From: a phage
Assembly: GCA_020241865.1 (NCBI GenBank)
Contig: GCA_020241865.1_4709.1
DNA length: 64,000 bases
Direction: 5' to 3' (one strand)
In this document: in pieces, positions 1 through 64,000 of the stretch
Layout: every line of letters starts with the position of its first letter
Position numbering within the stretch: the stretch's first letter is position 1
Notes under the pieces: generated by a model
Databases searched by the model: none
What the model saw: only the letters and a program-made list of their open reading frames with translations
What the model was told of the DNA's origin: nothing
Made by a program: the position numbers and the translations under genes

Positions 1-1837
1 TCGAACCGAGACGAACGGCGATTTTATTTAGTGGTTTGATTGGGTCACTGTTGATTGTCTGGATAAAATGGATGGTGTAACTGCTCAATGTCTTAAGCAG
101 CTGCAGCATTCCGTATTGAATATCCTTAAGACTGGTGACATCTTCCAAATCCTGGCCGGTGGCCTTTGTGAAGATATCGAGAGCCAGAATACCCGCCTCT
201 TCTTGACTGATTGCGTCAAGCTCCCAATCCATCGATAAGAACCATTCCTTGTAAAGCTGTCCAATACCGAAGTCGACACCAACATCCATGTAGAAGTTTT
301 CAACGATTGCTTCAGCCATGCCTCGAGCTTGATAATGTTCTTGGAGCTGATACATGAACTGATGGCGACGCCAGCCCTGGTAAATCTCGGTAACGGCGCT
401 CAGAAACTCTTCAGTACTGACGACAGCACGCAGCGTCACTTGCTTATCCAAACACCACCAGATCAGTTTATCGGGAATGATAGCAGGATCGGTAATGCTA
501 CGGAGATGGTCGAATGTCGGTAGCGTTAACACCCTGACGTGGTTAGCATGGATCTTAGGTACTTCAATCAGCGTCATGCCCATCGAATAGTTCAGCAAAT
601 ACAAGAACAGCTTGTATGCATCTTTCATCGACATCGTCATGGTATCACCCGTCACCGGGTTGGTTGTCGTTAACCGTGACTGATACATGCCTATCGCGCT
701 AAGATGAATCCATTCGTTCAGCAGGAAATCATACTTAGGATACAGTTCACTGTCTGTAAGGTCTTCGGCTTCACTTTCCAACACCTTGGTCGTTAAGGTA
801 TTGTTGTCATGCATCGACATCTTCTCTATCGTGCGGTTAAGCTCGGTATAATACTCCGCTTCGTTATCCCGCGCTAAAGGGAACTGTTGCTGCATCACGG
901 TGGTGACCTTACGTCTTACCGTGCCATTACCGACGATCTCTTGAAGGTTAAGCGGTTTACGCTCCATGTAAACAGCAGGTTTTAACGTCTGGGGTATCTC
1001 GGAAGCGTCTTGTTTGATCGAGAACGCACCGATTGGAATTCCACGATCGGTTAATACCTTTTGAATGAGCTTATCGTAGTTTTCCGTTCTGCCCATGTTT
1101 CTTTCAACGTAAGCGATGTTACGATAGAACCAGAGCATTTGGGATTCGGTCATGTATCGCTTGAATCGATCGAGACCTTGATGGCTTGCCAGATAACTCC
1201 AGATATGGAAGCTATGGGCATAATGGGTATGACAGTTTTCCCAACGAATACCTTTTATCATCTCAGGTATTTGTGTGAATAGGATGGCGTATAGCGCAGG
1301 CCAATGAAGCATATCGACGCTCTCGTATGCCGGATGTTCCCAGCGTCTGAAGTAATCGTCGATTTCTTGCTGTAAACGTGGAATAAGATTGGCCTCGCGT
1401 GACTCAACCTCTTGTGTATCGTACCAGAGAATCTCATGATTGCGTGCCGCAATTGCTTTCTCGATATCGATGGGGTTAAGGATACCCAAGATCAACATAC
1501 GTTGTTCCGGGTACCGCGCAATTAAACGATTGAAATAATCTCCACCATACGCGTACTCCCTTGCCGTCATGCGATGCCGTAACATGTTTTCCTTAGTGAA
1601 CTCGATCTCTTCGAGCGTATCCAGGGAATTTACGGTCATCATTGTCTGACAAGGATGATACTCGCCAGCGAGATTCATGTAGTATAACCACGTGCGTGGG
1701 TCGTCCCCGACGGCCATCTGGTAGACTTCGGAAACCTTGAGGTTTAACCGTTCTGCCGTGATGTCGCTTTTAATAATCAGGGTGTCCGTTAGACGCTGCA
1801 CGCTTTCCGAATAAAGCTGATAGTCAGTGTTGGACAC
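1..1837 (-). CDS. hypothetical large protein, partial (3' part lies beyond window start; >600 codons in window)
   Basis: Stop-free minus-strand frame from 1837 down to position 1 (absent from ORF track because no stop inside window); GTG at 1837 with GGAGGA 6 nt upstream, alternative ATG at 1717; no P-loop or other motif recognised. Confidence 0.6.
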   Translation of the reverse strand, partial: MSNTDYQLYSESVQRLTDTLIIKSDITAERLNLKVSEVYQMAVGDDPRTWLYYMNLAGEYHPCQTMMTVNSLDTLEEIEFTKENMLRHRMTAREYAYGGDYFNRLIARYPEQRMLILGILNPIDIEKAIAARNHEILWYDTQEVESREANLIPRLQQEIDDYFRRWEHPAYESVDMLHWPALYAILFTQIPEMIKGIRWENCHTHYAHSFHIWSYLASHQGLDRFKRYMTESQMLWFYRNIAYVERNMGRTENYDKLIQKVLTDRGIPIGAFSIKQDASEIPQTLKPAVYMERKPLNLQEIVGNGTVRRKVTTVMQQQFPLARDNEAEYYTELNRTIEKMSMHDNNTLTTKVLESEAEDLTDSELYPKYDFLLNEWIHLSAIGMYQSRLTTTNPVTGDTMTMSMKDAYKLFLYLLNYSMGMTLIEVPKIHANHVRVLTLPTFDHLRSITDPAIIPDKLIWWCLDKQVTLRAVVSTEEFLSAVTEIYQGWRRHQFMYQLQEHYQARGMAEAIVENFYMDVGVDFGIGQLYKEWFLSMDWELDAISQEEAGILALDIFTKATGQDLEDVTSLKDIQYGMLQLLKTLSSYTIHFIQTINSDPIKPLNKIAVRLGS

Positions 1838-1864
1838 GATCGGTCCTCCAAGGAGCCAGTGTAA

Positions 1865-4774
1865 ATGAACGATATAAATAAAGGGCGCGTCGCCCTCGAA
1901 CGTCAAATGAGCAATAATGACGTTGCGAAGGCACTCATGAACAAATTTGTCGCTCCTGCTCCGCAGTCACGTCTTTATAATACACGTGATGCGGAAGGAG
2001 CGAACGGTCGTTTCGGGTTAGTTGTTCCCGACCAAATGACGATGAACACGGTTACGCGTGCGACCGCGACAAACATCGAGGATAATAAAAACATCCTCGA
2101 GCTGTTCCCTGAACTTAAACGCGTGATGCAGATCTATGTTGCCGCGTTGACGAACCCTAACGATCTTAAGACGGTCGAGATGTTTATCGACAGCGAAGAT
2201 TTCCCCGGCAGAGTCGCAGAAATCGTTCAGCCGATGATCGATACCATCGACACGCATTTTAAGAATATCTATAAAATAAAGACGCTTATCCCTCGTATCA
2301 TCGAAGACGTCTTCTTTATCAAGGGCAGTTATAACTTCGTTGTTCTGCCGGAAAGCACGCTCGACCGCGCCATTAATGGTAACGGTCAACTGAAACTTGA
2401 AGAATACGGATTTAAAGACAACCATTTTGCAAGTTGGGGGCTTCTAGGTAACGACAGTCGCAAACGCCACGAAAATCAATTACCTGCGACGGTTTCGATG
2501 GAAGATTATTTCTCGGGTGTTAATGAAACCATACCGTACGATCCTGTTGTTCGCATAGACAGCATCAAGTTTACCAATACCCTGCTTCGCGATAAGGACG
2601 GTAAATTCATTGAAGCGAAGATCGATATTCCGGATATGGTTACGGTTGTCGATAACCCAGACATCCTCCGCATGCCTATTCTGCATCAACGTCGAGCAGC
2701 GACAGCAGTGCAGCGTGCGTTACGCGCAAACACGTTAGGAGGTAGTGGTTTGGTAACGCTGTCAGGCGATCCGACCCTAACCGCTAACCGACGTGAGCTG
2801 TCGCAAGAACAGGTTAACGAGATCTGGAATAAGCTCAACATCCAGCGCCACACCAAGGTATCGCCCGTTTACGCGCTGGCAACCCCAGATACGCTTGATC
2901 GTCAAAGCGTTGGCCATCCTGGCGTGATGCATGTACCACCTGAGGCATTAGAACCCGTACATGCGCCCGGTGATCCTGAGAACCATATCGGGTATTTGGT
3001 TCAGTTGGATGAGTTTGGTTATCCAGTACGTTTGGTTGAAGATGCGGCGTATTACAAGCAGTTGGAAGGTCGGTTGTCGAAGATCACCGCAGATATCGCA
3101 GGTACGTCAAGCAACGGCATGGCGAGCGAGATGATTGGTGCAGCCAAGAACATGATCCAAGGTACGTCATGTAATCAGGTAGACATGTCGGCCTTCGTAT
3201 CATCGTACGAATCGCTGATGCAACGTTACATTGTCGAACGTATCGTTAACGGTTATCTTGGCAGTGCGGTGGAGATCGGTGCGACATCATCGTTTTATCT
3301 GTCGATGCTTGCTCGTAGCCTCGCTCACAAGCAGACCCGTGTTTTGTTTATTCCTCGAGAGATGGTGACTTACATCGCCTATGAATACAACAAATACGGT
3401 ATCGGTCGTTCGCTGCTTGAAAGTACGAAGATGATCTCATCGCAACGAGCCATGCTCATGGTTCAAGAACTGATGGCGAAAATCAAAAGTTCGTTGAACT
3501 ATACGACGCTAAGCGTAATGCTTGAAGACACCGACAGAAACCCGGTCGATACCGTCGAACAAGCACTGCATAGTTTCGCTCGTGTCTACCAGTCTGGTTT
3601 CCCGTTGGGTGAAACTAACCCGATGGATATCATCAACGCGTACGAACGAAGCTCGATTCGATTGAAGGTTGAGGGGAATAACCCACGCTTCCCGAAATTG
3701 AATACAGACGTCAGTGTTGAGCAGCGTAACTATCAGTCTCCTGATAATGAGCTGATGGATCGTTACCGTCGTGACCATTTCATGGGCTTGGGTGTGTCTC
3801 CGGAGATTATCGATACTTCCTACCAATCTGAATTCGCAGCTTCTGTGATTACAGCTAACGCGATGCAAGAGAAACAGTTCACGGTTTGTCGTGAGGTGAT
3901 CACGAATGGGTTATCGGACCACATCAAGAAATATACGGCATACAGTCCCGTGTTGTTGACGTCGTTACGAAACACGGTTCGTGCGAACATGTCTAAGCTT
4001 TCCCAGGCACAATTGAAGCAGCTTTTTGGTAGCGATTTCGAAAACGGTGTTATCCGTAACGTTAACGCCTATCAGGAGATTGACGACCAATCAGCAACAA
4101 TGGATCTGGATTACACTAAACCAGAAGTCCAGGAAGTTATTGCCGATGCTTATGTGTCCATGTTCTTAAACAGTCTGCGTGTGCGTTTACCGGATAGCAA
4201 TGCTCGTCGCCTTGAAGATCAGGTACGTGAATATAATCAGTACAAGGAAGCGATTACTGCGCAACTTGATGATTATTTAACGCCTGATTACGTCATGGGT
4301 CTGGGTGGGGTTGATGAAACAACGCTGCAGATGATCCGCGCATGCATTATTGGTACCGCGATGCGTACATGGGCAAAAGAGAATAACTTCAATCAGGAGC
4401 TGGCTGATCTCTTCAGTCTTGACGATAAGAAGAATGCCGTGCAAGATTGGAAACGTATGTCCATGGAACATATTGAAGTCATGGGTAAATGCATGGGTGA
4501 TTTTGCATTGTATATTCAGAATCTGACGAAGAAGATTGAAGAGAAGATGGGAGCTCAAGCACAGGACGGTAGCGTTTCATCTGATGGTTCGTGGTCATCC
4601 GATTCAAGTAGCGATACCGGTTCTTCTGATGACTTCGGTGGCGGTGACGATTTCGGAGATACCGATTTCGATACCGAAACGATGGAGGAAACCTCAACAG
4701 AAGAAACAACCACATCTGAGGAAACGACGACCGACACAACGTCAGAAGACGACACTTCAGGTGGCGTTGTCTAA
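1865..4774 (+). CDS. large hypothetical protein (969 aa) with acidic S/T/D/E-rich C-terminal tail; virion-protein candidate
   Basis: ORF track; ATG 1865 with AAGGAG about 9 nt upstream; only short antisense ORFs inside; C-terminal about 70 aa low complexity. Confidence 0.85.
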   Translation: MNDINKGRVALERQMSNNDVAKALMNKFVAPAPQSRLYNTRDAEGANGRFGLVVPDQMTMNTVTRATATNIEDNKNILELFPELKRVMQIYVAALTNPNDLKTVEMFIDSEDFPGRVAEIVQPMIDTIDTHFKNIYKIKTLIPRIIEDVFFIKGSYNFVVLPESTLDRAINGNGQLKLEEYGFKDNHFASWGLLGNDSRKRHENQLPATVSMEDYFSGVNETIPYDPVVRIDSIKFTNTLLRDKDGKFIEAKIDIPDMVTVVDNPDILRMPILHQRRAATAVQRALRANTLGGSGLVTLSGDPTLTANRRELSQEQVNEIWNKLNIQRHTKVSPVYALATPDTLDRQSVGHPGVMHVPPEALEPVHAPGDPENHIGYLVQLDEFGYPVRLVEDAAYYKQLEGRLSKITADIAGTSSNGMASEMIGAAKNMIQGTSCNQVDMSAFVSSYESLMQRYIVERIVNGYLGSAVEIGATSSFYLSMLARSLAHKQTRVLFIPREMVTYIAYEYNKYGIGRSLLESTKMISSQRAMLMVQELMAKIKSSLNYTTLSVMLEDTDRNPVDTVEQALHSFARVYQSGFPLGETNPMDIINAYERSSIRLKVEGNNPRFPKLNTDVSVEQRNYQSPDNELMDRYRRDHFMGLGVSPEIIDTSYQSEFAASVITANAMQEKQFTVCREVITNGLSDHIKKYTAYSPVLLTSLRNTVRANMSKLSQAQLKQLFGSDFENGVIRNVNAYQEIDDQSATMDLDYTKPEVQEVIADAYVSMFLNSLRVRLPDSNARRLEDQVREYNQYKEAITAQLDDYLTPDYVMGLGGVDETTLQMIRACIIGTAMRTWAKENNFNQELADLFSLDDKKNAVQDWKRMSMEHIEVMGKCMGDFALYIQNLTKKIEEKMGAQAQDGSVSSDGSWSSDSSSDTGSSDDFGGGDDFGDTDFDTETMEETSTEETTTSEETTTDTTSEDDTSGGVV

Positions 4775-4807
4775 ACGGATGTAAAAAAAAAAATAACACA
4801 TAGTTAA

Positions 4808-4842
4808 CCTTCTCCCCAACCCGATGAGGGAAGGGGAGAAGG
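4808..4842. terminator. GC-rich stem-loop CCTTCTCCCC/GGGGAGAAGG (family member) between convergent genes
   Basis: Perfect 10-bp inverted repeat around CCC-GATGA-GGG inner hairpin; A11 tract 4783-4793 just upstream. Confidence 0.6.
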
Positions 4843-4862
4843 GCTATGCGCTATTTAATTTA

Positions 4863-5135
4863 TTACGAGGTTAACCACGATTCAATTGTGGTGAGTTTGC
4901 TTCTCAGTACGCGCCAACTAGGGTGTGGTGGGATCACAGCGCCTTTGTCGATTACGGTTAGCTGAACCTGGTACTTCTGTTGCATACGCGCTACCGTGTC
5001 GCTTATCGAGAGGAAAAGCTGGTAACGTTCATATGCCGTCAGTTCACTGTCCTGTTGAACTGCGTTGGCCGCTAACGTAATTTCGCGTAAGTCCTTTGCA
5101 TCCACAGAGACGGTAATGAGTTTATATTGACTCAT
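4863..5135 (-). CDS. small hypothetical protein (90 aa)
   Basis: ORF track; ATG 5135 with AAGGA upstream; sits between stem-loop 4808-4842 and next gene. Confidence 0.6.
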   Translation of the reverse strand: MSQYKLITVSVDAKDLREITLAANAVQQDSELTAYERYQLFLSISDTVARMQQKYQVQLTVIDKGAVIPPHPSWRVLRSKLTTIESWLTS

Positions 5136-5196
5136 ACGGTTTCCTTATCAACTAGGGTATTGCAAATACAATACCCACCGTCGGACGATAAGTTAA

Positions 5197-7755
5197 TTAC
5201 TGCTCTTCACGTTCCAGCAGATACTCGGAAGCGGTAATACCGTTTACCGTACGTACTGCTTTCAGACGAGTATCATCGCTCAGAATTACAGTAACAGATT
5301 GCAGACCTTTTACTTTGGTTTCGAAGGTCTTGAACACCTGATCCAGCATACGAGCAATGCTTGGGTTGGTTGCAGCTGATGCGTGGGTGTAACCGCTTTG
5401 GTTCAGCTTCAGAATCTTGGCGTTGGTCGGTACGCGAACAACAACATGCGGACGCATCGCGAATACGCTGTGATTAAACCAGTAAGCATCGTTGCTATCT
5501 TCGTCGGTAACGATGTCTGGATTAACACGCATATCCTCGACAGCCGCATCCGCCAAACGACGTTCGATTTCGTCAGCATCCAGAGAGCCATCTTTCTCCA
5601 GTTCTGCACGATACTCACTCATGGCAACCAGATGACGTTCACGATTCGCTGCGGATTTTTCGTGAGCGGCTTTCAGGTAGTCATGCATGTTGTACAGTTC
5701 TGCCATGGAAAGACGAATGTTCCACTGACCTTCGCCGTCACGATTGCAGTAGAGACACTTCAGCATGTTGACCCAGGTATAGTAGCAATTGGAGAATTCA
5801 TCTTCAATGAACTTCTGGTCCATTTTAAGATCGTGAATCAGCCAACCGGACAGTTCTCCGATATCATCAACGAAGCTAGAGATGGTGGTTTCAGAGAAGT
5901 TCTTCGGTACGATACGTTTGATCAGCTTATTGACGTCTTTGGTCATGCTATCGTTCAGGAAATGCCAGATACGCAGAGGAATGACATCTCGATACTGTTG
6001 CATGATCTGACGATAAGCTTTGATATCGTCGCTACGACCTTTATCAATAGACAACGCATCCAGGAATTCATGGATTGCATCCAGCTCTTTGTCGGTATAG
6101 GTTCCCAGATAGGAATTGACCGTAGCCAGGAATGCTAATGCGTCGTTTTGGTTGACGTCGGTGTTGGTCTGCTGAATGATCGCTACTGAAGCTTTGGTTT
6201 CAGCATCCTCAACGCTTGACGCTGCGATCGCATCGGTGACGGTAAACAGTTTCATTTCGCGCTGCTCACCGACAACGATTGGCTCACGCTGAACCGGCTT
6301 GTTAAGACTAACGCGAACGACTTCTGCTTGCGCGATACGATCCAGTTTTGCCATTTCCTGCTCTGCCATACGACGAGCGGTTGGATCTGATTCAAGTTCG
6401 ATGTATTCCACTTCTTCCTCCGTGAGGGATGTAATGTCAACAATGGTTTCATGAAGAATTCCGTTTTCGTCGATACGTGCTCGACGAGCGAAGTGCCTGA
6501 AGTCATACAACGTCGGCCAACGACTATTAGGTGCGTAGTCTTTGGCTTTCAGACGCATCTGCATAAATTCTTCATGTTGAACAACACGACCGTAACGCTT
6601 AGCATCTTCGGTCGCATCAATTGGATTAACGGTCTTTGTTGCCGTAGCGGAACGAGCCGTACGAACCGGTTCCGGTTTCACCTGCGTCGGTTCAGGTTGA
6701 ACGGGTTTCTGCTGTCCAGCCTTAACATGCCATTCTGGCTCTTCGTACTGTTCAGCAAATTGCTCAGCCGCTGCAAAGATATCGTTGATACCACCAATAT
6801 CTCCTTCAGGATTTGTCGAGTAAATCCGTGGTTGTGGTGCCTCGTAACGCGGCGCTGTAGCAGCAGGTGCGTCATCAACGATAGGATCGTCATCACCAAC
6901 ATCATACAAACGGTTGAACGCACAATCCTTCGAATCAATGTACGATGGCGCTTGTGGTTGGACAACCGTCGGCCGAGGTTGTGCGCCGTATCCTGGTGTT
7001 GTTGGAGCCATGCCGCGCATAACTGCCGGACTAGGTTGGTATTGCGGTTGCGGATAGGTTCCACCATACATGGCGTACGCAGGCTGTTGTGGTTGACCAT
7101 ACCCGCTGCTAACCATCGCACTTGCTTGCGGCCCACGATAAGTCATCCCCATCTGCATCACCTGCTGCTTCAAACCACGTGACTTCTGAGCGATTTGCGC
7201 CAGACTCCCGCTTTTATTCAGCTGCGTGTACTTATTCGCGGCTTCCGGGTTAATGCGTGATAATTCAATCGCGCGATAATATTCCGGGTACTGATTCGGT
7301 TCAAAGAGCCACGTTACAAGATGATACAGCGCAACTGTACTCACGGCAGCAGAGACGATCTGGTCATCGGACGCGTTCTGTGGCATCGGGTTGATGTAAG
7401 AGAATACGTTCCAACAACAGTCTTCAACAAGCGATTCCATCATCATATCGTTATTGGTATAACGTGCGACGAACTCGGTTTGTATTTTGTCTTGCTGAGC
7501 GAAGTCTTTCAGGACATTAAAGATGGCTTGACGGATTTTGACGATCGTCGCTTCTTGGGTGATGAAGTTATAGTTCTGCTGATATGAGGGTTGTTGGTAT
7601 TGTGGTGGTTGATAGGCGTTATTCGGGTATGCGCCGTACGGCGATTGCTGATACTGTTGCTGGCGAACCTGTTCAGCCGCATAATTAACCGTGCTCGTAT
7701 AAGGGTTTTCGCTATAACCCATTTGTTGATACATGTTGTTACTGCCATTATACAT
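5197..7755 (-). CDS. hypothetical protein (852 aa) with Q/Y/P-rich low-complexity N-terminus and internal segment
   Basis: ORF track; ATG 7755 with AAAGGA upstream; long stop-free antisense frames suggest codon bias. Confidence 0.85.
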   Translation of the reverse strand: MYNGSNNMYQQMGYSENPYTSTVNYAAEQVRQQQYQQSPYGAYPNNAYQPPQYQQPSYQQNYNFITQEATIVKIRQAIFNVLKDFAQQDKIQTEFVARYTNNDMMMESLVEDCCWNVFSYINPMPQNASDDQIVSAAVSTVALYHLVTWLFEPNQYPEYYRAIELSRINPEAANKYTQLNKSGSLAQIAQKSRGLKQQVMQMGMTYRGPQASAMVSSGYGQPQQPAYAMYGGTYPQPQYQPSPAVMRGMAPTTPGYGAQPRPTVVQPQAPSYIDSKDCAFNRLYDVGDDDPIVDDAPAATAPRYEAPQPRIYSTNPEGDIGGINDIFAAAEQFAEQYEEPEWHVKAGQQKPVQPEPTQVKPEPVRTARSATATKTVNPIDATEDAKRYGRVVQHEEFMQMRLKAKDYAPNSRWPTLYDFRHFARRARIDENGILHETIVDITSLTEEEVEYIELESDPTARRMAEQEMAKLDRIAQAEVVRVSLNKPVQREPIVVGEQREMKLFTVTDAIAASSVEDAETKASVAIIQQTNTDVNQNDALAFLATVNSYLGTYTDKELDAIHEFLDALSIDKGRSDDIKAYRQIMQQYRDVIPLRIWHFLNDSMTKDVNKLIKRIVPKNFSETTISSFVDDIGELSGWLIHDLKMDQKFIEDEFSNCYYTWVNMLKCLYCNRDGEGQWNIRLSMAELYNMHDYLKAAHEKSAANRERHLVAMSEYRAELEKDGSLDADEIERRLADAAVEDMRVNPDIVTDEDSNDAYWFNHSVFAMRPHVVVRVPTNAKILKLNQSGYTHASAATNPSIARMLDQVFKTFETKVKGLQSVTVILSDDTRLKAVRTVNGITASEYLLEREEQ

Positions 7756-7789
7756 TTCTTACGATCCTTTTTATTTATTCGGTTATGTG

Positions 7790-9586
7790 TCAATCGATTA
7801 TGTCGTGATCGTTAATTTCTACAATTTCTTCATCGAATCGACCGACGTCTTTCTTCAAGCCTGCATTGGTTGCTGCAACGTCATTTGCAATTTGTGGGGT
7901 AATGATTAACCGACCGCGCTCATCGATAGGTGCGTACATACTGAACTTCTGACGTCCGGTTGGTTCGGAGTGTGGAAGATTCAGATAGCTTGCACAGAAC
8001 GGGATGGAACCACTAACCAAACGACTCTCGTCAGCCAATGCAGCACCGCCTGCGTTTTGGCTCTGGAGAACAACATGCGTGCTCACTTTGAACAGCATGC
8101 AATCACCCGGTGACTGAATCGATGTTGCCACTTTCTCACGTTTATCACGATTGCTCTGGATATTGAGAATCGCTTCCGTTGCAACTTGATTTCGCAACGC
8201 CTTCTGTACATCGCGATTGGTCATCTCTTTACGGTTGTTCTGTCGTTTACCACGTTCTGTGGTTTTAAGATGGAACCCCAGTTTAAAGATGCTCTTACGC
8301 ACATCCTCCATGACATATTCCAACACCATCAATTCCTTACCGAACATCGTCGTGGTATCAACACGACTCATTTCGATAGTAACATTGTCAATCAGATAGG
8401 CCATAAATTCATAGAAGTCGTCGCAAGGAATATTTTCCTGTTTGAACTTCTTCTGCTGAATTTCGTCAACGTAAAGATCGAGACTGTCGATGTGGTGGTT
8501 TACATCACGCAACAAACGCGCATCCGCATTGTTGTTATTAAAGATAATCAAACCGAGTAATGTACGCCAATGGTCTGGCGCATTCGCGAACTCTTCAACC
8601 GGATAGTCTTCCGGAAAACGATCGTAATAACGGTCGATGAGATACAAGAATGCACCGACAAGGCCAAGAACAATACGTTCCGTGCCTCCACGTCTTACTG
8701 CAATTTGAATATCAGGATGTTTGTAACGTACAGCGCTAGCGCTACGGCTTTTACCGCTTTTGCTGATACTAAAACCTTTAGGAATAACCCCCATGGTGCG
8801 ATAGATTACCCATTGGTCACGCGGAAAATCACGTTCAGCAAGGTTCCGTCCGGTTACGGCTTCGACACCTGCAAAACGTCGGAAACACTCACCCACCCCG
8901 TACTTCGCAAAGAGATAGTGACCCAGTGTGGTTACGCTGGTGTGGTTGATGTTGTCACCGTTCACTTTACTTTGTTTGGTAAGATGATAGATTTGTGACC
9001 AGGGTAATGACAGGTAATGACGATAATCGATACCGGTCGGTGTATCATTGCTCAGGAACTGATACGGTGTACGTTTAACCGTGATTTTGTCACGCGGAAG
9101 CATGATGAACGCCATGTCTTTCGTGTAACTGATTACCGGGTCAGCGAGCACTGCACTGAGAATGAAGTTCGCACCACGTAGACGCATTTTACCACCCTGA
9201 CCTACCGCGGGTAATAGGAGAGGATGTCGGATAATGCAGTAGTCCTTTCCGGGTTCACGACGGTCACCTGATTCCATCGCTCCGTACCAGCGGAATTCTA
9301 GCATCACCATAAACACATCGGATGGCGCAAGGTCGAAGGTCAGCTTACCGCTATCCTTCCCTTTGGTTTTCTTTCCTCCGCTTAAGTAGTGGAACTGTTC
9401 GCGGGCCATACAGCGACGCAGGCCATGATACACCAGATCCTTAGGTAAACTATCTTTGCTGTTCCGCCAAAGACGATCAACATAGGACTCAACATCTTGC
9501 ATCTTATCGACGACGATGTTGCGTGCTATCTTCTCGTTCATCTTCGGTGCAAGCCCAGCGACAGCTTTGCAGAATCTAGGATCCAT
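7790..9586 (-). CDS. hypothetical protein (about 598 aa)
   Basis: ORF track 7790-9589 starts at GTG; ATG at 9586 has AAAGGAG 6 nt upstream. Confidence 0.85.
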   Translation of the reverse strand: MDPRFCKAVAGLAPKMNEKIARNIVVDKMQDVESYVDRLWRNSKDSLPKDLVYHGLRRCMAREQFHYLSGGKKTKGKDSGKLTFDLAPSDVFMVMLEFRWYGAMESGDRREPGKDYCIIRHPLLLPAVGQGGKMRLRGANFILSAVLADPVISYTKDMAFIMLPRDKITVKRTPYQFLSNDTPTGIDYRHYLSLPWSQIYHLTKQSKVNGDNINHTSVTTLGHYLFAKYGVGECFRRFAGVEAVTGRNLAERDFPRDQWVIYRTMGVIPKGFSISKSGKSRSASAVRYKHPDIQIAVRRGGTERIVLGLVGAFLYLIDRYYDRFPEDYPVEEFANAPDHWRTLLGLIIFNNNNADARLLRDVNHHIDSLDLYVDEIQQKKFKQENIPCDDFYEFMAYLIDNVTIEMSRVDTTTMFGKELMVLEYVMEDVRKSIFKLGFHLKTTERGKRQNNRKEMTNRDVQKALRNQVATEAILNIQSNRDKREKVATSIQSPGDCMLFKVSTHVVLQSQNAGGAALADESRLVSGSIPFCASYLNLPHSEPTGRQKFSMYAPIDERGRLIITPQIANDVAATNAGLKKDVGRFDEEIVEINDHDIID

Positions 9587-9625
9587 CACACACTCCTTTC
9601 AGAAAGTTGCTTAAGCAGATTAAAG

Positions 9626-11062
9626 TTACTTTTTCGATGACGCTTTCTCAAGAATCTTGAAAAAGGTCATACCTATACCGACAACGGCCGCGGTTATGCT
9701 CGCAGCGGCTTTCCAAACATCGACGTTACGTTGACGTCGCGCTTCTTCCGCTTCACGTTGTCTTTTTGCCTCTTCATCACGTCGACGTATCTCAGCAGCA
9801 AACTCGTCGTGCTTACGTTTGGATTCTTCGTCTCGACGACGAAGTTCAGCGACGAATTCTTCATGTTTGCGTTTAGCCTCGTCATCACGACGTTTTAAAT
9901 CAGCTTGATAATCTTCGTGTATTTGTCTACGTAGATCATCTTGACGTTTCATTTCGGCTTGGTGTTGTTCCATCCTACGTTTTTGTTCGTCTTTAAGCTG
10001 ATCGAGTTCGGCTTTATGTTGTTCATCACGCAGCTTTGCGTCGGCGCGATGCGCCTCATGCATCTGTGCGATAACTGCCTTGTGTTCATCCGCCATACGT
10101 CGCATTTCAGCCATCACCCCTTTAAGGGTTTCTTCTGATGCCTTACGTTCGTAGCTACGTTGGTCGAAATCATTTTTGTAGGCTTCTTTTTGGATGGGGT
10201 CGCGCCAATGCAATGCCGATTCACGCGTCGGAAAAACATTGTACTTCCACATCTCTTTTTCCAAATCTTCGACCGGTACGAAGATGGAGTCATTATTCCC
10301 GAAGGTAACCAACATACCTGGCGCGCCTGCTCCATTCGTTGGTTTTATTTCGAACGCTTTCCCCAGCACGTTAACCCATAAGCTATACGGATTATGAAAG
10401 TCGGGCGGCGTCCAATGGATAGTGAGTTGCGTTCCGAGAATCCGGAAACCCTCTGTTTTTCCCGTCAAGCTCCGCGCGCACGTTGCGATGTAGGGGTGAT
10501 CAATCCCTTTCGTAACGTGGTCTGCGCTTTTGTATTCTCCTTTAACTTTTACGATTGCCACGTTGATTTGCGCGACATAAGCAGGTTGATTAAAGTTCAG
10601 CGTGTTGAGGTCAATTTGACATATTTCATCCAGCGTATCGTACCAGTCTTGCTGGTCTAATAGACGCGGCATTTTCTCTGTGTTAACAATACGACGGATA
10701 TGCGGTTTCCTTATCGCGTAACCTGTGCCGTTTTTAACACGGAGTATATCCCGACGTCTACCCGCGTAGACGAAGTTTCTGAATGCACCATTCGCATTAG
10801 ATACGTCATGGCTGTCAACTATTACAGGACTACGAAATTTTGAACGTCGTACGATCCTGAATGTATTGCCGTCCTCAACCCTACCAGGAATGTACTGGAA
10901 CATATTGTCGGAGGTGATAACCAACACGGTATGGCCAGATTCATTAATACATGCCCATCCTAATTCCAGGTCATATAACGGTTCAGCATAACCGTCAATG
11001 CGATAAGCGTGCGTACCATCCCACGGTTCGAACGCGGTATCACATATTGGCATGGAGGGCAT
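9626..11062 (-). CDS. tail-anchored membrane protein candidate: globular N-domain, charged repeat helix, C-terminal hydrophobic segment
   Basis: ORF track (track start 11068 is TTG; ATG 11062 has GGAGG 7 nt upstream); in-frame repeats RRRDEE-x-KRKH-x-EF; hydrophobic stretch AAASITAAVVGIGMTFF near C-terminus. Confidence 0.8.
   Translation of the reverse strand: MPSMPICDTAFEPWDGTHAYRIDGYAEPLYDLELGWACINESGHTVLVITSDNMFQYIPGRVEDGNTFRIVRRSKFRSPVIVDSHDVSNANGAFRNFVYAGRRRDILRVKNGTGYAIRKPHIRRIVNTEKMPRLLDQQDWYDTLDEICQIDLNTLNFNQPAYVAQINVAIVKVKGEYKSADHVTKGIDHPYIATCARSLTGKTEGFRILGTQLTIHWTPPDFHNPYSLWVNVLGKAFEIKPTNGAGAPGMLVTFGNNDSIFVPVEDLEKEMWKYNVFPTRESALHWRDPIQKEAYKNDFDQRSYERKASEETLKGVMAEMRRMADEHKAVIAQMHEAHRADAKLRDEQHKAELDQLKDEQKRRMEQHQAEMKRQDDLRRQIHEDYQADLKRRDDEAKRKHEEFVAELRRRDEESKRKHDEFAAEIRRRDEEAKRQREAEEARRQRNVDVWKAAASITAAVVGIGMTFFKILEKASSKK
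9775..9915 (-). repeat. in-frame tandem repeats inside CDS 9626-11062 encoding charged helix repeats
   Basis: Repeated DNA units visible at about 9780-9900 translating to KRRDDEAKRKHEEFVAELRRRDEESKRKHDEFAAEIRRRDEEAKRQ. Confidence 0.7.
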
Positions 11063-11211
11063 CGTCAACCTCCATCTGATTGAAAACTATCACGCATAAT
11101 ACATTTCCCTTTTCTTGTTCTTATCGAGCCGACAGCCGACGGTTTCAGCATCGTTCCTAGCGCGAGAACGACCTTACGTGTTGTCTATGCCTTATTCATC
11201 GCAGGCGTCTG

Positions 11212-11236
11212 TCACCTAGGTAATGTAAGCGTCAAA
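11212..11236 (-). promoter_or_regulatory. conserved promoter-like motif copy 3 (minus strand TACATTACCTAGGTGA)
   Basis: Shares CACCTAGGTAATGTA core with motifs at 19381-19416 and 57405-57437; lies in 330-bp intergenic region upstream of gene 9626-11062. Confidence 0.4.
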
Positions 11237-11270
11237 TTTTTTCTATTCGCAACAATAAACGGCATAGAAA

Positions 11271-11300
11271 CCTCCCCCAACCCTTACGGGCTGAGGGAGG
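11271..11300 (-). terminator. GC-rich stem-loop, family member in inverted orientation (CCTCCC...GGGAGG around CCC-TTAC-GGG)
   Basis: Inverted repeat read from sequence; downstream of stop of gene 11400-13622 on minus strand. Confidence 0.5.
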
Positions 11301-11399
11301 CTGACTTATGTATCACGGTGCCGGATGAATGTCCGGTGCAATGAAACCATCCGCAACGTTGTCGTCAAGAATATCGTCCAACGAAGCAGCTACGGTAGT

Positions 11400-13622
11400 T
11401 CAGTTAGTCTGAACAGGCAGCTTGATGTTTTCAGTGTAGACCTTACGCAGGTTCACAACGTTAATCAGACCCAGCAGCGGGCAGTTGTTAACGAAGCGGC
11501 AGCGCGGCTGAACCATGGTTTCTTTAGAAACCTGACCGTTACGGGTAACCTGAGCAACAGATACCAGTTCCGGTACATACAGGAACATACCGAAGGTCAG
11601 CGGATCCGGAGAACCCTGGATACCACGAGACAGGGTCACGAAGATCTTATCGCGCAGCATGACGTTCGGGTTATCTACAACCACGAAGTTGAAGCTTACA
11701 CCAACGGTGCGGAAATCACCATCGGTCTGCAGGAACTGCGGGATGTAGTTGTCAGTTGCTACTACGCAACGCGGTTTCTCATCAGCGTTGGAAGACAGCA
11801 GCTGCAGAGCTGGCTGATAACCAGACTCGGAGTACATGCGGTATGCCATCTCACGAATCACGTTCATGATCGCAGCAGACACTTCAGCACGACGTTCTGC
11901 AGTGGTGGTACCCTGAACAGATTTCTCCAGGTCCAGATTGATTTCTTCGAACCACGGACGGATCAGGTAACGACCGAAACCTTCGATCTGGATGTCGCCG
12001 AACTGACGGAAGCGAGAGGTCGCAACCGCTTTCAGTGCGTCTTTGTAGCTGAACAGTTTCTCAACCATCAGGTTGTCGAAACGTGCGTTAGCAGCTTGGA
12101 TCAGAACGTCCAGGTCAGCAGCGTTTTCTTCCCAATCCAGCGGACGAGGAATGGAGAACGGAGCCAGCAGGCCGATTGCGTAACGTTCTTGCTTCATGTT
12201 GAAGTCAAGGTGCTTACCGCGCTCACGACGGTTGCTGTTGTTACGGCGGATACGCAGTTCGTAACCAACCAGTTTGAAGCTCAGGTCTTCAGCCAGTTGT
12301 TTGAACTCTTCGCTCTTACGCGGTTGTTCGATGTTGTCCTGATCAACCAGGCGATACAGTTCAGCGTTAGCGCCGTTAACACGCAGACCGGCTTTCTCTA
12401 CGTTGGAAGAACCGTAAACTTCGATCGCCAGCTGAGCAGCAGATTTCGCATCGATGATGTCCTGCAGCGCTTCAGCTTTCGCGCCTTTAACGTCTTTGGT
12501 GTTCTCATCAACGAAGATGGAGTGGGTGTCGAACGCCAGGGTCATTTTGCGGAAGTCGCCTTCCAGGGATTTCTGGAAACCGTTGGTGATCAGACCAGAT
12601 ACGTCGAACGGTACGTAAGAGGTTTTGCTGTGCTTGGTAGATTTGATTTCCACCAGGATTTTGGTCAGCGTGATCTGGGCGTCCAGCGCGTCGGTGTTGT
12701 CGCTGTAACCGTTAGCCAGGATGCTATCGTCTTCAGCAATACCGATCATGTCGATCAGTTTATCAACAGCCAGGTAAGACGTTTTGTAAGTTACGCCTTT
12801 AATTTCGATGTCGCGCGGAGCAACGATAGCTTTGTCAACGAAGTACTGTGCGTTAGCATCGTCAGCACGATAGATCGGATGCAGATCGGTCACGTCGTTG
12901 GACAGAACGTCGTTGTACATGAACGCATCCAGCAGCGGACGACGTACCCAATCAGCCGGAGTACCGTCAGCGTTACGACGCAGGTGGTTGAACACCAGCG
13001 GACGACGGAAAGATACGTCGTAACCGATCTGGTTCGGAGCCAGAACGATGGTGTTGTACAGTTCGTTACCCATGCGGCTCAGACGAGAAGCCTTCACGTT
13101 GAACACAACGGAGTACGGCATCATGTCACGCAGTTCTTTCTGGTCGTAGGACAGCTGAACCAGTTCTTCAGATTCGCAACCGCAGGAATCAGCAGCCATC
13201 ATGACGAAGTTAGAGCTGTCAACTTCACGGCCAGACGGAGTGGTGCTGATGTTCATGGAACGTGCTTGTTTAGCATATTCTACCGGGTTACCATGAGCCA
13301 GCATGATCAGTGCTGCTGCACGAGCCTGCTGTGCGTTCATGGTGAACAGCTGTTCTTCAATACGCTGCTTCTCTTCCGGAGTGGTGGTTTCGAAGCCCAG
13401 CATGGACAGAACCGGTTCTTCGGCTTTACGGATGTCGCTGCTGAAGCTCTTAACATCCATTTCGTTAACCAGTTTGTCCATGGATTTGAAATCAACCTTA
13501 GAAGCAGATTCCATAGACAGGAAGGTGTTCTCCAGACCTTTGTCTGCTGGTTTGCTACCATTAGCGGTCAGGAACTGGCGAGTGGCCGCGACCTGTTGGC
13601 TAAGAAGGGTTTTATCATTCAT
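11400..13622 (-). CDS. highly expressed virion protein, candidate major capsid protein (740 aa)
   Basis: ORF track; ATG 13622 with AAAGGA upstream; strong codon bias (CTG, CGT, GGT, GAA dominate) and a 766-aa stop-free antisense frame; size fits jumbo-phage capsid proteins; no motif-level proof. Confidence 0.85.
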   Translation of the reverse strand: MNDKTLLSQQVAATRQFLTANGSKPADKGLENTFLSMESASKVDFKSMDKLVNEMDVKSFSSDIRKAEEPVLSMLGFETTTPEEKQRIEEQLFTMNAQQARAAALIMLAHGNPVEYAKQARSMNISTTPSGREVDSSNFVMMAADSCGCESEELVQLSYDQKELRDMMPYSVVFNVKASRLSRMGNELYNTIVLAPNQIGYDVSFRRPLVFNHLRRNADGTPADWVRRPLLDAFMYNDVLSNDVTDLHPIYRADDANAQYFVDKAIVAPRDIEIKGVTYKTSYLAVDKLIDMIGIAEDDSILANGYSDNTDALDAQITLTKILVEIKSTKHSKTSYVPFDVSGLITNGFQKSLEGDFRKMTLAFDTHSIFVDENTKDVKGAKAEALQDIIDAKSAAQLAIEVYGSSNVEKAGLRVNGANAELYRLVDQDNIEQPRKSEEFKQLAEDLSFKLVGYELRIRRNNSNRRERGKHLDFNMKQERYAIGLLAPFSIPRPLDWEENAADLDVLIQAANARFDNLMVEKLFSYKDALKAVATSRFRQFGDIQIEGFGRYLIRPWFEEINLDLEKSVQGTTTAERRAEVSAAIMNVIREMAYRMYSESGYQPALQLLSSNADEKPRCVVATDNYIPQFLQTDGDFRTVGVSFNFVVVDNPNVMLRDKIFVTLSRGIQGSPDPLTFGMFLYVPELVSVAQVTRNGQVSKETMVQPRCRFVNNCPLLGLINVVNLRKVYTENIKLPVQTN

Positions 13623-13771
13623 TGAAAGTATCCTTTACAGAATTAACTTATATAAGTCGGTCGATAGACCATAGCGTACACGCGTGCATGCGCCACTATA
13701 GTATCAGTAAACACTTACCGTTATTGAGGTCGTGATACAACACTAAAAATGCCGCATAACTTTTCCCTACG

Positions 13772-14392
13772 TCATAAACGACGCAGGCGATAATGGATGG
13801 AACGATTGGTGCAATATGAACGGAACAGCGGCAATTGCGCAACTTCCGCAAGACTCATATTAATTCGCAGGTGTTCAATAACGGCGCTGTAGTTATCAGC
13901 AATACGATCGCTCAATAACTCTTCTGCCAATAAAGGAAGACAATCGACAACAATCGCGATCACATCCTCATTAACATAACGCACCCGAACACTCAACGGA
14001 CGTTTGTCTGGGCTGTAAGTTGGATCCGCCAAACGACGTTCAATATCACGCGGATAGCTCGTCAGTAAATGGTAATAACCATTGTCATAACGATTGATGT
14101 ACTCACACAGCACATCAACATTCTTCTCTGGCGGCAAACCTGTTTCGTCATAGTGATACGCAAACATACCACCAAGCAGGTTGTTAAGATGAACCGCAGG
14201 GTTCGTTTGTTCGTGTTCTTTCGTGATGAAGAAAGGCACGTTCTGGGCTGCGAAATAAAAACCTACATCATTGGGCGATAGTATGCCGAAAAGACTTTTA
14301 GGGTCTAATAACACCTGTAAGTCATCACGCGCATTTCGAATAATCGCGTGTTCTACCCAATTCGGAACGACGAGATATCGGAGTTCCTTCAT
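13772..14392 (-). CDS. hypothetical protein (206 aa)
   Basis: ORF track; ATG 14392 with AGAGG upstream; divergent from 14432 gene. Confidence 0.75.
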   Translation of the reverse strand: MKELRYLVVPNWVEHAIIRNARDDLQVLLDPKSLFGILSPNDVGFYFAAQNVPFFITKEHEQTNPAVHLNNLLGGMFAYHYDETGLPPEKNVDVLCEYINRYDNGYYHLLTSYPRDIERRLADPTYSPDKRPLSVRVRYVNEDVIAIVVDCLPLLAEELLSDRIADNYSAVIEHLRINMSLAEVAQLPLFRSYCTNRSIHYRLRRL

Positions 14393-14431
14393 TATGATTA
14401 CCTCTTTGCAAGTATCGAAAGGATTGAGTCG

Positions 14432-16042
14432 ATGGACCCAAAACAGATAGCCATTAAGATTATTACGTTACTGTTTCGTAATGCACAATTGAACCATCCC
14501 GATCCCAGTACGATCGAACATGTTAAATCCGTCTTAGATAAAGTCGAACCCCCGAAAAACCATCTCGCTACAGACGTAGATAGAGAGGTTTTCAACAACC
14601 TGATGAATACCATTCATTGGATGTTGGAACAACCATTATCGGAACCTTTCGATAAACAACAGTTGTTACAAAGGATACGTTTGGATTGCCTTGAACAAAG
14701 CAATCTTTACGAGATTCTTGCCGACGGACTGTACGATATCGAAGACGACGCTCATATCAGTAAGGTCTGTTCACTCTATTACAACGAATTACGTAATCTG
14801 ATTACCCGTCGTCGTGTTTTCGAAACCTTTAGAAACACGTACATGGATATCAGTAACGGGCGACTTGGGGATAAAGAATTTTTCGATGCAATGGCGAATC
14901 TGAAATTATCGCTAGACAGTATCGAAATGGATACCGAAAATCCCGAAGAGATGTCGTGTATGATTGACGGCTTTATCGCTGACAGCGAAGACGATATCGA
15001 GAAAGTCGAACGTATGTTCGTCAAAGCGATGGAACGTAACAGTCCTGAAGGTGGATTTGTAACCGGCTGGCAAGGCTTTAATAAAATGTTGGGGTCGGTC
15101 GGTGTTTTACGTCGCGGTACCTTAGGACTGATTGGTGCAATGCAGCACCGGAACAAGTCAGGCGTGTTGTTAAAACTGTTCACACATCTGGCATTGTACA
15201 ACAAACCCCATTTCTTTTTCCCGGAGCGAGCAAAGAAAGCATTACTGATTCATTTGTCGACAGAAAACGAAGTGGAAGAAAACACGCTTCAGATATACAA
15301 GAACATGCGAGAACAGGAAACAGGCGAATATGTCGATATTCGTAAGATTGACCCTCGCGAGGCATCACGTTATGTGTTGAAGGTGTTCAACGATGCGGGT
15401 TTCTCTGTTTGTATGCGTCGTGTTGATGGGATGAGTTATAAACAACTCGCTAATCTCATCGACCATTTCGAACGCATGGGTTATGAAGTCATGGCGTTGT
15501 TCATTGACTATCTGAAAATGTTCTCATCGGAAGGGCTGGATAGAAATGGACCGACCGGCGCATGGCTCCAAGAACTCTTCAACAAAGTCCGTAACCTCTG
15601 CAGTGTTAAACGTATTTTAGGCATGACCGTACACCAGCTGTCATCCGATGCGAAGATGCGTGCACGTGATGGCAACGATGAAGAGTTTGTTGACCAAGTC
15701 GCAGGTTTAAGTTACTGGGATGGTTGTAAAGGGATTGACCGTGAGATTGACCTTGAAGTGATTGTTGATATCGTTAAGGAACCGGGCAAACGTCAAAGCT
15801 GGCAAGTCTTTGCATTAGGGAAAGACCGTCAACCGGATAACGGTTCAACGAAACCTGAAGACAAACACTTCGCAATGCCATTCCAAACCATCGGGATGCT
15901 TCCTGATGATTACGGTAAGAAAGCAGTGTATTGCCGCAAGGTTGGCGGACAACCTGTCTCCGAGGGAGGTAAAGGTCCGTGGAACAAGTTCGATGAAAAC
16001 GCAGCACCGAGTAATGAATTACAATTTGATTTAGAATTTTAA
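14432..16042 (+). CDS. DnaB-family helicase homolog candidate with atypical P-loop (537 aa)
   Basis: Track start 14348 would overlap the divergent gene; ATG 14432 has AAAGGA 8 nt upstream. Motifs by eye: GAMQHRNKSG (Walker A with Asn in place of the second Gly), KPHFFFPERAKKALLIHLS, LFIDYLKM (Walker B/H2-like), VHQLSSD (H3-like), in DnaB-like order and spacing. Confidence 0.75.
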   Translation: MDPKQIAIKIITLLFRNAQLNHPDPSTIEHVKSVLDKVEPPKNHLATDVDREVFNNLMNTIHWMLEQPLSEPFDKQQLLQRIRLDCLEQSNLYEILADGLYDIEDDAHISKVCSLYYNELRNLITRRRVFETFRNTYMDISNGRLGDKEFFDAMANLKLSLDSIEMDTENPEEMSCMIDGFIADSEDDIEKVERMFVKAMERNSPEGGFVTGWQGFNKMLGSVGVLRRGTLGLIGAMQHRNKSGVLLKLFTHLALYNKPHFFFPERAKKALLIHLSTENEVEENTLQIYKNMREQETGEYVDIRKIDPREASRYVLKVFNDAGFSVCMRRVDGMSYKQLANLIDHFERMGYEVMALFIDYLKMFSSEGLDRNGPTGAWLQELFNKVRNLCSVKRILGMTVHQLSSDAKMRARDGNDEEFVDQVAGLSYWDGCKGIDREIDLEVIVDIVKEPGKRQSWQVFALGKDRQPDNGSTKPEDKHFAMPFQTIGMLPDDYGKKAVYCRKVGGQPVSEGGKGPWNKFDENAAPSNELQFDLEF

Positions 16043-16063
16043 ACGCAAAAAAAAAAAGATTGT

Positions 16064-16112
16064 GCGGTTCCCTCCTCCAACCCGTAAGGGAAGGAGGAGG
16101 GGTTATGACCGC
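16064..16112. terminator. GC-rich stem-loop CCCTCCTCC-AA-CCC-GTAA-GGG-AA-GGAGGAGGG with extended flanking stem GCGGT/ACCGC, between convergent genes
   Basis: Perfect inverted repeat; A11 tract 16047-16057 gives a U-tract after the hairpin for minus-strand transcripts. Confidence 0.65.
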
Positions 16113-16117
16113 TTTGA

Positions 16118-16444
16118 TTAACTTATTGTCATGAATTCATTAGGTGAAAATTTCCAGCCGTTCTCGGTGAGAAGCGTGTTGAGTTTCGCTGCAACGATAA
16201 GCCATGCGTGCATGGCTGTTACATCGTATTGGCGATTCACTCGACGTTGGTTTTCGATATTGATTTGCTCCTGTTCAGTGATGTTTGGATAAAGTGCGAT
16301 AGCGCTAGGTTTACCCAGCGCGCTAGTCATCACCGCCGTACATTCACTGATAATGTTGTTTAAGTGGTAGTTATACACCGTTCCACGCATGACGCGATGA
16401 CGGCATTCGATAATAGCGTCGTAAATGATTTCTCGAGTAATCAT
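16118..16444 (-). CDS. hypothetical protein (108 aa)
   Basis: ORF track; no clear SD, possibly coupled to upstream gene. Confidence 0.6.
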   Translation of the reverse strand: MITREIIYDAIIECRHRVMRGTVYNYHLNNIISECTAVMTSALGKPSAIALYPNITEQEQINIENQRRVNRQYDVTAMHAWLIVAAKLNTLLTENGWKFSPNEFMTIS

Positions 16445-16450
16445 GATAAT

Positions 16451-16852
16451 TTAAAACATACGGTCGTTTTTAGCACGGGCGTCCATTACCAGATCGTAGA
16501 TGCCTGCGGTTCGTAAGCACTCTTCGTAGTAACGATGTGTGCCTTCCTCAGCCATCCACGATAACCCTCGGCTATCCGCAACGATAACCAGTTTGTTATT
16601 GTTGAACGCACACACCACACGGTATGTCGCGTTGTTATTCGGATCGCGAGTGATGAGTTCATAGACGCCGTTAACAGGTTTACTGAATTCGCCGTTTAAC
16701 GGAACGAGTTCGGTAGTACCTTCAGCAAACGTTACGTTGATCGGTGATGGATCTTTAGCGATAACAGTATATTCCACATTGTGTTCTTTACTGGTCATAA
16801 TACCGAAGTAAGAACTCACAGGGGAACGCGGTACACTAAGAATATTAAACAT
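16451..16852 (-). CDS. hypothetical protein (133 aa)
   Basis: ORF track; ATG 16852 with AGAGGA upstream. Confidence 0.7.
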   Translation of the reverse strand: MFNILSVPRSPVSSYFGIMTSKEHNVEYTVIAKDPSPINVTFAEGTTELVPLNGEFSKPVNGVYELITRDPNNNATYRVVCAFNNNKLVIVADSRGLSWMAEEGTHRYYEECLRTAGIYDLVMDARAKNDRMF

Positions 16853-16922
16853 AAATGTTGTCCTCTTAATTGGATTTAGATTGTTGGGTATGTGATTGGG
16901 AAATGAAAACGTTGTTTCGGTT

Positions 16923-17492
16923 TTAGACGATGAGTGACCAGGTAGTAAGCACCCCGCTTGCGAATTCGAGCTTAAGACGTTTACCGATAAGTTGTTGCTG
17001 GATCATCTTCTCGGTGATACGTCGATCATGCTGAACCGCTTTATCAAACGCTTCTTTCGCTTCAGCTTGGTAGAAGTTCGTTTCTTCGTTTTCGTCGATC
17101 TCTTCGAGAGCATCGTCGTCGATGTCAGCAAGTTTCACTCGACCGTTTTCATCAGGTTGTTCTGCAGGTTCATTGTCATACGGCGTGTCTTTTGTTGGTG
17201 CGACACGATGTTGCAACTCGACCTGCGTTAACATGATCTCCATCTCACCATCGATAGGAATGATTTCATCGGCGCTGCCGTTTTCGGTCAACTCTCGACT
17301 TTCCAGTAATGTCGTCGTAACAGAGAACACCTCTTCAACAGGAACCTCATCATCGTCGATAGTGTTAACCGTATTGCTGGTAACTTCGGCAACGACCATC
17401 AAATCGAATGCGTGAGGATCGCCTGGCATTTTGATTCCTGGAAGTTTGTTGAGGTACCAAGGATCGAGAATCATGATTTCTGGATTGAACAT
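16923..17492 (-). CDS. hypothetical acidic protein (189 aa)
   Basis: ORF track; ATG 17492 with AAAGG upstream. Confidence 0.7.
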   Translation of the reverse strand: MFNPEIMILDPWYLNKLPGIKMPGDPHAFDLMVVAEVTSNTVNTIDDDEVPVEEVFSVTTTLLESRELTENGSADEIIPIDGEMEIMLTQVELQHRVAPTKDTPYDNEPAEQPDENGRVKLADIDDDALEEIDENEETNFYQAEAKEAFDKAVQHDRRITEKMIQQQLIGKRLKLEFASGVLTTWSLIV

Positions 17493-17567
17493 CGTTTTTA
17501 CCTTTCTATGTTAGGTGGATTGCGGATAGAAGAATCAATGCATAGACTGATTTAAGTTTGTTAAGGT

Positions 17568-18470
17568 TTACTTAGTCTTCGAGTTACAAGGACTGACATG
17601 TTGTTGTACTCGTTGAATCGTATCGTAGTACGGGTTAGATTGGTTGAACATGCTGTTGTGTGGATGATAGCCGTATGGCGCATTTTGCCTTGTTGATGAG
17701 AAACCTTGTTGAGAAGGACGATTTGAATTAACCGCGAGTACGTAGTAAACCAAATTTTGACGGTCGAACGTTCCTTCGTTTTTGAAGGTGTCGGCGTAGG
17801 TGTTTATCGCTGGAGCGAGTCTATCACCATCGGCGGTAATAATTGTACCGTCTGGGTAAACTTCACGAACGACGCACCATGTTCCGATAAGAACGTCTTT
17901 GGGCGGCGTATTGCCGTATCCGGTTGTAACGGTAAGGTAAGTATCGAACCCTTCAGAACAACAAGGATGACGATAGATAGGTCCTGTCATTTCCGTTCTA
18001 TCGGTATCGTCGCATTTCTCTATCGAGAGCGATGGTGTGTCGGTTTTGAAATTGTCAAATTCTTTCTTTAAGTCGATTACAGGTTCTTTCGTATAGTACT
18101 TCTTGATTGCTTTGACGTAAAGATCAGGAACGGTTGTCAGCATTCCGTTATACCTGATTCTCAGGTTTTCGAGTAATCCAAAGATACTCGCGCATGCTTG
18201 TTCGCGAGGTTTTGTAAGATAAGAGATCCCCCCAGGAACGCTGGGATCTTTGAGAAAGAAGATTGCGTTATTGTCGTTGTGCAGTGCGTTGAAGAAAACG
18301 ATTGATTCGATATATACGGAGCATAGGCTGTCGTTGGCGTCGTCAGATAACACCCAGATGCACTCATCGGTCGTCTTGTTTAAAAGTTCTGTTTTGTCCA
18401 CCAAACGTTGTTTCATTGCGAGGAAATGTGCCTGTTGTTCAGCGGATAATTCACGATAAATAGTGGTCAT
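17568..18470 (-). CDS. hypothetical protein, tandem paralog of 18556-19329 (about 300 aa)
   Basis: Track ORF 17568-18548 trimmed to ATG 18470 (AAGGAG 6 nt upstream); shares IY-HP-C...YL-T-G and REVYPDG-I motifs with neighbour. Confidence 0.8.
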   Translation of the reverse strand: MTTIYRELSAEQQAHFLAMKQRLVDKTELLNKTTDECIWVLSDDANDSLCSVYIESIVFFNALHNDNNAIFFLKDPSVPGGISYLTKPREQACASIFGLLENLRIRYNGMLTTVPDLYVKAIKKYYTKEPVIDLKKEFDNFKTDTPSLSIEKCDDTDRTEMTGPIYRHPCCSEGFDTYLTVTTGYGNTPPKDVLIGTWCVVREVYPDGTIITADGDRLAPAINTYADTFKNEGTFDRQNLVYYVLAVNSNRPSQQGFSSTRQNAPYGYHPHNSMFNQSNPYYDTIQRVQQHVSPCNSKTK

Positions 18471-18517
18471 GTTGAGCTCCTTGATTACGATAAGGATGAT
18501 TGCGGTTTTGTGATGCT

Positions 18518-18546
18518 GGTAGGGCCCTAAACAAAGGAGCCCTACC
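18518..18546 (-). terminator. stem-loop GGTAGGGC/GCCCTACC between tandem paralogs
   Basis: 8-bp inverted repeat with 13-nt loop in the spacer between stop 18556 and start 18470. Confidence 0.5.
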
Positions 18547-18555
18547 AATATTGGG

Positions 18556-19329
18556 TTACTCAGGATCGGCGTAGAAATGGTGAGGATAGCCGGAGTACGA
18601 TCCCGCGTTACCGGCTATGGATTCTTTCTGGGAATCGACGACGAGCGCATAGAACTGTCGGGAATTTGTTAGCGTTGAGAAATAAGCGGAAAGGACTTTT
18701 TCATTCAACGCATCGCAAGGTAGACAGGTGCGACCGCAAAACGTCACGATACGGCCGTCGGGATAGATCTCACGAATCATTCTCCACTCACCGATATCCA
18801 CTGGTGATGGCGCTGCTACACCACCTGTTATCGTTAAGTAACGATCGTACGTGGTATGGCATTCAGGATGAATATAGATCGGCTTGTTCGTTTCGACAGG
18901 TTCCGAAGTATCTCGACGACTAAGAAGCTCAACGACTTCAAGATAAATCGTTGGTAGATCGCGGAGAATACCGGTGCTACGACGTTTCTTTGTGATTCGC
19001 GGACGAATCTCGTTGAGAGCGTATTCGAGCTTACGTTCAGCTTCGTACGCATCGAGTTTTATCAGGCGACCCGGTTCATCGGAATGATCCTGAGTTACGT
19101 AAACGAAATACGCGTTGCCTTTTGCAGCGTGAAAGATTCGAGCGACCTTAAATGTTTCTACGGTACGATACCCAAGGCGCGATTGATTTTCCACAGGAGA
19201 AAATATCCAATGTCGTCCTTCGTCCGCCTCAACAATTTCGTTGAAACTATCCGTTTGTTCTGGGACCTGGTAGTCAGCCATTAATGTATCAAGAGCGTCG
19301 TCAGCCAGTTTGATGTAAATATCTGTCAT
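18556..19329 (-). CDS. hypothetical protein, tandem paralog of 17568-18470 (about 258 aa)
   Basis: Track ORF runs to 19542 through the intergenic stem-loop and promoter-like motif; ATG 19329 has GAGGA upstream and begins MTDIYIKL, matching MTTIYREL of the paralog. Confidence 0.8.
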   Translation of the reverse strand: MTDIYIKLADDALDTLMADYQVPEQTDSFNEIVEADEGRHWIFSPVENQSRLGYRTVETFKVARIFHAAKGNAYFVYVTQDHSDEPGRLIKLDAYEAERKLEYALNEIRPRITKKRRSTGILRDLPTIYLEVVELLSRRDTSEPVETNKPIYIHPECHTTYDRYLTITGGVAAPSPVDIGEWRMIREIYPDGRIVTFCGRTCLPCDALNEKVLSAYFSTLTNSRQFYALVVDSQKESIAGNAGSYSGYPHHFYADPE

Positions 19330-19380
19330 GTTTGTATCCTCGGCTATTAAGAGAAATTTACAGTGATAACAGTAACCGTT

Positions 19381-19416
19381 GTTATCACCTAGGTAATATA
19401 GTCGCGAAATAAACTG
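19381..19416 (-). promoter_or_regulatory. conserved promoter-like motif copy 1 (minus strand CAGTTTATTTCGCGACTATATTACCTAGGTGATAAC)
   Basis: Near-identical 33-nt copy at 57405-57437; contains TATATTAC; about 50 nt upstream of ATG 19329 and just downstream of stem-loop 19434-19465; adjacent inverted repeat TGATAACA-N8-TGTTATCA at 19364-19387. Confidence 0.5.
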
Positions 19417-19433
19417 GGTTAGACAGTATATGA

Positions 19434-19465
19434 CCCTCTCCCAACCCGTAAGGGAAGGGAGAGGG
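19434..19465 (-). terminator. GC-rich stem-loop CCCTCTCCC-AA-CCC-GTAA-GGG-AA-GGGAGAGGG (family member)
   Basis: Perfect inverted repeat starting 5 nt after stop of gene 19470-20837. Confidence 0.65.
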
Positions 19466-19469
19466 AATA

Positions 19470-20837
19470 TTAAACGGTTGGACGAACAGTATTGTCTTTT
19501 TCTGGTGCAATCCATAACGTGACTGTACCATGGCATGTCCACTGCGGTTCACGCACAGAAGAACCTGCCATTGTAACAGCGCAATCGGTACGCATGATAA
19601 CCCCGTATGCTTCGCAGAGATTGTTATCCTGCATCCACACAACTTTAGCGGGCATGCCAGGATACAACAAATCCATGTTTGCGTATTCCCACACCAACTG
19701 CATCGTTCTACCGCGTAATCCGGCAGTATTGCTTAATTCACGCCATCGGTTATCGGTTACGCGTCCCATCCCTTTCGCCACTTTCACGTTATCGCTACGT
19801 TCTTCAGTTACGTACTCGCTAACGTTTACGGTACGACTGATGATCGTATCACCCCCTTTTGATAATGTCATTCCCTGACTCATCTGACTTGCCGAAACAA
19901 AACGCCCACCCGCATTACCTAACAACGAAGCCGCGTTATTGATGTCGCTTACCGACGCCCCTCTCGTACACGCAATTTCCACGTATTTGTCACGATTGAT
20001 CCAGGTCTTGTCCATGCCCGGAAACATATCGGCAGGATAGTTGTAAAAGATCGCCGTGCGCCGACCGTCAGAGAAACGGGTTTCGTCGTATAAGGGGTAG
20101 ATATACAGATACGGGGATTGATAATAACAACCGACGTCAGCTGAATAAATACCGACCTGGTTCTGTATTTTATCTACGAGATCCATCGCATTGGTACCGT
20201 GTGGAAGAATAAGCAACTTGAATGGGTTGTCGTTATTCGGTGCAACAATATCCACACCCTGCATTTTGAATCCGGTGTCAGCTTCAACCGCAGAAAGTAT
20301 CTTGCTGAATTCAAGTCGCAGTACATCCAGCACTTTCGACCCAGTATAGTTCTCACCGGTTTCTGATTGCATGAAGCTTTCAAGAACAGGATCGAACAGT
20401 TGAAATTGAAGATCGACCATTTGTTCGTAGTCTTTCTTCGAAGAATCGGTTGCGGTACGTTCGTCGGTAGCGGACATACGACTGTCTACGGTTGTTAAAC
20501 AAACCGCTCGGTAGACGTAAGCTTGTGCGGCATCGTCTACGGTTTGGCGTTGTCCGCGCATCAGGCTGTACGCCTGCACGATGATGCGCATTTTAAGTTG
20601 TTGTTGGTACGGTAGAATGTATTTTCCGTAACTGCCGGGCGGGAACTTTACAGAGATATAGAGTTCATCTCCAGCGTTACGTTCATAGTCTCGATACGTG
20701 TGGACTTGAGTCACTAAAGGAACAGACACCGTCATTGACGGCGTGATTAATTCCGCGGTGACTTTATACGCAACAGCAACTGCTTCCTGCGCAAATGTAC
20801 CGATATACCGTCCTAACGGCGTCTGTTTGTAATCCAT
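19470..20837 (-). CDS. hypothetical protein (455 aa)
   Basis: ORF track; ATG 20837. Confidence 0.85.
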   Translation of the reverse strand: MDYKQTPLGRYIGTFAQEAVAVAYKVTAELITPSMTVSVPLVTQVHTYRDYERNAGDELYISVKFPPGSYGKYILPYQQQLKMRIIVQAYSLMRGQRQTVDDAAQAYVYRAVCLTTVDSRMSATDERTATDSSKKDYEQMVDLQFQLFDPVLESFMQSETGENYTGSKVLDVLRLEFSKILSAVEADTGFKMQGVDIVAPNNDNPFKLLILPHGTNAMDLVDKIQNQVGIYSADVGCYYQSPYLYIYPLYDETRFSDGRRTAIFYNYPADMFPGMDKTWINRDKYVEIACTRGASVSDINNAASLLGNAGGRFVSASQMSQGMTLSKGGDTIISRTVNVSEYVTEERSDNVKVAKGMGRVTDNRWRELSNTAGLRGRTMQLVWEYANMDLLYPGMPAKVVWMQDNNLCEAYGVIMRTDCAVTMAGSSVREPQWTCHGTVTLWIAPEKDNTVRPTV

Positions 20838-20839
20838 GT

Positions 20840-21445
20840 TTAACGACCCCGTTGCTGTTGTTGAATGATGAATTCTTCGATCTTCGTACCACGGAATTCG
20901 CTGTGACGAACCGCTTGCAGTTGCTCTTCAACGGTTGGGCCTGCATTGAGACCACCACGACGTGCGCGGTTGATGCCGATTTTACGGCGCTGACCGATTT
21001 CACGTAAACGTGAAGATAATCCGCTCATTTCGGTTGGGTCTTTAATGCGACCGCGTGCAACGTTCCACAGACCACCCATGAACTCTTCGAGGATACGGCT
21101 GGCTTCGAGAGACGGTACGCGCGCGTTAGGGTCGTTTTCGAGATTGTATTTAACGTATTCCGTATGTTCCAGAAGAAGCATGAACATCTTCATGGCGTTC
21201 ACGTCAGGATTTGCAATACGCATAGGAACACCACGAGAATGTTTTTCAGCAGCCTGCGGTACGGTAAGCTGTGCGGGCACCTCTTCGTTCATGGCCATAT
21301 CGTCGATTTCTGCAACCCCTGAAGAGTAGACGCCGCTGACCTCATTGGTGTAATTGTCCACCATGAATTTACGGGGAATCCAGAATTCGAATTTACGTTC
21401 AAATAGACGTTTGGTTGGGGTATCTTTAACGTGTTGTAGACTCAT
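20840..21445 (-). CDS. hypothetical protein (201 aa)
   Basis: ORF track; ATG 21445 with AGGAG upstream; ATGA overlap with upstream gene stop. Confidence 0.8.
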   Translation of the reverse strand: MSLQHVKDTPTKRLFERKFEFWIPRKFMVDNYTNEVSGVYSSGVAEIDDMAMNEEVPAQLTVPQAAEKHSRGVPMRIANPDVNAMKMFMLLLEHTEYVKYNLENDPNARVPSLEASRILEEFMGGLWNVARGRIKDPTEMSGLSSRLREIGQRRKIGINRARRGGLNAGPTVEEQLQAVRHSEFRGTKIEEFIIQQQQRGR

Positions 21446-22758
21446 GGTTCAATAGCTCCTGCTCGTAACAGCATAATAACGAACGGTGTGAAATAATAAC
21501 GATCCAGCGGAGAAAGCAACGGTAATGCGTCAACCATCTGTTTCAGTGCTGGATGACTGATTGCTTTCTCATCGACCATATCACGTACCATACTCTCAAT
21601 GATTGTCATTGGGGCTTGATTGCGATAGAAAGCCTCTGTGAAAACATAGTACGGATCGTCCGCTACAGATGGAAACAACGGAACGCCGTCATACTCCATC
21701 GATGTAAGGTTGGTCACCAACGGATTTGTCGGTGGTGTGTTTTCAGGTACAGCCAACTCTTTACCTACGTCTTCACCGAGCGACGTGGTCGCAGGCCACA
21801 TACAGAACCGCGCACCACTAAAACGAATCCCACCTGCAGCCGGGTACTGATAGAAACGCTTTGTTGACAACAGTGTGAATTTCACCGTCAACCGCGCCTC
21901 GTCTTCCCGACGTCCGTCCATTACCCATTCAAAGACAGAAATCGCATTCGCTTCCTGGCTGTCGTCTACGTTAAGACGTCCGAAGTTCCATGAAGGTTTT
22001 CCTTCAAGCGACGACCATAATTTCGTAAACGCGTTAACACACCAGGGATCGTAGGTTGCCGCATCCTGACCAGGAACAAGTAATGTGTTTAATTCACGGC
22101 TGTAGAATTCATGGTAGTACGCGTGACAAAGTCCCAGCGCACGACGGAGATAATCATACTTACGATTGTATTTCTCCGTTGCCATTACGGGATGTTTTCC
22201 GTGCTTTAACTGGTCTTGGTCGTACAGCGTATCCTCAACGATTTTCGCTTCCAGTTCGATAAGCTGTTTTTCGTCAAGAATACGCTGGAAGGAAATATCG
22301 CATTCGTAAGCCGGTGCTAAGCTAATGTTCTTCGGCGTGATTCGGGTGATCGTGTACACCGCGATACGATGATCGAGACCGGAGATTAACAGCATGTTAC
22401 CTAAAAGAGGAACCGATACCGCCGGAAGTATACACGTACCCTCGGATTGAAAACGTGCGGTCCCGTTGTCGTACGACGGCGTCAATGACGACATTAACTT
22501 GATAGGGTAATGTCTGATGCGACGGTACTGCTGTTCAGCGATGTCTCGGTTAGCTTGAAAACTGCTTTGTTCATCATCGCGACCGAGAATCTGTTCGTAA
22601 TAATCACATTCTACGGAATAACCGGATGCGTAATTCACTAACCCGATTTGACTATTGTATTGCTCATCCACCACCGCAGAACGATAAACATCGTCGCGAG
22701 CCTTCGCGGGTTGTTGGGGGTTGATGGTGGGTTTCGCGGGCTTCTTAGCGAGCGCCAT
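21442..22758 (-). CDS. hypothetical protein (438 aa)
   Basis: ORF track; ATG 22758 with AGGAG upstream. Confidence 0.85.
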   Translation of the reverse strand: MALAKKPAKPTINPQQPAKARDDVYRSAVVDEQYNSQIGLVNYASGYSVECDYYEQILGRDDEQSSFQANRDIAEQQYRRIRHYPIKLMSSLTPSYDNGTARFQSEGTCILPAVSVPLLGNMLLISGLDHRIAVYTITRITPKNISLAPAYECDISFQRILDEKQLIELEAKIVEDTLYDQDQLKHGKHPVMATEKYNRKYDYLRRALGLCHAYYHEFYSRELNTLLVPGQDAATYDPWCVNAFTKLWSSLEGKPSWNFGRLNVDDSQEANAISVFEWVMDGRREDEARLTVKFTLLSTKRFYQYPAAGGIRFSGARFCMWPATTSLGEDVGKELAVPENTPPTNPLVTNLTSMEYDGVPLFPSVADDPYYVFTEAFYRNQAPMTIIESMVRDMVDEKAISHPALKQMVDALPLLSPLDRYYFTPFVIMLLRAGAIEP

Positions 22759-24310
22759 AGCGTTTCACTCCTACGATGGTACCGACAAGAATTCTCGGTA
22801 CGAATAAACTACGATGTTTGAACCACGAAGCGGTTGTTGGGATACGTTTGATGGCTTCGATAAGCCCGATTAGCGTATAGCACCCCCGACTGTTCTTCTT
22901 AGGCCAGTACTTTTTATCTAGACCTAATACTGCAAACAGCTCATCCACCAGATTGGGATAACAACACAACGCTTCAAGTGTTTCAACCTGTAACTGACTT
23001 AAATCTAACAGTATCGCCAGACGAACGTGGTAATCACTCCGTAAGTCTAACGGATCTTTCGCTTCAAGATCGCCAACGTCGGTTAATGTCCACGCGTCTC
23101 TTGCGTAGCGGTATTTGCCCTTCCAAACCTCAAGGAAAAAAGGAGACTGGTAATGACATTTTGACCATTCTGGGTACTCACGGAACCACCGAACAAGATC
23201 GGGATGGAATTCACCTTCTTCGGCTAACGAGTCCAACGTCACCAACAGGTTAGGTTGTTCAGGATCGATGGCAAGCAGCGCGGTGAAAAGCGTGCTTGAT
23301 GGAAGTTCGGTTTCCACACTTGATGGCGGTAGCCATTCATCCAGATCAGGATACCGATACGCTTGAATCGACGCACCCTGCTCGGGCAAGAACGAATCAC
23401 GAAGAATGTCCTGATACTGCACCACCATACCACCACGACGCGCACGGGATTTATCACGCACCGAAAGGCTCGGTTTGTAAAGGTACTCTTCGGGGAGTAT
23501 CTGTTGGTGTACTTGAACAGGATACCGTGCTACGATATGTGTTGGCGTGTCGTACGTGTAACGGTAAGAGAAGGTTGCGTTGTACGAAGAACTGTTCTCA
23601 TTCTTCTCTGGCTTCGGAGCGTCGGTGAAATCAAATTGACCAGAGATCTCTTCTTGCATTTCCCTGATAACCAATTTAACGCTCTTACCGTCACCTGCAA
23701 CTGTCGTCATGGTGGTTGCGCGGTTGTCGAACCCGTCTCTAAGGTATTCGCTGAACTTATCCCCGTAACCCGCTATTGCTTCTCGGTGTGTGTGGATAAC
23801 TTTTAACAACATGAGAAACTGTGTTGGGATCGCATAGCTGTATTCAGCGCTAAGAAAGGCGGCGACATGCTGACTTGTGAGCAACCGTTTCATGTCGTAC
23901 CACCAACGTTCGGCAGTGACCTGATCTTCGAACCGTTTGGTGATCTGCATGGTTGCAACCATCGTACTGTAAACAGGTACTAACGATACGCCAAGGTTAC
24001 GGTCTTCAAATACGGGAAGACTGTTTCGTTTGTAAACGGTATCGTACATAGAGGCCTGTTCTTCAGGGACAATGTTAAGCTCAATTTGGATAAACCCGTC
24101 AGCAGGCCCCTTTACATCCTGATCAACAACTTGCGGCGGTTGCTCGTTCGCAGCACTCATTTTAGCGTGAAGAGCTTCCCCTCGAAAAAGAATGTTCTCC
24201 CGACTATAATCCCACCCGCAAAGCTCGCTGATCTGCCGTAACACCGCGATTGCAACCGGACGTGTTACCGTCGCGTATACGTCATTGATTTTTCGATCAA
24301 GTTTAGGCAT
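22745..24310 (-). CDS. hypothetical protein (about 521 aa)
   Basis: Track start 24337 is GTG; ATG 24310 has GAGGA 9 nt upstream and overlaps upstream stop by 8 nt. Confidence 0.8.
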   Translation of the reverse strand: MPKLDRKINDVYATVTRPVAIAVLRQISELCGWDYSRENILFRGEALHAKMSAANEQPPQVVDQDVKGPADGFIQIELNIVPEEQASMYDTVYKRNSLPVFEDRNLGVSLVPVYSTMVATMQITKRFEDQVTAERWWYDMKRLLTSQHVAAFLSAEYSYAIPTQFLMLLKVIHTHREAIAGYGDKFSEYLRDGFDNRATTMTTVAGDGKSVKLVIREMQEEISGQFDFTDAPKPEKNENSSSYNATFSYRYTYDTPTHIVARYPVQVHQQILPEEYLYKPSLSVRDKSRARRGGMVVQYQDILRDSFLPEQGASIQAYRYPDLDEWLPPSSVETELPSSTLFTALLAIDPEQPNLLVTLDSLAEEGEFHPDLVRWFREYPEWSKCHYQSPFFLEVWKGKYRYARDAWTLTDVGDLEAKDPLDLRSDYHVRLAILLDLSQLQVETLEALCCYPNLVDELFAVLGLDKKYWPKKNSRGCYTLIGLIEAIKRIPTTASWFKHRSLFVPRILVGTIVGVKRYGAR

Positions 24311-24686
24311 CGATGTCGTCCTCGCTAATTTCCTCACCTCCTTGTTGTCGATATCCGGTATAATGAATCAGACTGCTCTGTAGAAGCTCTTTAACGAGCC
24401 CTAGACGCGTTTTATCTGTTTCATTGGACGTTTCCATTAATGTTTCTATTTCGTTGTTTAAAACAGCGTATAGCGCTTCTAACGGCAATCCTTGGATGAT
24501 TGGTTTGATGGTACCTTCCGGTAGTGCCGCAACAGGAATCTGCACGACGGTTTCGTGTGCGGTATGTGGGTTGATACGGCAAATATACATACCGGGTACT
24601 GAATGTCGCGGGCACGCCGCTACCAAGCATGTCTGTTGCTGCGCACCGTTAAGTGCGAGTGAAAGAAATTTTGCTTCACGTGTCAT
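24303..24686 (-). CDS. hypothetical protein (127 aa)
   Basis: ORF track; ATG 24686. Confidence 0.7.
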   Translation of the reverse strand: MTREAKFLSLALNGAQQQTCLVAACPRHSVPGMYICRINPHTAHETVVQIPVAALPEGTIKPIIQGLPLEALYAVLNNEIETLMETSNETDKTRLGLVKELLQSSLIHYTGYRQQGGEEISEDDIDA

Positions 24687-24731
24687 CGCAGATTCCTGTT
24701 TGAAAGATAAGATATCACATGATGGTCGACA

Positions 24732-24768
24732 GCATAAAGCCCACCCCGAAGGGCGGGCTGTTTATGCG
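24732..24768 (-). terminator. stem-loop GCATAAAGCCCACCCC-GAA-GGGCGGGCTGTTTATGC (looser family relative)
   Basis: Imperfect inverted repeat whose CATAAA/TTTATG flanks also pair; between stop 24775 and start 24686. Confidence 0.5.
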
Positions 24769-24774
24769 TACGGA

Positions 24775-27700
24775 TTACTTGTAGGCACCGCAATGGGCTT
24801 TGATGAGGAAAAGCACCGCTTGCATCGGTTTATTGAACTGTTGCCATAACGTCAATGCCGGATGGAACAACCAATCTTCCAGGCCGAGAACAATACCGTA
24901 GTTAACGACATTATTAACATCGTTCTCAACGTTGAGTTCGCTATCCAGGAATTTATCGATTGAACGCAGGGTCTGCATGGCGTTGTCAGCAATAAGCCAA
25001 GCTTCATGTGCTTCACGAGCCGCACGCAGCACTGCCTCCAGTTCGCTGATAGTAGCTACCGGTAATTCCTCACTGGTGAGGTCGTCAGAAACCGTAAACT
25101 GGCGATTGATACCGGTGTAGATCCACTGCATCAGTTTCGCTGCTTCCTCGTTCGGGTTGTTACGCGTTGTCGCATAAGTCGCGCTCACCTTCACGATGTG
25201 CGTTTCACCAAGATACGCTTTGGACCCAACACCTTTACGATCGCTGTCTTTCCACGGTTGTACGGTAGCGACCATGAGCTTATCCCATTTCTGAATAGGA
25301 ATACGCTTCAGACCAACAACCGATCCAGCGGATGTTTCGGACTGGTTGCTCTTCCGCACGTCGCTGAGCTCACGATCGATCGCAACGATTAATTCACGCG
25401 TCATGTTACCAAGCATTTTGATTTCACCCAACGCAGCGATGAGCTTCTTCACATCGGTAACAGGTTCACCACCGATGGTAAGATGACGGATGAAACGTTT
25501 CAGAATAATCCGTTCTGCTGCTGGGTTACCGCGACGCGCTTTGGCCAGCGCTTGCTGTGTTTCGGCGAACAGCTTATCCCATGGAGCCGTAGCGGCGGTA
25601 TAGTAACGATGGTTGGTTTCAATCCAGTTACCGATACGGTTAACCGCGCTCTTAACGGTATCCATGAATCCTTCCATCGCAATTTCGGTAGCTTCGACGT
25701 TACCCTGGAAGTTATCGGGACCGATCTCGCGTGCCGCTACCAGAATACCTTCCACCGCGCTCACCGCGTGGCGACCGATAGCCAGATTTCGCTGCGCTTC
25801 TTCAGCACGCTCAACGAATTCCACCACCGCAGGATTATCAACGATTTCCGCCTCGGCAACAACACGTGTACCGGCATCGCCTTCCAGTGTTTCGATGGTG
25901 ACAACAGGATCGTTTTCACCAGCAACATCCTGGTATTCTTCCTGTTTGAGATCGCCGTTATCAGCCGCTGCGACAGCGGTGAGTATACGAACGGTAACAT
26001 CGCCGAGTTCTTTTGCAGCGAATCCGTAAACGGTGCATGCGGTCGTTGCAAAGTTCATCAGGGTACGTGTGCGCTGCGTGACGTAGCGTGCGCCCGATTC
26101 GTTTTCCACTTTGTCCAGATCGCGGAGTAACTGCTCAGCCGTCTCCTGAAGTTGAGTAACTGCTTTCAGGAGGTCTTCGTCAAACAGTTTCGTTGCCGCA
26201 CCGATCAGCATTTCAACGCTAACGTTGGACGGCACAGCATCATCCTGTTGTTTCATGGCGCTAAGTTCGTCACGGAACTCACGAATGCCGTTTAACGCAT
26301 CGTCGATAGAATATCCGAACGCTTTCACGCCCGCCATTCCAAGAGCTGCTTTCATTTCAGCTGGATGCTGAACTTGCTCGCCTTCCTTGCTGTTCTTTAA
26401 CTCATCGAAATATTTCTTCGACGCGTCCGCAATACGTTTACTGTCTTTAACCGCATTTACGATCTTATCGACAGATTTCGAGTCGTTTGCGAGCAGCGTA
26501 TCCAGTTTATTCCACTCAACGTCAACCTTCTTGGTGTCGCTCGGCGGAGGAAGCAGTTTCATCACTGGTGCTGTGCGTTGTTCTTTGGTCAGCTTGTCGG
26601 CCTTCTCTTCGATTTTTTTCTTATTAACACCAAAGAGATTTTTCAAACGCGCCACGAGGGCTTTTAAGAACTTCGCGACCGCTTCGTAAACCGATTTCAG
26701 AATCTGTTTAAAGCGACCCGGCTGCTTTTCCCCGTCTTCCAGATTGAGATCGCTGTTCAGTGCGACATCAAGCTGTTTGTACGATTCCATGATGTATTCG
26801 TCTTTGATTTCAGGACGAATCTCGAAGCTTTCCATCGGACCTTCAGCCGGACGGAATTCCATTTTCAGTTCGCCTTGCAGGGTAGGGTCGACAATGGCGA
26901 TCGCTTCACCCTGACCATCAGCGTTAAAGCGTTCAGCGTAACGAGTACGGCGAACAATAACACTCTTATCCCCATCAAGACGACGTACCACCATGGTGCC
27001 AGGAATGTACGGTTGTTCTGTTTCAATGACGGTTACATCTGTTTCACCCTCACCGAGAATAACAGATGCACGCTGTTCAACAACAGGAACATCTAATACA
27101 CCACGGGCTTCCAGCTCTTGATGAATTTCGAACGACTCTTGTTTCAGATCTTCATCTTCTTCGTTTTCGTCGTCTTCATCATCGTCACCTTTGGTGTTTT
27201 CATCACCCTTGGTGGTTGTGTCGTCGGTGGCACCAGCGTCAGCGTCGGTGTTAGCAGGTTCTTCGGACGCAGGTTCGGTGGTGTTGTCCTCCGTGGACGA
27301 CCCGTCAGTGTTATCGACATCAACATCACCTTGCAGTTCTGTTTCCTGAGCAACTGCTTCGGCTTTCTGCTCGCCGGTATTACCATCATTAGCGTCGACA
27401 ACAGGTTGTTCGTCAGCGACGGTATCTTCAACCTTTTCTACTTTCTCCACGACACGTTTAATCACGGTGACTTTGATGGGTTCTTCCGTTGTTTTGGTTT
27501 CTGGCGTCACCTCGGTTGCCGCAGCCGCTGTTTCAGCAACAGGTTCTGCTTTTTCCGGTTCGACGACATTACCTTTAACACCTTCGGTGGTTTCTGCAGG
27601 TTGCGCTGCCTGTTCGATTTGCGCCGGATTGGTTGGATCGATGGCGTTAGCCGCATCCTGAATCTTGTTCTTCAGGTTGTCGCGGTCAGCGTTAACGGTC

Positions 27701-28152
27701 GGGTCGTTGGTCACTTTCGGTGCCGGTGTTTCGGTCGGTGCGTTTGCCGGATACGGGTTCTTCGGCTCTTCGCCAGGTGCGGTCGGTACCGCGATCAGAA
27801 CGAACGGTTGAACATCGTTACCGTCTTCCATGGTTACGCCACCGTTGCTCGGTGTGAAACGAATTCGTAAACTACCATCAATAGGACGGGTCACAATAAC
27901 AGCACGTACGACATCCTCACCGTTCTCATCCGTGCTACGAATCACACGAACAGCGTCATCAACGGTAGCCCCTTCCTCGAGCGTATCTGATTCGATCGTC
28001 GCTTCGATGCTGTCTGGCCGTGCCGCTGTAGGTAATGCGATCACTTGCTCTTCTTTATCAGTAGAAAGCGTTGCTTTGACTTCGATAGGTGTATCGCCGC
28101 TTTCCAGGTTAAGATGCGACTTACGCATCAGATCAGCTAACGATTTTTTCAT
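24775..28152 (-). CDS. large virion-internal protein candidate (1125 aa) with acidic low-complexity central region; C-terminal part shares the EGF-x-IW motif of the paralog family
   Basis: ORF track; ATG 28152 with AGAGGA upstream; motif MEGFMDTVKSAVNRIGNWI. Confidence 0.85.
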   Translation of the reverse strand: MKKSLADLMRKSHLNLESGDTPIEVKATLSTDKEEQVIALPTAARPDSIEATIESDTLEEGATVDDAVRVIRSTDENGEDVVRAVIVTRPIDGSLRIRFTPSNGGVTMEDGNDVQPFVLIAVPTAPGEEPKNPYPANAPTETPAPKVTNDPTVNADRDNLKNKIQDAANAIDPTNPAQIEQAAQPAETTEGVKGNVVEPEKAEPVAETAAAATEVTPETKTTEEPIKVTVIKRVVEKVEKVEDTVADEQPVVDANDGNTGEQKAEAVAQETELQGDVDVDNTDGSSTEDNTTEPASEEPANTDADAGATDDTTTKGDENTKGDDDEDDENEEDEDLKQESFEIHQELEARGVLDVPVVEQRASVILGEGETDVTVIETEQPYIPGTMVVRRLDGDKSVIVRRTRYAERFNADGQGEAIAIVDPTLQGELKMEFRPAEGPMESFEIRPEIKDEYIMESYKQLDVALNSDLNLEDGEKQPGRFKQILKSVYEAVAKFLKALVARLKNLFGVNKKKIEEKADKLTKEQRTAPVMKLLPPPSDTKKVDVEWNKLDTLLANDSKSVDKIVNAVKDSKRIADASKKYFDELKNSKEGEQVQHPAEMKAALGMAGVKAFGYSIDDALNGIREFRDELSAMKQQDDAVPSNVSVEMLIGAATKLFDEDLLKAVTQLQETAEQLLRDLDKVENESGARYVTQRTRTLMNFATTACTVYGFAAKELGDVTVRILTAVAAADNGDLKQEEYQDVAGENDPVVTIETLEGDAGTRVVAEAEIVDNPAVVEFVERAEEAQRNLAIGRHAVSAVEGILVAAREIGPDNFQGNVEATEIAMEGFMDTVKSAVNRIGNWIETNHRYYTAATAPWDKLFAETQQALAKARRGNPAAERIILKRFIRHLTIGGEPVTDVKKLIAALGEIKMLGNMTRELIVAIDRELSDVRKSNQSETSAGSVVGLKRIPIQKWDKLMVATVQPWKDSDRKGVGSKAYLGETHIVKVSATYATTRNNPNEEAAKLMQWIYTGINRQFTVSDDLTSEELPVATISELEAVLRAAREAHEAWLIADNAMQTLRSIDKFLDSELNVENDVNNVVNYGIVLGLEDWLFHPALTLWQQFNKPMQAVLFLIKAHCGAYK

Positions 28153-28167
28153 AAAGCGTTATTCCTC

Positions 28168-29274
28168 TTAAAAGTAATATTTCAGCGCCTCGCGAGAGAC
28201 ATCAAGCATAGCCGCTGTTGAATTCGTAAAGAACTCGGCATAGCCCACAAGCGGCACCTTGATCCACGCGGTATACGCTGTAAGGTATCGAGAAAGGGCT
28301 ACCATAGCATCATCAGAAGCAGTAGTAACTGACAACTGACCTTGTTGACGATAAACGTCGTTAAGTTTTGCTTGTAGATTCCCTGCGATTTCGAGTAACT
28401 CGTTGGCGTACTTTTTACGATGGTAACTAACCAGTAAATCAACACCCGTATTTACCGACTCGAGTAGCACACCAACTTGTTCTAATGTTGGCATTGTAAC
28501 CACCATATCCCGTTCAACTGACGGTACATCCTGGACTTCAAACCGTGCGGATTGAATGGTGAGGGACTGTTGAATTGAACCAGAACCTGAAGCGGTAACC
28601 TGATCGAGTCGTAGCGTACGGTTACCCAGTAACGTTACATTGACGAGTCTCGATTCGTTCAGCGTGCTGTAGACTTTATGCAATAACGTATACGCGTCAC
28701 GGTTAATCACATCGATTAATGCGGTATCCGTCTGTTTTAAGATAATGTCGAGCGCTCTATCTAACGTATTAGCGAACTGCTTGAAATCATCACGGAACGA
28801 CGAAGACAAGAGATATTCAGCGATTGCCAAATTCTGTTTGTATAACGTATTCCCAGTTGTGAAGTCGAATCCAAAACTGTTCCCATACCGTAGGTGCGGT
28901 GCCAGCGTTGACGAAGCTTCGAAGCTTTGCGCGATGGGTTTACGACCAACGGCTTTTGTGTAGTGACGGCGGATGTTGCTGAGTTCGAGCTGTAGTGCGC
29001 GACTACGATCGATAAACCGGGCGATAAACGCAGTGATGTTCCGCAACGTTGTCCAGATCGCATCGATGATGGCTTTGATGATTTTCATCGCAAGCTGATT
29101 GTACGATTCCATCGTGAGGAGATCAGCACTTTCTGTGGTATAACCGGTTGCCGGAATACCGCCTGCTTGCTGATAAATAAGCTGGTGAATTTGTCGTTGC
29201 GTTGCTGTCTCTGGCACAGGTAATGTTTTTAACAAGCTTAACGCTTGAATCTGTCCGTCATAGGTCTGCAGCAT
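28168..29274 (-). CDS. hypothetical protein, probable paralog-family member (about 368 aa)
   Basis: Track ORF 28168-29316 trimmed to ATG 29274 (GAGGA upstream, 17-nt overlap with upstream stop). Confidence 0.8.
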   Translation of the reverse strand: MLQTYDGQIQALSLLKTLPVPETATQRQIHQLIYQQAGGIPATGYTTESADLLTMESYNQLAMKIIKAIIDAIWTTLRNITAFIARFIDRSRALQLELSNIRRHYTKAVGRKPIAQSFEASSTLAPHLRYGNSFGFDFTTGNTLYKQNLAIAEYLLSSSFRDDFKQFANTLDRALDIILKQTDTALIDVINRDAYTLLHKVYSTLNESRLVNVTLLGNRTLRLDQVTASGSGSIQQSLTIQSARFEVQDVPSVERDMVVTMPTLEQVGVLLESVNTGVDLLVSYHRKKYANELLEIAGNLQAKLNDVYRQQGQLSVTTASDDAMVALSRYLTAYTAWIKVPLVGYAEFFTNSTAAMLDVSREALKYYF

Positions 29275-30559
29275 TGCTGGTTTCCTCAAGTTCGAGATGC
29301 GCGTCAAGATAATCATTAAGACCGTCGATGACGTCGCAGACAGTTAACAGGAATCGGGCAAAAGCAACCGCCTGGAAGCCGACGACGTTACGCGCGATAC
29401 CCACACGTTGAACGATAGCGGATGCGGTGGTATCGTCGTTGTCCATCTGTTGTAGTAAACGCTCGTAAGGTTGAATCCATTCGTCCTGGTCGGCAAGGCC
29501 TGCTTCAAGACAACGTTTAAATTCCAACTGTCGTAGCGTAGACCATAATGTACTTAATGCGTTGATGATTGTATTGGTTCCGTCGATAACGTCGTTCAAC
29601 GGTAAGAAACGGAATCCGTCTTTTGCTGATTGGAACGGTGCAGCCTCCCACACAACGCTGAATTGTGTTCCTGTTGCGTCTTCGATGTTGTGTAATTTAA
29701 GGTAGGAAGCACCAACAGGTGCGTCAACGACGATATCGTCTGTTCCGGTAGGCTTTAACGGCTTCTCGCATAACGCGTCGTTGATGACTTCGAGGATATT
29801 CTCCCAACAGGCTTCGTTTTCTGCAGCGATACCTTCTTTGTTATCCGCTGATGGTGCTTTTAGTAGCTGCATTAATAACGGATCGAGTTGACGATGCCAT
29901 GCTGCGAGGATTCCTGTGTTCGTTACGATGTTTTCTGCGGTTTGTCGTAAATCAGCAATGCTGCTTACCGCACCGCCTTTCGGATGAAGATATCGCCAGT
30001 TGTAGGGAAAGTTCTCCCAGAATGCGTTATCTTCATCGACGTCGTATTCGGAAATAGTTTTCAACGCAGCCGCTTTCTTTAATAACGGCTTCACCTGACG
30101 AACGAATCGACGATAACAACGATTGCAGATATCGATCGCGTAGCGGTATAATTCGTTCATGTAAAGCCATAACGCTCGGGTTGCTTCTTTTGCGGTCTTG
30201 TCAAAACTTTCCATGTTCAAGCTCATCCCGCTGGAAGTTTCCTCTTCCAGACCCTCGATGATGTGGTTTGGATCCATTCCCATTCCGGCTGCTGCGGTCG
30301 ATGCGATATGTTTGATGGTGTTAATATCGCGTTCTTCAACTTCAGCCATGTTTGGGACGATATCCAACCTGAGTTTATTTAATGTTTGAAGGTGTTGTTC
30401 ACCTTCTTTCATCACCGTGTTTGTTTCGTCGATTGAGTGAAACTGATTCTCAATATTACTGGCATCGAGAATATTGCCAGCGATACCGAACGATTCTACA
30501 GGTTCATCATCAATCCCTTGAAACAACGATGTCATGGGTTGTTGTAACACGTTTTCCAT
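29258..30559 (-). CDS. paralog-family protein (433 aa)
   Basis: ORF track; ATG 30559 with AGGAG upstream; motifs IKHIASTAAAGMGMD and MESFDKTAKEATRALWLYM. Confidence 0.85.
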   Translation of the reverse strand: MENVLQQPMTSLFQGIDDEPVESFGIAGNILDASNIENQFHSIDETNTVMKEGEQHLQTLNKLRLDIVPNMAEVEERDINTIKHIASTAAAGMGMDPNHIIEGLEEETSSGMSLNMESFDKTAKEATRALWLYMNELYRYAIDICNRCYRRFVRQVKPLLKKAAALKTISEYDVDEDNAFWENFPYNWRYLHPKGGAVSSIADLRQTAENIVTNTGILAAWHRQLDPLLMQLLKAPSADNKEGIAAENEACWENILEVINDALCEKPLKPTGTDDIVVDAPVGASYLKLHNIEDATGTQFSVVWEAAPFQSAKDGFRFLPLNDVIDGTNTIINALSTLWSTLRQLEFKRCLEAGLADQDEWIQPYERLLQQMDNDDTTASAIVQRVGIARNVVGFQAVAFARFLLTVCDVIDGLNDYLDAHLELEETSNAADL

Positions 30560-30665
30560 TTGGGACTCCTACGTAGGAAAATCTTGGCGGGTGATCATGT
30601 CCGCCATTTACCTTCTGAACCGTTGATTCAGAAGTCAAAAGATAACCGGATACCAACGCCATAAA

Positions 30666-30697
30666 CCTTCCTCCAACCCGTAAGGGAAGGAGGAAGG
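30666..30697 (-). terminator. GC-rich stem-loop CCTTCCTCC-AA-CCC-GTAA-GGG-AA-GGAGGAAGG (family member)
   Basis: Perfect inverted repeat between stop 30708 and start 30559; arms carry a compensatory T/A change relative to other copies. Confidence 0.65.
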
Positions 30698-30707
30698 GAT
30701 ATAGTGG

Positions 30708-31997
30708 TTATGCTTTTTCGGTTACAGCGTCGAAGTATTTCGCTGCAGCAAATACAGCATCCGCATATTGGCGTATCGAAGCGCGAAGAATCTTGGTTGA
30801 CAATACAGTACTTAAGCGCGCCATTTCAGAAACCGCGCTTACATAAGGACGGATGGTTTCACGATCGGCTTCAGGCAGCTTGTCGAGCATATCACCCCAC
30901 TTCGTTTTGATTTTCATACCGTTGAGTTTAGCGGTACGCTCCACAGAACCGGCCAAAGCTTCAACCATGTGGAAATAAGAGGAGTCTATCGTACGGAACA
31001 CGTTAAGATAGGAAGTCAATGCGCCTTTCAGTTCGTTATCGTCTTTGAAAATGTTTGCGTTCTCTATCTCACCGGCCACCGTCATCTCGGCCTCAACCCG
31101 AATATTTTTCACCAACGTATAGGCTTTAATCGCATCACGTTCGTTTTCAACAGCGTCGAGACCTTGAATAACGAATTCCTTCCCACCGCTCTCTGGAAAA
31201 ACAACTTTATTCAGAGCTGATTTGATCGCCAGCAGGTATTTGTCTAAGATAGACGGAAGCAGTGTGAGGTCAGTGAGGTCTGCGACCTTTTTATTGATAT
31301 CAGCCACATGCTTAAACAGTGAATCCGTCCCGCTTGCGCTTGCAGCGAGTTGTTCGATATGCTTGCTTGCAAACACGGCATTCGCTGATTTAGCATTAGG
31401 GAACATATTGACCATATTTCCAGTGGGCTTATCCAACTGTTTGATATGGCGCTCACCTTTATTCACAGCGGTTGCGATCTTGACAATTTTGTTGTATGCA
31501 ACGACCAGGTTCTTGAACAACATCTGGAACAGTTTGAACAGTTGCTCAGCGATATTCGCAATGATTACCCAAACTGCGTATAACGCTTGTGCTGCGCGTT
31601 CTTTAAAGCCTTCCAGCACAATAGCTTGCCCTTCCACCAAACAATCGTCAGCTTGGAACATGTCTTCATCGGACATCCCCAGGTTAGCCGCTGACGTCGA
31701 AGCAATCTGACGGATAAGGGCGATGTCGCTCGCACGTGCTTCAGGGATCGTAGGTGCGATCATGTACGCGGTATCTTCCAGCGTTGCTGAGGTACGCACC
31801 GCAATTTCAGCCAGTTCGCTGGATTCATCGATTGTCTCGTCGGTACGTCGAATCACCAACTCAACTTCGTCCTCTTCGATTTCTGCGTTAGGATCGTGTT
31901 GCTCCGCTGGAGTTGCCGCAAGAAGATCTTCGGCGCTGAGCAGTGCGAGTTCGAATGCGTTTTTATTGACGTTATCAAAAAGAGAGATGCGGGCCAT
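30708..31997 (-). CDS. paralog-family protein (429 aa)
   Basis: ORF track; ATG 31997 with AAGGA upstream; motifs IRQIASTSAANLGMSD and LEGFKERAAQALYAVWVII. Confidence 0.85.
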   Translation of the reverse strand: MARISLFDNVNKNAFELALLSAEDLLAATPAEQHDPNAEIEEDEVELVIRRTDETIDESSELAEIAVRTSATLEDTAYMIAPTIPEARASDIALIRQIASTSAANLGMSDEDMFQADDCLVEGQAIVLEGFKERAAQALYAVWVIIANIAEQLFKLFQMLFKNLVVAYNKIVKIATAVNKGERHIKQLDKPTGNMVNMFPNAKSANAVFASKHIEQLAASASGTDSLFKHVADINKKVADLTDLTLLPSILDKYLLAIKSALNKVVFPESGGKEFVIQGLDAVENERDAIKAYTLVKNIRVEAEMTVAGEIENANIFKDDNELKGALTSYLNVFRTIDSSYFHMVEALAGSVERTAKLNGMKIKTKWGDMLDKLPEADRETIRPYVSAVSEMARLSTVLSTKILRASIRQYADAVFAAAKYFDAVTEKA

Positions 31998-32006
31998 GTT
32001 AGTTCC

Positions 32007-33323
32007 TTAACCTTTGGTATAAGCTTTAACGAGAGTGTTGATAAATGAGGTCAATGCACGAAGATATTGGTAAGCGAATTGGTTTTCAATACGGTTCTCT
32101 TTACCGCAAAGCAGAATCGCGCGCTTAACGAGCTTAGGATAGATCTCAACGTACGGTTGGTAGCTCGCATCAAAATTCTGCTCGTTGAAGCGTTTCATGG
32201 TAACGTATTGGATGCGTTCCATGGTACGGATTTTATTACGAGAGAAGATCTCAGAGAAAGCACGCCCACGTTTTGTTACCATCAACAGATCTTTCGCGAA
32301 CGTCAGTTGTCGAACGCTACGCAAATCGTCAGGTGTCGGTAGGACGTACGTTTCCGGGTCACTATCCCATTCAATATCTTCAACGACAATATCCAAGTCG
32401 AGGTAACGTTTAACAGCATCGATGATATTGTCTTTTGACGCATCGAATTCTTTCAAGAAGACCGCACCGTTGACATAACGGATACGTTTTCCGGAAACCG
32501 TTGGAGTGATAACGTCAGTACCTTCCACAGAACCGCGATTTTCCAGTGTCGATTTGACAGCGTTCAAGAAAGTCAGATAATCAACGGGAAGTTTTTCAAC
32601 CTTATCTAAATGGAAGTCGATGATGTTTAACCCTAACCCATCAATAACTGAATAACCGTCCGATTTAAGGAACATCTGATTGAAGGTATCAATGTTGCTT
32701 TTCAGCGCGTCTACACCACCAACGTTGTTACGGTTAGGGAAAAGTGTCCGCCACTCCGCTTTAAACGCAACTTCTTTATTTTCCTCGTATTTGCCTTTAG
32801 GCATTTGTTCGAGGTCTGCAACGGCTTTCTGAAAATTGCGCGTCTCGTCGTAAACAAGACGGGTAAGCTTCTCGAAGGCTGCTGCCAGAGTCAGGGCAAT
32901 ATCAACGATGATATCCCAGATCTTTTTCATGGCTTTTACAACGGTGTCCTTAAACCCTTCAACAACCAAAGCTTCTCCAACCTCAACACGATCGGTTGGG
33001 GTCAGCAATGCTTCGGAGGGTAGACCCAGAGCAATCGATGCGGATTCTTGAACGTTACGAACTAATGCAACGTCACTGTAGTTAGCCGATTCGATAGTCG
33101 GAGCAACATCAAAACTGATTTCCCGCAGTGCAGCAACAGCAGGGAAAGCACGATCAAGTGCATCTTCATGTTCGTCGATTGTCGCTAAACGTAATTCAAC
33201 ACCATCGGCGTCGATGACTTCAGTGGTAGGCTCCACGGCAAGCGCCTCAGCAACAATAGGATCTTTTTCAAACGCCTCAAGGCTGATATCGCCCTGGGTC
33301 GCAAATAGCGGTATGTGTACCAT
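32007..33323 (-). CDS. paralog-family protein (about 438 aa)
   Basis: Track start 33347 is TTG; ATG 33323 has GGAGA upstream; motifs VRNVQESASIALGLPS and VEGFKDTVVKAMKKIWDII. Confidence 0.85.
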   Translation of the reverse strand: MVHIPLFATQGDISLEAFEKDPIVAEALAVEPTTEVIDADGVELRLATIDEHEDALDRAFPAVAALREISFDVAPTIESANYSDVALVRNVQESASIALGLPSEALLTPTDRVEVGEALVVEGFKDTVVKAMKKIWDIIVDIALTLAAAFEKLTRLVYDETRNFQKAVADLEQMPKGKYEENKEVAFKAEWRTLFPNRNNVGGVDALKSNIDTFNQMFLKSDGYSVIDGLGLNIIDFHLDKVEKLPVDYLTFLNAVKSTLENRGSVEGTDVITPTVSGKRIRYVNGAVFLKEFDASKDNIIDAVKRYLDLDIVVEDIEWDSDPETYVLPTPDDLRSVRQLTFAKDLLMVTKRGRAFSEIFSRNKIRTMERIQYVTMKRFNEQNFDASYQPYVEIYPKLVKRAILLCGKENRIENQFAYQYLRALTSFINTLVKAYTKG

Positions 33324-33371
33324 GTGTTGTCTCCAGTAATGATTCAAAAGATAAACCTGAGCGGCATAGAA

Positions 33372-33403
33372 CCCTCTCCCAACCCGTAAGGGAAGGGAGA
33401 GGG
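33372..33403 (-). terminator. GC-rich stem-loop CCCTCTCCC-AA-CCC-GTAA-GGG-AA-GGGAGAGGG (family member)
   Basis: Perfect inverted repeat between stop 33426 and start 33323. Confidence 0.65.
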
Positions 33404-33425
33404 GATATGTCAGTTTATTAACTGA

Positions 33426-34748
33426 TTACTGCTGTGCTGCGTCAGCCGGTTTCTCAGCCGCCTGGCCGCCGTACTCTTTCAGCATTTTAGCAACGCCATC
33501 CAGGACAGCGTTACCTGCCTGAACACCGTATTTCATCAGACCGGTCTGCGGGTTCACGTAGCAGGAACGTGCGTCTTTCAGTGCAGACAGTACAGCTTGA
33601 ACACGCTGTTTTTCCTGAGCGGAAACTTCGCCTTTCTTAGACAGATCGGCTTCCATATCGTCACCGAATTTAACAGCGTCTTTGAAGCCCTGGGATTTCT
33701 TACCGATGTTGCCTTTCAGCGCCAGCAGTTTGTCGGCCAGTGCTTCAACACCGCTAACCGCAGCAGCCAGCTGATTCAGGGACAGGACGGTAGCTTCAAC
33801 TTCTTTTGCTTCGCCAGAGCGTTCCCAGGTTACTTTACCATCATTGGCTTTGAAACCCCAACCTGCCGGGCCAGCAACGTCAGCAATCGCCGGAGCGTTC
33901 AGTTTATCAGCGTACTCGGTGTGAGATTTAGCAACAACGGTACCAACGAATTTATCAGCACGATCGTCAGCAGCCTTCATTGCTTTCTCGAAGGTGTCAG
34001 CGATTTTGGTCGCGCCGGTAACCAGATCATCACCACCGATGTAACCAGAAACGCCGCTACCCAGTTTAACTTTGGTATTTTTAGCAGCGCCTTTACGCTT
34101 GGCGATCATTTCTTTCAGTTTAGCAGCACGTGCTTTCAGTTTGGTCGCGCCGTCGAAGATGCGATCCATGAACTTCACGAAGGTTTCCCAGGAAGTCTTC
34201 AGGAAGTTCTTGATGGTTGCCCACAGTTTCTGCCACCATTTTTGTTCTTCCAGGAAGATCATGTTGGTTGCATCGTAGCGGGAAGCGGAACCACCGAAGC
34301 TTTCGAAGGAAGGCATGGTTTCCGGCAGTTTGAAACCGATAGTACCACACAGACGTTTCAGATTACGCATGTGTTCTTGCGCGGTCTGTGCAGACATACC
34401 ACCGTCTTTCAGGTAGCTTTCGGTTGCAACAACGGTTTCCGTCAGTTCATCCATGGCTTCGTCCATGGCTTCTGCGGTTTCGTCGTCTTTTGCAATTTCG
34501 ATAACAACAGCATCAACCTGCTCGATATCACCACGAACTTCGATAGCCAGTTCGGTTTCAGCTGCGGTATCTTCAGCGATTTCAGCACGTTCGGTCAGTT
34601 CAGCCACAACGGTTTCATCCGCTGGTGCAGCATCAGCTGCCGGTTCTGCTTCAACGGTTGCCGCTGCATCCGGGTCGATCTCAGCAGCCAGTTGAACCAG
34701 CTGTGCGTTAGATGGATTTGCGACAAGACGATCAAAAATAGAAGGCAT
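33426..34748 (-). CDS. highly expressed paralog-family protein (440 aa), abundant virion protein candidate
   Basis: ORF track; ATG 34748 with AAAGGA upstream; strong codon bias and 390-aa stop-free antisense frame; motif SFESFGG...KLWATI. Confidence 0.85.
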   Translation of the reverse strand: MPSIFDRLVANPSNAQLVQLAAEIDPDAAATVEAEPAADAAPADETVVAELTERAEIAEDTAAETELAIEVRGDIEQVDAVVIEIAKDDETAEAMDEAMDELTETVVATESYLKDGGMSAQTAQEHMRNLKRLCGTIGFKLPETMPSFESFGGSASRYDATNMIFLEEQKWWQKLWATIKNFLKTSWETFVKFMDRIFDGATKLKARAAKLKEMIAKRKGAAKNTKVKLGSGVSGYIGGDDLVTGATKIADTFEKAMKAADDRADKFVGTVVAKSHTEYADKLNAPAIADVAGPAGWGFKANDGKVTWERSGEAKEVEATVLSLNQLAAAVSGVEALADKLLALKGNIGKKSQGFKDAVKFGDDMEADLSKKGEVSAQEKQRVQAVLSALKDARSCYVNPQTGLMKYGVQAGNAVLDGVAKMLKEYGGQAAEKPADAAQQ

Positions 34749-34791
34749 AATTTGTTTCCTTTACAATAAATTGCACATTAGCTAATGCGGC

Positions 34792-34816
34792 TTAAGTGAA
34801 CCGTCAGCTCACTTAA
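34792..34816 (-). terminator. stem-loop TTAAGTGA/TCACTTAA overlapping stop codon of gene 34813-35343
   Basis: 8-bp perfect inverted repeat with 9-nt loop, read from sequence. Confidence 0.5.
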
Positions 34817-35343
34817 AAGCCCTTAAAACCCGGTGCCATAGGTTGCCCAAACACCGCATTCAAAGTACATATGATGTCCTGGATGCCATTGTCCCAATGG
34901 AGCCAAGTACGCACCATCTCTTCGTCTGACAACGTGATATAACTCATAAGTTTACCGCTGCTTTCCAGGCGTTGGTGTGAACTTAACGACTGACGATCTG
35001 ACCAGTTATCAATCAATTGACCAGCAATCTGAACGTTCGTGTCTCGTCTACCCGTGTGAATGAACCGTAGCGTATCACGGATAAACTCCAGACTGGTGAA
35101 GTTCAGATTTGGGTTATGGCTGTTCATTTCCACCCAATCGGTGATGGGGTACATCAAACGATAAAGGGTAGAAAGAACCTGGCGTTCATATTTCCAGTCA
35201 TCGAGAGGAGTACCGTCGACCAGACGCTGATACAAACTAACAACGTCACGATCGTAGTTCTCCTGGCGTTTTACACCGTTAACCGGAAATCCGAAGAACC
35301 CGGTACCGTATAACGTTAAAGGGACGTCACGAAGTGCATTCAT
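34813..35343 (-). CDS. hypothetical protein (176 aa)
   Basis: ORF track; ATGA overlap with upstream stop. Confidence 0.75.
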   Translation of the reverse strand: MNALRDVPLTLYGTGFFGFPVNGVKRQENYDRDVVSLYQRLVDGTPLDDWKYERQVLSTLYRLMYPITDWVEMNSHNPNLNFTSLEFIRDTLRFIHTGRRDTNVQIAGQLIDNWSDRQSLSSHQRLESSGKLMSYITLSDEEMVRTWLHWDNGIQDIICTLNAVFGQPMAPGFKGF

Positions 35344-36242
35344 ACAGCCGCCTCTTCTTTTCGTTTAATATCATAACGAAGTTTCTTCAGTCGCTCTTCG
35401 TGATATTCGATCTGCTGCTGGATTTTTGGATCGTTGCCCGCATTCTGCTGTTTTTGCTTCAGTGACAAAATCCAATACTCCAACGCTTGGGCTTCTTCTT
35501 TGGCTGCTTGTAACGACGCTTCTTCACGTTCGCTGCGCCAGATGCGATAACGGTAAATAAGCGTGTTGGTCATTTGAGTGTCGGACCATGAGCCCATACG
35601 CATCGGGTCAGTATTACCCGCGTTGTACAATCCATTACCAACACCGTCTTCATCAGAAACCACAACATCCGGGATTTTATCCAACCCAGCAAGGATCTGT
35701 TGTTTCTGTCCACACAGCACCTCGGTGGCGATGGCGAAACCGTACATGTTGGCGGTCAGGTAAGCAATCTCGTTTTTGGTGAAGAACTCACCAAGTGCTT
35801 TATCACCACCTGGCATGCTTTCGCAGATGACCGTCGCACGAAGCAGCGTACGAGCGTAGCTAACGTAGAAGCCCAGGGACTCAACAAGACGTACCAGAGC
35901 GGCTTCTTTGAAACTCAGACCGTCAGCAGCAACATCGATTTCCAGGTTTTTGTTAACACGTTTAACAATTTCTGGAATCAGATCAACAGCATTACGTAGC
36001 GCTAAGTGAACGTTTTCTACCCAGCTTCCAGAGCGAACGCGGGTTAAACGCTGGTGCAGATCCTTATCAGCAAGTTTCCATAAGGCGCTTTCTCCCTTTT
36101 GGAGAAGCGAAGCGGATGTCTCGTAGTAAGGAATCGCGGTGTTGTTGATTTCGTCACGGATTGATTCAAGTGCGTCAGCAACACCGGTGCGTTTAAAAAG
36201 CGGCTTCAAACCGCGAATGAATTCTTTAAAATCGATTGCCAT
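35340..36242 (-). CDS. hypothetical protein (300 aa)
   Basis: ORF track; ATG 36242. Confidence 0.8.
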   Translation of the reverse strand: MAIDFKEFIRGLKPLFKRTGVADALESIRDEINNTAIPYYETSASLLQKGESALWKLADKDLHQRLTRVRSGSWVENVHLALRNAVDLIPEIVKRVNKNLEIDVAADGLSFKEAALVRLVESLGFYVSYARTLLRATVICESMPGGDKALGEFFTKNEIAYLTANMYGFAIATEVLCGQKQQILAGLDKIPDVVVSDEDGVGNGLYNAGNTDPMRMGSWSDTQMTNTLIYRYRIWRSEREEASLQAAKEEAQALEYWILSLKQKQQNAGNDPKIQQQIEYHEERLKKLRYDIKRKEEAAV

Positions 36243-36281
36243 GAGTGAGCACCTATGCTATTTCGAAACAGGTTGCGTATA

Positions 36282-37388
36282 TTAACGAATCTGTGGGACG
36301 TTTCCGGTACGGAGCGCCTGGAGGATCGTCAGGAGATCGGAACCCGAGGTTGACGAACTGTTGGATTTTTCCAGCTGCTTGAAGCTTACGGTGGTCCCTT
36401 GATCCAAGCTGTGGAAATAGAAGGTCACCATCTCTTCAGCTTCGTCGATGATGATCAACTGCATTGCGAGGGCTTCAGCCATGACTTTCTGACGTGTGGT
36501 ATAATCAGATAAACGACGTCCGATCTTACGCTCGATGGCTTCCTGGTTAGCCTTAGAGATGATATAGGTGGAGGCGATGGCTCCAGAAGAAGGGATCTTT
36601 GTGCTCGCTGCAGCTTTTGCGGCATTGATGCGCGCAGCATTAACAGCCTTACGGATACCCTCTTTATCCATGCGTGAGATTCGTTTGTGTTCGCGAACCA
36701 GATCGCTAAGCAGGATCATATCGCTCCAGAAAGACAGCTCACCGGCCATCATGCGATGCCAACGTGCTCGCCAGGTGTTCTGTGGGCCGCCAATCGCTAA
36801 AATCGACGCAAGCACTTCCGCTGGAGAGCTTGCAATACGCATGCTGATGTTCAACGGCATTTTCATCGTTGCCTGACCATCGGTCAGCGTCACGGTTAAG
36901 AACTTGCCGGTGACCGCGTTTGCATCTTTGTTCAGCAATTCGATCGCCGCGTCGCTGGCTCCAACATCGAGGCTATTTTTTTGTTTCCCCTGTAGGTTGA
37001 ATCCTTTGTCATCAAGGAAAACAAGGCTTTTGCTATCCGCACTTTCCAGCGCTAATTTAACGGCCTTATCCATCAGGTTAGCGTTACGGTTTGGGTTCAC
37101 ACGACCCAGCGTTTTATCGACACTGATGTTACCCACCTGCATGATGGTATTCAACGCCAGTAAATAGAACCCGGTATACATGTTTTCAGCGGTGCGCATG
37201 CAGTTGCCTAACGCATTGCGTGCGTCGCTATAATACAACTCACGTTCAAAGATCAACGGCGCGATAACGCGTGAAGGTTGTGAGAGTTCAACCAGCGAAC
37301 CTGGCTGGATAAGTTTATTAACTTCGTAGACTTTAGCGATACCTGACGCAACAACATTAACAGCGTCGGCAATTTCTGATGCTACCAT
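36282..37388 (-). CDS. hypothetical protein (368 aa)
   Basis: ORF track; ATG 37388 with AAGGA upstream. Confidence 0.8.
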   Translation of the reverse strand: MVASEIADAVNVVASGIAKVYEVNKLIQPGSLVELSQPSRVIAPLIFERELYYSDARNALGNCMRTAENMYTGFYLLALNTIMQVGNISVDKTLGRVNPNRNANLMDKAVKLALESADSKSLVFLDDKGFNLQGKQKNSLDVGASDAAIELLNKDANAVTGKFLTVTLTDGQATMKMPLNISMRIASSPAEVLASILAIGGPQNTWRARWHRMMAGELSFWSDMILLSDLVREHKRISRMDKEGIRKAVNAARINAAKAAASTKIPSSGAIASTYIISKANQEAIERKIGRRLSDYTTRQKVMAEALAMQLIIIDEAEEMVTFYFHSLDQGTTVSFKQLEKSNSSSTSGSDLLTILQALRTGNVPQIR

Positions 37389-37422
37389 ATTGAAATCCTT
37401 ATTTACAAATAAAGGAAAGAAA

Positions 37423-38628
37423 ATGTCTAATTACTACGACCAAGCTATTCAAACCATTCAGGAGAATAATGCGTCGTTAACACCCGAAGCTGTGGAGGCA
37501 GCGGGCAATGCGGTGTTATTCACTGATTCGGATTGGGCAATAGCGCGGAAGAATATTCGTACCAGTGTCGGTCAAGGGACATACGAGGACAGTATCGCCA
37601 GACGGTATCGGAATGTGTCGCCTATTCCTGGTAACAGCCCGATCCCGATTAACCGCGATCATGCCGGTATTACCTTCTTCACACGACCTAATTTACATCT
37701 TACCGACGCGAACTTAAAACGAGATCGACGTTTGTGGTCGTTACGTACGGATAACCCTAACAGTATTCAGGCTGTTGTCCGTGACTACTTGGACCCTGTG
37801 GGTGCCAGAAAGCGGAACCATCGAGGACGTGCCATCGTCGATGAGCGCAATCCATTCATAAGTATACTGACGGACAACCTGACGGATATCAGCGGTTTCA
37901 ATGACATGGAAATGCAGGTCTATCAGGGTAAACCGGGATTACGCCAAGAAACCGTTGTGATGGCTGACGGTTCAGTGGATATGTTCCAGCCTTATAACCT
38001 GAACGCGACGTTCAAGAACATCATGGGTAACCCCATCATGTTCCTTCATTATATTTGGTTGATTTACATCGCAGGCGTGCATAATGGTGAACTGACGCCA
38101 AGCCCTCAGGCCATCATCGACAATGAAATGGATTACTGGACAAGATGCTATCGTATCATCCTGGATCCGACTGGGATGTATGTTCGTTATATCTTCGCAC
38201 CGACCGCGATGTTTCCTGTCGGGTTACCGATTGGTAATATGGCTAACTACAGCATCGATAAACCCTTCACGCAAGATAACGAACGTATCACTATCCCATA
38301 CCAAGCGGTTGGTAACAACGCATTCGATGAAATTCTGAAGGATGAATTCAATCGCCTTGTCCTGATGTTCTATTACGGTGAGAACGATACCCGTACGTTC
38401 CTTGAAGATGAGGAGTTGGTACCTATCTCACCCTACGAGCGTCGAATCATGTCGTATCGTGTCGATATGTATCCATTTATTCATCCGTTGACCTCAGAGC
38501 TTCTTTGGTTCGTACCCGCTGATGATTACAACGAATTCTATCTGGATCTTGAGCCGTCGGCGTTACCACCGGATACGTTCAGTCGCGATCTTGTCCGTAC
38601 CACCATTCCGCAAAATTACGAGGGATAA
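37423..38628 (+). CDS. hypothetical protein (about 401 aa)
   Basis: Track start 37390 is TTG lying 1 nt from the divergent gene start; ATG 37423 has AAGGA 7 nt upstream. Confidence 0.8.
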   Translation: MSNYYDQAIQTIQENNASLTPEAVEAAGNAVLFTDSDWAIARKNIRTSVGQGTYEDSIARRYRNVSPIPGNSPIPINRDHAGITFFTRPNLHLTDANLKRDRRLWSLRTDNPNSIQAVVRDYLDPVGARKRNHRGRAIVDERNPFISILTDNLTDISGFNDMEMQVYQGKPGLRQETVVMADGSVDMFQPYNLNATFKNIMGNPIMFLHYIWLIYIAGVHNGELTPSPQAIIDNEMDYWTRCYRIILDPTGMYVRYIFAPTAMFPVGLPIGNMANYSIDKPFTQDNERITIPYQAVGNNAFDEILKDEFNRLVLMFYYGENDTRTFLEDEELVPISPYERRIMSYRVDMYPFIHPLTSELLWFVPADDYNEFYLDLEPSALPPDTFSRDLVRTTIPQNYEG

Positions 38629-38631
38629 TAA

Positions 38632-41625
38632 ATGAGCGTAACCAACAAAGATCTTGCTGAACAGCTCAATCGCTATATGCTTTCACCTATTGAAATGCAG
38701 GCTATTGCAAGCGATATGATCCGTTTGGCCTCTGATGGCGAGTTAACCCTGGTTGACCCCAGCTGTCCGTTTGTTTATCTGCTGGAGGTTGCAACGGCAA
38801 CGGCTGCGAACCAGAACGCGCGGGATGAGTCCCGTGTTCGCGAACTGTATCCGAAGCTTGCAACCAACTGGAGCCAGCTCTATCGTTGGATGTATGACGA
38901 GTCGTACGTCGGACGTTTCGCAATGCCGGGTAAAACGGAAATCATTTATTCGTTAGGGTATCAGGAAATCCTCGATCGCGCTGTAGAGATTCCCAACACC
39001 ATCGCCTCCGATGATTTAAGCCGTTCTTACAGCCGTAAGTTAGTGATACCACGTACGACAGCGTTTACGGTAGCCGGAATGGATTTCGGGTTACATTATC
39101 CCATCGAAATCCAAGTACAAGCGCACGACCAGATCCGCGTCGTTTATAACACCGATAACATCAGCCCATTGCAAACCTTGGAGAGTAACCAAGTTGAGTA
39201 CGGGGTTGTTCGTGTAAAAGCGGGTAAAGTGTTGGTGATGCGTATCCCGCTGTTCCAGTTTAAAACACTGGTAAAAGATGTGCCGTTTAACAGCGTTCAC
39301 GGGATGAACAGCAGTATTACCTTCGAAGATCAGTTTTACCATTGTCGTGCGTACATGTCGTCAGATAACGATACCTGGACGGAGATAGCGACAACGCACA
39401 GTCAACAGATCTACGATCCGTTAACACCAACCATCGCGTTACAAGTAGAAGGGAACAAACTTAACTGGCGTGTTCCTGAAATTTATTTGTCTCAAGGTAC
39501 GATGGATAAAAGCACCATTCGACTTGAGGTGTTGACGACGAAAGGGAAAATCAGCGTCGACCCGTCTGATTACGACGTGACCGATTGGAAAGATAACTAC
39601 ATCGATCTGTCGCCAAAAGCCGAACAGAAATACAGTGCGCCGCTAAGTGCATTCAACATTAAAGGGATTTATAGCGAAGGGGCGTTGTCGGGTGGGCGAT
39701 CCGCGTTAACGTTCGAGGAACAACGTGAACGCGTTATGGCTGGCGTGAACAAAACCAAGGTGCCGATCACGGGAACGCAGGTAGAGCTGGTGCTTCAAGA
39801 TGCGGGCTACGGGATGGTGACCACCATCGACAACGTAACCAATCGTTCGTTCCTGGCAACCCGAGATTTACCGCAATTGAGCGACAGCGTGCCGCAAGCC
39901 GGTTCGTTGATGGGGTCTTTCTATACGTCAGCTGCAGCATTGGTGAAAAGTAAGTTTGTCGCCGATAACGGCGATCGTATTACGATTAAACCTGACTGCC
40001 TGTATCGCGACAGTAACGGAAGTATCACGCTGTTGTCGGACGATGAAATTGACCGTATTAATGCGGGCAACTCCGATGCGAAGTTGAATGCGGTAAACAA
40101 CGCCATGTTGTTTTACAGTCCGTTTCATTACGTATTAGATGCGACAAGCGATTTCGACATCCACGCTTATTACCTGGATGCCCCTAAGATCGGCACGCAA
40201 GCATTCCTCGACGCGAACGAGACAATCCCGTTAACCGCTATGGTGACCGGATACCGTCTGGATCGTATCGCTGAAGGATATCGTCTAAGCCTCATTGTAG
40301 AAGGTAACGACGCATGGAAGGCGCTCGACGATAAAAACGTGCATGTGCAGCTAGGATTCAATCCGCGGGGTGAGGGCGATTATGCGACGATGTTGGCATC
40401 GCCTACAACCGATGAACAAGGTCGTCGTTTGTTCACCTTCGATATCACCACGAACTATGATTTTACACGAATCCTGGCTGATGATTCCACGGCGTATGAA
40501 CCGTATATCGCATTGACCTCTTTCTCGATGTATGAATCGACACCGCGGGCTTACTGGGCATCACTGCAGCAGTATTTGGAAATCTTCCATGTGGTGACGG
40601 ATTATGCGCCGGAAGATGTCGACGGTATTTTACACAGTGCTTCCGATAATTACCTGGTTAAGAAACTCACGCTTCAAAATGGGTATTGTTTCTACCGTGA
40701 ACGTCTCACCGCAACCTTTGGTTATGATCTGGATGGTCTTTGGATGCGTTCTCGTACGGTGGCCTCGGAGATCACGTATAAACGTTACACCGAGAACATT
40801 CCATGGGTGTATGATGAAGATATTCCAGCGACGGATGAGACCGGTTCTGTTATCATTGAGCAAGGCGATGATGGTACGTTGTCGGTTAAATATCTGCATC
40901 GTAAAGGAGATCCGAAATTAAACAGTGATGGGAGCCAAGCCTATCGTTACCTGAAAGGCGACATCATGAAAGATAATTACGGTAATCCGATCCCCGTCGA
41001 TGAACGTGAGGTTCTGCGTAACCTGGACATGTTCTTTATTGATGCATCGTATCTGTTAGCGAACGATACAGACGTGATTGAGTATCGTAATGCGATTCCT
41101 ACGCAGCTTATCGAATGGATCCAGAACGATATCGACACGTTCATGAATTTCTGTTATGAAGAAACAGAGATTTCACTGTATCCTAAACAATCGCTGGGGT
41201 ATGTGGATGTGATTGTGGAAAACGGATTGGAAACGACGCTTCCTGCTGCCCTATCGTTCAACGTAACACTGTACTTACCAGCTAAGCAATACGCTGACCT
41301 GGATTTACGTCAAGTCCTTCAAGCGATGGTGTCGAAAGTCATCAATGAATGCTTGACATCCCGTACAGTAGCTAAAGCAGAAATGATCGCGATGATTCGT
41401 GAGGAAGGAGGTGACGACATCCTGAACGTTGAAATCGATGATTTTGGACCAGGTAAGAACCTCAGTGTTTATACCGCGAAGAACGACGGTGTTCGTTGTG
41501 CGGTGAAGAAAGAGCTTTATGTGAAAGCGGATGGTATCTTGTCCGTACGTGAAGCGATCGATGTAAGTTTTGTGAAACATGCACAAAGCAACAGTTCAGC
41601 GCTAGCACAAGGCCTTCGTGTCTAA
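38632..41625 (+). CDS. large hypothetical protein (997 aa), structural-protein candidate
   Basis: ORF track; ATG 38632 three nt after upstream stop. Confidence 0.85.
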   Translation: MSVTNKDLAEQLNRYMLSPIEMQAIASDMIRLASDGELTLVDPSCPFVYLLEVATATAANQNARDESRVRELYPKLATNWSQLYRWMYDESYVGRFAMPGKTEIIYSLGYQEILDRAVEIPNTIASDDLSRSYSRKLVIPRTTAFTVAGMDFGLHYPIEIQVQAHDQIRVVYNTDNISPLQTLESNQVEYGVVRVKAGKVLVMRIPLFQFKTLVKDVPFNSVHGMNSSITFEDQFYHCRAYMSSDNDTWTEIATTHSQQIYDPLTPTIALQVEGNKLNWRVPEIYLSQGTMDKSTIRLEVLTTKGKISVDPSDYDVTDWKDNYIDLSPKAEQKYSAPLSAFNIKGIYSEGALSGGRSALTFEEQRERVMAGVNKTKVPITGTQVELVLQDAGYGMVTTIDNVTNRSFLATRDLPQLSDSVPQAGSLMGSFYTSAAALVKSKFVADNGDRITIKPDCLYRDSNGSITLLSDDEIDRINAGNSDAKLNAVNNAMLFYSPFHYVLDATSDFDIHAYYLDAPKIGTQAFLDANETIPLTAMVTGYRLDRIAEGYRLSLIVEGNDAWKALDDKNVHVQLGFNPRGEGDYATMLASPTTDEQGRRLFTFDITTNYDFTRILADDSTAYEPYIALTSFSMYESTPRAYWASLQQYLEIFHVVTDYAPEDVDGILHSASDNYLVKKLTLQNGYCFYRERLTATFGYDLDGLWMRSRTVASEITYKRYTENIPWVYDEDIPATDETGSVIIEQGDDGTLSVKYLHRKGDPKLNSDGSQAYRYLKGDIMKDNYGNPIPVDEREVLRNLDMFFIDASYLLANDTDVIEYRNAIPTQLIEWIQNDIDTFMNFCYEETEISLYPKQSLGYVDVIVENGLETTLPAALSFNVTLYLPAKQYADLDLRQVLQAMVSKVINECLTSRTVAKAEMIAMIREEGGDDILNVEIDDFGPGKNLSVYTAKNDGVRCAVKKELYVKADGILSVREAIDVSFVKHAQSNSSALAQGLRV

Positions 41626-41646
41626 AACAAAATAGCATGAGCATAA

Positions 41647-41678
41647 CCCTCCTCCAACCCGTCAGGGAAGGAGGAGGG
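41647..41678. terminator. GC-rich stem-loop CCCTCCTCC-AA-CCC-GTCA-GGG-AA-GGAGGAGGG between convergent genes
   Basis: Perfect inverted repeat between stop 41625 (plus) and stop 41688 (minus). Confidence 0.65.
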
Positions 41679-41687
41679 AATATGCTG

Positions 41688-44600
41688 TTATCTTACGTTA
41701 TTGCTGTTCTGCTGTTCGCTGAACCAACCATACACCTTGAGATCGGTACCGTATTTCAACGCGATATACGCATTCAGCGCAGCACAGAACAAAGACGCGA
41801 ATGCCCATATCAGCGAAGGATCAACATCTTCCGTTACCATTGGGAGAGTATTATCCGGTTCCCATGATGGAGAACTGTCCATGAACGTTGCGTACCATCC
41901 CCGCCGTTGTTCTTCGGTGGTAAAGTCGCTATGGGGTTCCAATGCTTCTTTTGCCAGACGTCGATATTCGAACATATGCGTTGCTAAAGCCGATGAGTTA
42001 CCAGATTCGCCTTCATAGTTCGGATCCACCGCATAACAGAGTTCTGTGGAATCTAACAAAGCAACCGCCTGTGTGATGTTGTCGGCAGTGCCTGCACCAT
42101 AGAGCTCGATAGACCGCGAAAGCTTTTCACAGAACGCATTTAACGCGGAAGGATTGGACACCTGAAGGTCAAGGCCTAATGTCCACGGATAGTTACTGAA
42201 TACGCCCGTAAACCGCGGCATAACACCCAACAGATGTTGTCCGATTACAGCACGGTTATAAACAGCCCGGTTATAGACTTGAAACGCAGCCTCCAAAGCT
42301 TGGTTATAATGACGACGAAGTTCGTCACGCGAGTTGCGGAATCTGTTTGCCGCAAGACTTGTGGCTGCGACGCTACAAACATCGTAATTGGTGGACGAGA
42401 GCACAGTTTCGTTAAGATCGAACGATTCCTGTTTCAACGATCCGCTAACCGCTGCTGCTTCGCTGTTTGCTTTATCGACAACAGTACTCAAAGCGTTGAT
42501 GTAACGTTTAGCTCGGACTTCCAGCCATTGTGCGATACCGAGAATATCCACCGCGGCTTTAGCAAGATCGCGTGCATTCACGATTTCGTTCTTCAACGCC
42601 CCTAAACCTTTATTTTCAGGCGTTGAGGCTTGTTGACGAATCATACTGTTCAACATGGTAAGCAGATTATCCAACTCATGTCCGCTGACCTTGTTGCGCG
42701 CATCGGTAATCGGCCCTTGCAGGAATTTACGACAACCGTCATTATACCGAATCAGTTTATCCACGTCGATGGATTCGTTCGTGGTTTCCTTGAACTGATT
42801 CTTTAATTCTTCACGGTAGTCGTGTATCTCGCTTGTAAGATTATCAACGGTGATACCATTGTGACCAAGAAGAACTTTACTGAAGTTGCCCTTCTCGAAC
42901 GCCAGTGCGATGTCTTCACGAATCTTAGCCAGTTTATCCTGATCTAATTCACGACCGTTTGACAGTTCTTTCACTTCAGCACTGATTATTGCTGCAACCG
43001 TTCCAAGGTTATCGGTAACCCCTTTGAACGTGCTTGACCAAACACTTCCCGCTTCAGCGTATTTTGCGATGGTCTGGATACCGACGCTATGTAACGACGC
43101 TAAACGTTTCTTCGTACCTTCGGTAAGCAATGCATCTTTAGCTCGCGTAAGTTGACTGTTATTGGCTTCCGCTTGCTGGATGGCCGCTTTCGCATTCCCG
43201 TTACGCCAGCTCTTAACCAACCAATCGACCAAACGTTTCAGGATGTTGATGGTATATTCCATCGTACGTCGTAACGTTTCCCATGCGCTTTCAGCGGTAT
43301 AGATCCCACCAACAGTGTACCCTTCCATCTTCAGCGCTTTGGTATCGGTTTGACGTGCCAACCATTCTACCGTCGCAGAACAAACGTTTACGAACGCCTC
43401 CAGGTAGTTGTAATAGGCCTCTGTTGCGGAGGTTTCGTTGAGCTTCGAATGCAGATAAAACTGTTCGTATAGCTCGTCGTCATCACCGAAGGCGTCGTAG
43501 TTCCACAGTTCGGTATCGCAGCCGGTACCACAGAAGACATCCGCCGTTGTAAACTCCTTAAGTGCTTTCGTTGCGTCGTTGGTCAGGAATTTACCTGTCT
43601 CAAGTACGTCGTCAACATTAAGTCTCGGGAGTTCGTCAGTAATTGGGTTTTCCAGCATCAACGTATTGAAGAACACGCTGTACTTGTATCCAAGCCATTT
43701 TGGATAACTGTTTTCAGATATCGTAGACGCCGGTTTGATTTTCTTGGCTTCAGCCAACGTGTCTTCTGCAACCTGATATTGGTTTTCCCCAGCTTTGATA
43801 CGTCGTAATGCTTTTTCTTCCAACTGTTTGAGTTTGGTGTGCCGTGCTTGAGCTGGAGCCTCAACCAGTTTTTGTACCGACCGCATGGCGGAAATCGCTT
43901 CTTTCAATGTGGTGATCGGCATACGAACTTTACCGTCATCGAAACTCAGCGCGCGAGCAATACGTCGACTTACAACAGGTTCGGTATGGATGTTTCTTTC
44001 TACCCACGATTTGTTTGCGTAGGTTTGCGTGATTTGCTGCTGGATCTTTTCAAGATAGCCCCAGCTTTTGGATGCTTTGCCGTCCAAAAGCGGATTAGGT
44101 CCTTTCTTATCAAAAAGCTTTTTGATAGGATCAAAGAAACCTTCTTGCACGAGATCGATACGGGTGTAACCATCAGCTGCTTCGATTTCTTCTTGGGTTT
44201 TATCCCAGAAGTCGTCGCTCTTTGCAGCAACCGCTGTATCTTTAATGTCCAGGATGATCTGACCCACCGTTTGCGCAAACAGCAAGGCCGCACGTACCGA
44301 TTGTGCGAACATCCGCTGATATTTGATTCGAACGCATTGCATCTGGGTTAGCAGATTCAGTTGCGCGATCCCATCCAAGGTGCTATCTTGAGCAAGTCCT
44401 TCAGCCTTAGCGATAACCTGTTTTACACGTTCAGCGACATCAACGTATTGCTGGCATACATCCCGCAGAATACGTGCTGCGAAGACCCCGGTACCGATAT
44501 AGTTCAACAGGTCTTTTAATGACCATTCAGACGGACAATCGGCTGGTGCGGTAGGGAGTAAGCAACCATCACCGTCCATGAATCGCTCTAATGCACTAAT

Positions 44601-45281
44601 ATCCTGATTTTCTACTCTCATGGGGATATCAGCATCAGCGGCTTGCAGATCCAGCATCTGTTGTAGGATGTTGGTATCGGTTTGCACAAGCGTCGCAAGC
44701 GCTTGGCTGTGTGCGATTATTGGTAACGCTGGTGACCATACTGCAGCAAGCTTGTCGGCGTGACGTTGAATGGCATACCCCATATCCTCGATCACATCGG
44801 GATGCTCGATAACCCCCTGAAGCGTTTGATGTAGCTCACCGAGTTGCTGAGACAGATCGACCATCATGGTGTTGAAGGTTTCGCCATCCTCTTTGTGGTT
44901 GTCCAGACGCTCAAGTTCATGTTGAAGCAATGCGACGAGCTGTCCGTTGCCTTCTTGCTTCAGCTTGCTTTCCATTAACGTAACGGCTTTATCGACGATC
45001 TGGCACGCTTCACGAAAACCGGTTGTGGAAGGAAGCTCTGTCCATAACGCCAGCGGTTTACCGTCAAGGGCTTCCGGCATCGATAACGAAAGCATAGACA
45101 GTTGTTGACGTGATACTTGCTGTTCACGGTGTAATGTTTCTTTTAACGCCAAGAGATCGTCAAGAAACGCGCCGTTAAGGGTGGTCGTACGCGGTGTTGA
45201 ATTAATACCGTCAGTTAACGATTCAAGCACCAGGAGACCGTTATCAGCTGAAGAGAGTCCCGCGGCAAGATATTTGTTCAT
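41688..45281 (-). CDS. large hypothetical protein (1197 aa)
   Basis: ORF track; ATG 45281 with ACGGAG upstream. Confidence 0.85.
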   Translation of the reverse strand: MNKYLAAGLSSADNGLLVLESLTDGINSTPRTTTLNGAFLDDLLALKETLHREQQVSRQQLSMLSLSMPEALDGKPLALWTELPSTTGFREACQIVDKAVTLMESKLKQEGNGQLVALLQHELERLDNHKEDGETFNTMMVDLSQQLGELHQTLQGVIEHPDVIEDMGYAIQRHADKLAAVWSPALPIIAHSQALATLVQTDTNILQQMLDLQAADADIPMRVENQDISALERFMDGDGCLLPTAPADCPSEWSLKDLLNYIGTGVFAARILRDVCQQYVDVAERVKQVIAKAEGLAQDSTLDGIAQLNLLTQMQCVRIKYQRMFAQSVRAALLFAQTVGQIILDIKDTAVAAKSDDFWDKTQEEIEAADGYTRIDLVQEGFFDPIKKLFDKKGPNPLLDGKASKSWGYLEKIQQQITQTYANKSWVERNIHTEPVVSRRIARALSFDDGKVRMPITTLKEAISAMRSVQKLVEAPAQARHTKLKQLEEKALRRIKAGENQYQVAEDTLAEAKKIKPASTISENSYPKWLGYKYSVFFNTLMLENPITDELPRLNVDDVLETGKFLTNDATKALKEFTTADVFCGTGCDTELWNYDAFGDDDELYEQFYLHSKLNETSATEAYYNYLEAFVNVCSATVEWLARQTDTKALKMEGYTVGGIYTAESAWETLRRTMEYTINILKRLVDWLVKSWRNGNAKAAIQQAEANNSQLTRAKDALLTEGTKKRLASLHSVGIQTIAKYAEAGSVWSSTFKGVTDNLGTVAAIISAEVKELSNGRELDQDKLAKIREDIALAFEKGNFSKVLLGHNGITVDNLTSEIHDYREELKNQFKETTNESIDVDKLIRYNDGCRKFLQGPITDARNKVSGHELDNLLTMLNSMIRQQASTPENKGLGALKNEIVNARDLAKAAVDILGIAQWLEVRAKRYINALSTVVDKANSEAAAVSGSLKQESFDLNETVLSSTNYDVCSVAATSLAANRFRNSRDELRRHYNQALEAAFQVYNRAVYNRAVIGQHLLGVMPRFTGVFSNYPWTLGLDLQVSNPSALNAFCEKLSRSIELYGAGTADNITQAVALLDSTELCYAVDPNYEGESGNSSALATHMFEYRRLAKEALEPHSDFTTEEQRRGWYATFMDSSPSWEPDNTLPMVTEDVDPSLIWAFASLFCAALNAYIALKYGTDLKVYGWFSEQQNSNNVR

Positions 45282-45296
45282 AAAACACTCCGTTGG

Positions 45297-45327
45297 CCTA
45301 GGGGAAGGTTTTCAGCCTTCCCCTAGG
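45297..45327 (-). terminator. stem-loop CCTAGGGGAAGG-TTTTCAG-CCTTCCCCTAGG
   Basis: Perfect 12-bp inverted repeat between stop 45341 and start 45281. Confidence 0.6.
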
Positions 45328-45340
45328 GTTATAAACACAA

Positions 45341-48136
45341 TTAAGCTAATTTACCGAAACCGGCTTTTTGCAGTTTCTCGTTGATGATTTTCGCTTCAGC
45401 GAAGACGTAATCGCGGTAGGCGGTCACTAACGCATCCACACGTGAACGCAAGGCTTCTTCGAAGCTATACCACGCTGCGATTTCACGAATCTGTGCGTTG
45501 ATATAATCAACGGTTGAGCGAAGCTCGGTTGCGTTTTCTTGCGGAACGGCTTTCACCTGGCGAGCAACGTCATTTAAACGGCGGAACTGTGTTTCGATTT
45601 CTTTAAACTTACTGTCGGCAAGTTTGCTGAATTCGTCACCAGAACGGGTAAATAACAGATAGCTGTTGCCGTCAAGTGCGGTCGCTAACTGCTGAAGTAC
45701 GTTGGTGTCCGGATACACAGGAGTACCGCTTTGCAGTACTTTCTCACCGAATTCCGCGAAGTCCTTCGGTGGTAAGTGTGCAGACGTTGTCAATTCGTTG
45801 AAACGGAAAGTCAGCGAATTATCATACAGCATCCGGTACGCTTCCATACCCTGTTTCATGGTACCGGCCAGGTTAGCCAGACGCGGAGCAATCTCGCCTT
45901 CTTTAGCGCGTTTCTGGTCTTCTAACGCCCCTTCGAGTTCTTTACACTGGTCGTTCAGATACACGATACGATCAGGACGTAGACGACGCATCTCACGAAG
46001 AATAGTATCCAGCTTACCTTCCTGGAAATAACCCAACGTTAAAGACGTACACGCTTGCTGAAGACGATCGAACACCGGTAAGGTTACCATCTCCTTACGG
46101 ATACCATCAACAATCGCAGAAACAGCCGAAAGTTTCTGTTCTGTAGTCAATGGAACATCAGAGGCCGACTTGCTGGGTGCACCAACAACGTTACGCATTG
46201 CGTCGGTATCCTCGGTTTTATCAACCTCTTTACGAACATGCTCATCAGGAACATAAACGTTCGCGTTACGTTTCGCCTGCTTGATGGCGTCGTTGGCCGC
46301 TTTTTCGGTGGCCGCTACGCTATCGGCACGTTTCTTCAAGAGTTCAATAATCCAGAGCAACAGACGACGAATCGCAGTGTAGGCTGTCGTGATGATGACA
46401 CCGATAACAGCCATCTTCATGATACCGAACGATTCCATGGTCGGCTCTAACGCTTGGTCTGGCATATACCGTTCACGCAGCTCCAGATAGATCTGCTCAT
46501 CTGGTTTGCTGACCTCACCACGATGCGAAGTCCGATAAATGGCTTCGTCAATCTCAACAAGATCTTTGCGTGCCTGACGGTCAGATTCTGTTAGGTAAGC
46601 ACAACCGGATACGTCGTCTTCGAAGCTTAAGAATTTGAAAAAGTCACTGACGTCGATCTTGATCTTCTTCGCTTCATTATCGACATCGATAACATCTTTT
46701 TTCTGTGCCTGATATTCCGCTTTGATGTCGTTCACCGGCTTCAACGCACGTTCTTTTAATACCTGCACGATCTGTTTCCAGTCGGCGTCACGCTCAAGAA
46801 CAAGGAAGTAATTCTTGAGTTCAAAAGCACGGTAACGCGCAACGAGTTGTTCTACCTGAATATGAGCGAGTTGCACATCCATCAGCCAACGCGACATTGC
46901 TGAGATCAAACGGCTATAAGCAAGCAATGTCTGATATGTTAGCTTCATGTGCTTTTCGTACAGCTCAATATCGCCGTCTTGAATATCAGCCGTTGGGTTC
47001 ATTTCCTTCGTTGCTTTGAAGATCTGTTCGGCCTCATTTAACGTTTGTTCGAATTTGACTTCATTAAACGTGTCAAACGGTTCAGCCAACTCCATCATTC
47101 GATCGTGAAGCTCACGAACCCAGGCTTCCTTATTGTTGCGAATAGCTGCGTCATCGTGAAGTTCAGTTTGATGTTTCTGTACCCATTCTTCGACGATATC
47201 AGCGGCGGCAACAATTCCTGTACCATCGGAAACTAACGGAACAACTCCAGCAAGTACGCCTACACACGCCGGGGTTTTCCAATAATCGTTCAAAGCGTTT
47301 CTGAATTCAACGATGGATTGTACGTTTGGTACCGTATCCAAAAACGTACTGCCGTTACGGCTCATTGTCGTTACGATATCAGCGAATTCCTTCTGCTTAG
47401 CGGTAACAAAAGGAACCAGGACCATAAGCCATTCAGCAACCGACTTCGCTTTCTCTTTCAGATTTTTGTCAGCGATTTCCTTAAGGTTTATCGCACCACC
47501 GTAACCTGCAAGCTCTTTATATACGTCGCTAAGGGTCATCTGTTTATCCAACATTTCTTTGAAACGTGGGTAATCAGCACCTAACGCATCGACAATATCG
47601 TTGATTACGTCATCAGTTGTTGCGATAAACTTCTTCGTATCAACGTTTGAATATTTCCAGACGTATCGTACTGCTTTCTTGATTCCTGCAAAGATAAACG
47701 CCCAGATACGCTTGATGAGTTCCCAGACTTTCTTCGCGCCATCGACAAACAGTTTAGAGACCTTGGCAACGAATCCTTCCTGCACCAATTCAACGCCGTT
47801 ACGTGATGGGATTTCCGTGAAGAAAGCATCCGGCAGTTGTTTCGGGAATGCGTCACCAAGACGCATACGCAGTTCCGGTACATCAGCACGAGAAATACCG
47901 CGTGTTACTAATTGTTCGTGAAGACGAACGTTTTCTTCACCAGAGGTCACGAATTCGTCAACATCGAAGGAGACCATTGTTTCCTGATCTTCGGTGGTAA
48001 CGACGCTTGAACCATCACTGGTTTGGATGTCTTCGTCAGGGAATGCCATGAGCATACCGTGACGCATTTCAACCACCCCGTAATCGGTTGCTAAACCGAA
48101 TTCGTTGTGGTCTGGGGTAATAACTGGGATACTCAT
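45341..48136 (-). CDS. large hypothetical protein (931 aa) with hydrophobic segments
   Basis: ORF track; ATG 48136 with AGGAG upstream; ATGA overlap with upstream stop. Confidence 0.85.
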   Translation of the reverse strand: MSIPVITPDHNEFGLATDYGVVEMRHGMLMAFPDEDIQTSDGSSVVTTEDQETMVSFDVDEFVTSGEENVRLHEQLVTRGISRADVPELRMRLGDAFPKQLPDAFFTEIPSRNGVELVQEGFVAKVSKLFVDGAKKVWELIKRIWAFIFAGIKKAVRYVWKYSNVDTKKFIATTDDVINDIVDALGADYPRFKEMLDKQMTLSDVYKELAGYGGAINLKEIADKNLKEKAKSVAEWLMVLVPFVTAKQKEFADIVTTMSRNGSTFLDTVPNVQSIVEFRNALNDYWKTPACVGVLAGVVPLVSDGTGIVAAADIVEEWVQKHQTELHDDAAIRNNKEAWVRELHDRMMELAEPFDTFNEVKFEQTLNEAEQIFKATKEMNPTADIQDGDIELYEKHMKLTYQTLLAYSRLISAMSRWLMDVQLAHIQVEQLVARYRAFELKNYFLVLERDADWKQIVQVLKERALKPVNDIKAEYQAQKKDVIDVDNEAKKIKIDVSDFFKFLSFEDDVSGCAYLTESDRQARKDLVEIDEAIYRTSHRGEVSKPDEQIYLELRERYMPDQALEPTMESFGIMKMAVIGVIITTAYTAIRRLLLWIIELLKKRADSVAATEKAANDAIKQAKRNANVYVPDEHVRKEVDKTEDTDAMRNVVGAPSKSASDVPLTTEQKLSAVSAIVDGIRKEMVTLPVFDRLQQACTSLTLGYFQEGKLDTILREMRRLRPDRIVYLNDQCKELEGALEDQKRAKEGEIAPRLANLAGTMKQGMEAYRMLYDNSLTFRFNELTTSAHLPPKDFAEFGEKVLQSGTPVYPDTNVLQQLATALDGNSYLLFTRSGDEFSKLADSKFKEIETQFRRLNDVARQVKAVPQENATELRSTVDYINAQIREIAAWYSFEEALRSRVDALVTAYRDYVFAEAKIINEKLQKAGFGKLA

Positions 48137-48573
48137 GCATTCTCTCCTTGCAGTGCGTTAGCGAAAGCCGTTGCGAGTTGCGCAACCAGCTTAGGATCAA
48201 CACCTTCGATAACGTCGGGCAGCCCTGCGGTTTCTTGGTCACGAACGGCGGAGGCTAATAACAGCATGGTTTCAGGTGCGGTCGGCTCATGCACCATGCG
48301 GTAACGCAGGCACCAGAAGTAGCGGGCAACGTCTAACGCATCGGCCAGCCCAATAACCAGTACCTTGTTCAGCTTATCCAGCCCTTCACGGATTTTAGGG
48401 AGATGTTCGCGAACGAAAATGCTATCTGCGGTCAGATCTTCTTTTTCAGCGAATACGGGCATGCTGTAACCAGCGATATAACCTGCGGCAATACTTAGCG
48501 CACGGGTCTGTTGTTCGGCTGGGAAATCACGTACCAGGTCTTTCAGCTGAACGGCGAAATCAGAAATATTCAT
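48133..48573 (-). CDS. hypothetical protein (146 aa)
   Basis: ORF track; ATG 48573 with AAAGGA upstream. Confidence 0.75.
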   Translation of the reverse strand: MNISDFAVQLKDLVRDFPAEQQTRALSIAAGYIAGYSMPVFAEKEDLTADSIFVREHLPKIREGLDKLNKVLVIGLADALDVARYFWCLRYRMVHEPTAPETMLLLASAVRDQETAGLPDVIEGVDPKLVAQLATAFANALQGENA

Positions 48574-48605
48574 GTTAAATTCCTTTATAGTAAAAATAGA
48601 AGAGA

Positions 48606-49916
48606 TTAGGCGATAATGGAGTCAAGAGTCGCTGCGGTTTTGAACAGATCGCTGTTCATTGTAGAAGAAAGGACTTGCTGAATTTCTTCCTGTTTAACCG
48701 CTTTACGAACCCCAGGACGAAGGATAAGCGTAACCATCTGTGAAAAGGTACGATTATTGTTCATCGCACTCAGCGTTTCATCGATTGTTTTGATGGCATC
48801 CAGCGTCATGGAACGAACATCGCTTGGGATATCACGATCTTTCAAGCGTATAATTAAATCTTGTTTGATTTTACGGAATCGTTCCATGTCGTTATCGTAA
48901 ATGCTGTATGTCGGATCTAACCAAACAGAAAGCGCGGTTACAGCGACAACAACCAACACGCCGATAGCACCAACAGAAGCTAAACCTATCGCCATCATAG
49001 AAGCTATAGTAGCATCCATGATGAAGGAGAGCCAGAACATCGTTTTGGACTTCACGGAGTCTTTGCTATAAAGCCGATACATTTTAGCAAGCCCGCTAAC
49101 GAGATACTCCCCACCGCCATGACGCGTAGCGAACTGATCAGCCATGAATTCGGAAGCAACGTCGGTATATCGTCCAGCGTTGTTTACGTTTCTTAACTGC
49201 ATCGCTCTGTTAGACACGTAAACCGTGTACCAGACACTACCGTCGTCTGAATCACTGATTTTGTCTACGTCGACGTTGGTATCCAACGTTTTGTTTAACG
49301 CTTTCGCCAGTTCGATACGTTTTACCTTATCGGTTGTCCCCAACAGTTCACGCTGTACGGTCATGATTGAGGCTTCGACACGAACCGTTTCCGACAATGT
49401 TTCAAGGAAGGTAAATGCGTGCCCGATTTCATGCAGCATTATGGCTGCTTTTTCTTCCGGAAGAAAGGGTTCTGTCGCCGTTAGCAGTTCATACGTGATG
49501 GCAGAACGAATCTTCAATTCTTCAAAAATACCGTAAACACGACCTTTTTCTAAATCGACGTAACCGACAGGTGTATCTTTAATCTTCTTAAGGAGCGTAA
49601 CACCATCAGCACCGCGCATCCATAACCGATGATAGTCTGCCAGGATTGTGTTGTTTGTCGAAATATCCGGCGGGTACACGTAGGCATTCATCCGGCCCAT
49701 TTTCACGTCGACCGAGAATTCGATGTTCAACCCCGTATAGCGTTTAACCATCTCGGTTAAACGACCGTCCTTGAAAACGTTTAAAACCTCTTTTTTATCC
49801 AGTCCCTGTTTGCTTCTGAAGAACTCGGTCATTTCCTTGAACAAGGAACCATCTTGAAACTTGATGGCCTCCATCGTTAATTCGTCATGACCATACACGC
49901 GTTGTAGTAATGACAT
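48606..49916 (-). CDS. membrane-associated zinc metallopeptidase candidate (HEXXH motif, 436 aa)
   Basis: ORF track; motif AIMLHEIGHAF at residues about 159-168 (about 49419-49433); about 40-residue hydrophobic stretch FWLSFIMDATIASMMAIGLASVGAIGVLVVVAVTALSVWL at residues about 293-332. Confidence 0.8.
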   Translation of the reverse strand: MSLLQRVYGHDELTMEAIKFQDGSLFKEMTEFFRSKQGLDKKEVLNVFKDGRLTEMVKRYTGLNIEFSVDVKMGRMNAYVYPPDISTNNTILADYHRLWMRGADGVTLLKKIKDTPVGYVDLEKGRVYGIFEELKIRSAITYELLTATEPFLPEEKAAIMLHEIGHAFTFLETLSETVRVEASIMTVQRELLGTTDKVKRIELAKALNKTLDTNVDVDKISDSDDGSVWYTVYVSNRAMQLRNVNNAGRYTDVASEFMADQFATRHGGGEYLVSGLAKMYRLYSKDSVKSKTMFWLSFIMDATIASMMAIGLASVGAIGVLVVVAVTALSVWLDPTYSIYDNDMERFRKIKQDLIIRLKDRDIPSDVRSMTLDAIKTIDETLSAMNNNRTFSQMVTLILRPGVRKAVKQEEIQQVLSSTMNSDLFKTAATLDSIIA

Positions 49917-49927
49917 TGTACACTCTC

Positions 49928-49945
49928 TAAATTTACGTAAATTTA
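49928..49945. promoter_or_regulatory. 18-bp perfect palindrome TAAATTTACGTAAATTTA in divergent intergenic region
   Basis: Read from sequence; 12 nt upstream of minus gene start 49916, in the 221-bp spacer before plus gene start 50138. Confidence 0.5.
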
Positions 49946-50137
49946 AGGGTTCATGGATCGGCTGGCCGCACCAATCACAATGTGTCCGCTGCTATGCAAC
50001 GGCATTCATAGAAATACCTTTTGACGGTAACATCACCGTTCATACCCCAAGCAATAAGAGTGGTCGGTTAAAAACAACAGAACGTGAGGATGATATAGAA
50101 AATCACCTTTTAACACTTATTACGAGTTTATCAAGCC

Positions 50138-51889
50138 ATGAGCGAACAAGAACGAAAACCTAAGAAGAAACTGCTCGGTATTCAATGTCGACACATCAGC
50201 TATAACGAAGCGAACGATGGCAGCAAGAACGACCTCATGATCGCAAAAGAGATCATGTTCTTCGATGATAATACGCAAGCGACGAACCTTCGCTTCTTCG
50301 AGAATTACAAACGTCCGTTTTGGGTGACGGTAGAGAGTAAACGTAAGAACAAATATAAAAAGGAAAGCGAGAAGCTCTCGCATGTGCGTCGCTACGATGT
50401 CCGCCAAAGCGAACTGGTTGAAAAGATCAGCTCGGTACTTTATAAAAGACGTGCTGACGATAACACCCGTTTACAGCAGCTTGCACGGAGTCCATACCTC
50501 TATGGAACGGACGTTAGCGCCAGCTGTTATTTAAAAACCCAGTACAACACAAAATGGCCGGAATACGTCGATAAATTACCCGCTTCCATTGCCTGTTTCG
50601 ATATCGAAACCGACGTTGTCCACGGACACGGTAAGATCGTTTGTATGTCTATTACAATGGGATACAATGCGATACTTTGCTATACCAAGGACTTCGTTGG
50701 TCATATTCCGAATGCCATTGAGAAAACCCATGAGAAGATTCGATATTACCTGGCCGAACGTCTGAATACCAAAGAAGATCCCCACGCATTCGAAAAATAT
50801 CAGTACGATGTTCGAATCGTAGAAAGCCCGGCACAAGCGGTCATCCAATGCATGCAGAAGGTTCACGAATGGCAGCCGGATTATCTCCTTGGCTGGAATA
50901 TCGCGTTCGATATTCCGCGCATGCTCCAGGCACTGAACGAGGAAGGGTATCGTCCCGAGGATGTTTTCTCCGATCCCCGTATACCACCTAAATATCGTAT
51001 TGCTCGCTGGGTACCACCGAAGACCGACAAGGTATCTGCTTCAGGTCGTAAAACCAACCTTACCCTTGAGCAAACCTGGCCGATGTTTTATACGATGGCT
51101 ACGTATCAGGTTATGGATGCGATGTGTGGCTATAAGTTCGTTCGTTTAGGAAGACCGGATGAAGGACGCTATTCACTCGATGCGGTGTTAGAGCGAAATA
51201 AATGCCATACGAAATTAAAAGCTATTCCTGGTACAGAGGGGTTCACGGAGCTTGCCTGGCACGAAGAGATGCAAACGAACCATCAAATCGACTACGGCGT
51301 ATATAACCTTTGGGATAACCAGGGTATTGAGGCGTTGGACCAGAAAACAAAAGACTATTCGATGACCATCCCTATCCGTTTAGCGGCGTCGGATTTGAAA
51401 GATTTCAGTTCTAACCCTAAACGTATCTGCGATAAACTTTTCTTCGTTTATCTTAACCGTGGGGAAGTCATGGGATGTACCGCTGACGACATGACCCAGG
51501 AAGAAGATAAGTGGGTTATCTCACGAGCTGGACATATCGTCACATTACCATGCGATCTCATGGCTGACAACGGCATTCATCTCTTCTGGGATATGCCGAA
51601 CCTGAGAAGTTATATCCGTCTATTCGTTGCAGACCTTGACATTAGCAGTTCATACCCGAATGGGCAGATCCTGTTGAATCTATCCAGAGCGTGTGTTTTT
51701 CGCGAGCTCTCACGCATTGAGGGCGTCTCTGACTATCAATTCAGGAAGTTAGGTATCAACTTTATTACCGGAGGTAAAACGAACGCTGTAGACTTCTGTA
51801 GAATCGTTTATAAAGCACCATCGATGTTTGAACTTTTAGAACATTTCGATGCAACGCGTCCAAAAGAGGAAGCGCGGACCATCGAATGA
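50138..51889 (+). CDS. family-B DNA polymerase N-terminal fragment (3'-5' exonuclease domain plus motif A), 583 aa
   Basis: Motifs by eye in canonical order: Exo I CFDIETD (about residue 155), Exo II WNIAFDIP (about 258), Exo III Y-x3-D (YQVMD about 323 or YSLDAV about 345), motif-A-like DLDISSSYPNG (about 499); no motif B (K-x3-NS-x-YG) or motif C (YGDTDS) before stop. Confidence 0.8.
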   Translation: MSEQERKPKKKLLGIQCRHISYNEANDGSKNDLMIAKEIMFFDDNTQATNLRFFENYKRPFWVTVESKRKNKYKKESEKLSHVRRYDVRQSELVEKISSVLYKRRADDNTRLQQLARSPYLYGTDVSASCYLKTQYNTKWPEYVDKLPASIACFDIETDVVHGHGKIVCMSITMGYNAILCYTKDFVGHIPNAIEKTHEKIRYYLAERLNTKEDPHAFEKYQYDVRIVESPAQAVIQCMQKVHEWQPDYLLGWNIAFDIPRMLQALNEEGYRPEDVFSDPRIPPKYRIARWVPPKTDKVSASGRKTNLTLEQTWPMFYTMATYQVMDAMCGYKFVRLGRPDEGRYSLDAVLERNKCHTKLKAIPGTEGFTELAWHEEMQTNHQIDYGVYNLWDNQGIEALDQKTKDYSMTIPIRLAASDLKDFSSNPKRICDKLFFVYLNRGEVMGCTADDMTQEEDKWVISRAGHIVTLPCDLMADNGIHLFWDMPNLRSYIRLFVADLDISSSYPNGQILLNLSRACVFRELSRIEGVSDYQFRKLGINFITGGKTNAVDFCRIVYKAPSMFELLEHFDATRPKEEARTIE

Positions 51890-51936
51890 TTCAAGTAGGT
51901 TGATCCTCGCTTAACAAAAAAGAAAACACATGCGAA

Positions 51937-51969
51937 GCCCCTCCCCCTGGCGGAAGCCGGAGGGAGGGG
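51937..51969. terminator. GC-rich stem-loop CCCCTCCC...GGGAGGGG between convergent genes
   Basis: Imperfect inverted repeat between stop 51889 (plus) and stop 51976 (minus). Confidence 0.55.
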
Positions 51970-51975
51970 TGAGGT

Positions 51976-52461
51976 TTATGCGCGTTCGTTACCAACCGTT
52001 ACTTTGTAGTCAGCGTCGGTTAAGAAAATAGACAGGAATCCATGTTCTTTGCAAATCTTACTAAGGATGTCAGCAATGATTTCGTTGATCATCGGCTTGT
52101 TTGCAAGGGCATAGATGTACCCGGGTGTAAAAGAAAGTGCGTGATTGATCATAGGCTCATGAGAAGCCAAGATAAGGATCACGTGATGCTTCCCATCGTC
52201 GGTAACGACCGCTTGCGTAGACACGAAGAAATCAGTGAAGCAGCAGCGATCACAGGCTTTAGGTATATACAAGTCACCCAGAGCTTCGTCACGTGCTTTT
52301 ACGTGTGTTTCAGGGGTGATGCTGCTAAGTTGATCTTCAGCGAGATCCAAGACATCCTCAATCGTTTTAAGAATAGCGTTGCGGAAATCCTCACGGTAGA
52401 ATGGGATGATATCACGATCGTTCATGTAATCGCCGGATTCGATAGTAAAGTTGATGTTCAT
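51976..52461 (-). CDS. small hypothetical protein (161 aa), small-gene island
   Basis: ORF track; ATG 52461 with AGGAG upstream. Confidence 0.75.
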   Translation of the reverse strand: MNINFTIESGDYMNDRDIIPFYREDFRNAILKTIEDVLDLAEDQLSSITPETHVKARDEALGDLYIPKACDRCCFTDFFVSTQAVVTDDGKHHVILILASHEPMINHALSFTPGYIYALANKPMINEIIADILSKICKEHGFLSIFLTDADYKVTVGNERA

Positions 52462-52531
52462 TGAATGCTCCTAGTGGTTATGTCGATTGATCGATGTATT
52501 GATTTATGTTTGAAGGTGTTGTTCACCTTCG

Positions 52532-52996
52532 TTAGATATCGTCATCCGTGGTGCCGTAGGACATATGCTGAATTAATTTTCTCGGCTCGATGAAAATACG
52601 ACATGTGATAAACACATCGGGATCGTATTGCTCCACGCAACGTCCGAAGGTTTGTTTTGCGGCTTGGCGCATCGATGTTATTTCCTGATCGTTCATCGCA
52701 TTATCGAATTCGATGTTGATCGCGATTTTATCGGGAAATAAATAGATAAAGTAATCGCCGCTGATACCACCATCATCAAAGTGACGTTCATTGTAGCACT
52801 GGACGAGCTTACCTTCACGTTCTTTCTGATACCACCCAAGGATACTATTAAGACCTCTGTCCACGCATTCGAATGCTTGAGTAATAACATCCTCAACGAC
52901 GGATGCAGGCGTGGGACCATTGAATAGACGATCTAAGCGCTTTTTCATCGATTTGGTTTTCTCGTTCATGATTTCTTTTCCTGTTATAATCGGCAT
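52532..52996 (-). CDS. small hypothetical protein (154 aa), small-gene island
   Basis: ORF track; ATG 52996 lies 4 nt after the 3' arm of stem-loop 53001-53030, which supplies the only SD-like sequence (GGGGAAGGG). Confidence 0.75.
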   Translation of the reverse strand: MPIITGKEIMNEKTKSMKKRLDRLFNGPTPASVVEDVITQAFECVDRGLNSILGWYQKEREGKLVQCYNERHFDDGGISGDYFIYLFPDKIAINIEFDNAMNDQEITSMRQAAKQTFGRCVEQYDPDVFITCRIFIEPRKLIQHMSYGTTDDDI

Positions 52997-53000
52997 ACAA

Positions 53001-53030
53001 CCCTTCCCCGGCCTGATGGCTAGGGAAGGG
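53001..53030 (-). terminator. GC-rich stem-loop CCCTTCCC...GGGAAGGG (family relative) overlapping the ribosome-binding site of gene 52532-52996
   Basis: Inverted repeat between stop 53045 and start 52996. Confidence 0.55.
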
Positions 53031-53044
53031 GCTATGCTACGTTG

Positions 53045-53443
53045 TTATGCTTCGCAATCAGCTGAAGGCGTCGCGCCTTTCTTACCAGCGATACGCCAAA
53101 TCCGACACGCTGGGTAATGGTTAACCTCTAGAGAGCAAGGAATGTTATATTTCTCTTCCAGCGCATAAAGACATTTCGTTAGCTGCTCCAGCGCGTTCTC
53201 GTCGTGTCGTAACGCGTGGTGGCCTAATCGATGTTGGTCGTTCTTTATATACGCCTCGAAGAGAACATGTTGGCGATGTACGCTGACGTTTACAGCCTCG
53301 AGTATAGCTTGGTCGAGCATACGACTAAAGCACATCAACGAGTCAGATACGTTTTCTCGCTTAACCAGATCGATCATGGCGGGAATATACGAATGGTCGA
53401 TGTTATCGATGACCGCTTTAGCGACGGAATCAGCAACGTTCAT
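53045..53443 (-). CDS. small hypothetical protein (132 aa), tandem paralog of 53481-53876
   Basis: ORF track; shared motifs KAVxDNIDH, MIDxxK, EEKYNIP-SLEVN. Confidence 0.8.
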   Translation of the reverse strand: MNVADSVAKAVIDNIDHSYIPAMIDLVKRENVSDSLMCFSRMLDQAILEAVNVSVHRQHVLFEAYIKNDQHRLGHHALRHDENALEQLTKCLYALEEKYNIPCSLEVNHYPACRIWRIAGKKGATPSADCEA

Positions 53444-53480
53444 CTTTTTTAATCCCTAGTTTGTTATTGATCACGTATAT

Positions 53481-53876
53481 TTACTCTTTGACGTCAGTTG
53501 TCGTTTCGACATGCTTCTCACTACTGACGTACCAGAGCAGGTACGCTGGGAAAAGATTGACCTCTAAGCTAAATGGGATATTGTATTTCTCTTCCATTTT
53601 ACAGAGATGTTCTTTAAGTAAATTTCTCGCGTCTCTGTCACCACGAACAGAGTGCCAGTCTAGTTCTTTGTTCTCCTTTACCAGGACCTCTACGATGATA
53701 CGTTGCTCGTGAACCTCGGTTTTCACAGTGAAAAGTAAATCGCTGCTATCCAAACGGGTAAAACGAATGTATGAACCAGGTGTTTTTTCTTGTTTAATAA
53801 TATCGATCATGGTAGAAATGCGCGGATGATCGATGTTGTCGTTAACAGCTTTAACGATGGATTCTACAATGCTCAT
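53481..53876 (-). CDS. small hypothetical protein (131 aa), tandem paralog of 53045-53443
   Basis: ORF track; ATG 53876 with AAGGA upstream. Confidence 0.8.
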   Translation of the reverse strand: MSIVESIVKAVNDNIDHPRISTMIDIIKQEKTPGSYIRFTRLDSSDLLFTVKTEVHEQRIIVEVLVKENKELDWHSVRGDRDARNLLKEHLCKMEEKYNIPFSLEVNLFPAYLLWYVSSEKHVETTTDVKE

Positions 53877-53908
53877 TTTTTATCCTTAATGTTATCGATT
53901 TGGAAATA

Positions 53909-54676
53909 TTACTTATTTTTGCTTTCTTTATAGACAGTTGTTACCCACGATGGGAAAGCCGGATGGAAACAGAGCGTGAACGTAACTGTCGTATCGTATT
54001 TAAACGCACAGTTCACTAACCGGGTATCTAACGTTTTCCTTAATCCGTCATCATCGTTATCGATGATGGTCATATCTCTTAATATCCCAAGCACGTTAAC
54101 GCCATCGGGTGTCTGGGTTACGACAAGTCGTCGTAATGGCCCGCATGTATAGTCACGTACAAATCCTTTCTTCGGGTCCGATACCCTGTTTAACGCATCG
54201 TGATTTTTGATGAATTCATCGGCGATACAATAGGTTTGCTCCCTTGCTTTATCGGGATCGTATTCTGCTAATAGTTCCTTCGTGTCGAATGTTATCGCGT
54301 TATTAGCATTCGATTCAGAAGGGAAACATAAAACTAAACGAACAGGGTATTCATATTGATCTGTTCTCGTTTCGAAAGCATTAGCTAAACACGGCTTGTA
54401 TGCCTTTGCGTCGACATTGTCCAAACACGGATGCAATAATGCGTGAATAACGGCACCATCGTCAGTTAAACCGAATTCCAGAAATTGTGTTTCATCGACA
54501 TCCGTGACGGTTTTCTGAAGATACGCTTTACCGTTAACGATATCGGTATCCCACATATCGTCGTTTAACGATTCTTCAAACTTATCGAATATATGGTTTA
54601 CGAAATTGATGAGTTCATCAATACGACACTGTTGGTTGAATTCGATTAATCGTTGAACTTTATCTCTGATAGACAT
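53909..54676 (-). CDS. hypothetical protein (255 aa), small-gene island
   Basis: ORF track; ATG 54676 with AAGGAG upstream. Confidence 0.8.
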   Translation of the reverse strand: MSIRDKVQRLIEFNQQCRIDELINFVNHIFDKFEESLNDDMWDTDIVNGKAYLQKTVTDVDETQFLEFGLTDDGAVIHALLHPCLDNVDAKAYKPCLANAFETRTDQYEYPVRLVLCFPSESNANNAITFDTKELLAEYDPDKAREQTYCIADEFIKNHDALNRVSDPKKGFVRDYTCGPLRRLVVTQTPDGVNVLGILRDMTIIDNDDDGLRKTLDTRLVNCAFKYDTTVTFTLCFHPAFPSWVTTVYKESKNK

Positions 54677-54678
54677 GA

Positions 54679-55143
54679 TTACTCCTTAGTTCCTTCTTCG
54701 TTGGACGTATATTCCACATAGTGGAATTCACGGCCGTCGATAAACTTGAGTGCTACTGTAATAGGGAAATCACACGGCATAGCGGATTTCGTAAATGCGT
54801 TATCAGCAACATCAGATAACCGACGTATGGTATTCTCCCCTTTTGCTATGAATGGGAATTTAATGTTAATAAGGATACGGTGTTTGTAAATAGTAAAGAC
54901 GACAGTGCTGTCGAAATGTACCCCAGTTAAAGTCATTGTTGGGATACGTTTTACAACGGAGAAATGTGTCCCGTCAATATCGCTACTTCCCACTGACCAT
55001 TCATCGGAATTGCGTAGACTTTTCTTGAGGATATCAACGCTTTGCGTGACCACCTCAGCAACTTGTACGACGTACGTGTCTTTATGCATGTCGAAAAGTT
55101 CGTTGACGTTAGATTTGAATGAATAAACCGTTGCCATTATCAT
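54679..55143 (-). CDS. small hypothetical protein (154 aa), small-gene island
   Basis: ORF track; ATG 55143 overlaps upstream stop (ATGA); alternative ATG 55137 has better SD spacing. Confidence 0.75.
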   Translation of the reverse strand: MIMATVYSFKSNVNELFDMHKDTYVVQVAEVVTQSVDILKKSLRNSDEWSVGSSDIDGTHFSVVKRIPTMTLTGVHFDSTVVFTIYKHRILINIKFPFIAKGENTIRRLSDVADNAFTKSAMPCDFPITVALKFIDGREFHYVEYTSNEEGTKE

Positions 55144-55598
55144 ACCTCTTTTTTCATCTTCATCGGAACAGCGAGTGCTGCACTCGCTGTTCCATTATCC
55201 GGCTCATATTCCAATGTAACGAGATTGCAGCCGTCCGATAATTCATAATCGATCGCTAGGGGGAACGAGATACCGTGCGACTTTATGCATTTACCAAATG
55301 TCTCGTTGGCTGTATACATTAGAAGTTGCTTTGCGGCAAGCCCGTTTACGCTGAAAGGTAATTGTGCTGTCGCAGCGATACGATTATTGTAAACTCTGAT
55401 ATCGGTGATATCTACAATCGTAGCATTGCCGTGTTGTGTTGATGGAACGGATAGGTTGTAGAAGTAAGGTTCGGAGTCGGAATCGGGCTCGTTAAATAAT
55501 TCCCAGCACCCGTCCTCCTGCAATCTTACTTCGAGTATTTCAAAGCTTTTAATTATCGATTCTACCAGCTGCTCACCGTAAGAATCCCATGTCGTCAT
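55140..55598 (-). CDS. small hypothetical protein (152 aa), small-gene island
   Basis: ORF track; ATG 55598. Confidence 0.75.
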   Translation of the reverse strand: MTTWDSYGEQLVESIIKSFEILEVRLQEDGCWELFNEPDSDSEPYFYNLSVPSTQHGNATIVDITDIRVYNNRIAATAQLPFSVNGLAAKQLLMYTANETFGKCIKSHGISFPLAIDYELSDGCNLVTLEYEPDNGTASAALAVPMKMKKEV

Positions 55599-55669
55599 TT
55601 TTTAACACCTTCGACACCTTTTAACCGATACGTGTCCCATCTAACAAGGGACACGATATCGTTGATTAA

Positions 55670-56164
55670 TTACTCTTCTGTGTTTTCATTGTCAGGATCG
55701 TAGTGGAATTCGAACAGCCCTGAACCGTCGTGTCCGTTGATTGTTAGTATAACGGGCATATCGAATCCTCGGACACGCGAATGAAAACATTGTGCTAATT
55801 TTAGTTTGGCGTATGCCGCTACTTCATTGACAGCAATACACGATTCACCTGTTATACTCAGTATAACGTCGATACTAACAATGTTGTCGTGCAACGCAAA
55901 ACGCCAGCGATCGATACGATTATTATCTTTATCGGTTGTCTCGTTTACGAGATAGACTTTATCGTCAACCGACAAAGCGGGACTCCAGCAACGATCGTTT
56001 ATTAAATTCGCCTGGAGTTTTAGTATCGTCTGATCGATAATATCCCAACACGTAACCAGCGTGGTGTCAGGCACTGAGTAGAGAAGGGCGTGCACTTTAT
56101 CCTTTATTTTAAGTGCTTCCGCAGGACGTCCGCAAATACCATGCATTTCGACTTTCTTATTCAT
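55670..56164 (-). CDS. small hypothetical protein (about 164 aa), small-gene island
   Basis: Track start 56170 is GTG; ATG at 56164. Confidence 0.7.
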   Translation of the reverse strand: MNKKVEMHGICGRPAEALKIKDKVHALLYSVPDTTLVTCWDIIDQTILKLQANLINDRCWSPALSVDDKVYLVNETTDKDNNRIDRWRFALHDNIVSIDVILSITGESCIAVNEVAAYAKLKLAQCFHSRVRGFDMPVILTINGHDGSGLFEFHYDPDNENTEE

Positions 56165-56208
56165 ATTCACTTCTTTCTTAATCTAAATGTTAGTTGGGGG
56201 TGGGATGC

Positions 56209-56811
56209 TTACATGCTTTCTAGCATATTGACGATCATGGAACCCATACCGAAACTCGGTCTCTCACCGATATACTCAGCAAGCTGGCGATGGACGTCTT
56301 TTGGATTTCCTTCTTCACCGTCAGCATCGATGTAGACTGAAAAAGAAACCGAATCGGAATCCACGCTGATAACCAGACGACGTTCATTGCGTTCCTTGAG
56401 CGTGTCGACGATAGATGCTTTCAGTACCGGGATCGCATTCATCGCGTGCAAGATATCTCCATCGGGTTTCGGCAGATCGATCTTTTCTTTCAGGTCGATA
56501 TTGATGTTGGTTACAATTGGGTTGAGGTCGACCTTGACGTAATCGTTAGGGTACATGCGAATAATCGCACGATCGATATCTGAACCGTAAAAGTCAACAC
56601 GTGGCTTTAACACTTCTTTGTTTGGATCCATGTTTTCATCCATACCCGCCTGCAAGAAACGTTCTACGTTATCCAGTTCACGATAAACTAACGCTTCGAT
56701 TTCTTTCAGATAGTTGGCTGCGGTTTCATGTTCTTTACGCAGCTCGTCTTTAAGGAGCTGTACGGTGGTTTCACTGGAACGAATGCTGTTCGCGAATTGG
56801 GTAATTGACAT
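56209..56811 (-). CDS. hypothetical protein (about 200 aa), small-gene island
   Basis: Track start 56841 is TTG; ATG 56811 has AAGGA 8 nt upstream. Confidence 0.75.
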   Translation of the reverse strand: MSITQFANSIRSSETTVQLLKDELRKEHETAANYLKEIEALVYRELDNVERFLQAGMDENMDPNKEVLKPRVDFYGSDIDRAIIRMYPNDYVKVDLNPIVTNINIDLKEKIDLPKPDGDILHAMNAIPVLKASIVDTLKERNERRLVISVDSDSVSFSVYIDADGEEGNPKDVHRQLAEYIGERPSFGMGSMIVNMLESM

Positions 56812-56858
56812 ATCGAATTCCTTAAATTCTCTTGAGTTCAATTAATGATGAAAAGCTG

Positions 56859-56887
56859 TAAAAAAAAAAGGTGGGGCGAACCCCACC
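56859..56887 (-). terminator. intrinsic terminator: stem GGTGGGG-CGAA-CCCCACC followed by T10 on minus strand
   Basis: Perfect 7-bp stem with 4-nt loop and A10 tract on plus strand (U-tract on minus transcript), 26 nt after stop of gene 56913-57338. Confidence 0.75.
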
Positions 56888-56912
56888 AAAACGTCAGACA
56901 CACGCGGGAAAA

Positions 56913-57338
56913 TTAATTCAGTGATGCATATAAGGCATAACGACTGTAGATCTCAACCGCCGGTCCGTTATGCGTTAACAGACCGTCTCGGCTGTAATAC
57001 TGGAAAAATGAATAACGTTTGTCGAAGTGATAAACAAAAGCAATGTCTTTGCCGTCAAAACCTGTGATGCGTGGTCTGTTTTTATCTAGCAATGCTTTGA
57101 CTTTTAACAGTGTTGCCGCACGTGCTTTAACGTTAGGGATCAAGCCATCACAATCGATATAAACAGTGTAACCTGTTTCAGATGTTGCGACGGTCGTATT
57201 GCGATTGACGCGGAAGATTTTTGTTTCGTATGTACTATCTTCAAGAATTGGGTTTTGTTTTTCGTATTTTCGTTTACGCAGAAATTCTACAACGGTGATA
57301 TAGTTAGCGGTAATATGCCCGGTTATAGCTTGTAACAT
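56913..57338 (-). CDS. small hypothetical protein (141 aa) downstream of promoter-like motif copy 2
   Basis: ORF track; ATG 57338 with AAAGGA upstream. Confidence 0.8.
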   Translation of the reverse strand: MLQAITGHITANYITVVEFLRKRKYEKQNPILEDSTYETKIFRVNRNTTVATSETGYTVYIDCDGLIPNVKARAATLLKVKALLDKNRPRITGFDGKDIAFVYHFDKRYSFFQYYSRDGLLTHNGPAVEIYSRYALYASLN

Positions 57339-57404
57339 CTTGACATCCTTTTATATTGGATTGGTTGCAATTGTCTTAAATAGATGATAAGATATTTTGC
57401 TCTT

Positions 57405-57437
57405 ATCACTAAGGTAATGTAGTCGCGAAATAAACTG
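57405..57437 (-). promoter_or_regulatory. conserved promoter-like motif copy 2 (minus strand CAGTTTATTTCGCGACTACATTACCTTAGTGAT)
   Basis: Near-identical to 19381-19416; adjacent inverted repeat TGATAAGA-N8-TCTTATCA at 57385-57408; about 67 nt upstream of ATG 57338. Confidence 0.5.
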
Positions 57438-57467
57438 CGTTAACACGAAATAAAAAACAGCATAGAA

Positions 57468-57507
57468 CCCTCCTCCCACATCCTTCAAGAGGACGGTGGG
57501 AAGAGGG
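57468..57507 (-). terminator. GC-rich stem-loop CCCTCCTCCC...GGGAAGAGGG (family member, enlarged loop)
   Basis: Inverted repeat with one mismatch, 6 nt after stop of gene 57513-57914. Confidence 0.55.
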
Positions 57508-57512
57508 AGAGA

Positions 57513-57914
57513 TTAAATGTCGTGGACGGCAATGCCGTTTAACCAGCAATACAGCTTAACGCGACAGGAATACCGCTTCGTTGCGGCAACCATTTCATCG
57601 CGTAAACGCTGGTATATTTCATCCTGGTGTTCACGATCAATGGGGTAATCAGCCCAACATTCGATCATGACGTCACCATTCGTCAGAATCGTCGTACGCA
57701 TCCTGTCCTGGATACGGCGGTCTTTCCCGGCATTAGGGAAATACATTCCTTCAGTACGAATAAGGTCGCCGCAAGGCATGACTAACCATTCGTTCGTTTT
57801 GCCGGTATTCTTATAATCCATTACAGCTTGCATTGCGGTGTCAACGCTAAAAGAAACATAATTCCAAACGGATGTCCAACGATAGATTGCGGGTTGTTCG
57901 AGTGTTTCGTTCAT
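57513..57914 (-). CDS. small hypothetical protein (133 aa)
   Basis: ORF track; ATG 57914 with AGGAAAAG upstream. Confidence 0.8.
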   Translation of the reverse strand: MNETLEQPAIYRWTSVWNYVSFSVDTAMQAVMDYKNTGKTNEWLVMPCGDLIRTEGMYFPNAGKDRRIQDRMRTTILTNGDVMIECWADYPIDREHQDEIYQRLRDEMVAATKRYSCRVKLYCWLNGIAVHDI

Positions 57915-57968
57915 GGAGTGCTTTTCCTATTTTTATTTTCTGCACAGGATAAATTCAACGGCATAAAG

Positions 57969-58000
57969 CCCTTCCCTGCCCTTATATGGGGCGGGAAGAG
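57969..58000 (-). terminator. GC-rich stem-loop CCCTTCCC...GGGAAGAG (family relative) with CATAAA/TTTATG flanks
   Basis: Imperfect inverted repeat in 214-bp spacer between stop 58129 and start 57914. Confidence 0.5.
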
Positions 58001-58128
58001 TTTATGACCGCAATGAGAATCTCTCACGACAAGCTCACGACGATTATCGCATCACCCCGCGAGTGAGGGAGATCAGGATCACCTCCTACGTCGTAACGAC
58101 AGTAATCCCGTTAACGTCGCCTTAGGCA

Positions 58129-58755
58129 TTATGCGAAGCGACGCATGTAACCTGCCAGATAGTTACGTGTATCGAAGTAAGCAATTTCAGGAATTGCGAT
58201 ATTAAGGTCGATAGCACGGATTTCAACCTGGCGACGGCTTTCATCATAGATCGCATCCATCAGACGCAGTACTGTCAGGAAAGCCATGCGGGTATGGTAG
58301 TCCAGCGGCATGTTATCGATGCCACGATACAGATAACGGTTTGCATTAAATGCTCCTTCGCTGTTATCTTTCCAGATCTTCAGAATATCAGCAAAGGCGG
58401 TGCGGAAAACCTCAGGATTATCCACATCCAGTAACGCACGGAAGGCAGACATTAAAGACCGCTGATGGCGGATCAACGACTGCGGTGTTTGCGGCATGGT
58501 CGGACCCATTTCTTCCGCATATTTCTGGAACGGGGCAACCAGGGTTGCGGCACGAGAAGCCACGATAGAAACAGCAGGCGATTCTTTCACCGCTGGTTTC
58601 GCAGGCTTTTCTTCAACAACGGTTTCCTTCTTCTCAACAGCGACCGTTTCCGGCTGTGCTACAACATCACCAACCGGAGCATCTGCAACGGTGGTTTCTA
58701 CCGCAGTAATCTCCTCGTCCATTTTTGCAGAACGTTGGTCTTTATTCTTGCTCAT
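58129..58755 (-). CDS. highly expressed small protein (208 aa) with charged, proline/valine-rich N-terminal segment
   Basis: ORF track; ATG 58755 with AAAGGA upstream; host-like codon choice and two stop-free antisense frames. Confidence 0.85.
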   Translation of the reverse strand: MSKNKDQRSAKMDEEITAVETTVADAPVGDVVAQPETVAVEKKETVVEEKPAKPAVKESPAVSIVASRAATLVAPFQKYAEEMGPTMPQTPQSLIRHQRSLMSAFRALLDVDNPEVFRTAFADILKIWKDNSEGAFNANRYLYRGIDNMPLDYHTRMAFLTVLRLMDAIYDESRRQVEIRAIDLNIAIPEIAYFDTRNYLAGYMRRFA

Positions 58756-58780
58756 GTTTATTTCCTTTCATTTAACAAGG

Positions 58781-60082
58781 TTAACTAATATAAAGTTCGG
58801 GATCGTAAGGCGCTAACGATACACTGGCGTTATGCATTGCTTTCATCATAGTGTTCATGAAAACGTTGTTTACACCGGTGATCTCTGCCCCGATCGCGTC
58901 TGGGGTTGGAGCCATCGCGTTACCGCAACAGGTAGCACAGTATTCCAGTGGGCCTGCTTTACAACGTTGAGGATCACGTAACTTGATGGTCTGTCCTTCC
59001 AAGGAAGCAAGTAATTCAGCATCAATAAGTTTAAGCGCTGCGCCGTCGATCATGTAACGGCCGACAAGCAGCTTATCTTTGATATGATCGCGGTTTACCG
59101 TGAACAGAATATGTTCGTGGGTACCACAGTCGTCCATCGTGATTTTAAGGTTCTGTGTCGCACGTTGTGATTCTTTCGCCGTCTGTCCCGCTAAAGCGGT
59201 CAGTGCGCCACGTGAGAACGAACCTGCACGTGCGCTGTTGTTGTACTCCGCCCAATGGTCGACACGCATCCCTTCAGCCAGGCTGTGTGTGATAACGTTA
59301 CGTTTACCAGGGTCAACGAAGTCGGCTTCAACCCCCATCATGATGTGCGTTTTCTTTCGAGTATTACCGAAACTCTTACCGGGGTTAATATAGAACCCTT
59401 CCGATTCATCACCCTTAAAGGATTCCTTATCCATTTTGGTCAGCGTGGCTTCGAGTTTGATCAGTTCTTCAGGCGTGAACTTACCTTCCTCTTGTAAGCG
59501 TGCTAACTCTTTATCGCGATAGGCAATAATATCATCATCGACCGTTAACGCTTTATCACTCATTGATGGAACAATTAAACGGTTGATAGCGGTTAACGCA
59601 CTAATATTGTTGGTGAATTTCTTCACTTCGCTTGCGTACAACGGACCAATTGGACGTTCGTTAGGATCGGGTATTCCCTCTTCAGGATCGTCAGCGACGC
59701 GTGGCGCAATCAGTGACTCCAGTGTACCGCTGGTCAACCGTCCTGCCTGGTATTCAATCTGAATACCGAAAGCATCATAAAGGACGTACATATTGAACAA
59801 CGCTTCACCGAAGGTTGTGGTGGTTGTATTCTTAACCGACGGTAGATCACCAGGTGCAAGCTCCAATGGCTCCCAGAAACTCAACAGGGGTTTTGTTGGC
59901 TCGGTTTCCCATTGGTGTTCTTCACCGTCGATGGTAACCGTAACGACGTTACCTTGACGACGTAATTTAGGCTGATACTTCTCAGCGCCGCCTTCCGTAA
60001 AAGCAAATGCGTCGTTAATCCATTCAAGATAACGGTAGTGCCCTTCACGCATCGCGTAAAGGAAATATTCACGAGGTGTCAT
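58781..60082 (-). CDS. hypothetical protein (433 aa)
   Basis: ORF track; ATG 60082 with AAGGAG upstream. Confidence 0.85.
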   Translation of the reverse strand: MTPREYFLYAMREGHYRYLEWINDAFAFTEGGAEKYQPKLRRQGNVVTVTIDGEEHQWETEPTKPLLSFWEPLELAPGDLPSVKNTTTTTFGEALFNMYVLYDAFGIQIEYQAGRLTSGTLESLIAPRVADDPEEGIPDPNERPIGPLYASEVKKFTNNISALTAINRLIVPSMSDKALTVDDDIIAYRDKELARLQEEGKFTPEELIKLEATLTKMDKESFKGDESEGFYINPGKSFGNTRKKTHIMMGVEADFVDPGKRNVITHSLAEGMRVDHWAEYNNSARAGSFSRGALTALAGQTAKESQRATQNLKITMDDCGTHEHILFTVNRDHIKDKLLVGRYMIDGAALKLIDAELLASLEGQTIKLRDPQRCKAGPLEYCATCCGNAMAPTPDAIGAEITGVNNVFMNTMMKAMHNASVSLAPYDPELYIS

Positions 60083-60095
60083 GTAACAACTCCTT

Positions 60096-60968
60096 TTAAA
60101 CCCGGGTCAGGTCACCGTGACATGAAACGAACTCTGATAACGCTCGGGTTGCTTCTTTGGATTCTTCAGCCATCGGGAAGTTTGCGGTAATAAGTTCTCG
60201 TAAGACAGGGACGAGTTCATTATCTTCGAGATCGGAAGCTAAGGCGAATGCAATCAGTTCTTGGGTGTATGCATACGGTTGCTGACGTAATGCAGTAAGC
60301 TGATCCCGACACTGCGACATTAGCAGGTCCAGTGGAACCGCTATCGTACCCCCTTCATCAATATACTGGCTGAACACTGGTGGGAACGCATCGCTGATGA
60401 CACGAATACGTCGACGAATATGATCCGGAATCTGGACGTTTTCTTCATCGACGACGTTTTCGCTATCTTTCTCCAGCTTCTTGGTCAGTACCTCTTGAAT
60501 GCGTGGAAGTAAGCTTGAATGCACGAAACCGATTAATGGGGTTACGTTAACAGCATCGACACCGTAAATATAATGCGCGCATTCCGCTAGCGCTTCAGCT
60601 GCGGTGTAGTCTTCATCTTCAACGATAGCGAGTAGAAAAGCGGTATCGTCGTGTGTTTCCAGGTCTAATAACGTAGACGCTAGCGCATGAAGATATTTCA
60701 GGCTATCCAGAGTTAGCTGCCCTTCGTTAATTCGGATCCCGAAGGCAAGCAATTGTTGTTTATAAAGTTCGATACATCCGTTTGTTAAAATGATGTCTAA
60801 TTCGTTTAAATCGTATTGTTCCCCAGCACCTGACAACATCGTACTGCAGAACGTTTCCAGTTGTTCACATTTAAAATCTTGGTATAAACGATGTATGCAG
60901 TGCTGTAACAGCGTACGCCTTGTTTCAGGGATCTTACCTTCTAACAAAGCCAAGACGGAATCAATCAT
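60096..60968 (-). CDS. hypothetical protein (about 290 aa)
   Basis: Track start 60974 is GTG; ATG 60968 has GGAG 5 nt upstream. Confidence 0.8.
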   Translation of the reverse strand: MIDSVLALLEGKIPETRRTLLQHCIHRLYQDFKCEQLETFCSTMLSGAGEQYDLNELDIILTNGCIELYKQQLLAFGIRINEGQLTLDSLKYLHALASTLLDLETHDDTAFLLAIVEDEDYTAAEALAECAHYIYGVDAVNVTPLIGFVHSSLLPRIQEVLTKKLEKDSENVVDEENVQIPDHIRRRIRVISDAFPPVFSQYIDEGGTIAVPLDLLMSQCRDQLTALRQQPYAYTQELIAFALASDLEDNELVPVLRELITANFPMAEESKEATRALSEFVSCHGDLTRV

Positions 60969-61064
60969 ATCCACTCCGATGCGGTAAATGTCTACTAGCT
61001 CTCATAATCTATTGAAGAAACTACCAGCTTACGCCAACTTAGATTAATCAGGAGTAACCATCCC

Positions 61065-61538
61065 ATGCCAGTTTCATCCAAACCAAGAAAAAAATCTGTA
61101 GGAAACCCTAAAGCTCAGGAAACAACAGCAATTCGTTGGGACGAGTTACGTGAACCTATCGAAAACTGCGAATTGTTATTAGGTACCCTGGGTGCAGCTA
61201 TTTACCAAGCGACGCAACCCTGTCGTTTACGATTAACCCAAAACAAACGTGATGAGTTCGTTGCGTTATCAACAAGCACGAATAAAGATCTGACCGAACT
61301 TCAAACCGAGTTGACGACGATCAAGAACTCCATCACGCCGATGTACGGTAAAGAAGTTGATGAACAAAGTATTCTGTTACAGTACAACTACGGGATGTCG
61401 TTAATGAACATCCTGGAACGCGCATCCGATATTCTGCGTCCTGACGTTGCACGCCTAAGCCAGCTGCGTGTCGAAGGGATGGAGAACCAGATCCGATTCG
61501 CTAACAGTGTTAAATCTCAAGGAGCCACCGAAGCATGA
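61065..61538 (+). CDS. hypothetical protein (157 aa), first gene of plus-strand operon
   Basis: ORF track; ATG 61065 with AGGAG upstream; stop overlaps next start (ATGA). Confidence 0.8.
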   Translation: MPVSSKPRKKSVGNPKAQETTAIRWDELREPIENCELLLGTLGAAIYQATQPCRLRLTQNKRDEFVALSTSTNKDLTELQTELTTIKNSITPMYGKEVDEQSILLQYNYGMSLMNILERASDILRPDVARLSQLRVEGMENQIRFANSVKSQGATEA

Positions 61539-63199
61539 GCGAACAAGAAAAAGAAGTCGTGACGAATCAGGAAGCCGTTGAGCGTTCAGAGTCGTCCGTT
61601 GAAACAACGATTCCGGCAAGTTCCGAGCCTGTTGGTTCCACACAGCAGGAAAGTAAAGACGAAGTAGTGGCTCCAGAAGCAACCCGTGAAGAAGAACCAT
61701 CACATCCACCGCTGGTCGATTTCTCGAAGGCAACGATACGTTTCCAATGCGAAGACATTCGTCCTAAGAGTCCGAAGAAAACAAAACGTCAGCCGTTGGT
61801 GTTACCGCTGTATTCTCCACGTGTGCAGACAACGTATTACCGGGAATACATCAACGAAGCAATGGATACCGTGCAAGCCATTGTCGCTCAACGCGGTAAA
61901 CCGACAGACGAACAATTTGATAAATTCAGTAAAGCGGTGGTGCAATCGGTTGCTGATGGACAATATCATCCGCGTGGCCCAGCTCACGATCGCGCCTTGG
62001 AACGTAAGGGCAGTCAGTGGACTAACGTACCCGTAGACTCATCGGGTGTTGGTCGCGTTATTCCTGGCATTCCACAACCGAACCGTATCCCTGATGATGT
62101 CGAAGCGCCGCTGACAGGAACCGATGCGATCTATTTTGCCATCCGTAATACGAAATCAGGTGCGCCTGCGGTAATGCCGTTATGGCATAGCGGTATTAAG
62201 CTGCAGTTTAATCCGCCGTCAAATGAACGTGTTGCAATTATGCACGAACGTATTGCACGCGATAAAATCCTGGGTGGACGTGATAGTACCGGTTTCCTGT
62301 TTTCAGCAACCTCGATTATCACCATGAAGCACGCTATCGAATTAGCATTAGAATGCTGCTACATGGCCAACGTACCGAACCTGGATATCCAGCGTTTGAA
62401 AGACATTATTCCGGTTACCGATGTTCCAGCGTTATTGCTGAACGTGCTGGTAACCATGTACCCGTACGGATATCCTTACGTACAGACCTGCTATCAGAAT
62501 CCAGAAACCTGCGACTATCGTGTTGAAGATACCGTAAGCTTTGCGAAACTCTATCAAGTTGACAACAGCGCGATAACCAAACGTATGCGACAGATCATGA
62601 CCGAAGGTCCGGTCATGACGGATGAACTTTTGCGTGAGTATGCAAACGAACTGGGTGAAACAAACTCCCGTACGCTGGATCTGTCCGACAACGGTTCTGT
62701 TATCATTGAACTTGAAGTACCGAAGATTTCACGTCAGATCGCCATGGGCGAACGCTGGTTAAGCGATACCCTGGAAGATCTGCGTGATATTCTATCGCGT
62801 CCGTCAATGACCGAAGAAGAGCGTGATCGTGTTATTCGTGAACGTCAGTTCTATAGCTGGATGCGTCAGTATGATGCGTGGATCAAATCGATGCACGTGT
62901 CAGTAAACGGTACCATGCGTCGTGTAAGCGATGCAGATACGGCAACGGTATTAGCACAGCTGTCACGAGACAGCGACCTTCGTGAACGTTATATTGACGG
63001 GTTGATGCAATTCATCGGTGATTCGACGATTGCGCTCGCAGCGATGCCTGCCTGGAAATGTCCGAAATGTAATGCCGATATTGCTGACAATCTGCGTGAC
63101 CAGAAATACTACGATCTGATTGCTTTGGATGTACCCCAGCTTTTTTTTACCCTAAACTCCGTCCAATCTCTTCAGGAGGGGATGGACGCGGTATTCTAA
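61535..63199 (+). CDS. hypothetical protein (554 aa) with C-terminal CPKC zinc-ribbon-like motif
   Basis: ORF track; ATG 61535 with AAGGAG about 10 nt upstream. Confidence 0.85.
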   Translation: MSEQEKEVVTNQEAVERSESSVETTIPASSEPVGSTQQESKDEVVAPEATREEEPSHPPLVDFSKATIRFQCEDIRPKSPKKTKRQPLVLPLYSPRVQTTYYREYINEAMDTVQAIVAQRGKPTDEQFDKFSKAVVQSVADGQYHPRGPAHDRALERKGSQWTNVPVDSSGVGRVIPGIPQPNRIPDDVEAPLTGTDAIYFAIRNTKSGAPAVMPLWHSGIKLQFNPPSNERVAIMHERIARDKILGGRDSTGFLFSATSIITMKHAIELALECCYMANVPNLDIQRLKDIIPVTDVPALLLNVLVTMYPYGYPYVQTCYQNPETCDYRVEDTVSFAKLYQVDNSAITKRMRQIMTEGPVMTDELLREYANELGETNSRTLDLSDNGSVIIELEVPKISRQIAMGERWLSDTLEDLRDILSRPSMTEEERDRVIRERQFYSWMRQYDAWIKSMHVSVNGTMRRVSDADTATVLAQLSRDSDLRERYIDGLMQFIGDSTIALAAMPAWKCPKCNADIADNLRDQKYYDLIALDVPQLFFTLNSVQSLQEGMDAVF

Positions 63200-63261
63200 T
63201 CGATCCGCGATACGGGTTACATGACGGACAACTTGTTCGTAATGATGAAAAAATCTGGGAA

Positions 63262-63621
63262 TTGCTGTTAGCGCGTAAAGGCGATGGTGGCATGAAGCTG
63301 AACATCGAAATGGGTATTGCGTACGATACCATGTTTGGCTTGTACGATCGTGTTAACGACTGGACGCCGTTGAAATGGGTGGCTCAGCACCCCGCTGAAG
63401 ATCCCTGGGACAGATTGGGGATTAAACCCTTAATCGAAGATTATGTCCGATTCGGTATTAAAGAGTTCATGACGTTGGATGCGTTTTTACAAGCACCGTA
63501 TCCTTACGCGCAAATGGTACTCAAAATCGCACAAGACGAACTGCGGAAACGTAGTGCGGTACTGGACGACGATGAGGACAAGTTACGACGAGAAGAAGAA
63601 CGTTTACGAAACGGAAAATAA
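63262..63621 (+). CDS. hypothetical protein (119 aa; start uncertain, alternative ATG 63292)
   Basis: ORF track start is TTG; stop 1 nt before next ATG. Confidence 0.55.
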   Translation: MLLARKGDGGMKLNIEMGIAYDTMFGLYDRVNDWTPLKWVAQHPAEDPWDRLGIKPLIEDYVRFGIKEFMTLDAFLQAPYPYAQMVLKIAQDELRKRSAVLDDDEDKLRREEERLRNGK

Positions 63622-63622
63622 A

Positions 63623-64000
63623 ATGGCGAGATTTACCAGTTTGATTGGGTTGGATATTTGGGAAACACCGGCTGACGTTCGGGTTATTCCTGTTAACACC
63701 GTCGGTGTGATGGGACGTGGTCTTGCCAAACAGGCAGCCGATCGTGTACCCGGTCTTCTTGAAGCGTACCGTAAGCAATGTCAAGATGGGTTTAAGGTGG
63801 GCGAAGTCGTGTCGTATCAACACGGTGATAACGATCAACTCACCTACGTGTTGTTTCCATCAAAATCGGATTGGCGTGAAAGAACACGACGCGAGTATAT
63901 CGTTAACGGTTTACTGGCGTTAAAAGCATGGTTACTGGAGCTTCAGTTCGAAAGAGACGGCTTCTCATATCGGCGTCCGGCTGAACCGCTGATCGTTGCA
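63623..64000 (+). CDS. macrodomain protein candidate (TARG1/DarG-like ADP-ribose-binding or -removing fold), partial, runs off window end
   Basis: Stop-free frame from ATG 63623 to window end (not in ORF track); translated start MARFTSLIGLDIWETPADVRVIPVNTVGVMGRGLAKQAADRVPGL has the N-x-V-G-x-M-G-x-G-[IL]-A signature I associate with TARG1/DarG-type macrodomains. Confidence 0.6.
   Translation, partial: MARFTSLIGLDIWETPADVRVIPVNTVGVMGRGLAKQAADRVPGLLEAYRKQCQDGFKVGEVVSYQHGDNDQLTYVLFPSKSDWRERTRREYIVNGLLALKAWLLELQFERDGFSYRRPAEPLIVA

Follow-up and report, generated by a model that had tools for sequence, protein, structure and literature searches.

Probable four-part organisation of the long spacer behind the major capsid protein gene of a Goslar-like jumbo phage

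Introduction

Why does a phage keep an unusually long spacer directly behind its capsid gene, and what does that spacer encode? The question is raised by positions 11,063 to 11,399 of a 64,000-nucleotide stretch of phage DNA (GenBank assembly GCA_020241865.1, contig GCA_020241865.1_4709.1), which we refer to in full as the window. In a preliminary description the spacer was taken to be non-coding, and was suggested to encode a small RNA or to be a regulatory hub situated between two transcription units, one late and one early. Here we argue that it probably comprises four parts on the minus strand: a readthrough tail of the capsid protein, a terminator, an early promoter and a 5' untranslated region (5'UTR).

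Results

Relatives and layout of the locus

The window is 98.9% identical to the Escherichia coli jumbo phage Goslar (Chimalliviridae), and thus derives from a close relative. The gene that borders the spacer (11400..13622, minus strand) is the homolog of Goslar gp41, and ends with a TGA at 11402..11400 that is followed by A. It encodes the major capsid protein (MCP), as judged by matches to the Pfam family PhiKZ_MCP (E 5e-218) and to the PHROG category major head protein, and the product is 99.7% identical to Goslar gp041. Its codon bias is extreme, with CTG accounting for 64 of the 67 leucine codons. Depending on which start is assigned to gp040, the first gene on the other side, the spacer measures 331–337 nt; no other spacer of the window is as long, the runners-up being 221, 214, 174 and 149 nt; the earlier remark on an unusually long spacer downstream of a capsid-sized gene was thus accurate. 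Since the MCP gene is encoded on the minus strand, this is the strand on which the spacer is to be read. Both the strand and the continuation of the capsid reading frame over the first 87 nt had been missed in the preliminary description.

The gene order is identical in phiKZ, where DnaB, gp119, the MCP gene, a 196-bp spacer, and gp121, gp122 and gp123 follow each other, and the anatomy of the spacer is also alike. When phage records were searched with the spacer at the nucleotide level, Goslar was the sole match. After Goslar, the next MCP in the database is 34% identical, which means that nucleotide conservation can be tested with metagenomic relatives only. Comparisons of close strains refer to nine Goslar-like strains; the MCPs of two other lineages, L007 and L009, are 71% and 68% identical to that of the window.

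An in-frame extension behind the capsid stop codon

Directly after the MCP UGA, and in frame with it, lies a 28-codon open reading frame (ORF), TTVAASLDDILDDNVADGFIAPDIHPAP (11316..11399, minus strand), which is closed by a second stop, TGA, at 11315..11313. In all nine Goslar-like strains the extension is in frame with the MCP, its length and both TGA stops are kept, and the context of the MCP stop is TGA-A. Since in-frame ORFs of at least 28 codons follow 27% of Goslar genes by chance, the case for a tail rests wholly on conservation. When the extensions of the window and L009 are compared, frame 0/0 gives a BLOSUM62 score of 40, a value that is reached by none of 2000 shuffles, while other pairs of frames score at most 20. 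Nucleotide matches between the two amount to 47%, 68% and 26% at the first, second and third codon positions (counted by eye), and seven of the nine identical residues are specified by different codons. Among the nine close strains, five changes fall at codon positions 1–2 and five at position 3, and the constraint on the extension is far weaker than that on the MCP itself.

The distribution of the extension follows the identity of the stop codon. An in-frame ORF of 18–28 codons that stops before the terminator is present in 6/6 lineages with a TGA-ended MCP, which are not phylogenetically independent (the window is related to L009, and phiKZ to Noxifer), and in 0/11 lineages with a TAA-ended MCP. 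TGA is the stop codon of only 23% of Goslar genes. In TAA lineages a homologous tail is built into the MCP, which ends, e.g., in …YLDGLKYPTP in LucasX and in …DLDGLKQPGAKD in Proteus phage 10; L007 and Eowyn are without any MCP tail. The extension also carries the non-optimal codons TTG and TCG, both of which are absent from the MCP proper, and this fits translation at a low level.

The literature that we searched contains no report of a leaky-UGA capsid tail in jumbo or nucleus-forming phages, and a preprint that describes the Goslar virion by cryo-EM and mass spectrometry makes no mention of an extended MCP. According to the same preprint, gp41 that is fused to GFP at its C-terminus shows capsid-like behaviour, and this end of the MCP therefore tolerates additions. 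Neither a conserved stop-codon context nor a stimulatory structure was found, and there is no suppressor tRNA in Goslar or the window. For phiKZ, the extension would give rise to easy tryptic peptides (YLENGTIR and YLEDGNAR). The predicted junction peptide of Goslar, LPVQTN-W-TTVAASLDDILDDNVADGFIAPDIHPAP with Trp at the UGA, is free of K and R.

Based on the conservation at the protein level, the first 87 nt of the spacer are probably a hidden MCP tail that is made only when ribosomes pass a leaky stop; the label non-coding is thus probably wrong for this part. We infer that the weak UGA-A stop is read through by a small fraction of ribosomes, which would append a 28-residue acidic tail (…LDDILDDNVADGFIAPDIHPAP) that ends at the second UGA, and that the product would be a minor capsid subunit with a C-terminal extension. 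Inside the last codons of the extension (P D I H P) lies the weak hairpin that had been placed near 11318–11340. It is real, with the sequence CCGGA-cattca-TCCGG at 11336..11321 on the minus strand, a fold energy of –10.1 kcal/mol and z = –2.65. All five of its pairs are invariant in the nine strains, and the comparison is therefore silent for or against a structure.

A predicted phiKZ-type terminator

A GC-rich hairpin, whose 15-bp stem includes three G-U pairs and is capped by a GUAA loop, occupies 11269..11302 on the minus strand, and is followed by the 3' tail UUUCUAUGCCGU (11259..11270), which includes a TATG at 11266..11263. The predicted fold energy is –31.3 kcal/mol on the minus strand (z = –5.8) and –21.4 kcal/mol on the plus strand, where the G-U pairs turn into C-A mismatches. 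The stem-loop that had been noted at 11271–11300 is therefore real, but not inverted as had been stated, since it folds better on the strand that is sense for the MCP transcript. Six of the 15 pairs vary among the nine strains through one-sided changes, and pairing is kept in every cell of the comparison. In L007 and L009, different sequences at the same position fold equally well. MAFFT left the stems of distant lineages unaligned, for which reason covariation was counted on the nine close strains only.

In phiKZ, in which 3' ends have been mapped with ONT-cappable-seq, the terminator consensus ends in ...GGBYTTATKYYGT (PMC10914365). Tested against TTATKYYGT, the tail is CTATGCCGT in the window, with one mismatch, TTATGCCGT in L007, and TTATGCCGC in L009, with one mismatch at the last base. 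Across the strong hairpins of Goslar, a TATG is found within 10 nt after the hairpin in 32/76 cases and before it in 0/76. The hairpin together with TATGCCGT is thus a terminator motif of the known phiKZ type that would close the late MCP unit. A scan for sigma-70 promoters and canonical terminators across 9000–14500 left the spacer empty; as for the terminator, it is missed because the scan requires a T-run that these terminators lack. The hairpin and UUUCUAUGCCGU would serve as a conserved chimallivirus intrinsic terminator, at which the very abundant late MCP transcript of the non-virion RNA polymerase is expected to end, at about 11259–11268.

The TATG at 11266..11263 has a second possible role. 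In phiKZ, the late-promoter motif is TATG with G as +1, and TATG is necessary but not sufficient (PMC4666361). Because the TATG behind the hairpin is both a part of the terminator motif and the nvRNAP late-promoter core, it may restart late transcription, possibly from G 11263.

A predicted early promoter

The next element is a predicted early promoter, i.e., one of the kind used by the virion RNA polymerase, with the sequence AGAAAAAATTTGACGCT-TACATTAC-CTAGGT-GACAGA at 11208..11244 on the minus strand and the core at 11227..11220. A 37-nt block (…TTTGACGCT-TACATTAC-CTAGGT-G) is invariant in the nine strains, while both flanks are variable. The promoter-like motif of the preliminary description corresponds to TACATTACCTAGGTGA at 11227..11212 (minus strand), which recurs in the window at 19400..19385 and 57421..57406, and indeed matches the published early consensus. 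In the full Goslar genome, TAYATTACYTNNNTG occurs in 13 copies against 0.16 expected in shuffles, and all 13 are located 25–205 nt upstream of genes on the same strand, chmA included. The position of the promoter is kept in L007 and L009, and an early-type motif after the MCP terminator is also present in phiKZ, pEa_SNUABM_54, DT01, FLC9 and Eowyn.

Compared with published early-promoter sequences (PMC7058600, Table 2), AAAAAATTTGACGCT-TACATTAC-CTAGGTGA agrees with the extended AT-rich consensus: its core resembles TATATTAC, and a T/A tract lies upstream of it. We considered the “middle” promoter of phiKZ (AAanTTACc at –24) as an alternative but dropped it, since over the full 30 nt of context the agreement with the early consensus is far closer and the motif is found in front of chmA; in phiKZ, an early motif is found at the primary transcription start site of chmA (PMC8244752). 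By the rule for start sites in PMC5312081, we predict that +1 is G 11213. Our literature search found no Goslar transcriptome, and gp121–123 are not mentioned in the phiKZ dRNA-seq paper. Located some 40 nt past the terminator, the promoter (TTTGACGCT-TACATTAC-N6-G) would be used by the virion-packaged RNA polymerase, with transcription expected to start around 11213 as infection begins.

The leader and the downstream unit

The predicted 5'UTR of gp040 comprises 150 nt (11063..11213, minus strand), and no other part of the spacer varies as much: about 29% of its sites differ among the close strains, and L018 has an additional 51-nt insertion. The predicted stability of the 181-nt leader does not exceed that of shuffled sequences (z = +0.93), and Rfam gave no match at the gathering threshold for the whole window, nor at E ≤ 1 for 10950–11500. 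A small hairpin in the 5'UTR, GUCGUUC / GAACGAU (11150..11172, minus strand), has an unremarkable energy that does not exceed that of shuffles; three of its seven pairs change on one side, all remaining paired via G-U, and the insertion in L018 falls in its loop.

A 10-codon upstream ORF (uORF), MRDSFQSDGG, at 11065..11097 (minus strand) ends 2 nt before the gp040 ATG. Its ATG and length are kept in 9/9 strains, the peptide being different in L016 (MHVCCLFEGG), and L009 has an 11-codon uORF that overlaps the start codon. Ending at the ribosome-binding site of gp040, the uORF may couple or tune translation. The evidence is weak for a stem at 11052..11075 (minus strand), AUGGAGG / CCUCCAU, which would pair the gp040 Shine-Dalgarno sequence with codons 2–4 and place the start codon in the loop: its energy of –9.5 kcal/mol is no better than in shuffles (z = –0.2), and 96.8% of the cells are paired in the nine strains.

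The gp040 homolog (9626..11062, minus strand), the first gene of the downstream unit, has a charged repeat region and a hydrophobic C-terminus. Its listed start is TTG 11068; ATG 11062..11060, with GGAGG 6 nt upstream, is likelier and agrees with the Goslar annotation. The gp039 homolog (7790..9589, minus strand) is a PHIKZ123-like, beta-type subunit of the non-virion RNA polymerase, with matches to PDB 7ogp chain E (E 2.9e-40) and to the PHROG category ‘polymerase’ (E 1e-119). In phiKZ, PHIKZ123 is an early gene product. The 150-nt leader would run into gp040 and then gp039, the PHIKZ123-type subunit. The suggestion of a hub at the border of late and early transcription is hence supported by a phiKZ-type terminator motif and a predicted early promoter that faces gp040/gp039.

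Resemblance of the extension to a docking tail

The DUF7941 fibre proteins gp23 and gp22 of Goslar have a C-terminal docking tail (preprint 10.64898/2026.04.21.720040). The extension aligns with the gp23 tail with a score of 55, which is not reached in 1000 shuffles. The two share the pattern L..[VI]L.DNVADGF[VI].P.[VI], with 10 of 18 residues identical, and the extension covers eight of the 11 invariant or near-invariant tail positions of gp23 homologs. The phiKZ extension showed no convincing match to gp126/gp127 or to other ORFs in the 108–130 kb and 150–190 kb regions of phiKZ. An extra 179-residue gene that follows the promoter in L007 was considered as a gp23-like protein and ruled out, as it is a GIY-YIG homing endonuclease homolog.

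Discussion

Alternative explanations of the spacer

A purely regulatory spacer would contain the same terminator and promoter, but a plain 3'UTR in which the ORF is the untranslated relic of an ancestral MCP tail truncated by a nonsense mutation. The frequency of chance ORFs agrees with such a relic, as do the close strains, in which half of the variable extension sites are at codon positions 1–2, the complete absence of the tail in lineages such as L007 and Eowyn, and the lack of a proteomic report of an extended MCP. Decay, however, would not leave the ORF open and in frame in six lineages. Amino acids are kept while synonymous sites diverge, frame 0/0 outscores the other frames at least twofold, and the ORF is always found behind TGA, never behind TAA or TAG; we therefore regard the relic as unlikely. 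Even less probable is a free small protein of about 22–28 residues, made by re-initiation after the MCP stop, which would mimic the gp23 tail and could, e.g., cap DUF7941 filaments. The resemblance to the conserved docking tail is in line with this idea, and the window offers a TTG codon 18 nt past the stop, but there is no Shine-Dalgarno sequence or conserved start, and the TTG aligns with CTG in L009. Moreover, the ORF shares the MCP frame in every TGA lineage, and in TAA lineages the MCP chain itself includes the homologous tail.

It is very improbable that the spacer serves to produce a discrete small regulatory RNA, be it a short one initiated at the promoter motif or one that stems from the MCP 3'UTR and ends at the hairpin. 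Short RNAs derived from 5'UTRs are known in phiKZ and 201phi2-1 (PMC10914365, PMC11512511), the start of the leader (~11191..11161) is nearly invariant in the nine strains, and the 3' end of the MCP mRNA with its hairpin would make a stable RNA end. Against this stand the empty Rfam search, the unremarkable fold of the leader, and an interval between promoter and gp040 without any terminator-like hairpin. Beyond the promoter the leader cannot be aligned with L007 or L009 and tolerates the 51-nt insertion, and conservation in the 3'UTR follows codon positions rather than RNA structure. On these grounds the small RNA proposed in the preliminary description finds no support.

A possible role of the readthrough tail

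The preferred reading, a tail produced by readthrough, can be extended to a more tentative proposal, which we consider possible though doubtful. Many chimalliviruses would set the tailed share of their ~1,600 capsid subunits by means of a leaky UGA, while relatives with TAA either tail all subunits or have lost the tail. In Goslar-like phages the tail would copy the docking peptide of gp23, such that the few readthrough subunits would hold gp23/gp22 filaments on the head or nucleate them there. Attachment would then not be confined to the baseplate, the site that is currently proposed.

Goslar is a main E. coli model for nucleus-forming phages. The present analysis provides a first sequence-based Goslar map of an early-promoter class (13 sites, including chmA), of a terminator class, and of how the operon with the polymerase subunit would be shielded from the late gene with the strongest transcription. 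If the tail is real, capsids with recently determined cryo-EM structures contain a sub-stoichiometric component that the models lack. The tail would also explain why the capsid gene has a long 3'UTR in some lineages and a short one in others, and would connect the head, in a way that can be tested, with the DUF7941 fibre cloud that was described only recently.

Comparison with known systems

The terminator of phiKZ and 201phi2-1, 5'-BCCYCCCCHWWDGGGRRGGBYTTATKYYGT-3' (PMC10914365, PMC11512511), consists of a C-rich/G-rich tetraloop hairpin followed by (T)TATGYYGT, as here. Each genome has many copies of it, which often point both ways where genes converge, and the motif also ends the phiKZ MCP gene. 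The predicted terminator in the window differs by its longer stem (15 bp, three G-U pairs) and by a C in place of the first T of TTAT (CTATGCCGT). As for phiKZ late promoters of the P119L type (TATG with G as +1, bound by GP123), a TATG stands directly after the hairpin here and after 32 other strong hairpins in Goslar, but in the spacer it belongs to the terminator motif.

Early promoters are represented by TATATTAC in phiKZ, WTTTYAAACCTACATTATY in EL, …WTTTRARR-B-TATATTAC-DWHD-GTG in 201phi2-1 and AAATATATATTAT-N6-G(+1) in AR9. The phiKZ-like early promoters and the window have in common an upstream A/T tract, TTT(C/G)A, a TA(C/T)ATTAC core, and a conserved G after about 6 nt. Another similarity between these phages and Goslar is the presence of about a dozen or more copies per genome before early genes, including the gene for the nuclear shell. 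The Goslar version is extended to TAYATTACYT-NNN-TGA, and in the spacer copy the third base of the core is a C, which EL shares.

With the DUF7941 docking tail, the extension shares a sequence motif, found at the C-terminus of gp23 and in the MCP extension of the window. Unlike in gp23, the motif in the window is carried by a capsid protein and located behind a stop codon, and binding to the N-terminal domain of a DUF7941 protomer is putative.

Capsid genes that end in a recoding site are textbook cases in the small RNA phage Qbeta and in T7, where the extensions have been proven by experiment. The A1 protein of Qbeta results from readthrough of the coat-protein UGA, which is followed by A, and gene 10A/10B of T7 yields a capsid protein that is extended by frameshifting. 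In both phages, recoding produces a minor, C-terminally extended form of the capsid protein, and the same is proposed here. The Goslar-type case differs in that it concerns a 240-kb nucleus-forming dsDNA phage, an extension of 18–28 residues and evidence of a comparative kind. It also differs from Qbeta and T7 in that related lineages carry the tail as a permanent part of the MCP.

Spacer and flanking genes

Over 5 kb, the window shares 98.9% identity with Escherichia phage vB_EcoM_Goslar, a nucleus-forming jumbo phage with a genome of 237 kb that belongs to the Chimalliviridae. The gene for the major capsid protein (MCP; 11400..13622, minus strand; Pfam PhiKZ_MCP, E 5e-218) is followed on the same strand by the gp040 homolog (9626..11062; ATG at 11062, with GGAGG 6 nt 5' of it) and then by the gp039 homolog (7790..9589), with a match to PHIKZ123, which in phiKZ is the beta-like subunit of the non-virion RNA polymerase (nvRNAP; PDB 7ogp chain E, E 2.9e-40). 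Because MCP and the downstream unit lie on the minus strand, every spacer element is read on that strand. The long spacer reported in the preliminary description exists, measuring 331–337 nt depending on the choice of gp040 start, and is the longest in the window, the next-longest being 221, 214, 174, and 149 nt; the promoter-like motif, the stem-loop and the weak hairpin are also found where they had been placed. A long spacer after MCP is a family trait of chimalliviruses, ranging from 78 to 429 nt across the 16 other lineages examined, and amounting to 196 nt in phiKZ, where the gene order is as in the window. The length results from the stacking of four elements: an 87-nt putative capsid-tail open reading frame (ORF), followed by a predicted terminator (45 nt), a predicted early promoter (40 nt), and a leader (150 nt).

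The gp040 protein sequence is highly variable even within the Goslar-like strains, and has no match in Pfam or PDB; gp040 and its homologs share a long, Lys/Arg/Glu-rich stretch of repeats that varies in length, and their C-terminal segment is hydrophobic, with KK as the last residues. A 766-codon antisense ORF (11325..13625, plus strand) starts within the spacer and spans the entire MCP gene. It is a shadow ORF; owing to its extreme codon bias, MCP lacks the codons TTA, CTA, and TCA, whose complements are the antisense-frame stops.

Predicted terminator

The terminator hairpin (11302..11269, minus strand) forms an uninterrupted stem of 15 bp capped by a GUAA loop, and folds at −31.3 kcal/mol (z = −5.8; 0 of 200 shuffles fold equally well). 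The plus-strand fold reaches only −21.4 kcal/mol, since three G-U pairs turn into C-A mismatches. Directly 3' of the hairpin is UUUCUAUGCCGU, and units of a GC hairpin followed by (T)TATGC occupy at least 10 spacers of the window. Among the strong single hairpins of the full Goslar genome (≤ −22 kcal/mol), TATG occurs within 10 nt downstream in 32 of 76, and within 10 nt upstream in none. The hairpin is maintained among nine Goslar-like strains, where one-sided changes affect 6 of the 15 stem pairs and pairing is kept in every case. In two more distant relatives from public assemblies, L007 and L009 (MCP identity 71% and 68%, respectively), a hairpin of different sequence is found at the same place (−27.7 and −26.7 kcal/mol), and the tail TTATGCCG after it is retained. 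Hairpin and 3' tail correspond to the motif 5'-BCCYCCCCHWWDGGGRRGGBYTTATKYYGT-3', which ONT-cappable-seq has linked to 61 phiKZ terminators (PMC10914365). In sequence, the TATG after the spacer hairpin also coincides with the phiKZ late-promoter core bound by GP123 (PMC4666361, PMC12809450).

Where hairpin-plus-TATG units separate convergent genes, they are symmetric, carrying TATG on both strands (window 4775-4862, 16043-16117, 41626-41687, and 51890-51975, and many Goslar sites), and are probably bidirectional terminators.

Predicted early promoter

The motif TACATTACCTAGGTGA (11227..11212, minus strand) noted in the preliminary description conforms to the pattern TAYATTACYTNNNTG, of which Goslar has 13 copies against 0.16 expected, all on the minus strand and each preceding a gene of that strand by 25–205 nt; for the nuclear-shell gene chmA, the distance is 66 nt. 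Together with its upstream context (AAAAAATTTGACGCT…), the motif matches the published early-promoter consensus sequences of phiKZ-like phages, i.e., TATATTAC in phiKZ, WTTTYAAACCTACATTATY in EL, and …WTTTRARR-B-TATATTAC-DWHD-GTG in 201phi2-1, as well as those of N1M2/OBP (PMC7058600). The early motif is also found at the primary start site of chmA in phiKZ (PMC8244752). The start site lies 6 nt past the core in phiKZ, phiR1-37, and AR9 (PMC5312081), from which G 11213 is predicted as +1. A stretch of 37 nt (11244 to 11208) is invariant in the nine strains, whereas variation is seen in the 10 nt before it and in the leader after it. The motif is kept behind the MCP terminator in L007 and L009, and early-type cores occupy this position also in phiKZ, pEa_SNUABM_54, DT01, FLC9, and Eowyn. 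In L007, the early promoter and the gp040 homolog are separated by a free-standing GIY-YIG homing endonuclease gene (L007 12434..12973; Pfam GIY-YIG, E 2.6e-5).

An early promoter between the late MCP gene and the gp040–gp039 unit, behind a strong terminator, would be functionally sensible, since phiKZ expresses its nvRNAP subunits as early genes (PMC4666361). The earlier suggestion of a hub between a late and an early transcription unit is therefore supported at the level of predicted, terminator-shielded elements.

Another copy of the early promoter (19400..19385), likewise preceded by a hairpin, is situated at the edge of an insertion relative to Goslar (window 17568..19542), across which the coordinate offset shifts by ~1.7 kb. 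Goslar has a single ORF in this place, the 62-aa gp047, as opposed to two of ~326 aa (17568..18548 and 18556..19542, minus strand) in the window. The DNA polymerase ORF (50138..51889, plus strand; 583 aa) appears uninterrupted, while Goslar has a 499-aa polymerase CDS followed by a NUMOD1/HNH endonuclease gene, so that the window seems to be without that mobile insertion.

Leader

Of all spacer parts, the predicted 5'UTR (150 nt) is conserved least; ~29% of its sites vary among the nine strains, and beyond the promoter it is not alignable with L007 or L009. Its fold is no more stable than that of shuffled sequence (z = +0.93), the spacer has no match in Rfam, and no terminator is present between the early promoter and gp040. 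For these reasons, the discrete small RNA proposed earlier is not supported. Three smaller elements may be real, with weak support: a hairpin (11172..11150, minus strand) in which three variable pairs are all kept via G-U; a 10-codon uORF (11097..11065, minus strand), whose presence and length, but not peptide, are kept in the nine strains and L009; and a 7-bp minus-strand stem of unexceptional energy, pairing the gp040 ribosome-binding site with codons 2–4.

A block of ~33 nt early in the leader (~11191..11161, minus strand; AAGGCATAGACAACACGTAAGGTCGTTCTCGCG) is nearly invariant in the nine strains, while the remaining leader is variable. The leader of one strain, L018, has a 51-nt insertion (alignment columns 246-296, ~ window 11161) that contains two perfect small hairpins and falls precisely within the 5'UTR hairpin loop.

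A predicted capsid tail behind the MCP stop codon

TGA is the weakest stop codon, and ends only 23% of Goslar genes. Behind the MCP TGA, an 84-nt ORF continues in frame (11399..11316, minus strand), encoding TTVAASLDDILDDNVADGFIAPDIHPAP and closed by a second TGA. Its length alone is uninformative, since 27% of Goslar genes have such an ORF by chance, but five comparisons indicate that the frame is translated. The MCP gene of L009 likewise stops at TGA, behind which the frame continues as SLLELLGDGLLDGFGYPELP. The two extension peptides have nine residues in common, seven of them with different codons, and nucleotide matches at codon positions 1, 2, and 3 are 47%, 68%, and 26%. The local BLOSUM62 score is 40 in frame 0/0, which 0 of 2000 shuffles reach, compared with ≤ 20 in the eight other frame pairs. 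All nine Goslar-like strains retain the ORF, its length and both TGAs, and residue changes are mostly conservative (D/E, I/V, D/N), although the constraint is clearly weaker than on MCP proper. MCP uses CTG in 64 of 67 Leu codons and lacks TTG and TCG, both of which occur in the extension, as expected of a rarely translated continuation.

Across 17 chimallivirus lineages, the MCP stop is TGA in six (Goslar-like, L009, phiKZ, Noxifer, pEa_SNUABM_54, and FLC9) and TAA in eleven. An in-frame ORF of 18–28 codons ending ahead of the terminator hairpin is found in 6/6 TGA and 0/11 TAA lineages, for which Fisher's exact test would give ~1e-4, with the caveat that lineages are not independent. Some TAA lineages carry a matching tail as ordinary MCP C-terminus, e.g., LucasX (…VYLDGLKYPTP), SA002 (…AVLDGLNAQPKP), and Proteus phage 10 (…TDLDGLKQPGAKD), to be compared with the extension ends of L009 (…GLLDGFGYPELP) and FLC9 (…TDLDGFKVYPG). 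Scores are 39 for the FLC9 extension against the Proteus 10 tail (0 of 1000 shuffles), 28 for L009 against LucasX (p = 0.006), and 40 between the phiKZ and Noxifer extensions (0 of 1000 shuffles). Because homologous tails lie within MCP in TAA lineages, the tail would be part of the capsid polypeptide, and TGA lineages could add it only via stop readthrough. In the L007 lineage, MCP terminates with TAA and is without a tail. The phiKZ extension (12513..12593 of the phiKZ stretch L024, after gp120) is internally repetitive (RYLENG / RYLEDG).

Around the MCP UGA, neither a conserved stop context nor a stimulatory structure was found. As Goslar encodes no tRNAs, readthrough, if any, would depend on near-cognate decoding by the host. 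The Goslar cryo-EM and mass-spectrometry preprint reports no extended MCP, and describes C-terminal GFP fusions of gp41 (the Goslar MCP) that localise like capsids; no report of capsid readthrough in phiKZ-like phages was found in the literature searched. Given several independent comparative signals, we consider a leaky-UGA capsid tail probable. The phiKZ extension would give readily detectable tryptic peptides, providing a handle on readthrough in published phiKZ proteomes.

The extension was compared with all 6,997 stop-to-stop Goslar ORFs; apart from itself, it best matches the C-terminal gp23 tail (…QLATVLADNVADGFVKPTVSVVG), with 10/18 identical residues (E = 0.004, score 55, 0 of 1000 shuffles). 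This tail is one of the best-conserved regions in gp23 homologs (down to 44% identity), and the extension agrees at 8 of its 11 invariant or near-invariant positions. No comparable match to the phiKZ extension was found in the phiKZ parts examined (108-130 kb and 150-190 kb). Each virion contains ~2,140 copies of gp23, a DUF7941 protein, and anchorage of the DUF7941 "fibre cloud" at the baseplate has been proposed. One may speculate that a few read-through MCP subunits displaying a gp23-like peptide could anchor DUF7941 filaments on the head, but such a link to the fibres seems rather unlikely.

Comparison with known systems

With high confidence, the predicted terminator and promoter of the spacer can be assigned to known chimallivirus classes. 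The leaky-UGA capsid tail would represent a new form of an already known recoding strategy.

Follow-up and report, generated by a model that had tools for sequence, protein, structure and literature searches.

Three genes of a Goslar-like phage and their surroundings

The window, that is the whole stretch of 64,000 nucleotides of phage DNA that was analysed, carries on its minus strand three genes located at 11400-13622, 33426-34748 and 58129-58755 and coding for proteins of 740, 440 and 208 aa, respectively. Each of them is faced on the plus strand by an open reading frame, and the coordinates of all six frames were verified. At about 94-99% nucleotide identity, the window is closely related to Escherichia phage Goslar, and it derives from a Goslar-like chimallivirus; like Goslar, this is a jumbo phage of E. 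coli that forms a nucleus. The two genomes are distinct: they are 23 nt apart in the capsid gene and differ by several kb-scale insertions and deletions, and the DNA polymerase gene is uninterrupted in the window, unlike in Goslar. Elsewhere than in the three genes, the window genome is related to Goslar in a mosaic manner.

The gene at 11400-13622 codes for the major capsid protein (MCP), a member of the phiKZ gp120 family and the ortholog of Goslar gp41 (gp041), with 99.7% amino acid identity. Its product matched the PF25620 profile (PhiKZ_MCP) over positions 2-635 of 635, with 725.7 bits for a cut-off of 27 and an E-value of 5e-218, as well as PHROG 3231, major head protein (E=1.5e-164). 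Comparison with solved capsid structures gave E=0 for the Goslar 'Major capsid protein' (PDB 11bt/36za), 7e-56 for phiKZ gp120 (PDB 8y6v) and 6e-62 for a major head protein (PDB 8bfl). In 36za, the modelled chain is equivalent to residues 158-740 of the product, which suggests that a propeptide may be cleaved off; the Goslar MCP is reported to be processed (bioRxiv 10.64898/2026.04.21.720040).

The gene at 33426-34748 codes for the dominant internal head, or ejected, protein and is the ortholog of Goslar gp58 (gp058; 99.5% amino acid identity). Residues 85-419 of its product matched PF12699 (phiKZ_IP, 'phiKZ-like internal head protein') with 79.3 bits for a cut-off of 27 and an E-value of 4.4e-22, and matches were also obtained with PHROG 5750 and PHROG 2497, 'internal head protein'. 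This gp58-like gene adjoins its paralogs gp055-057, which share mutual BLASTP matches, and gp053, with orthologs of phiKZ ORF087-089 just beyond. The PF12699 paralog cluster is syntenic with phiKZ gp92-97, and gp58 is the single dominant PF12699 protein of Goslar and is injected into the host (bioRxiv 10.64898/2026.04.21.720040).

The gene at 58129-58755 codes for a capsid decoration protein, the ortholog of Goslar gp77 (gp077), whose structure was solved by cryo-EM as a capsid decorator (PDB 11fg). The product matched 11fg, 'Capsid Decorator gp77', over residues 1-208 (E=1.3e-126) and also PHROG 18957. It exhibits a variable, low-complexity N-terminal part of about 60 aa followed by a conserved globular domain of about 150 aa; the differences from gp077 (94.8% amino acid identity) are confined to the first 30 or so residues, and the C-terminal 150 aa are identical. 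A preliminary description of the window, made from the letters alone, had guessed a major capsid protein, an abundant internal protein and a small abundant protein, and protein family, PDB matches and Goslar orthology bore out the three guesses.

Each of the three genes is followed by a hairpin on the minus strand. A GC-rich hairpin (-29.7 kcal/mol) and, directly after it, TCTATGCCG lie at 11260-11302, about 100 nt downstream of the stop of the capsid gene; a second hairpin (-26.2 kcal/mol) with TCTATGCCG lies at 33362-33403, just downstream of the gp58-like gene, and a third (-20.3 kcal/mol) with TTTATGCCG at 57959-58000, downstream of the gp77-like gene. The late promoters of phiKZ have the consensus TATG, with the G as start site (PMC4666361), and the element at 11260-11302 is probably a terminator joined to a TATG resembling late promoters of the phiKZ type. 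It belongs to a family of elements that was also counted across Goslar. Scans for sigma-70-type promoters and intrinsic terminators around the three genes gave no enrichment over shuffled sequences, which is expected because the phage uses its own RNA polymerases. An Rfam scan of the window gave no match, and tRNA genes were found neither in the window nor in the whole Goslar genome. A search for stronger Shine-Dalgarno sites, as an independent sign of high expression, did not single out the three genes, whose common TAAAGGA(A/T)A site is modest and mid-table in anti-SD pairing.

Codon adaptation and protein abundance

The three genes had been set apart from the rest of the window by their host-like optimal codons. 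We computed the codon adaptation index (CAI) with weights derived from 30 E. coli K-12 genes (26 ribosomal protein genes, rpoA, tufA, fusA). With values of 0.808 for the MCP gene, 0.787 for the gp58-like gene and 0.597 for the gp77-like gene, they ranked first, second and third among the 51 window genes, above the next two (0.537 and 0.523) and a window median of about 0.40. With the same weights, the E. coli reference set has a mean CAI of 0.68 and ordinary E. coli genes have values of 0.24-0.54. The Goslar orthologs, alike in gene order and strand, gave 0.80, 0.79 and 0.58. When the synonymous codons were resampled from the pooled usage of the window, keeping the amino acids of each protein, the expected CAI was 0.43-0.47, and the observed values corresponded to z = +22.4 (MCP), +14.4 (gp58-like) and +4.3 (gp77-like). 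In the same way, Nc was 30.3, 30.0 and 41.6, respectively, compared to 42-59 in the other window genes.

The MCP and gp58-like genes are extreme outliers in CAI, and the gp77-like gene merely heads a continuum, modestly above gp053 (CAI 0.54, z=+6.1) and gp038 (CAI 0.52, z=+4.2). The MCP and gp58-like genes have no TTA, CTA, TCA, AGA, AGG, CGA, CGG, ATA, GGA, GGG, AGT, CCC or ACA codon; since TTA, CTA and TCA together make up 3.15% of the codons of the neighbours, the probability of finding none of these three is 5e-11 for the MCP gene and 8e-7 for the gp58-like gene. The grouping of the three genes into one set held, with a much weaker bias in the gp77-like gene, where CTG makes up 69% of the leucine codons and two TTA, one GGA and one CGG are present. 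The preliminary description had also stated that CTG, CGT, GGT, GAA and AAA are used almost exclusively. This was right for CTG (96-97% of leucine codons in the MCP and gp58-like genes) and overstated for CGT (72-77%, the rest being CGC) and GGT (64-76%, the rest being GGC), while GAA (77-84%) and AAA (73-83%) do not discriminate, being near the 72% and 67% of the neighbours. As described, the neighbours freely use TTA (21% of leucine codons), CGA and AGA (11% and 5% of arginine codons) and ATA (8% of isoleucine codons).

The RSCU values of the MCP and gp58-like genes correlated with those of the E. coli ribosomal-protein set with r=0.97 over 59 codons, compared to 0.69 for the other window genes and 0.71 for E. 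coli genes with weak expression. The match extends to choices of equal GC content, with CGT preferred over CGC, GGT over GGC, GCT over GCC and GTT over GTC, and to TCT. The GC3 of the gp58-like gene (0.48) is that of the window, and the GC3 of the MCP gene is raised (0.60 compared to about 0.48). Amino acid composition and GC3 were both ruled out as the source of the high CAI, by the resampling and by the unchanged GC3 of the gp58-like gene, respectively.

The abundance data come from Goslar, whose three proteins are 99.7%, 99.5% and 94.8% identical to those of the window, and the measures are semi-quantitative. A Goslar virion contains about 2150 copies of gp58, 1615 modelled copies of gp41 and, for gp77, 60 modelled copies or about 430 by LFQ, with a range of about 290-680 (bioRxiv 10.64898/2026.04.21.720040). 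The CAI correlated with the virion LFQ copy number (Spearman 0.59, p=3e-11, n=105 Goslar proteins listed) and with the TMT intensity per mass in infected cells at 110 min (Spearman 0.71, for the best-identified 108 Goslar proteins). Among these 108 proteins, gp41, gp58 and gp77 were 1st, 3rd and 4th by TMT per mass, and the top three of the window genes, so that virion and infected-cell proteomics of Goslar agree with the earlier proposal that the three genes are among the most highly expressed. Within the PF12699 paralogs, CAI tracked copy number: 0.79 and 2150 copies for gp58, 0.53-0.54 and 330 for gp53, and 0.31-0.48 and 50-70 for gp54-57.

The five highest-CAI genes of the whole Goslar genome code for the capsid protein gp41, the dominant internal head protein gp58, chimallin (gp246), which forms the nuclear shell, and gp23 and gp214, two proteins of very high abundance and unknown function. 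Both gp23 (about 2140 copies) and gp214 (about 865 copies) have a CAI of 0.73; gp214 was 2nd by TMT per mass among the best-identified 108 proteins, and gp23 combined its high CAI with a low TMT signal. Conversely, the abundant virion proteins gp158 (about 926 copies) and gp208 (about 384 copies) have an ordinary CAI of 0.44 and 0.39, respectively.

Antisense frames and alternative origins of the bias

The long stop-free antisense frames reported for the three genes are present, at 11325-13625 over the capsid gene (766 aa), at 33597-34769 over the gp58-like gene (390 aa) and, in a shorter form, at 58465-58788 over the 5' half of the gp77-like gene (107 aa), all on the plus strand. They are non-coding by-products of the codon bias. 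Real overlapping genes could in principle constrain codon choice on the sense strand, and the capsid antisense frame indeed outsizes the capsid gene itself, but we give this explanation practically no credit. Each frame is in register with the codons of its sense gene and is open because that gene avoids TTA, CTA and TCA, whose reverse complements are stop codons; the absence of the three codons from the MCP and gp58-like genes fully accounts for the openness, and the frame at 58465-58788 is limited by TTA at sense codons 101 and 108. In Goslar, a single TCA in each gene, at codon 130 of the MCP gene and codon 234 of gp58, places a stop in both large antisense frames. Moreover, of all substitutions between the window and Goslar, 21 of 23 (MCP) and 22 of 26 (gp58-like) are synonymous in the sense gene and non-synonymous in the antisense frame. 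Pfam and PHROG searches with the three frames gave no match, and full-length antisense openness is common to E. coli tufA, rplB and rpsC and to the MCP gene of the E. coli jumbo phage EC001.

A recent horizontal acquisition of the three genes, with the host or a phage of different composition as donor, would also fit their sharp contrast in codon usage with the flanking genes and the mosaic relation to Goslar elsewhere in the genome. This origin is nonetheless very unlikely. PF25620 and PF12699 are core chimallivirus families found here in a conserved phiKZ-like gene order, the three proteins have no host homologs, and the nearest non-Goslar MCP, in a search that gave 230 phiKZ-like phages, is less than 35% identical. 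Transfer from the host is ruled out by these core phage families and by the CAI of ordinary E. coli genes, from which a donor would not yield a value of 0.8. A selection acting mainly on a property of the mRNA, such as stability against RNases, nuclear export with ChmC binding or avoidance of RNA-targeting defence, with the resemblance to the host being partly coincidental, is somewhat less remote, yet still improbable. Chimallivirus mRNAs have to leave the phage nucleus by export, and ChmC is a protein that binds the mRNAs of the phage close to start codons (10.1101/2023.09.22.559000); the raised GC3 of the capsid gene would fit such a selection, as would the first 60 codons of the MCP and gp58-like genes, which are less adapted (0.66 and 0.69, compared to about 0.8). 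Against it, the gp58-like gene is equally biased at an unchanged GC3, and the correlation over 59 codons, GC-neutral choices included, is a specific signature of matching to the tRNA pool. The pattern also recurs in the unrelated EC001, and a weaker form of it is seen in T7 and lambda, phages without a nucleus.

Probable translational selection and known systems

The host-matching codons of the three genes were most probably shaped by translational selection for abundant products, to which we assign a probability of roughly 0.88; the cause of the bias would then be selection for translation efficiency or accuracy. The synonymous codons match those of highly expressed E. coli genes, which are the ones read by the most abundant host tRNAs. 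The phage is devoid of tRNA genes, and the translation of its mRNAs is the work of cytoplasmic host ribosomes; for proteins needed in thousands per particle optimal codons may cut both ribosome occupancy time and errors, so that the strength of the bias should track the amount of protein made. Lower synonymous divergence in the MCP and gp58-like genes than in their neighbours, the mark that purifying selection on silent sites should leave, was not clear among Goslar-like relatives, whose divergence is shallow, regional and mosaic (synonymous differences per codon of 0.027-0.065 for MCP, 0.054 for gp58-like and 0.01-0.14 for the neighbours), and a search of IMG/VR for relatives of intermediate divergence, by which the codon adaptation might be dated, gave only near-identical Goslar-like contigs. 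The undistinguished Shine-Dalgarno sites, the ordinary CAI of gp158 and gp208 and the low TMT signal of gp23 also weigh against this reading.

A broader proposal, which we regard as tentative and rather doubtful, is that in tRNA-less nucleus-forming jumbo phages a limiting translation capacity makes CAI a near-quantitative readout of stoichiometry, exceeding the level of the host ribosomal protein genes in no more than about five genes of each genome, and that genome-wide 'hairpin + TATGCYG' terminator-promoter cassettes might set these genes apart as late transcription units, tuning expression jointly at both levels. If this were true, CAI alone would flag abundant proteins of unknown role, such as Goslar gp214 and gp23, alongside chimallin.

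The bias of the three genes is clear, but as an instance of a known effect it is ordinary. It adds nothing new to the biology: that structural genes of phages are under translational selection was established by 2008 at the latest, and the Goslar orthologs of the three proteins were already characterised by structure and mass spectrometry. Its degree is notable, as the CAI of the MCP and gp58-like genes lies above the mean of the host reference set. The case also confirms that, in a jumbo phage region not characterised before, the most abundant products can be recognised correctly from the codon usage of the sequence alone. In chimalliviruses, CAI against host ribosomal genes is a cheap predictor of abundance.

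The general effect of translational selection on the head and tail genes of coliphages was described by Lucks, Nelson, Kudla & Plotkin in 2008 (PMC2266997), in a set that did not include Goslar-like phages; the effect in the window is the same and, with Goslar, it is tied quantitatively to measured copy numbers. We found no mention of the Goslar codon bias in the literature. Compared to the classical cases, T7 gene 10A (CAI 0.64) and lambda E (0.55), the bias in the window is stronger and confined largely to a handful of genes. A CAI of 0.80 was obtained for each of three further Goslar-like MCP alleles. EC001 (vB_EcoM_EC001, MN445185), an SPN3US-like jumbo phage of E. coli, resembles the window in that its MCP gene (CAI 0.78, for a median of 0.41) and its PF12699 internal head protein genes stand out and in that the antisense frame of the MCP gene is open over its full length. 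It differs in belonging to the genus Seoulvirus, in an MCP that is only about 25% identical and in having two co-dominant PF12699 genes of about 420 aa, with a CAI of 0.74 each, instead of one. The E. coli tufA and ribosomal protein genes share with the phage genes both a nearly identical RSCU and long in-register antisense frames, a likeness in codon usage reached by convergence and not by ancestry.

Codon adaptation and identity of the three genes

The three genes of the preliminary description (11400-13622, 33426-34748 and 58129-58755, - strand) and the open frame opposite each of them (11325-13625, 33597-34769 and 58465-58788, + strand) were all present. We scored 51 genes of the window, with start sites as annotated in phage Goslar, for codon adaptation (CAI) with weights from 26 ribosomal protein genes plus rpoA, tufA and fusA (5185 codons; S10-spc-alpha and str operons of E. 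coli K-12). The z-scores were obtained by resampling the synonymous codons of each gene from the pooled usage of the window, which gave expected CAI values of 0.43-0.47. The host-like codon usage reported for the three genes was confirmed, as they ranked first to third with a window median of about 0.40. The gp41-like gene exhibited a CAI of 0.808 (z +22.4, Nc 30.3), the gp58-like gene 0.787 (z +14.4, Nc 30.0) and the gp77-like gene 0.597 (z +4.3, Nc 41.6); the bias of the last is only moderate. They were followed by gp053 (24775-28152, - strand; CAI 0.537, z +6.1, Nc 42.1) and gp038 (5197-7755, - strand; CAI 0.523, z +4.2, Nc 44.9), and Nc of the remaining window genes ranged from 41.5 to 58.8. 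The E. coli reference genes have themselves a mean CAI of 0.684 and the cryptic gsp genes 0.24-0.39.

In the gp41-like and gp58-like genes, CTG accounted for 96-97% of leucine codons, and TTA, CTA, TCA, AGA, AGG, CGA, CGG, ATA, GGA, GGG, AGT, CCC and ACA were absent. The almost exclusive use of CTG, CGT, GGT, GAA and AAA described before therefore holds for CTG in these two genes, whereas arginine and glycine are encoded by CGC and GGC as well as by CGT and GGT, and GAA and AAA are not distinguishing because neighbouring genes use both no less often. Relative synonymous codon usage of the two genes showed a correlation of r=0.97 with that of the ribosomal reference genes of E. coli, compared to r=0.69 for the rest of the window. 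GC3 of the gp58-like gene (0.48) equals that of the window, showing that GC content does not account for the bias. In the otherwise well-adapted gp77-like gene, the rare codon TTA occurs just twice, at sense codons 101 and 108, 7 codons apart; both are kept in Goslar (codons 105 and 112), and local CAI is lowest in the middle third of the gene (0.51). The gp038 ortholog (852 aa), fifth by CAI in the window, has only about 25 copies per virion, yet is detected rather strongly in infected cells, and may be abundant as a non-virion protein. Its sole Pfam match, Cas9_C_2 (18.6 bits, cut-off 27), is probably spurious.

The first gene encodes the phiKZ-type major capsid protein (MCP); it matched family PF25620 with 725.7 bits and, in the PDB, the Goslar MCP, whose deposited mature chain begins at residue 158, and phiKZ gp120. 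The second is a PF12699 internal head protein, ortholog of Goslar gp58. The third has no Pfam family but matched PDB 11fg, 'Capsid Decorator gp77' (E=1e-126), and its differences from Goslar gp77 are confined to the first ~30 residues, in the low-complexity N-terminus. Chain 7 of PDB 36za (composite Goslar virion; 147 residues), identical to decorator residues 62-208, is named 'Inner-peripheral baseplate spoke gp220', which, given the name of this sequence in 11fg, appears to be a labelling error in this copy of the database.

Protein abundance and proposed translational selection

The reading of these genes as coding for highly expressed products is supported by the abundance of the highest-CAI Goslar proteins in virions (cryo-EM models and copy numbers from label-free MS; 2026 preprint 10.64898/2026.04.21.720040) and in infected cells at 110 min (TMT; 10.1101/2023.09.22.559000, Table S4). 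CAI correlated with virion copy number (Spearman 0.59, p=3e-11; 105 listed Goslar proteins matched to genes) and with TMT intensity per mass (Spearman 0.71; 108 listed proteins), for which gp41, gp58 and gp77 ranked first, third and fourth. The virion data (10.64898/2026.04.21.720040) give 1615 modelled copies of gp41, ~2150 copies of gp58, 60 modelled copies of gp77, with more at low occupancy and ~430 by LFQ, ~330 of gp53 and ~50-70 of each of gp54-57; gp58 and gp41 together make up ~31% of the residues in the virion. In the whole Goslar genome, CAI is highest for gp41, gp58, gp23, gp214 and chimallin gp246, with gp77 sixth, and each of the six ranks with the most abundant proteins of at least one of the two data sets. 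Codon bias alone would have flagged as major products gp23 (L004 16862-17404, + strand; 180 aa, DUF7941, ~2140 copies per virion) and gp214 (L007 5234-5713, - strand; 159 aa, ~865 copies, second by TMT per mass), both outside the window and both with a CAI of 0.73, between gp58 and chimallin (0.70).

Classical translational selection is the best explanation of the bias. No tRNA genes were found by ARAGORN in the window or in Goslar, so the phage relies on the host tRNA pool. The bias follows host preferences codon by codon and scales with abundance, even between paralogs of one cluster. Under this explanation, codon choice would improve yield or fitness. Synonymous divergence, expected as a corollary to be lower in the biased genes, fell inside the range of neighbouring genes, and the Shine-Dalgarno strength of the three genes was unremarkable.

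Antisense frames and hairpin elements

The antisense ORFs are in register with the sense codons in all three genes, so that an antisense stop requires a TTA, CTA or TCA codon in the sense frame. None of these codons was observed in the capsid and gp58-like genes, compared to 23 and 14 expected from the frequency in neighbouring genes (P = 5e-11 and 8e-7). In Goslar, a single TCA in each of the two genes interrupts the antisense frame. Substitutions between the window and Goslar were synonymous in sense at 21/23 (capsid) and 24/26 (gp58) positions, but in antisense at only 2/23 and 4/26, and the antisense translations matched no Pfam or PHROG family. The antisense frames of E. coli tufA, rplB and rpsC and of the phage EC001 capsid gene are equally completely open. 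Codon bias produces these long antisense frames as a side effect.

The four window genes with the highest CAI (gp41, gp58, gp77 and gp53) each have just downstream a strong GC-rich hairpin abutting T[CGT]TATGC[CT]G. Six such intergenic elements (-19 to -30 kcal/mol), two of them downstream of other genes, were found, all on the - strand, at 11260-11302, ~24730-24775, 33362-33403, ~52991-53035, ~57458-57505 and 57959-58000. Many share the stem sequence CCCTCC..CCCGTAAGGG..GGAGGG. Of the 86 TATGCYG sites in the complete Goslar genome, 30 are directly preceded by such a hairpin (at most -15 kcal/mol), compared to 2.2% of random 48-mers. Since the consensus of phiKZ late promoters is TATG, with transcription starting at the G (PMC4666361), these elements are probably cassettes of a terminator and a phiKZ-type late promoter.

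Relation to Goslar and to known systems

Escherichia phage vB_EcoM_Goslar was 99.0% identical in nucleotides to the capsid gene region of the window, and Goslar records were the sole matches in the phage collection. Goslar, of the genus Goslarvirus, is a nucleus-forming jumbo phage of 237 kb. The window has the same orientation as Goslar, with its first position equivalent to Goslar ~32040, and holds orthologs of 45 annotated Goslar proteins (gp036-gp068, except the 62-aa gp047, and gp070-gp082), most with 94-100% amino acid identity. The phage is nevertheless distinct from Goslar, with 23 nucleotide differences in the MCP gene and several kb-scale insertions or deletions; two further Goslar-like IMG/VR contigs also differ from the window. 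The family-B DNA polymerase gene, split in Goslar by a ~1.78-kb insertion (81186-82966) with the NUMOD1/HNH homing-endonuclease gene gp069, is here an insertion-free allele, a single ORF of 583 aa (50138-51889, + strand; junction near 51633-51653). Three segments are absent from Goslar: 17552-19324 (1.77 kb, ORFs of 326 and 328 aa), in place of an 82-nt Goslar stretch including part of gp047; 53054-54688 (1.63 kb, ORFs of 132, 131 and 255 aa); and 43333-44127, an in-frame 795-nt insertion by which the gp064 ortholog is 1197 aa long, compared to 930 aa without it. The new ORFs in these segments had no match in Pfam, and their CAI values were all low (0.32-0.45).

Our full-text literature searches found no paper on Goslar codon usage; the phenomenon and the proteins are already known. 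Lucks et al. 2008 (PMC2266997) demonstrated the same effect in coliphage head and tail genes. With the weights used here, T7 gene 10A has a CAI of 0.64 and lambda E of 0.55. The Goslar-like values are unusually high, but the phenomenon is of the same kind. The same pattern is exhibited by EC001, an SPN3US-like E. coli jumbo phage, whose MCP, ~25% identical, has a CAI of 0.78 and whose two PF12699 genes reach 0.74 compared to a median of 0.41.

Follow-up and report, generated by a model that had tools for sequence, protein, structure and literature searches.

A divergent DnaB-like replicative helicase with a glycine-less Walker A loop in a Goslar-like jumbo phage

According to published descriptions, a DnaB-like replicative helicase belongs to the core genes of the chimalliviruses, the nucleus-forming jumbo phages. 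One hallmark that has been presented for the phiKZ-like Group 1 jumbo phages is a divergent DnaB with the Walker motif modified and the Mg2+ site intact, and the protein was predicted to be active (Iyer et al., 2021; PMC7824862). Moreover, the replicative helicase is one of the six conserved proteins used to build chimallivirus trees, a helicase is placed together with the capsid gene in core block 5, and gp315, the DnaB-like replicative helicase of Erwinia phage RAY, was localised in the phage nucleus (Prichard et al., 2023; PMC10299810). The literature describes these phages as having no identified primase. As regards experimental work, the literature that we searched on the chimallivirus helicase comprised annotations, localisation and reviews; we found in it no paper under the family name "divDNAB", and for none of the family members did it offer a purification, an assay or a structure. 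In this study, we analyzed a helicase gene within a 64,000-nucleotide stretch of phage DNA (hereafter the window; GenBank assembly GCA_020241865.1, contig GCA_020241865.1_4709.1). We found that the gene is a member of this already catalogued family, and that its product very probably functions as an active ring helicase in the manner of DnaB.

The reading frame of the helicase starts with an ATG at 14432 and ends with a TAA at 16040-16042 in the list of open reading frames (ORFs). A longer version starting from a GTG at 14348 was rejected, because it would overlap the divergent gene at 13772-14392 (-) and is at odds with the N-terminus MDxKLL that characterizes the family. Hence, the start of the coding sequence was set at 14432. 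The gene is 97.6% identical in nucleotides and 99.6% identical in amino acids to gp043 of Escherichia phage vB_EcoM_Goslar, which is named "DnaB-like replicative helicase" in RefSeq. The flanks of the gene are 95-98% identical to Goslar, and thus, judging from the sequence, the window comes from a close relative of this nucleus-forming chimallivirus. The next gene but one to the helicase gene, at 11400-13622 (-), codes for the major capsid protein of the phiKZ type (match to PhiKZ_MCP of Pfam, E 5e-218). The order of capsid gene, small gene and divergent helicase gene is common to Goslar, phiKZ and Erwinia phage RAY, where the orthologs are gp043, NP_803684 and gp315, respectively; the orthology of gp315 was confirmed here. 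The helicase gene thus sits in a phiKZ-like or chimallivirus genome, within the conserved block by the phiKZ-type major capsid gene. The coordinates of the gene and its features are collected in Table 1.

Table 1. Features of the helicase gene and its product, with positions in the window and conservation among 170 aligned family representatives.
Feature	Coordinates	Strand	Description and basis	Conservation
Divergent DnaB-like replicative helicase CDS	14432..16042	+	Complete, 536 aa plus stop; ORF list, Pfam, PHROG, orthologs, synteny	
AGGA Shine-Dalgarno-like site	14420..14423	+	8 nt before the ATG; read from the sequence, putative function	
All-helical N-terminal domain, aa 1-168	14432..14935	+	Five short helices and a long helical hairpin (H106-141, H147-167)	
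Low-confidence linker aa 169-186, then linker helix aa 187-202	14936..15037	+	AlphaFold2; pLDDT <50 at 169-179	
RecA-like ATPase/helicase domain, aa ~205-505	15044..15946	+		
Deviant Walker A loop GAMQHRNKSG	15134..15163	+	N241 at 15152-15154; K242 and S243 kept; translation and DnaB alignment	
K242, Walker A lysine				170/170
S/T243, Walker A Ser/Thr				170/170
E278, predicted catalytic glutamate	15263..15265	+	Counterpart of E262 (FSLEM) of E. coli DnaB in hhalign	170/170
D359, Walker B aspartate in FIDYL	15506..15508	+	Aligns with DnaB D343	170/170
Q402, gamma-phosphate sensor, HQLSS motif	15635..15637	+	Aligns with DnaB Q384	167/170
K464-D-R466, predicted trans-acting lysine and arginine finger	15821..15829	+	Aligns with DnaB G-K440-Q-R442 (hhalign)	K464 166/170; R466 165/170, Lys in 3 more
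Gly/Ser-rich low-confidence tail, aa 506-536	15947..16039	+	Conserved di-aromatic motif PW-NK-F; pLDDT <50 at 507-514 and 522-536	
A11 run (16047-16057) and GC-rich hairpin (16070-16102)	16047..16102	.	Intergenic, where the helicase gene and 16118-16444 (-) converge; read from the sequence	

With the exception of the capsid protein, nine neighbouring ORFs were without a match in Pfam, and NCBIfam returned no match for the helicase or its two neighbours. A plus-strand ORF of 766 aa (11325-13625) runs antisense to the major capsid gene; it is most likely a shadow ORF, the minus-strand frame with the PhiKZ_MCP match being the real gene. Upstream of the capsid gene, the region 5197-11068 holds three large minus-strand ORFs (5197-7755, 7790-9589 and 9626-11068) with no Pfam match, and for the second one the only annotation of its Goslar counterpart, gp039, is "polymerase", given on the basis of weak similarity. 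On the other side of the helicase gene, a 1.77-kb stretch (17552-19324) has no counterpart in Goslar, and its flanks match that phage at 98.1% and 95.3%. Most of two minus-strand ORFs, tandem paralogs of 326 aa (17568-18548) and 328 aa (18556-19542), lies in this stretch; they resemble each other in their C-terminal halves, and Pfam returned nothing for them. Judging by mapped coordinates, the 63-aa Goslar gp047 appears to be what is left of the latter ORF. A scan for sigma-70 promoters and terminators around the helicase gene gave fewer sites than shuffled sequences, a result that is not informative because the phage uses its own RNA polymerases. The hairpin found downstream of the gene, CCCTCCTCC...GGAGGAGGGG, is separated from the A11 run by 12 nt. 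Classical intrinsic terminators are not spaced in this way, and no call was made at this place in the terminator scan.

The helicase matches the Pfam family PF20307 (divDNAB, "Divergent DnaB-like ATPase") with 402.7 bits (E 1.4e-120), the gathering cut-off being 26 bits, and the match covers positions 3-355 of the 356 in the profile; such a score lies far above what chance would give. It also matches PHROG 3213, "DnaB-like replicative helicase", over its full length (E 1.2e-122). The gene is thus a catalogued divergent DnaB replicative helicase, a PF20307 member that was already known. Family members are found in 282 phage records, usually annotated as DnaB-like helicase, and among those listed all are jumbo phages with records of ~197-323 kb. 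An exhaustive profile search against representatives clustered at 50% identity recovered 1,569 proteins at E <= 0.001, 653 of them at E <= 1e-30.

The preliminary description of this DNA had aligned the C-terminal half of the protein by eye to the RecA-like domain of DnaB. When a single sequence was compared with the PDB sequences by phmmer, nothing relevant was found, and DnaB was reached only with the family profile. A profile built from 18 relatives reached solved DnaB structures by sequence (HMMER, E 5e-5), and hhalign paired family positions 184-470 with residues 177-444 of E. coli DnaB (E 5e-6). Together with the matches to PF20307 and PHROG 3213 and the structural matches described below, these alignments bear out the proposed homology to the DnaB family. 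A Pfam or HHpred search had been suggested for confirmation. PF20307 and the hhalign alignment to E. coli DnaB were positive; the canonical Pfam DnaB_C model (PF03796) had no match at E <= 10 in this protein. The canonical Pfam model of the DnaB N-terminal domain had no reported score for it either. A precomputed PF03796 match is present in three relatives.

The AlphaFold2 model of the helicase (mean pLDDT 78) suggests the domain order of DnaB, with a helical N-terminal domain with a hairpin, a linker, a linker helix, a RecA-like motor and a low-confidence tail. The RecA-like core, on which the DnaB assignment hinged, is therefore present in the predicted structure, and this C-terminal motor is closest to those of DnaB, gp41 and gp4. 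When the model was used as a Foldseek query, the best 50 PDB matches were all DnaB-family helicases, with E-values down to 8e-17 and ~500 aligned columns. Identity to the solved DnaBs is 12-16%, and no family member is found among the solved structures, the best identity to a PDB match being 16%. In this model, the helix at residues 187-202 would be the counterpart of the DnaB linker helix. The N-terminal domain is not recognisable as that of DnaB by sequence, and only weakly by fold in a structure search with this domain alone.

These comparisons also bear on the nature of the motor. The protein could be an active ring ATPase of the RecA superfamily whose main job is not fork unwinding, such as RadA/Sms-like branch migration, recombination-dependent replication or another DNA transaction of the phage nucleus. 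The low identity to solved DnaBs and the missing matches to canonical Pfam DnaB and to NCBIfam are points against a replicative helicase of the DnaB type. Moreover, the usual DnaB partners are missing, since no chimallivirus primase has been identified and we know of no identified helicase loader in chimalliviruses. However, the replicative DnaB and gp41 helicases rank first among the structural matches and are alone in matching over the full length, and the predicted helical N-terminal domain, hairpin and linker helix resemble what is typical of DnaB. RadA zinc-finger or Lon-like domains were not found in the model or in the Pfam results. In addition, the published helicase tree is generally congruent with the trees of DNA polymerase and other core proteins (PMC10299810). 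Altogether, we consider a non-replicative motor distinctly unlikely, and we favor a replicative helicase of the DnaB type.

The Walker A loop of this helicase does not conform to the canonical A/GxxxxGK[ST], as Asn241 occupies the glycine position. HMMER and hhalign agree on the register of the P-loop, both setting GAMQHRNKSG on ARPSMGKT of DnaB. In the profile-profile alignment, N241 corresponds to G236 of E. coli DnaB, K242 to K237 and S243 to T238 (residue numbers include Met1). Thus, the initial observation that Asn replaces the second Walker A glycine, with Lys and Ser kept, is confirmed. Loss of the glycine before the Walker A lysine usually harms nucleotide binding and, to our knowledge, this glycine is almost universal in P-loop NTPases.

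All conservation counts given here come from 170 aligned family representatives clustered at 50% identity. Position 241 is Tyr in 72 of these sequences, Phe in 62, Asn in 18, Trp in 7, Gly and His in 4 each, and Ser and Asp in one each. In other words, it is Y/F/N/W in 159 of the 170, and glycine is absent in 166. The consensus of the family loop is G-A-L-Q-H-N-[YF]-K-[TS]-G. We considered whether Asn241 is an oddity specific to Goslar and rejected this idea, because Asn is found in 18 of the 170 representatives, in varied loop contexts across the family, and nearly all the others lack the glycine as well. The weight given to Asn itself was therefore misplaced: the family trait is the loss of glycine, with Tyr or Phe as its usual replacement and Asn as a minority state. 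Judged from the alignment, this loss is an old trait of the family that tolerates several side chains and gives no sign of inactivation, and the Walker A loop without Gly before Lys is accompanied by intact Mg2+ and catalytic residues. As a separate observation, section 3.4.1 of PMC7824862 speaks of a modified "Walker B"; in the sequences analyzed here, Walker B (DYL) is invariant and it is Walker A that is modified.

Beyond the P-loop, the catalytic Glu, the Walker B Asp, the Gln of motif H3 and the trans-acting Lys and Arg finger all align with their counterparts in E. coli DnaB (Table 1). Three more motifs had been matched to DnaB by eye. FIDYLKMF (Walker B) and HQLSS (H3 sensor) proved to be in register, whereas KPHFFF was placed ~10 residues off. 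KPHFFF forms a loop and not a beta-strand, and the DnaB strand KPVLIFSLEM aligns in hhalign with KKALLIHLSTEN, which points to E278 as the catalytic glutamate. By analogy with the DnaB family, K464 and R466 would act in trans, and the conservation of such residues would imply an oligomeric interface built for hydrolysis.

The preliminary description had left the choice between a divergent active helicase and a degenerate, possibly regulatory or loader-like, paralog. A degenerate DnaB paralog, catalytically impaired and acting as a regulator, scaffold or loader-like factor, would be in line with the missing P-loop glycine and with the lack of a match to the canonical DnaB_C model. Nevertheless, all the residues required for hydrolysis, the Lys and Arg that act in trans among them, are invariant or nearly so in 170 diverged representatives, which is unexpected for a pseudo-enzyme. 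Four members even have the canonical Gly while their active site is otherwise identical, and hence both states are compatible with the same function. Furthermore, the published descriptions give a single DnaB-like replicative helicase, and no second DnaB-type protein that could be the true motor. We therefore attach very little probability to a degenerate paralog. Of the two options, conservation of the catalytic residues and the published status as a core gene support the active helicase, and the degenerate or loader-like one finds no support.

The protein is thus very probably the replicative, ring-forming DNA helicase (SF4, DnaB-type) of a Goslar-like chimallivirus. By analogy with DnaB, six subunits would assemble into a ring around the lagging-strand template, with ATP bound where two subunits meet. 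In the deviant P-loop, the phosphates and Mg2+ would be held by K242 and S243. Water would be activated by the Walker B residue D359 and by E278 as catalytic base, Q402 would sense the gamma-phosphate, and K464 and R466 would reach in from the adjacent subunit. Within the phage nucleus, sequential hydrolysis would power 5'->3' translocation and unwinding, with the helicase running in front of the split family-B polymerase. We infer the ATPase activity, hexamer formation and polarity of the family from what is established for DnaB.

The C-terminal tail deserves separate mention. Tails of this family carry a motif [PA]-[FW]-[FW] and often end in Phe, a pattern reminiscent of the partner-binding tails of T7 gp4 and SSB. 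Column 517 of the tail is F/W/Y in 145 of the 170 representatives, and column 520 in 116. The tails are rich in acidic residues (21.5% vs 14.6%) and poor in basic ones (4.9% vs 12.5%). In the Goslar-like lineage the tail has an acidic end (...ELQFDLEF), and Phe is the last residue in 44 of the 170 sequences, including the ...DLEF of the helicase studied here. The tail of T7 gp4 binds its polymerase in a similar manner. Based on this analogy, one may speculate that the disordered acidic and aromatic tail tethers a partner, possibly within the replisome.

It is also conceivable, albeit rather unlikely, that the family-wide replacement of the glycine by the bulky or polar Tyr, Phe or Asn is adaptive. 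Such a change might alter the binding of nucleotides or its timing, for instance if the motor preferred another NTP or carried a brake of its own. This would be paired with a replisome without an identified classical primase or a known loader, in which the helicase would be joined directly to the split PolB-Rhc polymerase by two of its parts, the N-terminal collar, put to a new use, and the C-terminal tail with its conserved acidic and aromatic character.

As a discovery, the gene carries little weight, because it is annotated in RefSeq, has a Pfam family of its own, and had been described as divergent, with an altered Walker motif, as early as 2021. Its interest lies rather in the biochemistry of a helicase family for which the literature searched gave no purification, and in chimallivirus replication, for which no primase has been identified. 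In addition, the natural series of Y/F/N/W/H/G at the glycine position of the P-loop represents a ready-made mutational panel on how strictly this glycine is needed.

Compared with the helicase domain of T7 gp4 and with Twinkle, the protein has no fused primase domain and bears a predicted DnaB-style helical N-terminal domain instead. With bacterial DnaB, T4 gp41 and SPP1 G40P (SF4), it shares a predicted two-tier architecture and the RecA-like motor, and the Walker A Lys and Ser/Thr, the Glu, the Walker B Asp, the sensor Gln and the G-K-x-R finger can all be aligned. It differs from these helicases in its 12-16% identity to them, in the replacement of the second Walker A glycine and in the unmatched canonical Pfam DnaB and DnaB_C models, and for these phages no cognate primase is known. 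The closest relatives are the other members of PF20307 divDNAB (Goslar gp043, phiKZ NP_803684 and RAY gp315), to which it is similar over the full length, in its place by the major capsid gene and in the glycine-less P-loop. Within this family, the Goslar lineage is set apart by an Asn preceded by Arg where most other members have Tyr or Phe, by two additional loop residues (HF) following NKP and by a longer acidic C-terminal tail. Overall, these are no differences of substance from the other PF20307 members.

Follow-up and report, generated by a model that had tools for sequence, protein, structure and literature searches.

A tandem pair of diverged paralogs in a copy-number-variable gene array confined to Goslarvirus

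In this study, which was based on a stretch of 64,000 nucleotides of phage DNA (the window), we analysed two adjacent genes, designated A and B, together with the elements around them. The window comes from a nucleus-forming jumbo phage of the genus Goslarvirus. The features of the locus are as follows:

17568-18470, minus strand: gene A, 300 amino acids plus stop, beginning MTTIYRELSAEQ, in the last slot of the array
18476-18496, minus strand: conserved leader ATCATCCTTATCGTAATCAAGGAGC, which precedes A
18516-18548, minus strand: intercistronic hairpin GGUAGGGCUCC..GGGCCCUACC (core GGTAGGGC...GCCCTACC, 18518-18546), without a U-tract
18556-19329, minus strand: gene B, 257 amino acids plus stop, beginning MTDIYIKLADDA, in slot 1 of the array
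19362-19389, minus strand: palindrome or hairpin GGTGATAACA-N8-TGTTATCACT, immediately 3' of the promoter-like motif
19391-19415, minus strand: promoter-like motif copy 1, AGTTTATTTCGCGACTATATTACCT (core TAYATTACCT), upstream of B
19434-19465, minus strand: GC-rich hairpin CCCTCTCCCTTCCCTTACGGGTTGGGAGAGGG, closing the late structural operon upstream (455-aa gene)
17552-19324, no strand assigned: segment of 1773 bp in the place of 82 bp in Goslar, reaching from codon 2 of B to a point 17 nt beyond the stop of A

Both reading frames lie where the original prediction had placed them; they are read from the minus strand and have a spacer of 85 nt between them. B had been described as the second copy; the gene is real, but on account of this orientation it is the transcriptionally upstream one. 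As had also been suspected, the mechanically called frame of B was too long (18556-19542, GTG start, 328 aa), since it crosses the promoter-like motif as well as a second hairpin and extends into the 455-aa gene next to it, at that gene's 3' end. The start of B at the ATG at 19329 has a GAGGA Shine-Dalgarno sequence, the conserved MTDIY N-terminus and the support of a 257-aa database annotation. The mechanical frame of A (17568-18548) was over-extended as well, through the hairpin between the two genes, while the ATG at 18470 has AAGGAG in front. Identical proteins are annotated in databases at 300 aa for A and 257 aa for B. The analysis corrected gene starts, that of Goslar gp047 among them.

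The claim that the two genes are tandem paralogs was borne out. A pairwise BLASTP alignment, which was one check proposed for it, gave a similarity well above chance (E value 4e-18; residues A130-269 against B110-253, with 30% of 153 columns identical), and the motif pairs that had been quoted as common to both proteins, IYRHPCCSEGFDTYLTV / IYIHPECHTTYDRYLTI and REVYPDGTIIT / REIYPDGRIVT, lie within it. In the family alignment the homology runs over the full length, with M1, T2, Y5, L8, W39, P115 and Y118 conserved, and the family HMM matched both window genes (E 1e-96 and 2e-114). At the sequence level, A and B are therefore confirmed as true diverged duplicates that are adjacent and on the same strand. 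B consists of an alpha/beta N-domain (about residues 1-137) and a small beta-rich C-domain (about 150-232), and A follows the same plan, except that its acidic linker is longer and its C-terminal tail is rich in Tyr, Pro and Asn. The AF2 models were moderate (pLDDT 57 and 68, with about 60 for the C-domain), and the N-domain of B was predicted with confidence. Both proteins would be soluble and acidic, with no predicted transmembrane segment.

The searches showed that the family is, as far as sequence similarity can tell, a two-domain orphan confined to the genus Goslarvirus, whose phages infect E. coli, Shigella and Salmonella. Among 5.8e9 proteins 24 family clusters were found, and a second word-index search with wider alignments added further Goslarvirus forms only. 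The profile HMM, when run against 1.84e9 representatives, returned four family representatives, a 40-aa family fragment and a 701-aa repeat protein; the latter was dismissed as a distant relative because its spurious match was limited to an RxxPDGxVxT stretch. One family locus was found in IMG/VR, whereas tblastn against 50,697 phage records gave zero matches, the GTDB species genomes lacked the family, and the 1.77-kb segment was unmatched in complete E. coli genomes and in plasmids. Further copies are absent from Goslar and from the rest of the window. Neither A, B nor any of the 26 members matched Pfam even at E<=10, no profile of PHROGs or NCBIfam matched the family, and the PDB sequence profile search gave no match to a solved structure. 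Foldseek against the viral structures of BFVD revealed no relative (best E 0.11), and there was no significant structural match to a PUA-like barrel (YTH / EVE / ASCH). The HPEC...CGRTCLPC cluster of B had raised the reading of a catalytic cysteine, a zinc finger or an HNH nuclease, which was dropped because the ligands are not conserved family-wide: CGRTCLPC occurs in B-type members and is absent from the A-, C- and D-types, and C171 is not invariant. So far the family has been annotated merely as 'hypothetical protein'; it is undescribed, though the phenomenon is an ordinary one.

In agreement with the original prediction, a promoter-like motif precedes the transcriptionally upstream copy. 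Two copies of the 25-nt motif AGTTTATTTCGCGACTAnATTACCT lie in the window (19391-19415 and 57412-57436, both minus), with none expected by chance, and the core TAYATTACCT has three window sites against 0.13 expected. Goslar has nine exact core sites; each of them lies between genes and points in the direction of the gene that follows, which for one site is the chimallin gene gp189. Early promoters of jumbo phages are conserved AT-rich motifs of about 10 nt upstream of early operons (PMC7598289), and the motif shares these features, being conserved, AT-rich, about 10 nt long, recurrent upstream of operons and co-oriented with them. In phiKZ, the chimallin gene has one early and one middle promoter (PMC8244752). 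By likeness to phiKZ, we infer that TAYATTACCT is a candidate Goslarvirus promoter of the early or middle class, common to the chimallin gene and the array. Literature searches turned up no transcriptome of a Goslarvirus. A scan of 16-21 kb for sigma-70 promoters and terminators returned nothing relevant, with fewer promoter-like sites than in shuffled sequences. The palindrome next to the motif is likely a 5'-UTR stem-loop or an operator; its second copy (about 57385-57410) reads GTGATAAGA..TCTTATCAT, with a two-sided C:G to G:C change in the stem. The sequence of the GC-rich hairpin at 19434-19465 recurs upstream of the gene at 32007-33347. Most relatives carry a TTCTATGC box between this terminator hairpin and the motif, which contains the TATG of phiKZ late promoters and would allow late expression; the window has the mutated version TCATATAC.

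The stem-loop that had been noted between the two genes is a real GC-rich hairpin within the 85-nt spacer. The 90-nt stretch that contains it had a minimum free energy of -25 kcal/mol (z -3.26), and only one of 200 shuffles folded equally well. It was found in every B-A locus examined, where the stem is kept through compensatory changes, and in some genomes it is wholly inverted. It has the GC-rich stem-loop of an intrinsic terminator and lacks the U-tract, the next sequence being AGCAUCAC, and it was not called by the terminator scan. The leader of A, which also precedes non-first family members in eight loci, contains a small predicted hairpin in which CCUUA pairs with the AAGGA of the Shine-Dalgarno sequence, and which might act in translation control. 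No promoter motif could be recognised for A itself. The suggestion that the pair is differentially expressed is no more than plausible; since A lacks its own motif and the hairpin lacks a U-tract, transcription of A together with B, perhaps attenuated at the hairpin, is more likely than independent timing.

The array occupies a fixed site. On one side is gp48, the baseplate spike-cap gene that closes the late baseplate/neck operon (gp53-gp48), and on the other is gp46; the 455-aa gene beside the array is the homolog of Goslar gp48. The proteins of Goslar include the spike cap (gp48), the stopper (gp50) and the tail terminator (gp51) (bioRxiv 10.64898/2026.04.21.720040). The array genes adjoin virion genes, which counts against the host-interaction explanation given below. 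We compared the window with Goslar and with 14 related loci, all of which have the array at the same site with two or three full-length members. Some of them also contain genes for an N-domain or a C-domain only, and these truncated forms, 148-150 aa and 126-134 aa in length, make up several conserved clusters that are spread over many contigs. The frames are intact in the window and in all 14 loci. A 210-aa extra gene of some relatives looked like an ADP-ribosyltransferase by eye (YRG...SFT...QREY); as Pfam, PHROGs and NCBIfam gave no support, we make no such claim. The homology to Goslar in blastn stops at 17551 and restarts at 19325, and what remains in Goslar is a 25-codon in-frame relic that matches a D-type member at 40 of 45 nt of the 5' end and 32 of 33 nt of the 3' end. 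This relic indicates a deletion in Goslar rather than an insertion in the window. The family is dispensable for phage viability, because Goslar, which has been cultured and whose virion structure has been solved, keeps only the relic. The locus matches a phage accessory cassette, or hyperplastic site, in being fixed in position and variable in content among close relatives. The pair in the window represents one state of a genus-restricted, copy-number-variable cassette array that Goslar itself has lost.

Between genomes, the flanking proteins are 92-100% identical, B 58-96% and A 28-97%. The dN/dS values of A and B were 0.15-0.38 (B 0.16-0.38, A 0.15-0.34) compared with 0.02 for the flanks, and all gene- and domain-level values were below 1, including the 0.68 of the A N-domain against locus L002. 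In the C-domain, dN/dS was 0.00-0.17 at dS up to 1.5, except for near-identical A alleles (0.31-0.46 at dS 0.03-0.05). Divergent alleles reassort between genomes on one backbone. Against locus L008, the dS of B was 1.55 and that of the flanks 0.17-0.20. The extreme N-terminus, MT[DT][IV]Y..L, is kept even where the remaining N-domain is down to 33% identity. These estimates show A and B to be under purifying selection that is approximately ten-fold weaker than on the flanks, with the N-domain as the fastest evolving part and the C-domain as the conserved core. Such fast evolution may reflect an arms race or, on the other reading, relaxed constraint. Pseudogenes were rejected, the dN/dS values being well below 1.

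The best reading of these observations is a fast-evolving, dispensable host-interaction family that is probably expressed early. B and A would be transcribed from the chimallin-class promoter, early or in the middle phase, by a phage RNA polymerase, and the hairpin between them may serve as a partial terminator or an mRNA-stabilising element, in which case B should be at least as abundant as A. The proteins would be soluble cytoplasmic host-interaction factors acting in counter-defence, host takeover or host-range adaptation, with the variable N-domain setting the target specificity and the conserved C-domain providing a common activity or a partner contact. An arms race, together with the exchange of cassettes among co-circulating phages, may drive their diversification. 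We are highly confident in the paralogy, the array and its variability, the selection, the motif and the hairpin. A role in host interaction and the proposed expression are nearly an even call; sequence and fold comparisons gave no similarity that points to any activity. The explanation as a whole, that is, functional paralogs in a genus-restricted array with a host-interaction role and a chimallin-class promoter, we consider somewhat probable.

Directly downstream of baseplate and neck genes, A and B might instead encode late virion-associated or ejected proteins that share an N-terminal packaging tag and act on the host at injection, much like the polymorphic internal proteins of T-even phages or the paralogous inner-body proteins of phiKZ. 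The conserved N-terminus on an otherwise diverged N-domain and the TATGC box of most relatives, which resembles the phiKZ late TATG promoter, would fit such proteins. However, the strong hairpin and the genes' own chimallin-class motif set them apart from the structural operon, the box is mutated in the window, Goslar virions are complete without the family, and the similarity to structural proteins is zero, all of which makes a virion role improbable. The reassortment of alleles implies frequent co-infection and recombination among Goslarviruses, and together with the restriction to one genus and the differing content of near-identical genomes, it could mean that the products serve competition between phages, by excluding superinfection or interfering with co-infecting relatives, instead of acting against host defences. 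The proteins, however, lack the membrane segments and signal peptides that are common in exclusion proteins, and we regard this possibility as quite improbable.

A selfish insertion, i.e., a mobile cassette or homing element in place of an ancestral array lost from Goslar, would explain the sharp borders of the 1773-bp presence/absence polymorphism, and the His/Cys clusters (HPEC..CGRTCLPC) of B-type members could be taken in its favour. It is very unlikely in view of the Goslar relic, which joins both ends of a D-type member in frame, the missing Cys cluster in the A-, C- and D-types and the common array site of all 14 related loci; a search for nuclease, integrase and transposase signatures also found none. 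Hardly credible, finally, are functionless duplicates decaying under neutral evolution, even though the genes are dispensable in Goslar, truncated forms occur and constraint is relaxed compared with the flanks. The dN/dS values, both overall and in the C-domain, largely refute such decay, and the intact frames, the conservation of the truncated forms in several clusters and the conserved start contexts and Shine-Dalgarno sequences argue against it as well.

A more specific form of the host-interaction explanation, which we regard as doubtful, is that the array is a modular counter-defence or host-range system of Goslarvirus, in which a C-domain with a common activity or docking function is combined with N-domains for different host immunity or takeover targets. 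The N-domains would be interchangeable and shuffled among co-circulating phages, at times as separate N-only and C-only genes. If so, copy number and allele combination would help to set which Enterobacteriaceae strains a Goslarvirus infects or persists in, and each of the two domains might have a new fold. Goslarviruses serve as models of nucleus-forming phages, and a recent study detected them in hundreds of assemblies from clinical E. coli, Shigella and Salmonella (PMC12768965). Their genomes share a nearly identical backbone, so the few hypervariable sites are where determinants of host range or counter-defence would naturally be sought, and the natural null of Goslar, along with the natural allele and copy-number variants, makes the question testable at the array locus.

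Variable, dispensable genes between core genes are known from the hyperplastic regions and early-promoter-linked ORFan cassettes of T4-like phages and from phage morons. The array resembles them in placing genes of no known function between conserved core genes, in its own promoter- and terminator-like signals, in its variable content in close relatives and in its dispensability. Whereas T4-like cassettes mix unrelated ORFans and use host sigma-70, the array holds one two-domain paralog family with its domain-only derivatives, and its promoter class is presumably that of the multisubunit RNA polymerase which a nucleus-forming phage encodes. The internal proteins of T-even phages are late products that are packaged and cleaved after a capsid-targeting sequence. 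Their polymorphic locus likewise has conserved flanks, a short conserved N-terminus in variable proteins and allele exchange among relatives, but the N-terminal tag is the only part that they have in common, while the members described here share a whole conserved C-domain. A further difference is that B follows the motif that also precedes chimallin. The phiKZ phage has paralogous inner-body proteins, and phiKZ-like jumbo phages have paralogous gene families. A and B are similarly lineage-specific tandem duplicates in a chimallivirus genome, but they are limited to one genus and no sequence or fold relation to phiKZ-group proteins was found. As for the upstream motif only, it is comparable to the phiKZ early (vRNAP) promoters as an AT-rich element of about 10 nt before operons that include the chimallin gene, and differs from them in its Goslarvirus-specific sequence and in having only nine exact core copies in Goslar.

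Genes A and B were confirmed to be neighbouring tandem paralogs, as originally predicted, with A beginning 85 nt after B, which lies transcriptionally upstream.

Features of the A/B locus in transcription order; the layout from gp48 to B was conserved across all of the loci examined
gp48 stop codon
19434-19465, GC hairpin
TTCTATGC box in most relatives, TCATATAC in the window
19391-19415, promoter-like motif AGTTTATTTCGCGACTAYATTACCT
19362-19389, palindrome GTGATAACA-N8-TGTTATCAC
Shine-Dalgarno sequence, followed by the B ATG
18556-19329, minus, gene B, 257 aa, begins MTDIYIKLADDA
18516-18548, GC hairpin in the B-A spacer
17568-18470, minus, gene A, 300 aa, begins MTTIYRELSAEQ

The BLASTP alignment of A and B (E 4e-18, 30% identity, 153 columns) included the motifs that had been quoted as shared, and the homology became full length once relatives joined the alignment. 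In the family alignment, the conserved positions were M1, T2, Y5, L8, W39, P115 and Y118 in the N-half, while the C-half contained the block [IV]Y-x-H-P...D-x-Y-L-T...G-x-W..R-E-x-Y-P-D-G-x-I-x-T..G...P. The ORF of B was indeed over-extended: the mechanical call (18556-19542) crosses the terminator hairpin and the promoter-like motif and enters the adjacent gene. The mechanical A ORF (17568-18548) similarly crosses the B-A hairpin. In the public databases, the exact proteins have 300 and 257 aa and are named 'hypothetical protein LGR16_001782/3 [Escherichia coli O157]'; the contig that encodes them is 239,671 bp long. Such bacterial host names on the family homologs are due to the recovery of Goslarvirus genomes from E. 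coli, Shigella and Salmonella assemblies, which recently expanded the genus from 1 to 237 genomes (PMC12768965).

The profile of A and B retrieved only 24 clusters among 5.8e9 proteins, none with Pfam domains, and the contigs examined had Goslar-like contexts, several of about 240 kb. HMMER against 1.84e9 representatives returned four family representatives, one fragment and one spurious repeat protein, and a second, wider search added only more Goslarvirus forms. The 50,697 phage records and the GTDB species genomes gave no matches, IMG/VR gave one contig, and neither Goslar nor the remainder of the window contained a further copy. On these searches, the family is confined to the genus Goslarvirus, and it is undescribed. 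We divided it into five forms: B-type (254-271 aa, two N-domain variants), C-type (286 aa, P0025), D-type (291-300 aa, P0026), A-type (277-300 aa, with a C-domain nearest D by eye and the same last slot as D) and half-genes (N-only 126-134 aa and C-only 148-150 aa, each kept as several clusters). No homology was found in Pfam, PHROGs, NCBIfam or the PDB sequence profile. The AF2 models were moderate for both B (pLDDT 68; about 85 in the N-domain, residues 1-137, and about 60 in the C-domain) and A (pLDDT 57). A and B are both acidic, soluble proteins that lack transmembrane segments.

Genes for a divergent DnaB helicase, a phiKZ-type major capsid protein and virion proteins surround the pair. 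The 455-aa neighbour corresponds to Goslar gp48, the baseplate spike cap; in the same phage, gp50 and gp51 are the stopper and the tail terminator, respectively (bioRxiv 10.64898/2026.04.21.720040). An ORF of 766 aa (11325-13625, plus), unusually long for a shadow ORF, lies antisense over the entire 740-aa major capsid protein gene (11400-13622, minus). An additional gene of 210 aa (MLSEIKKLNQW...; L003 5226-5858, L008 2371-3003, L016 2816-3448) is found in some relatives and is missing from the window and Goslar. It begins 16 nt past the gp48 stop, ahead of the terminator hairpin and therefore within the late operon; a YRG...SFT...QREY pattern was seen by eye, and searches gave nothing in Pfam or NCBIfam and a weak PHROG match (E 0.0017, unknown function). 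The gp46 homolog was called as 189 aa in the window (16923-17492) and some relatives and as 168 aa in others (compared in L003 7763-8408, L004, L006, L015, L016, L019 and L020); since the 60-odd nt upstream of the shorter calls still read ATGTTTAATCCAGAAATCATG... (MFNPEIM...), a frameshift or alternative start is suggested.

The window flanks were 95-96% identical to Escherichia phage vB_EcoM_Goslar at the nucleotide level, but the pair itself had no match there: 1773 bp (17552-19324) stand where Goslar has 82 bp. In all 14 other loci, as in the window, the array was located between gp48 and gp46, in the order B-A (window, L002-L005, L018-L020), B-D (L006), B-C-D (L014, L015), B-C-(C-domain-only) (L007, L008) or (N-domain-only)-B-A (L016, L017), and the N-domain variants B1 and B2 paired freely with A, C or D partners. 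At this site Goslar retains a relic, the 25-codon ORF MTLLIRDPSEYENTRYNHNQFGNNF (MK327938, 49584-49661), in which 40 of the first 45 nt agree with the 5' end, and 32 of the last 33 nt with the 3' end, of a D-type gene. Because the relic joins both D-type ends in frame, Goslar has lost the array through deletion, and a mobile insertion is largely excluded. The annotated gp047 (62 aa; 49584-49772, L001 6264-6452) spans the terminator hairpin and the promoter-like motif; this call is over-extended, and the 25-codon ORF is the plausible one.

That the genes are junk is also largely excluded by their dN/dS (Nei-Gojobori) of 0.15-0.38, i.e., 0.15-0.34 for A and 0.16-0.38 for B; both are coding and constrained. 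At non-synonymous sites, they evolve roughly ten times faster than the neighbours (dN/dS of gp48 and gp46, 0.02-0.03). The C-domains had values of 0.00-0.17, with 0.31-0.46 only among near-identical A alleles (dS 0.03-0.05), and the A N-domain reached 0.68 against L002. Compared with the relatives, the gp44-gp50 flank proteins of the window were 92-100% identical, B 58-96% and A 28-97%. Against L008, the dS of B was 1.55 and that of the flanks 0.17-0.20, showing that old alleles have been moved onto a young backbone. The genes are exchanged through recombination.

No activity was indicated for A or B by any sequence or structure search run. The data support a class of dispensable, genus-specific, rapidly diversifying, recombining genes that head a small operon and are probably expressed early. 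Phage genes of this class usually act in interaction with the host, through counter-defence, takeover or host-range adaptation. A variable N-domain and a conserved C-domain, each also kept as a separate gene, fit a specificity-plus-effector design, which we regard as possible at slightly under an even chance. Alternatively, and with lower probability, A and B could be packaged or ejected proteins or could act in phage-phage competition. Goslar serves as a natural null and an allele series is available, making the family a reasonable, unsurprising experimental target; variable accessory sites that hold tandem orphan paralogs are ordinary in large phage genomes.

The predicted stem-loop between the genes was recovered as a GC hairpin without a U-tract; the 90-nt stretch containing it folds at -25 kcal/mol (z -3.26, equalled by 1 of 200 shuffles). 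Its stem is preserved via compensatory changes (e.g., GGGC/GCCC to GGGT/ACCC or GGAC/GTCC), and compared with the window and L006, the entire hairpin is inverted in L002-L005. The spacer also holds a conserved leader, ATCATCCTTAYCGTAATCAAGGAGC, whose CCUUA is predicted to pair with the Shine-Dalgarno sequence. No TAYATTACCT-type motif lies between the two genes; their suggested differential expression is no more than plausible, and the evidence does not support A being timed fully independently of B. The most economical reading is a single transcript covering B and A, with the hairpin acting as a partial terminator or stabilising the 3' end. Both this hairpin and that at 19434-19465 occur in either orientation across genomes (L002-L007, L016), such that the loop and the asymmetric positions appear as their reverse complements (TCCTTTGTTTAGG vs CCTAAACAAAGGA; CCCTTCCCTTACGGGTTGGG vs CCCAACCCGTTAGGGAAGGG), and represent small inversions at inverted repeats. 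The 32-nt hairpin CCCTCTCCCTTCCCTTACGGGTTGGGAGAGGG was found at two separate operon ends (19434-19465 and about 33375-33410, minus).

The core TAYATTACCT occurs three times in the window (0.13 expected). A second copy of the 25-nt motif with its palindrome (57385-57436, minus) lies upstream of the gene at 56913-57338; its stem differs from that of the first copy on both sides (GATAACA/TGTTATC vs GATAAGA/TCTTATC), which suggests structural conservation of the motif-plus-hairpin unit. Another motif, GGGYTYTATGCYG, was found seven times on the window minus strand with up to one mismatch (0.22 expected): 11260-11272, 24730-24742, 33362-33374, 42216-42228, 52991-53003, 57458-57470 and 57959-57971. 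It directly adjoins a GC hairpin at the sites whose context was read, includes the TATG of phiKZ late promoters, and could equally be late-promoter-like or the tail of a phage-specific terminator. Of the three TAYATTACCT sites, those at 11218 and 57412 have it just upstream; at the third (19391), the box has decayed to TCATATAC in the window and is retained in relatives.

In the whole Goslar genome there are nine exact TAYATTACCT copies, each lying between genes, pointing the same way as the gene that follows and having an A/T-rich run in front; several have a short hairpin directly 3' (by eye). They precede gp021, gp040, the relic, gp075, gp175, gp189, gp210, gp221 and gp236, among which gp189 is chimallin (Pfam PF25677, E 4.8e-25). 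In phiKZ, the chimallin gene has one early and one middle promoter (PMC8244752). Because of the site ahead of chimallin and the likeness to the early promoters of jumbo phages, which are conserved AT-rich motifs of about 10 nt ahead of early operons (PMC7598289), TAYATTACCT is considered a putative chimallin-class (early or middle) phage promoter.
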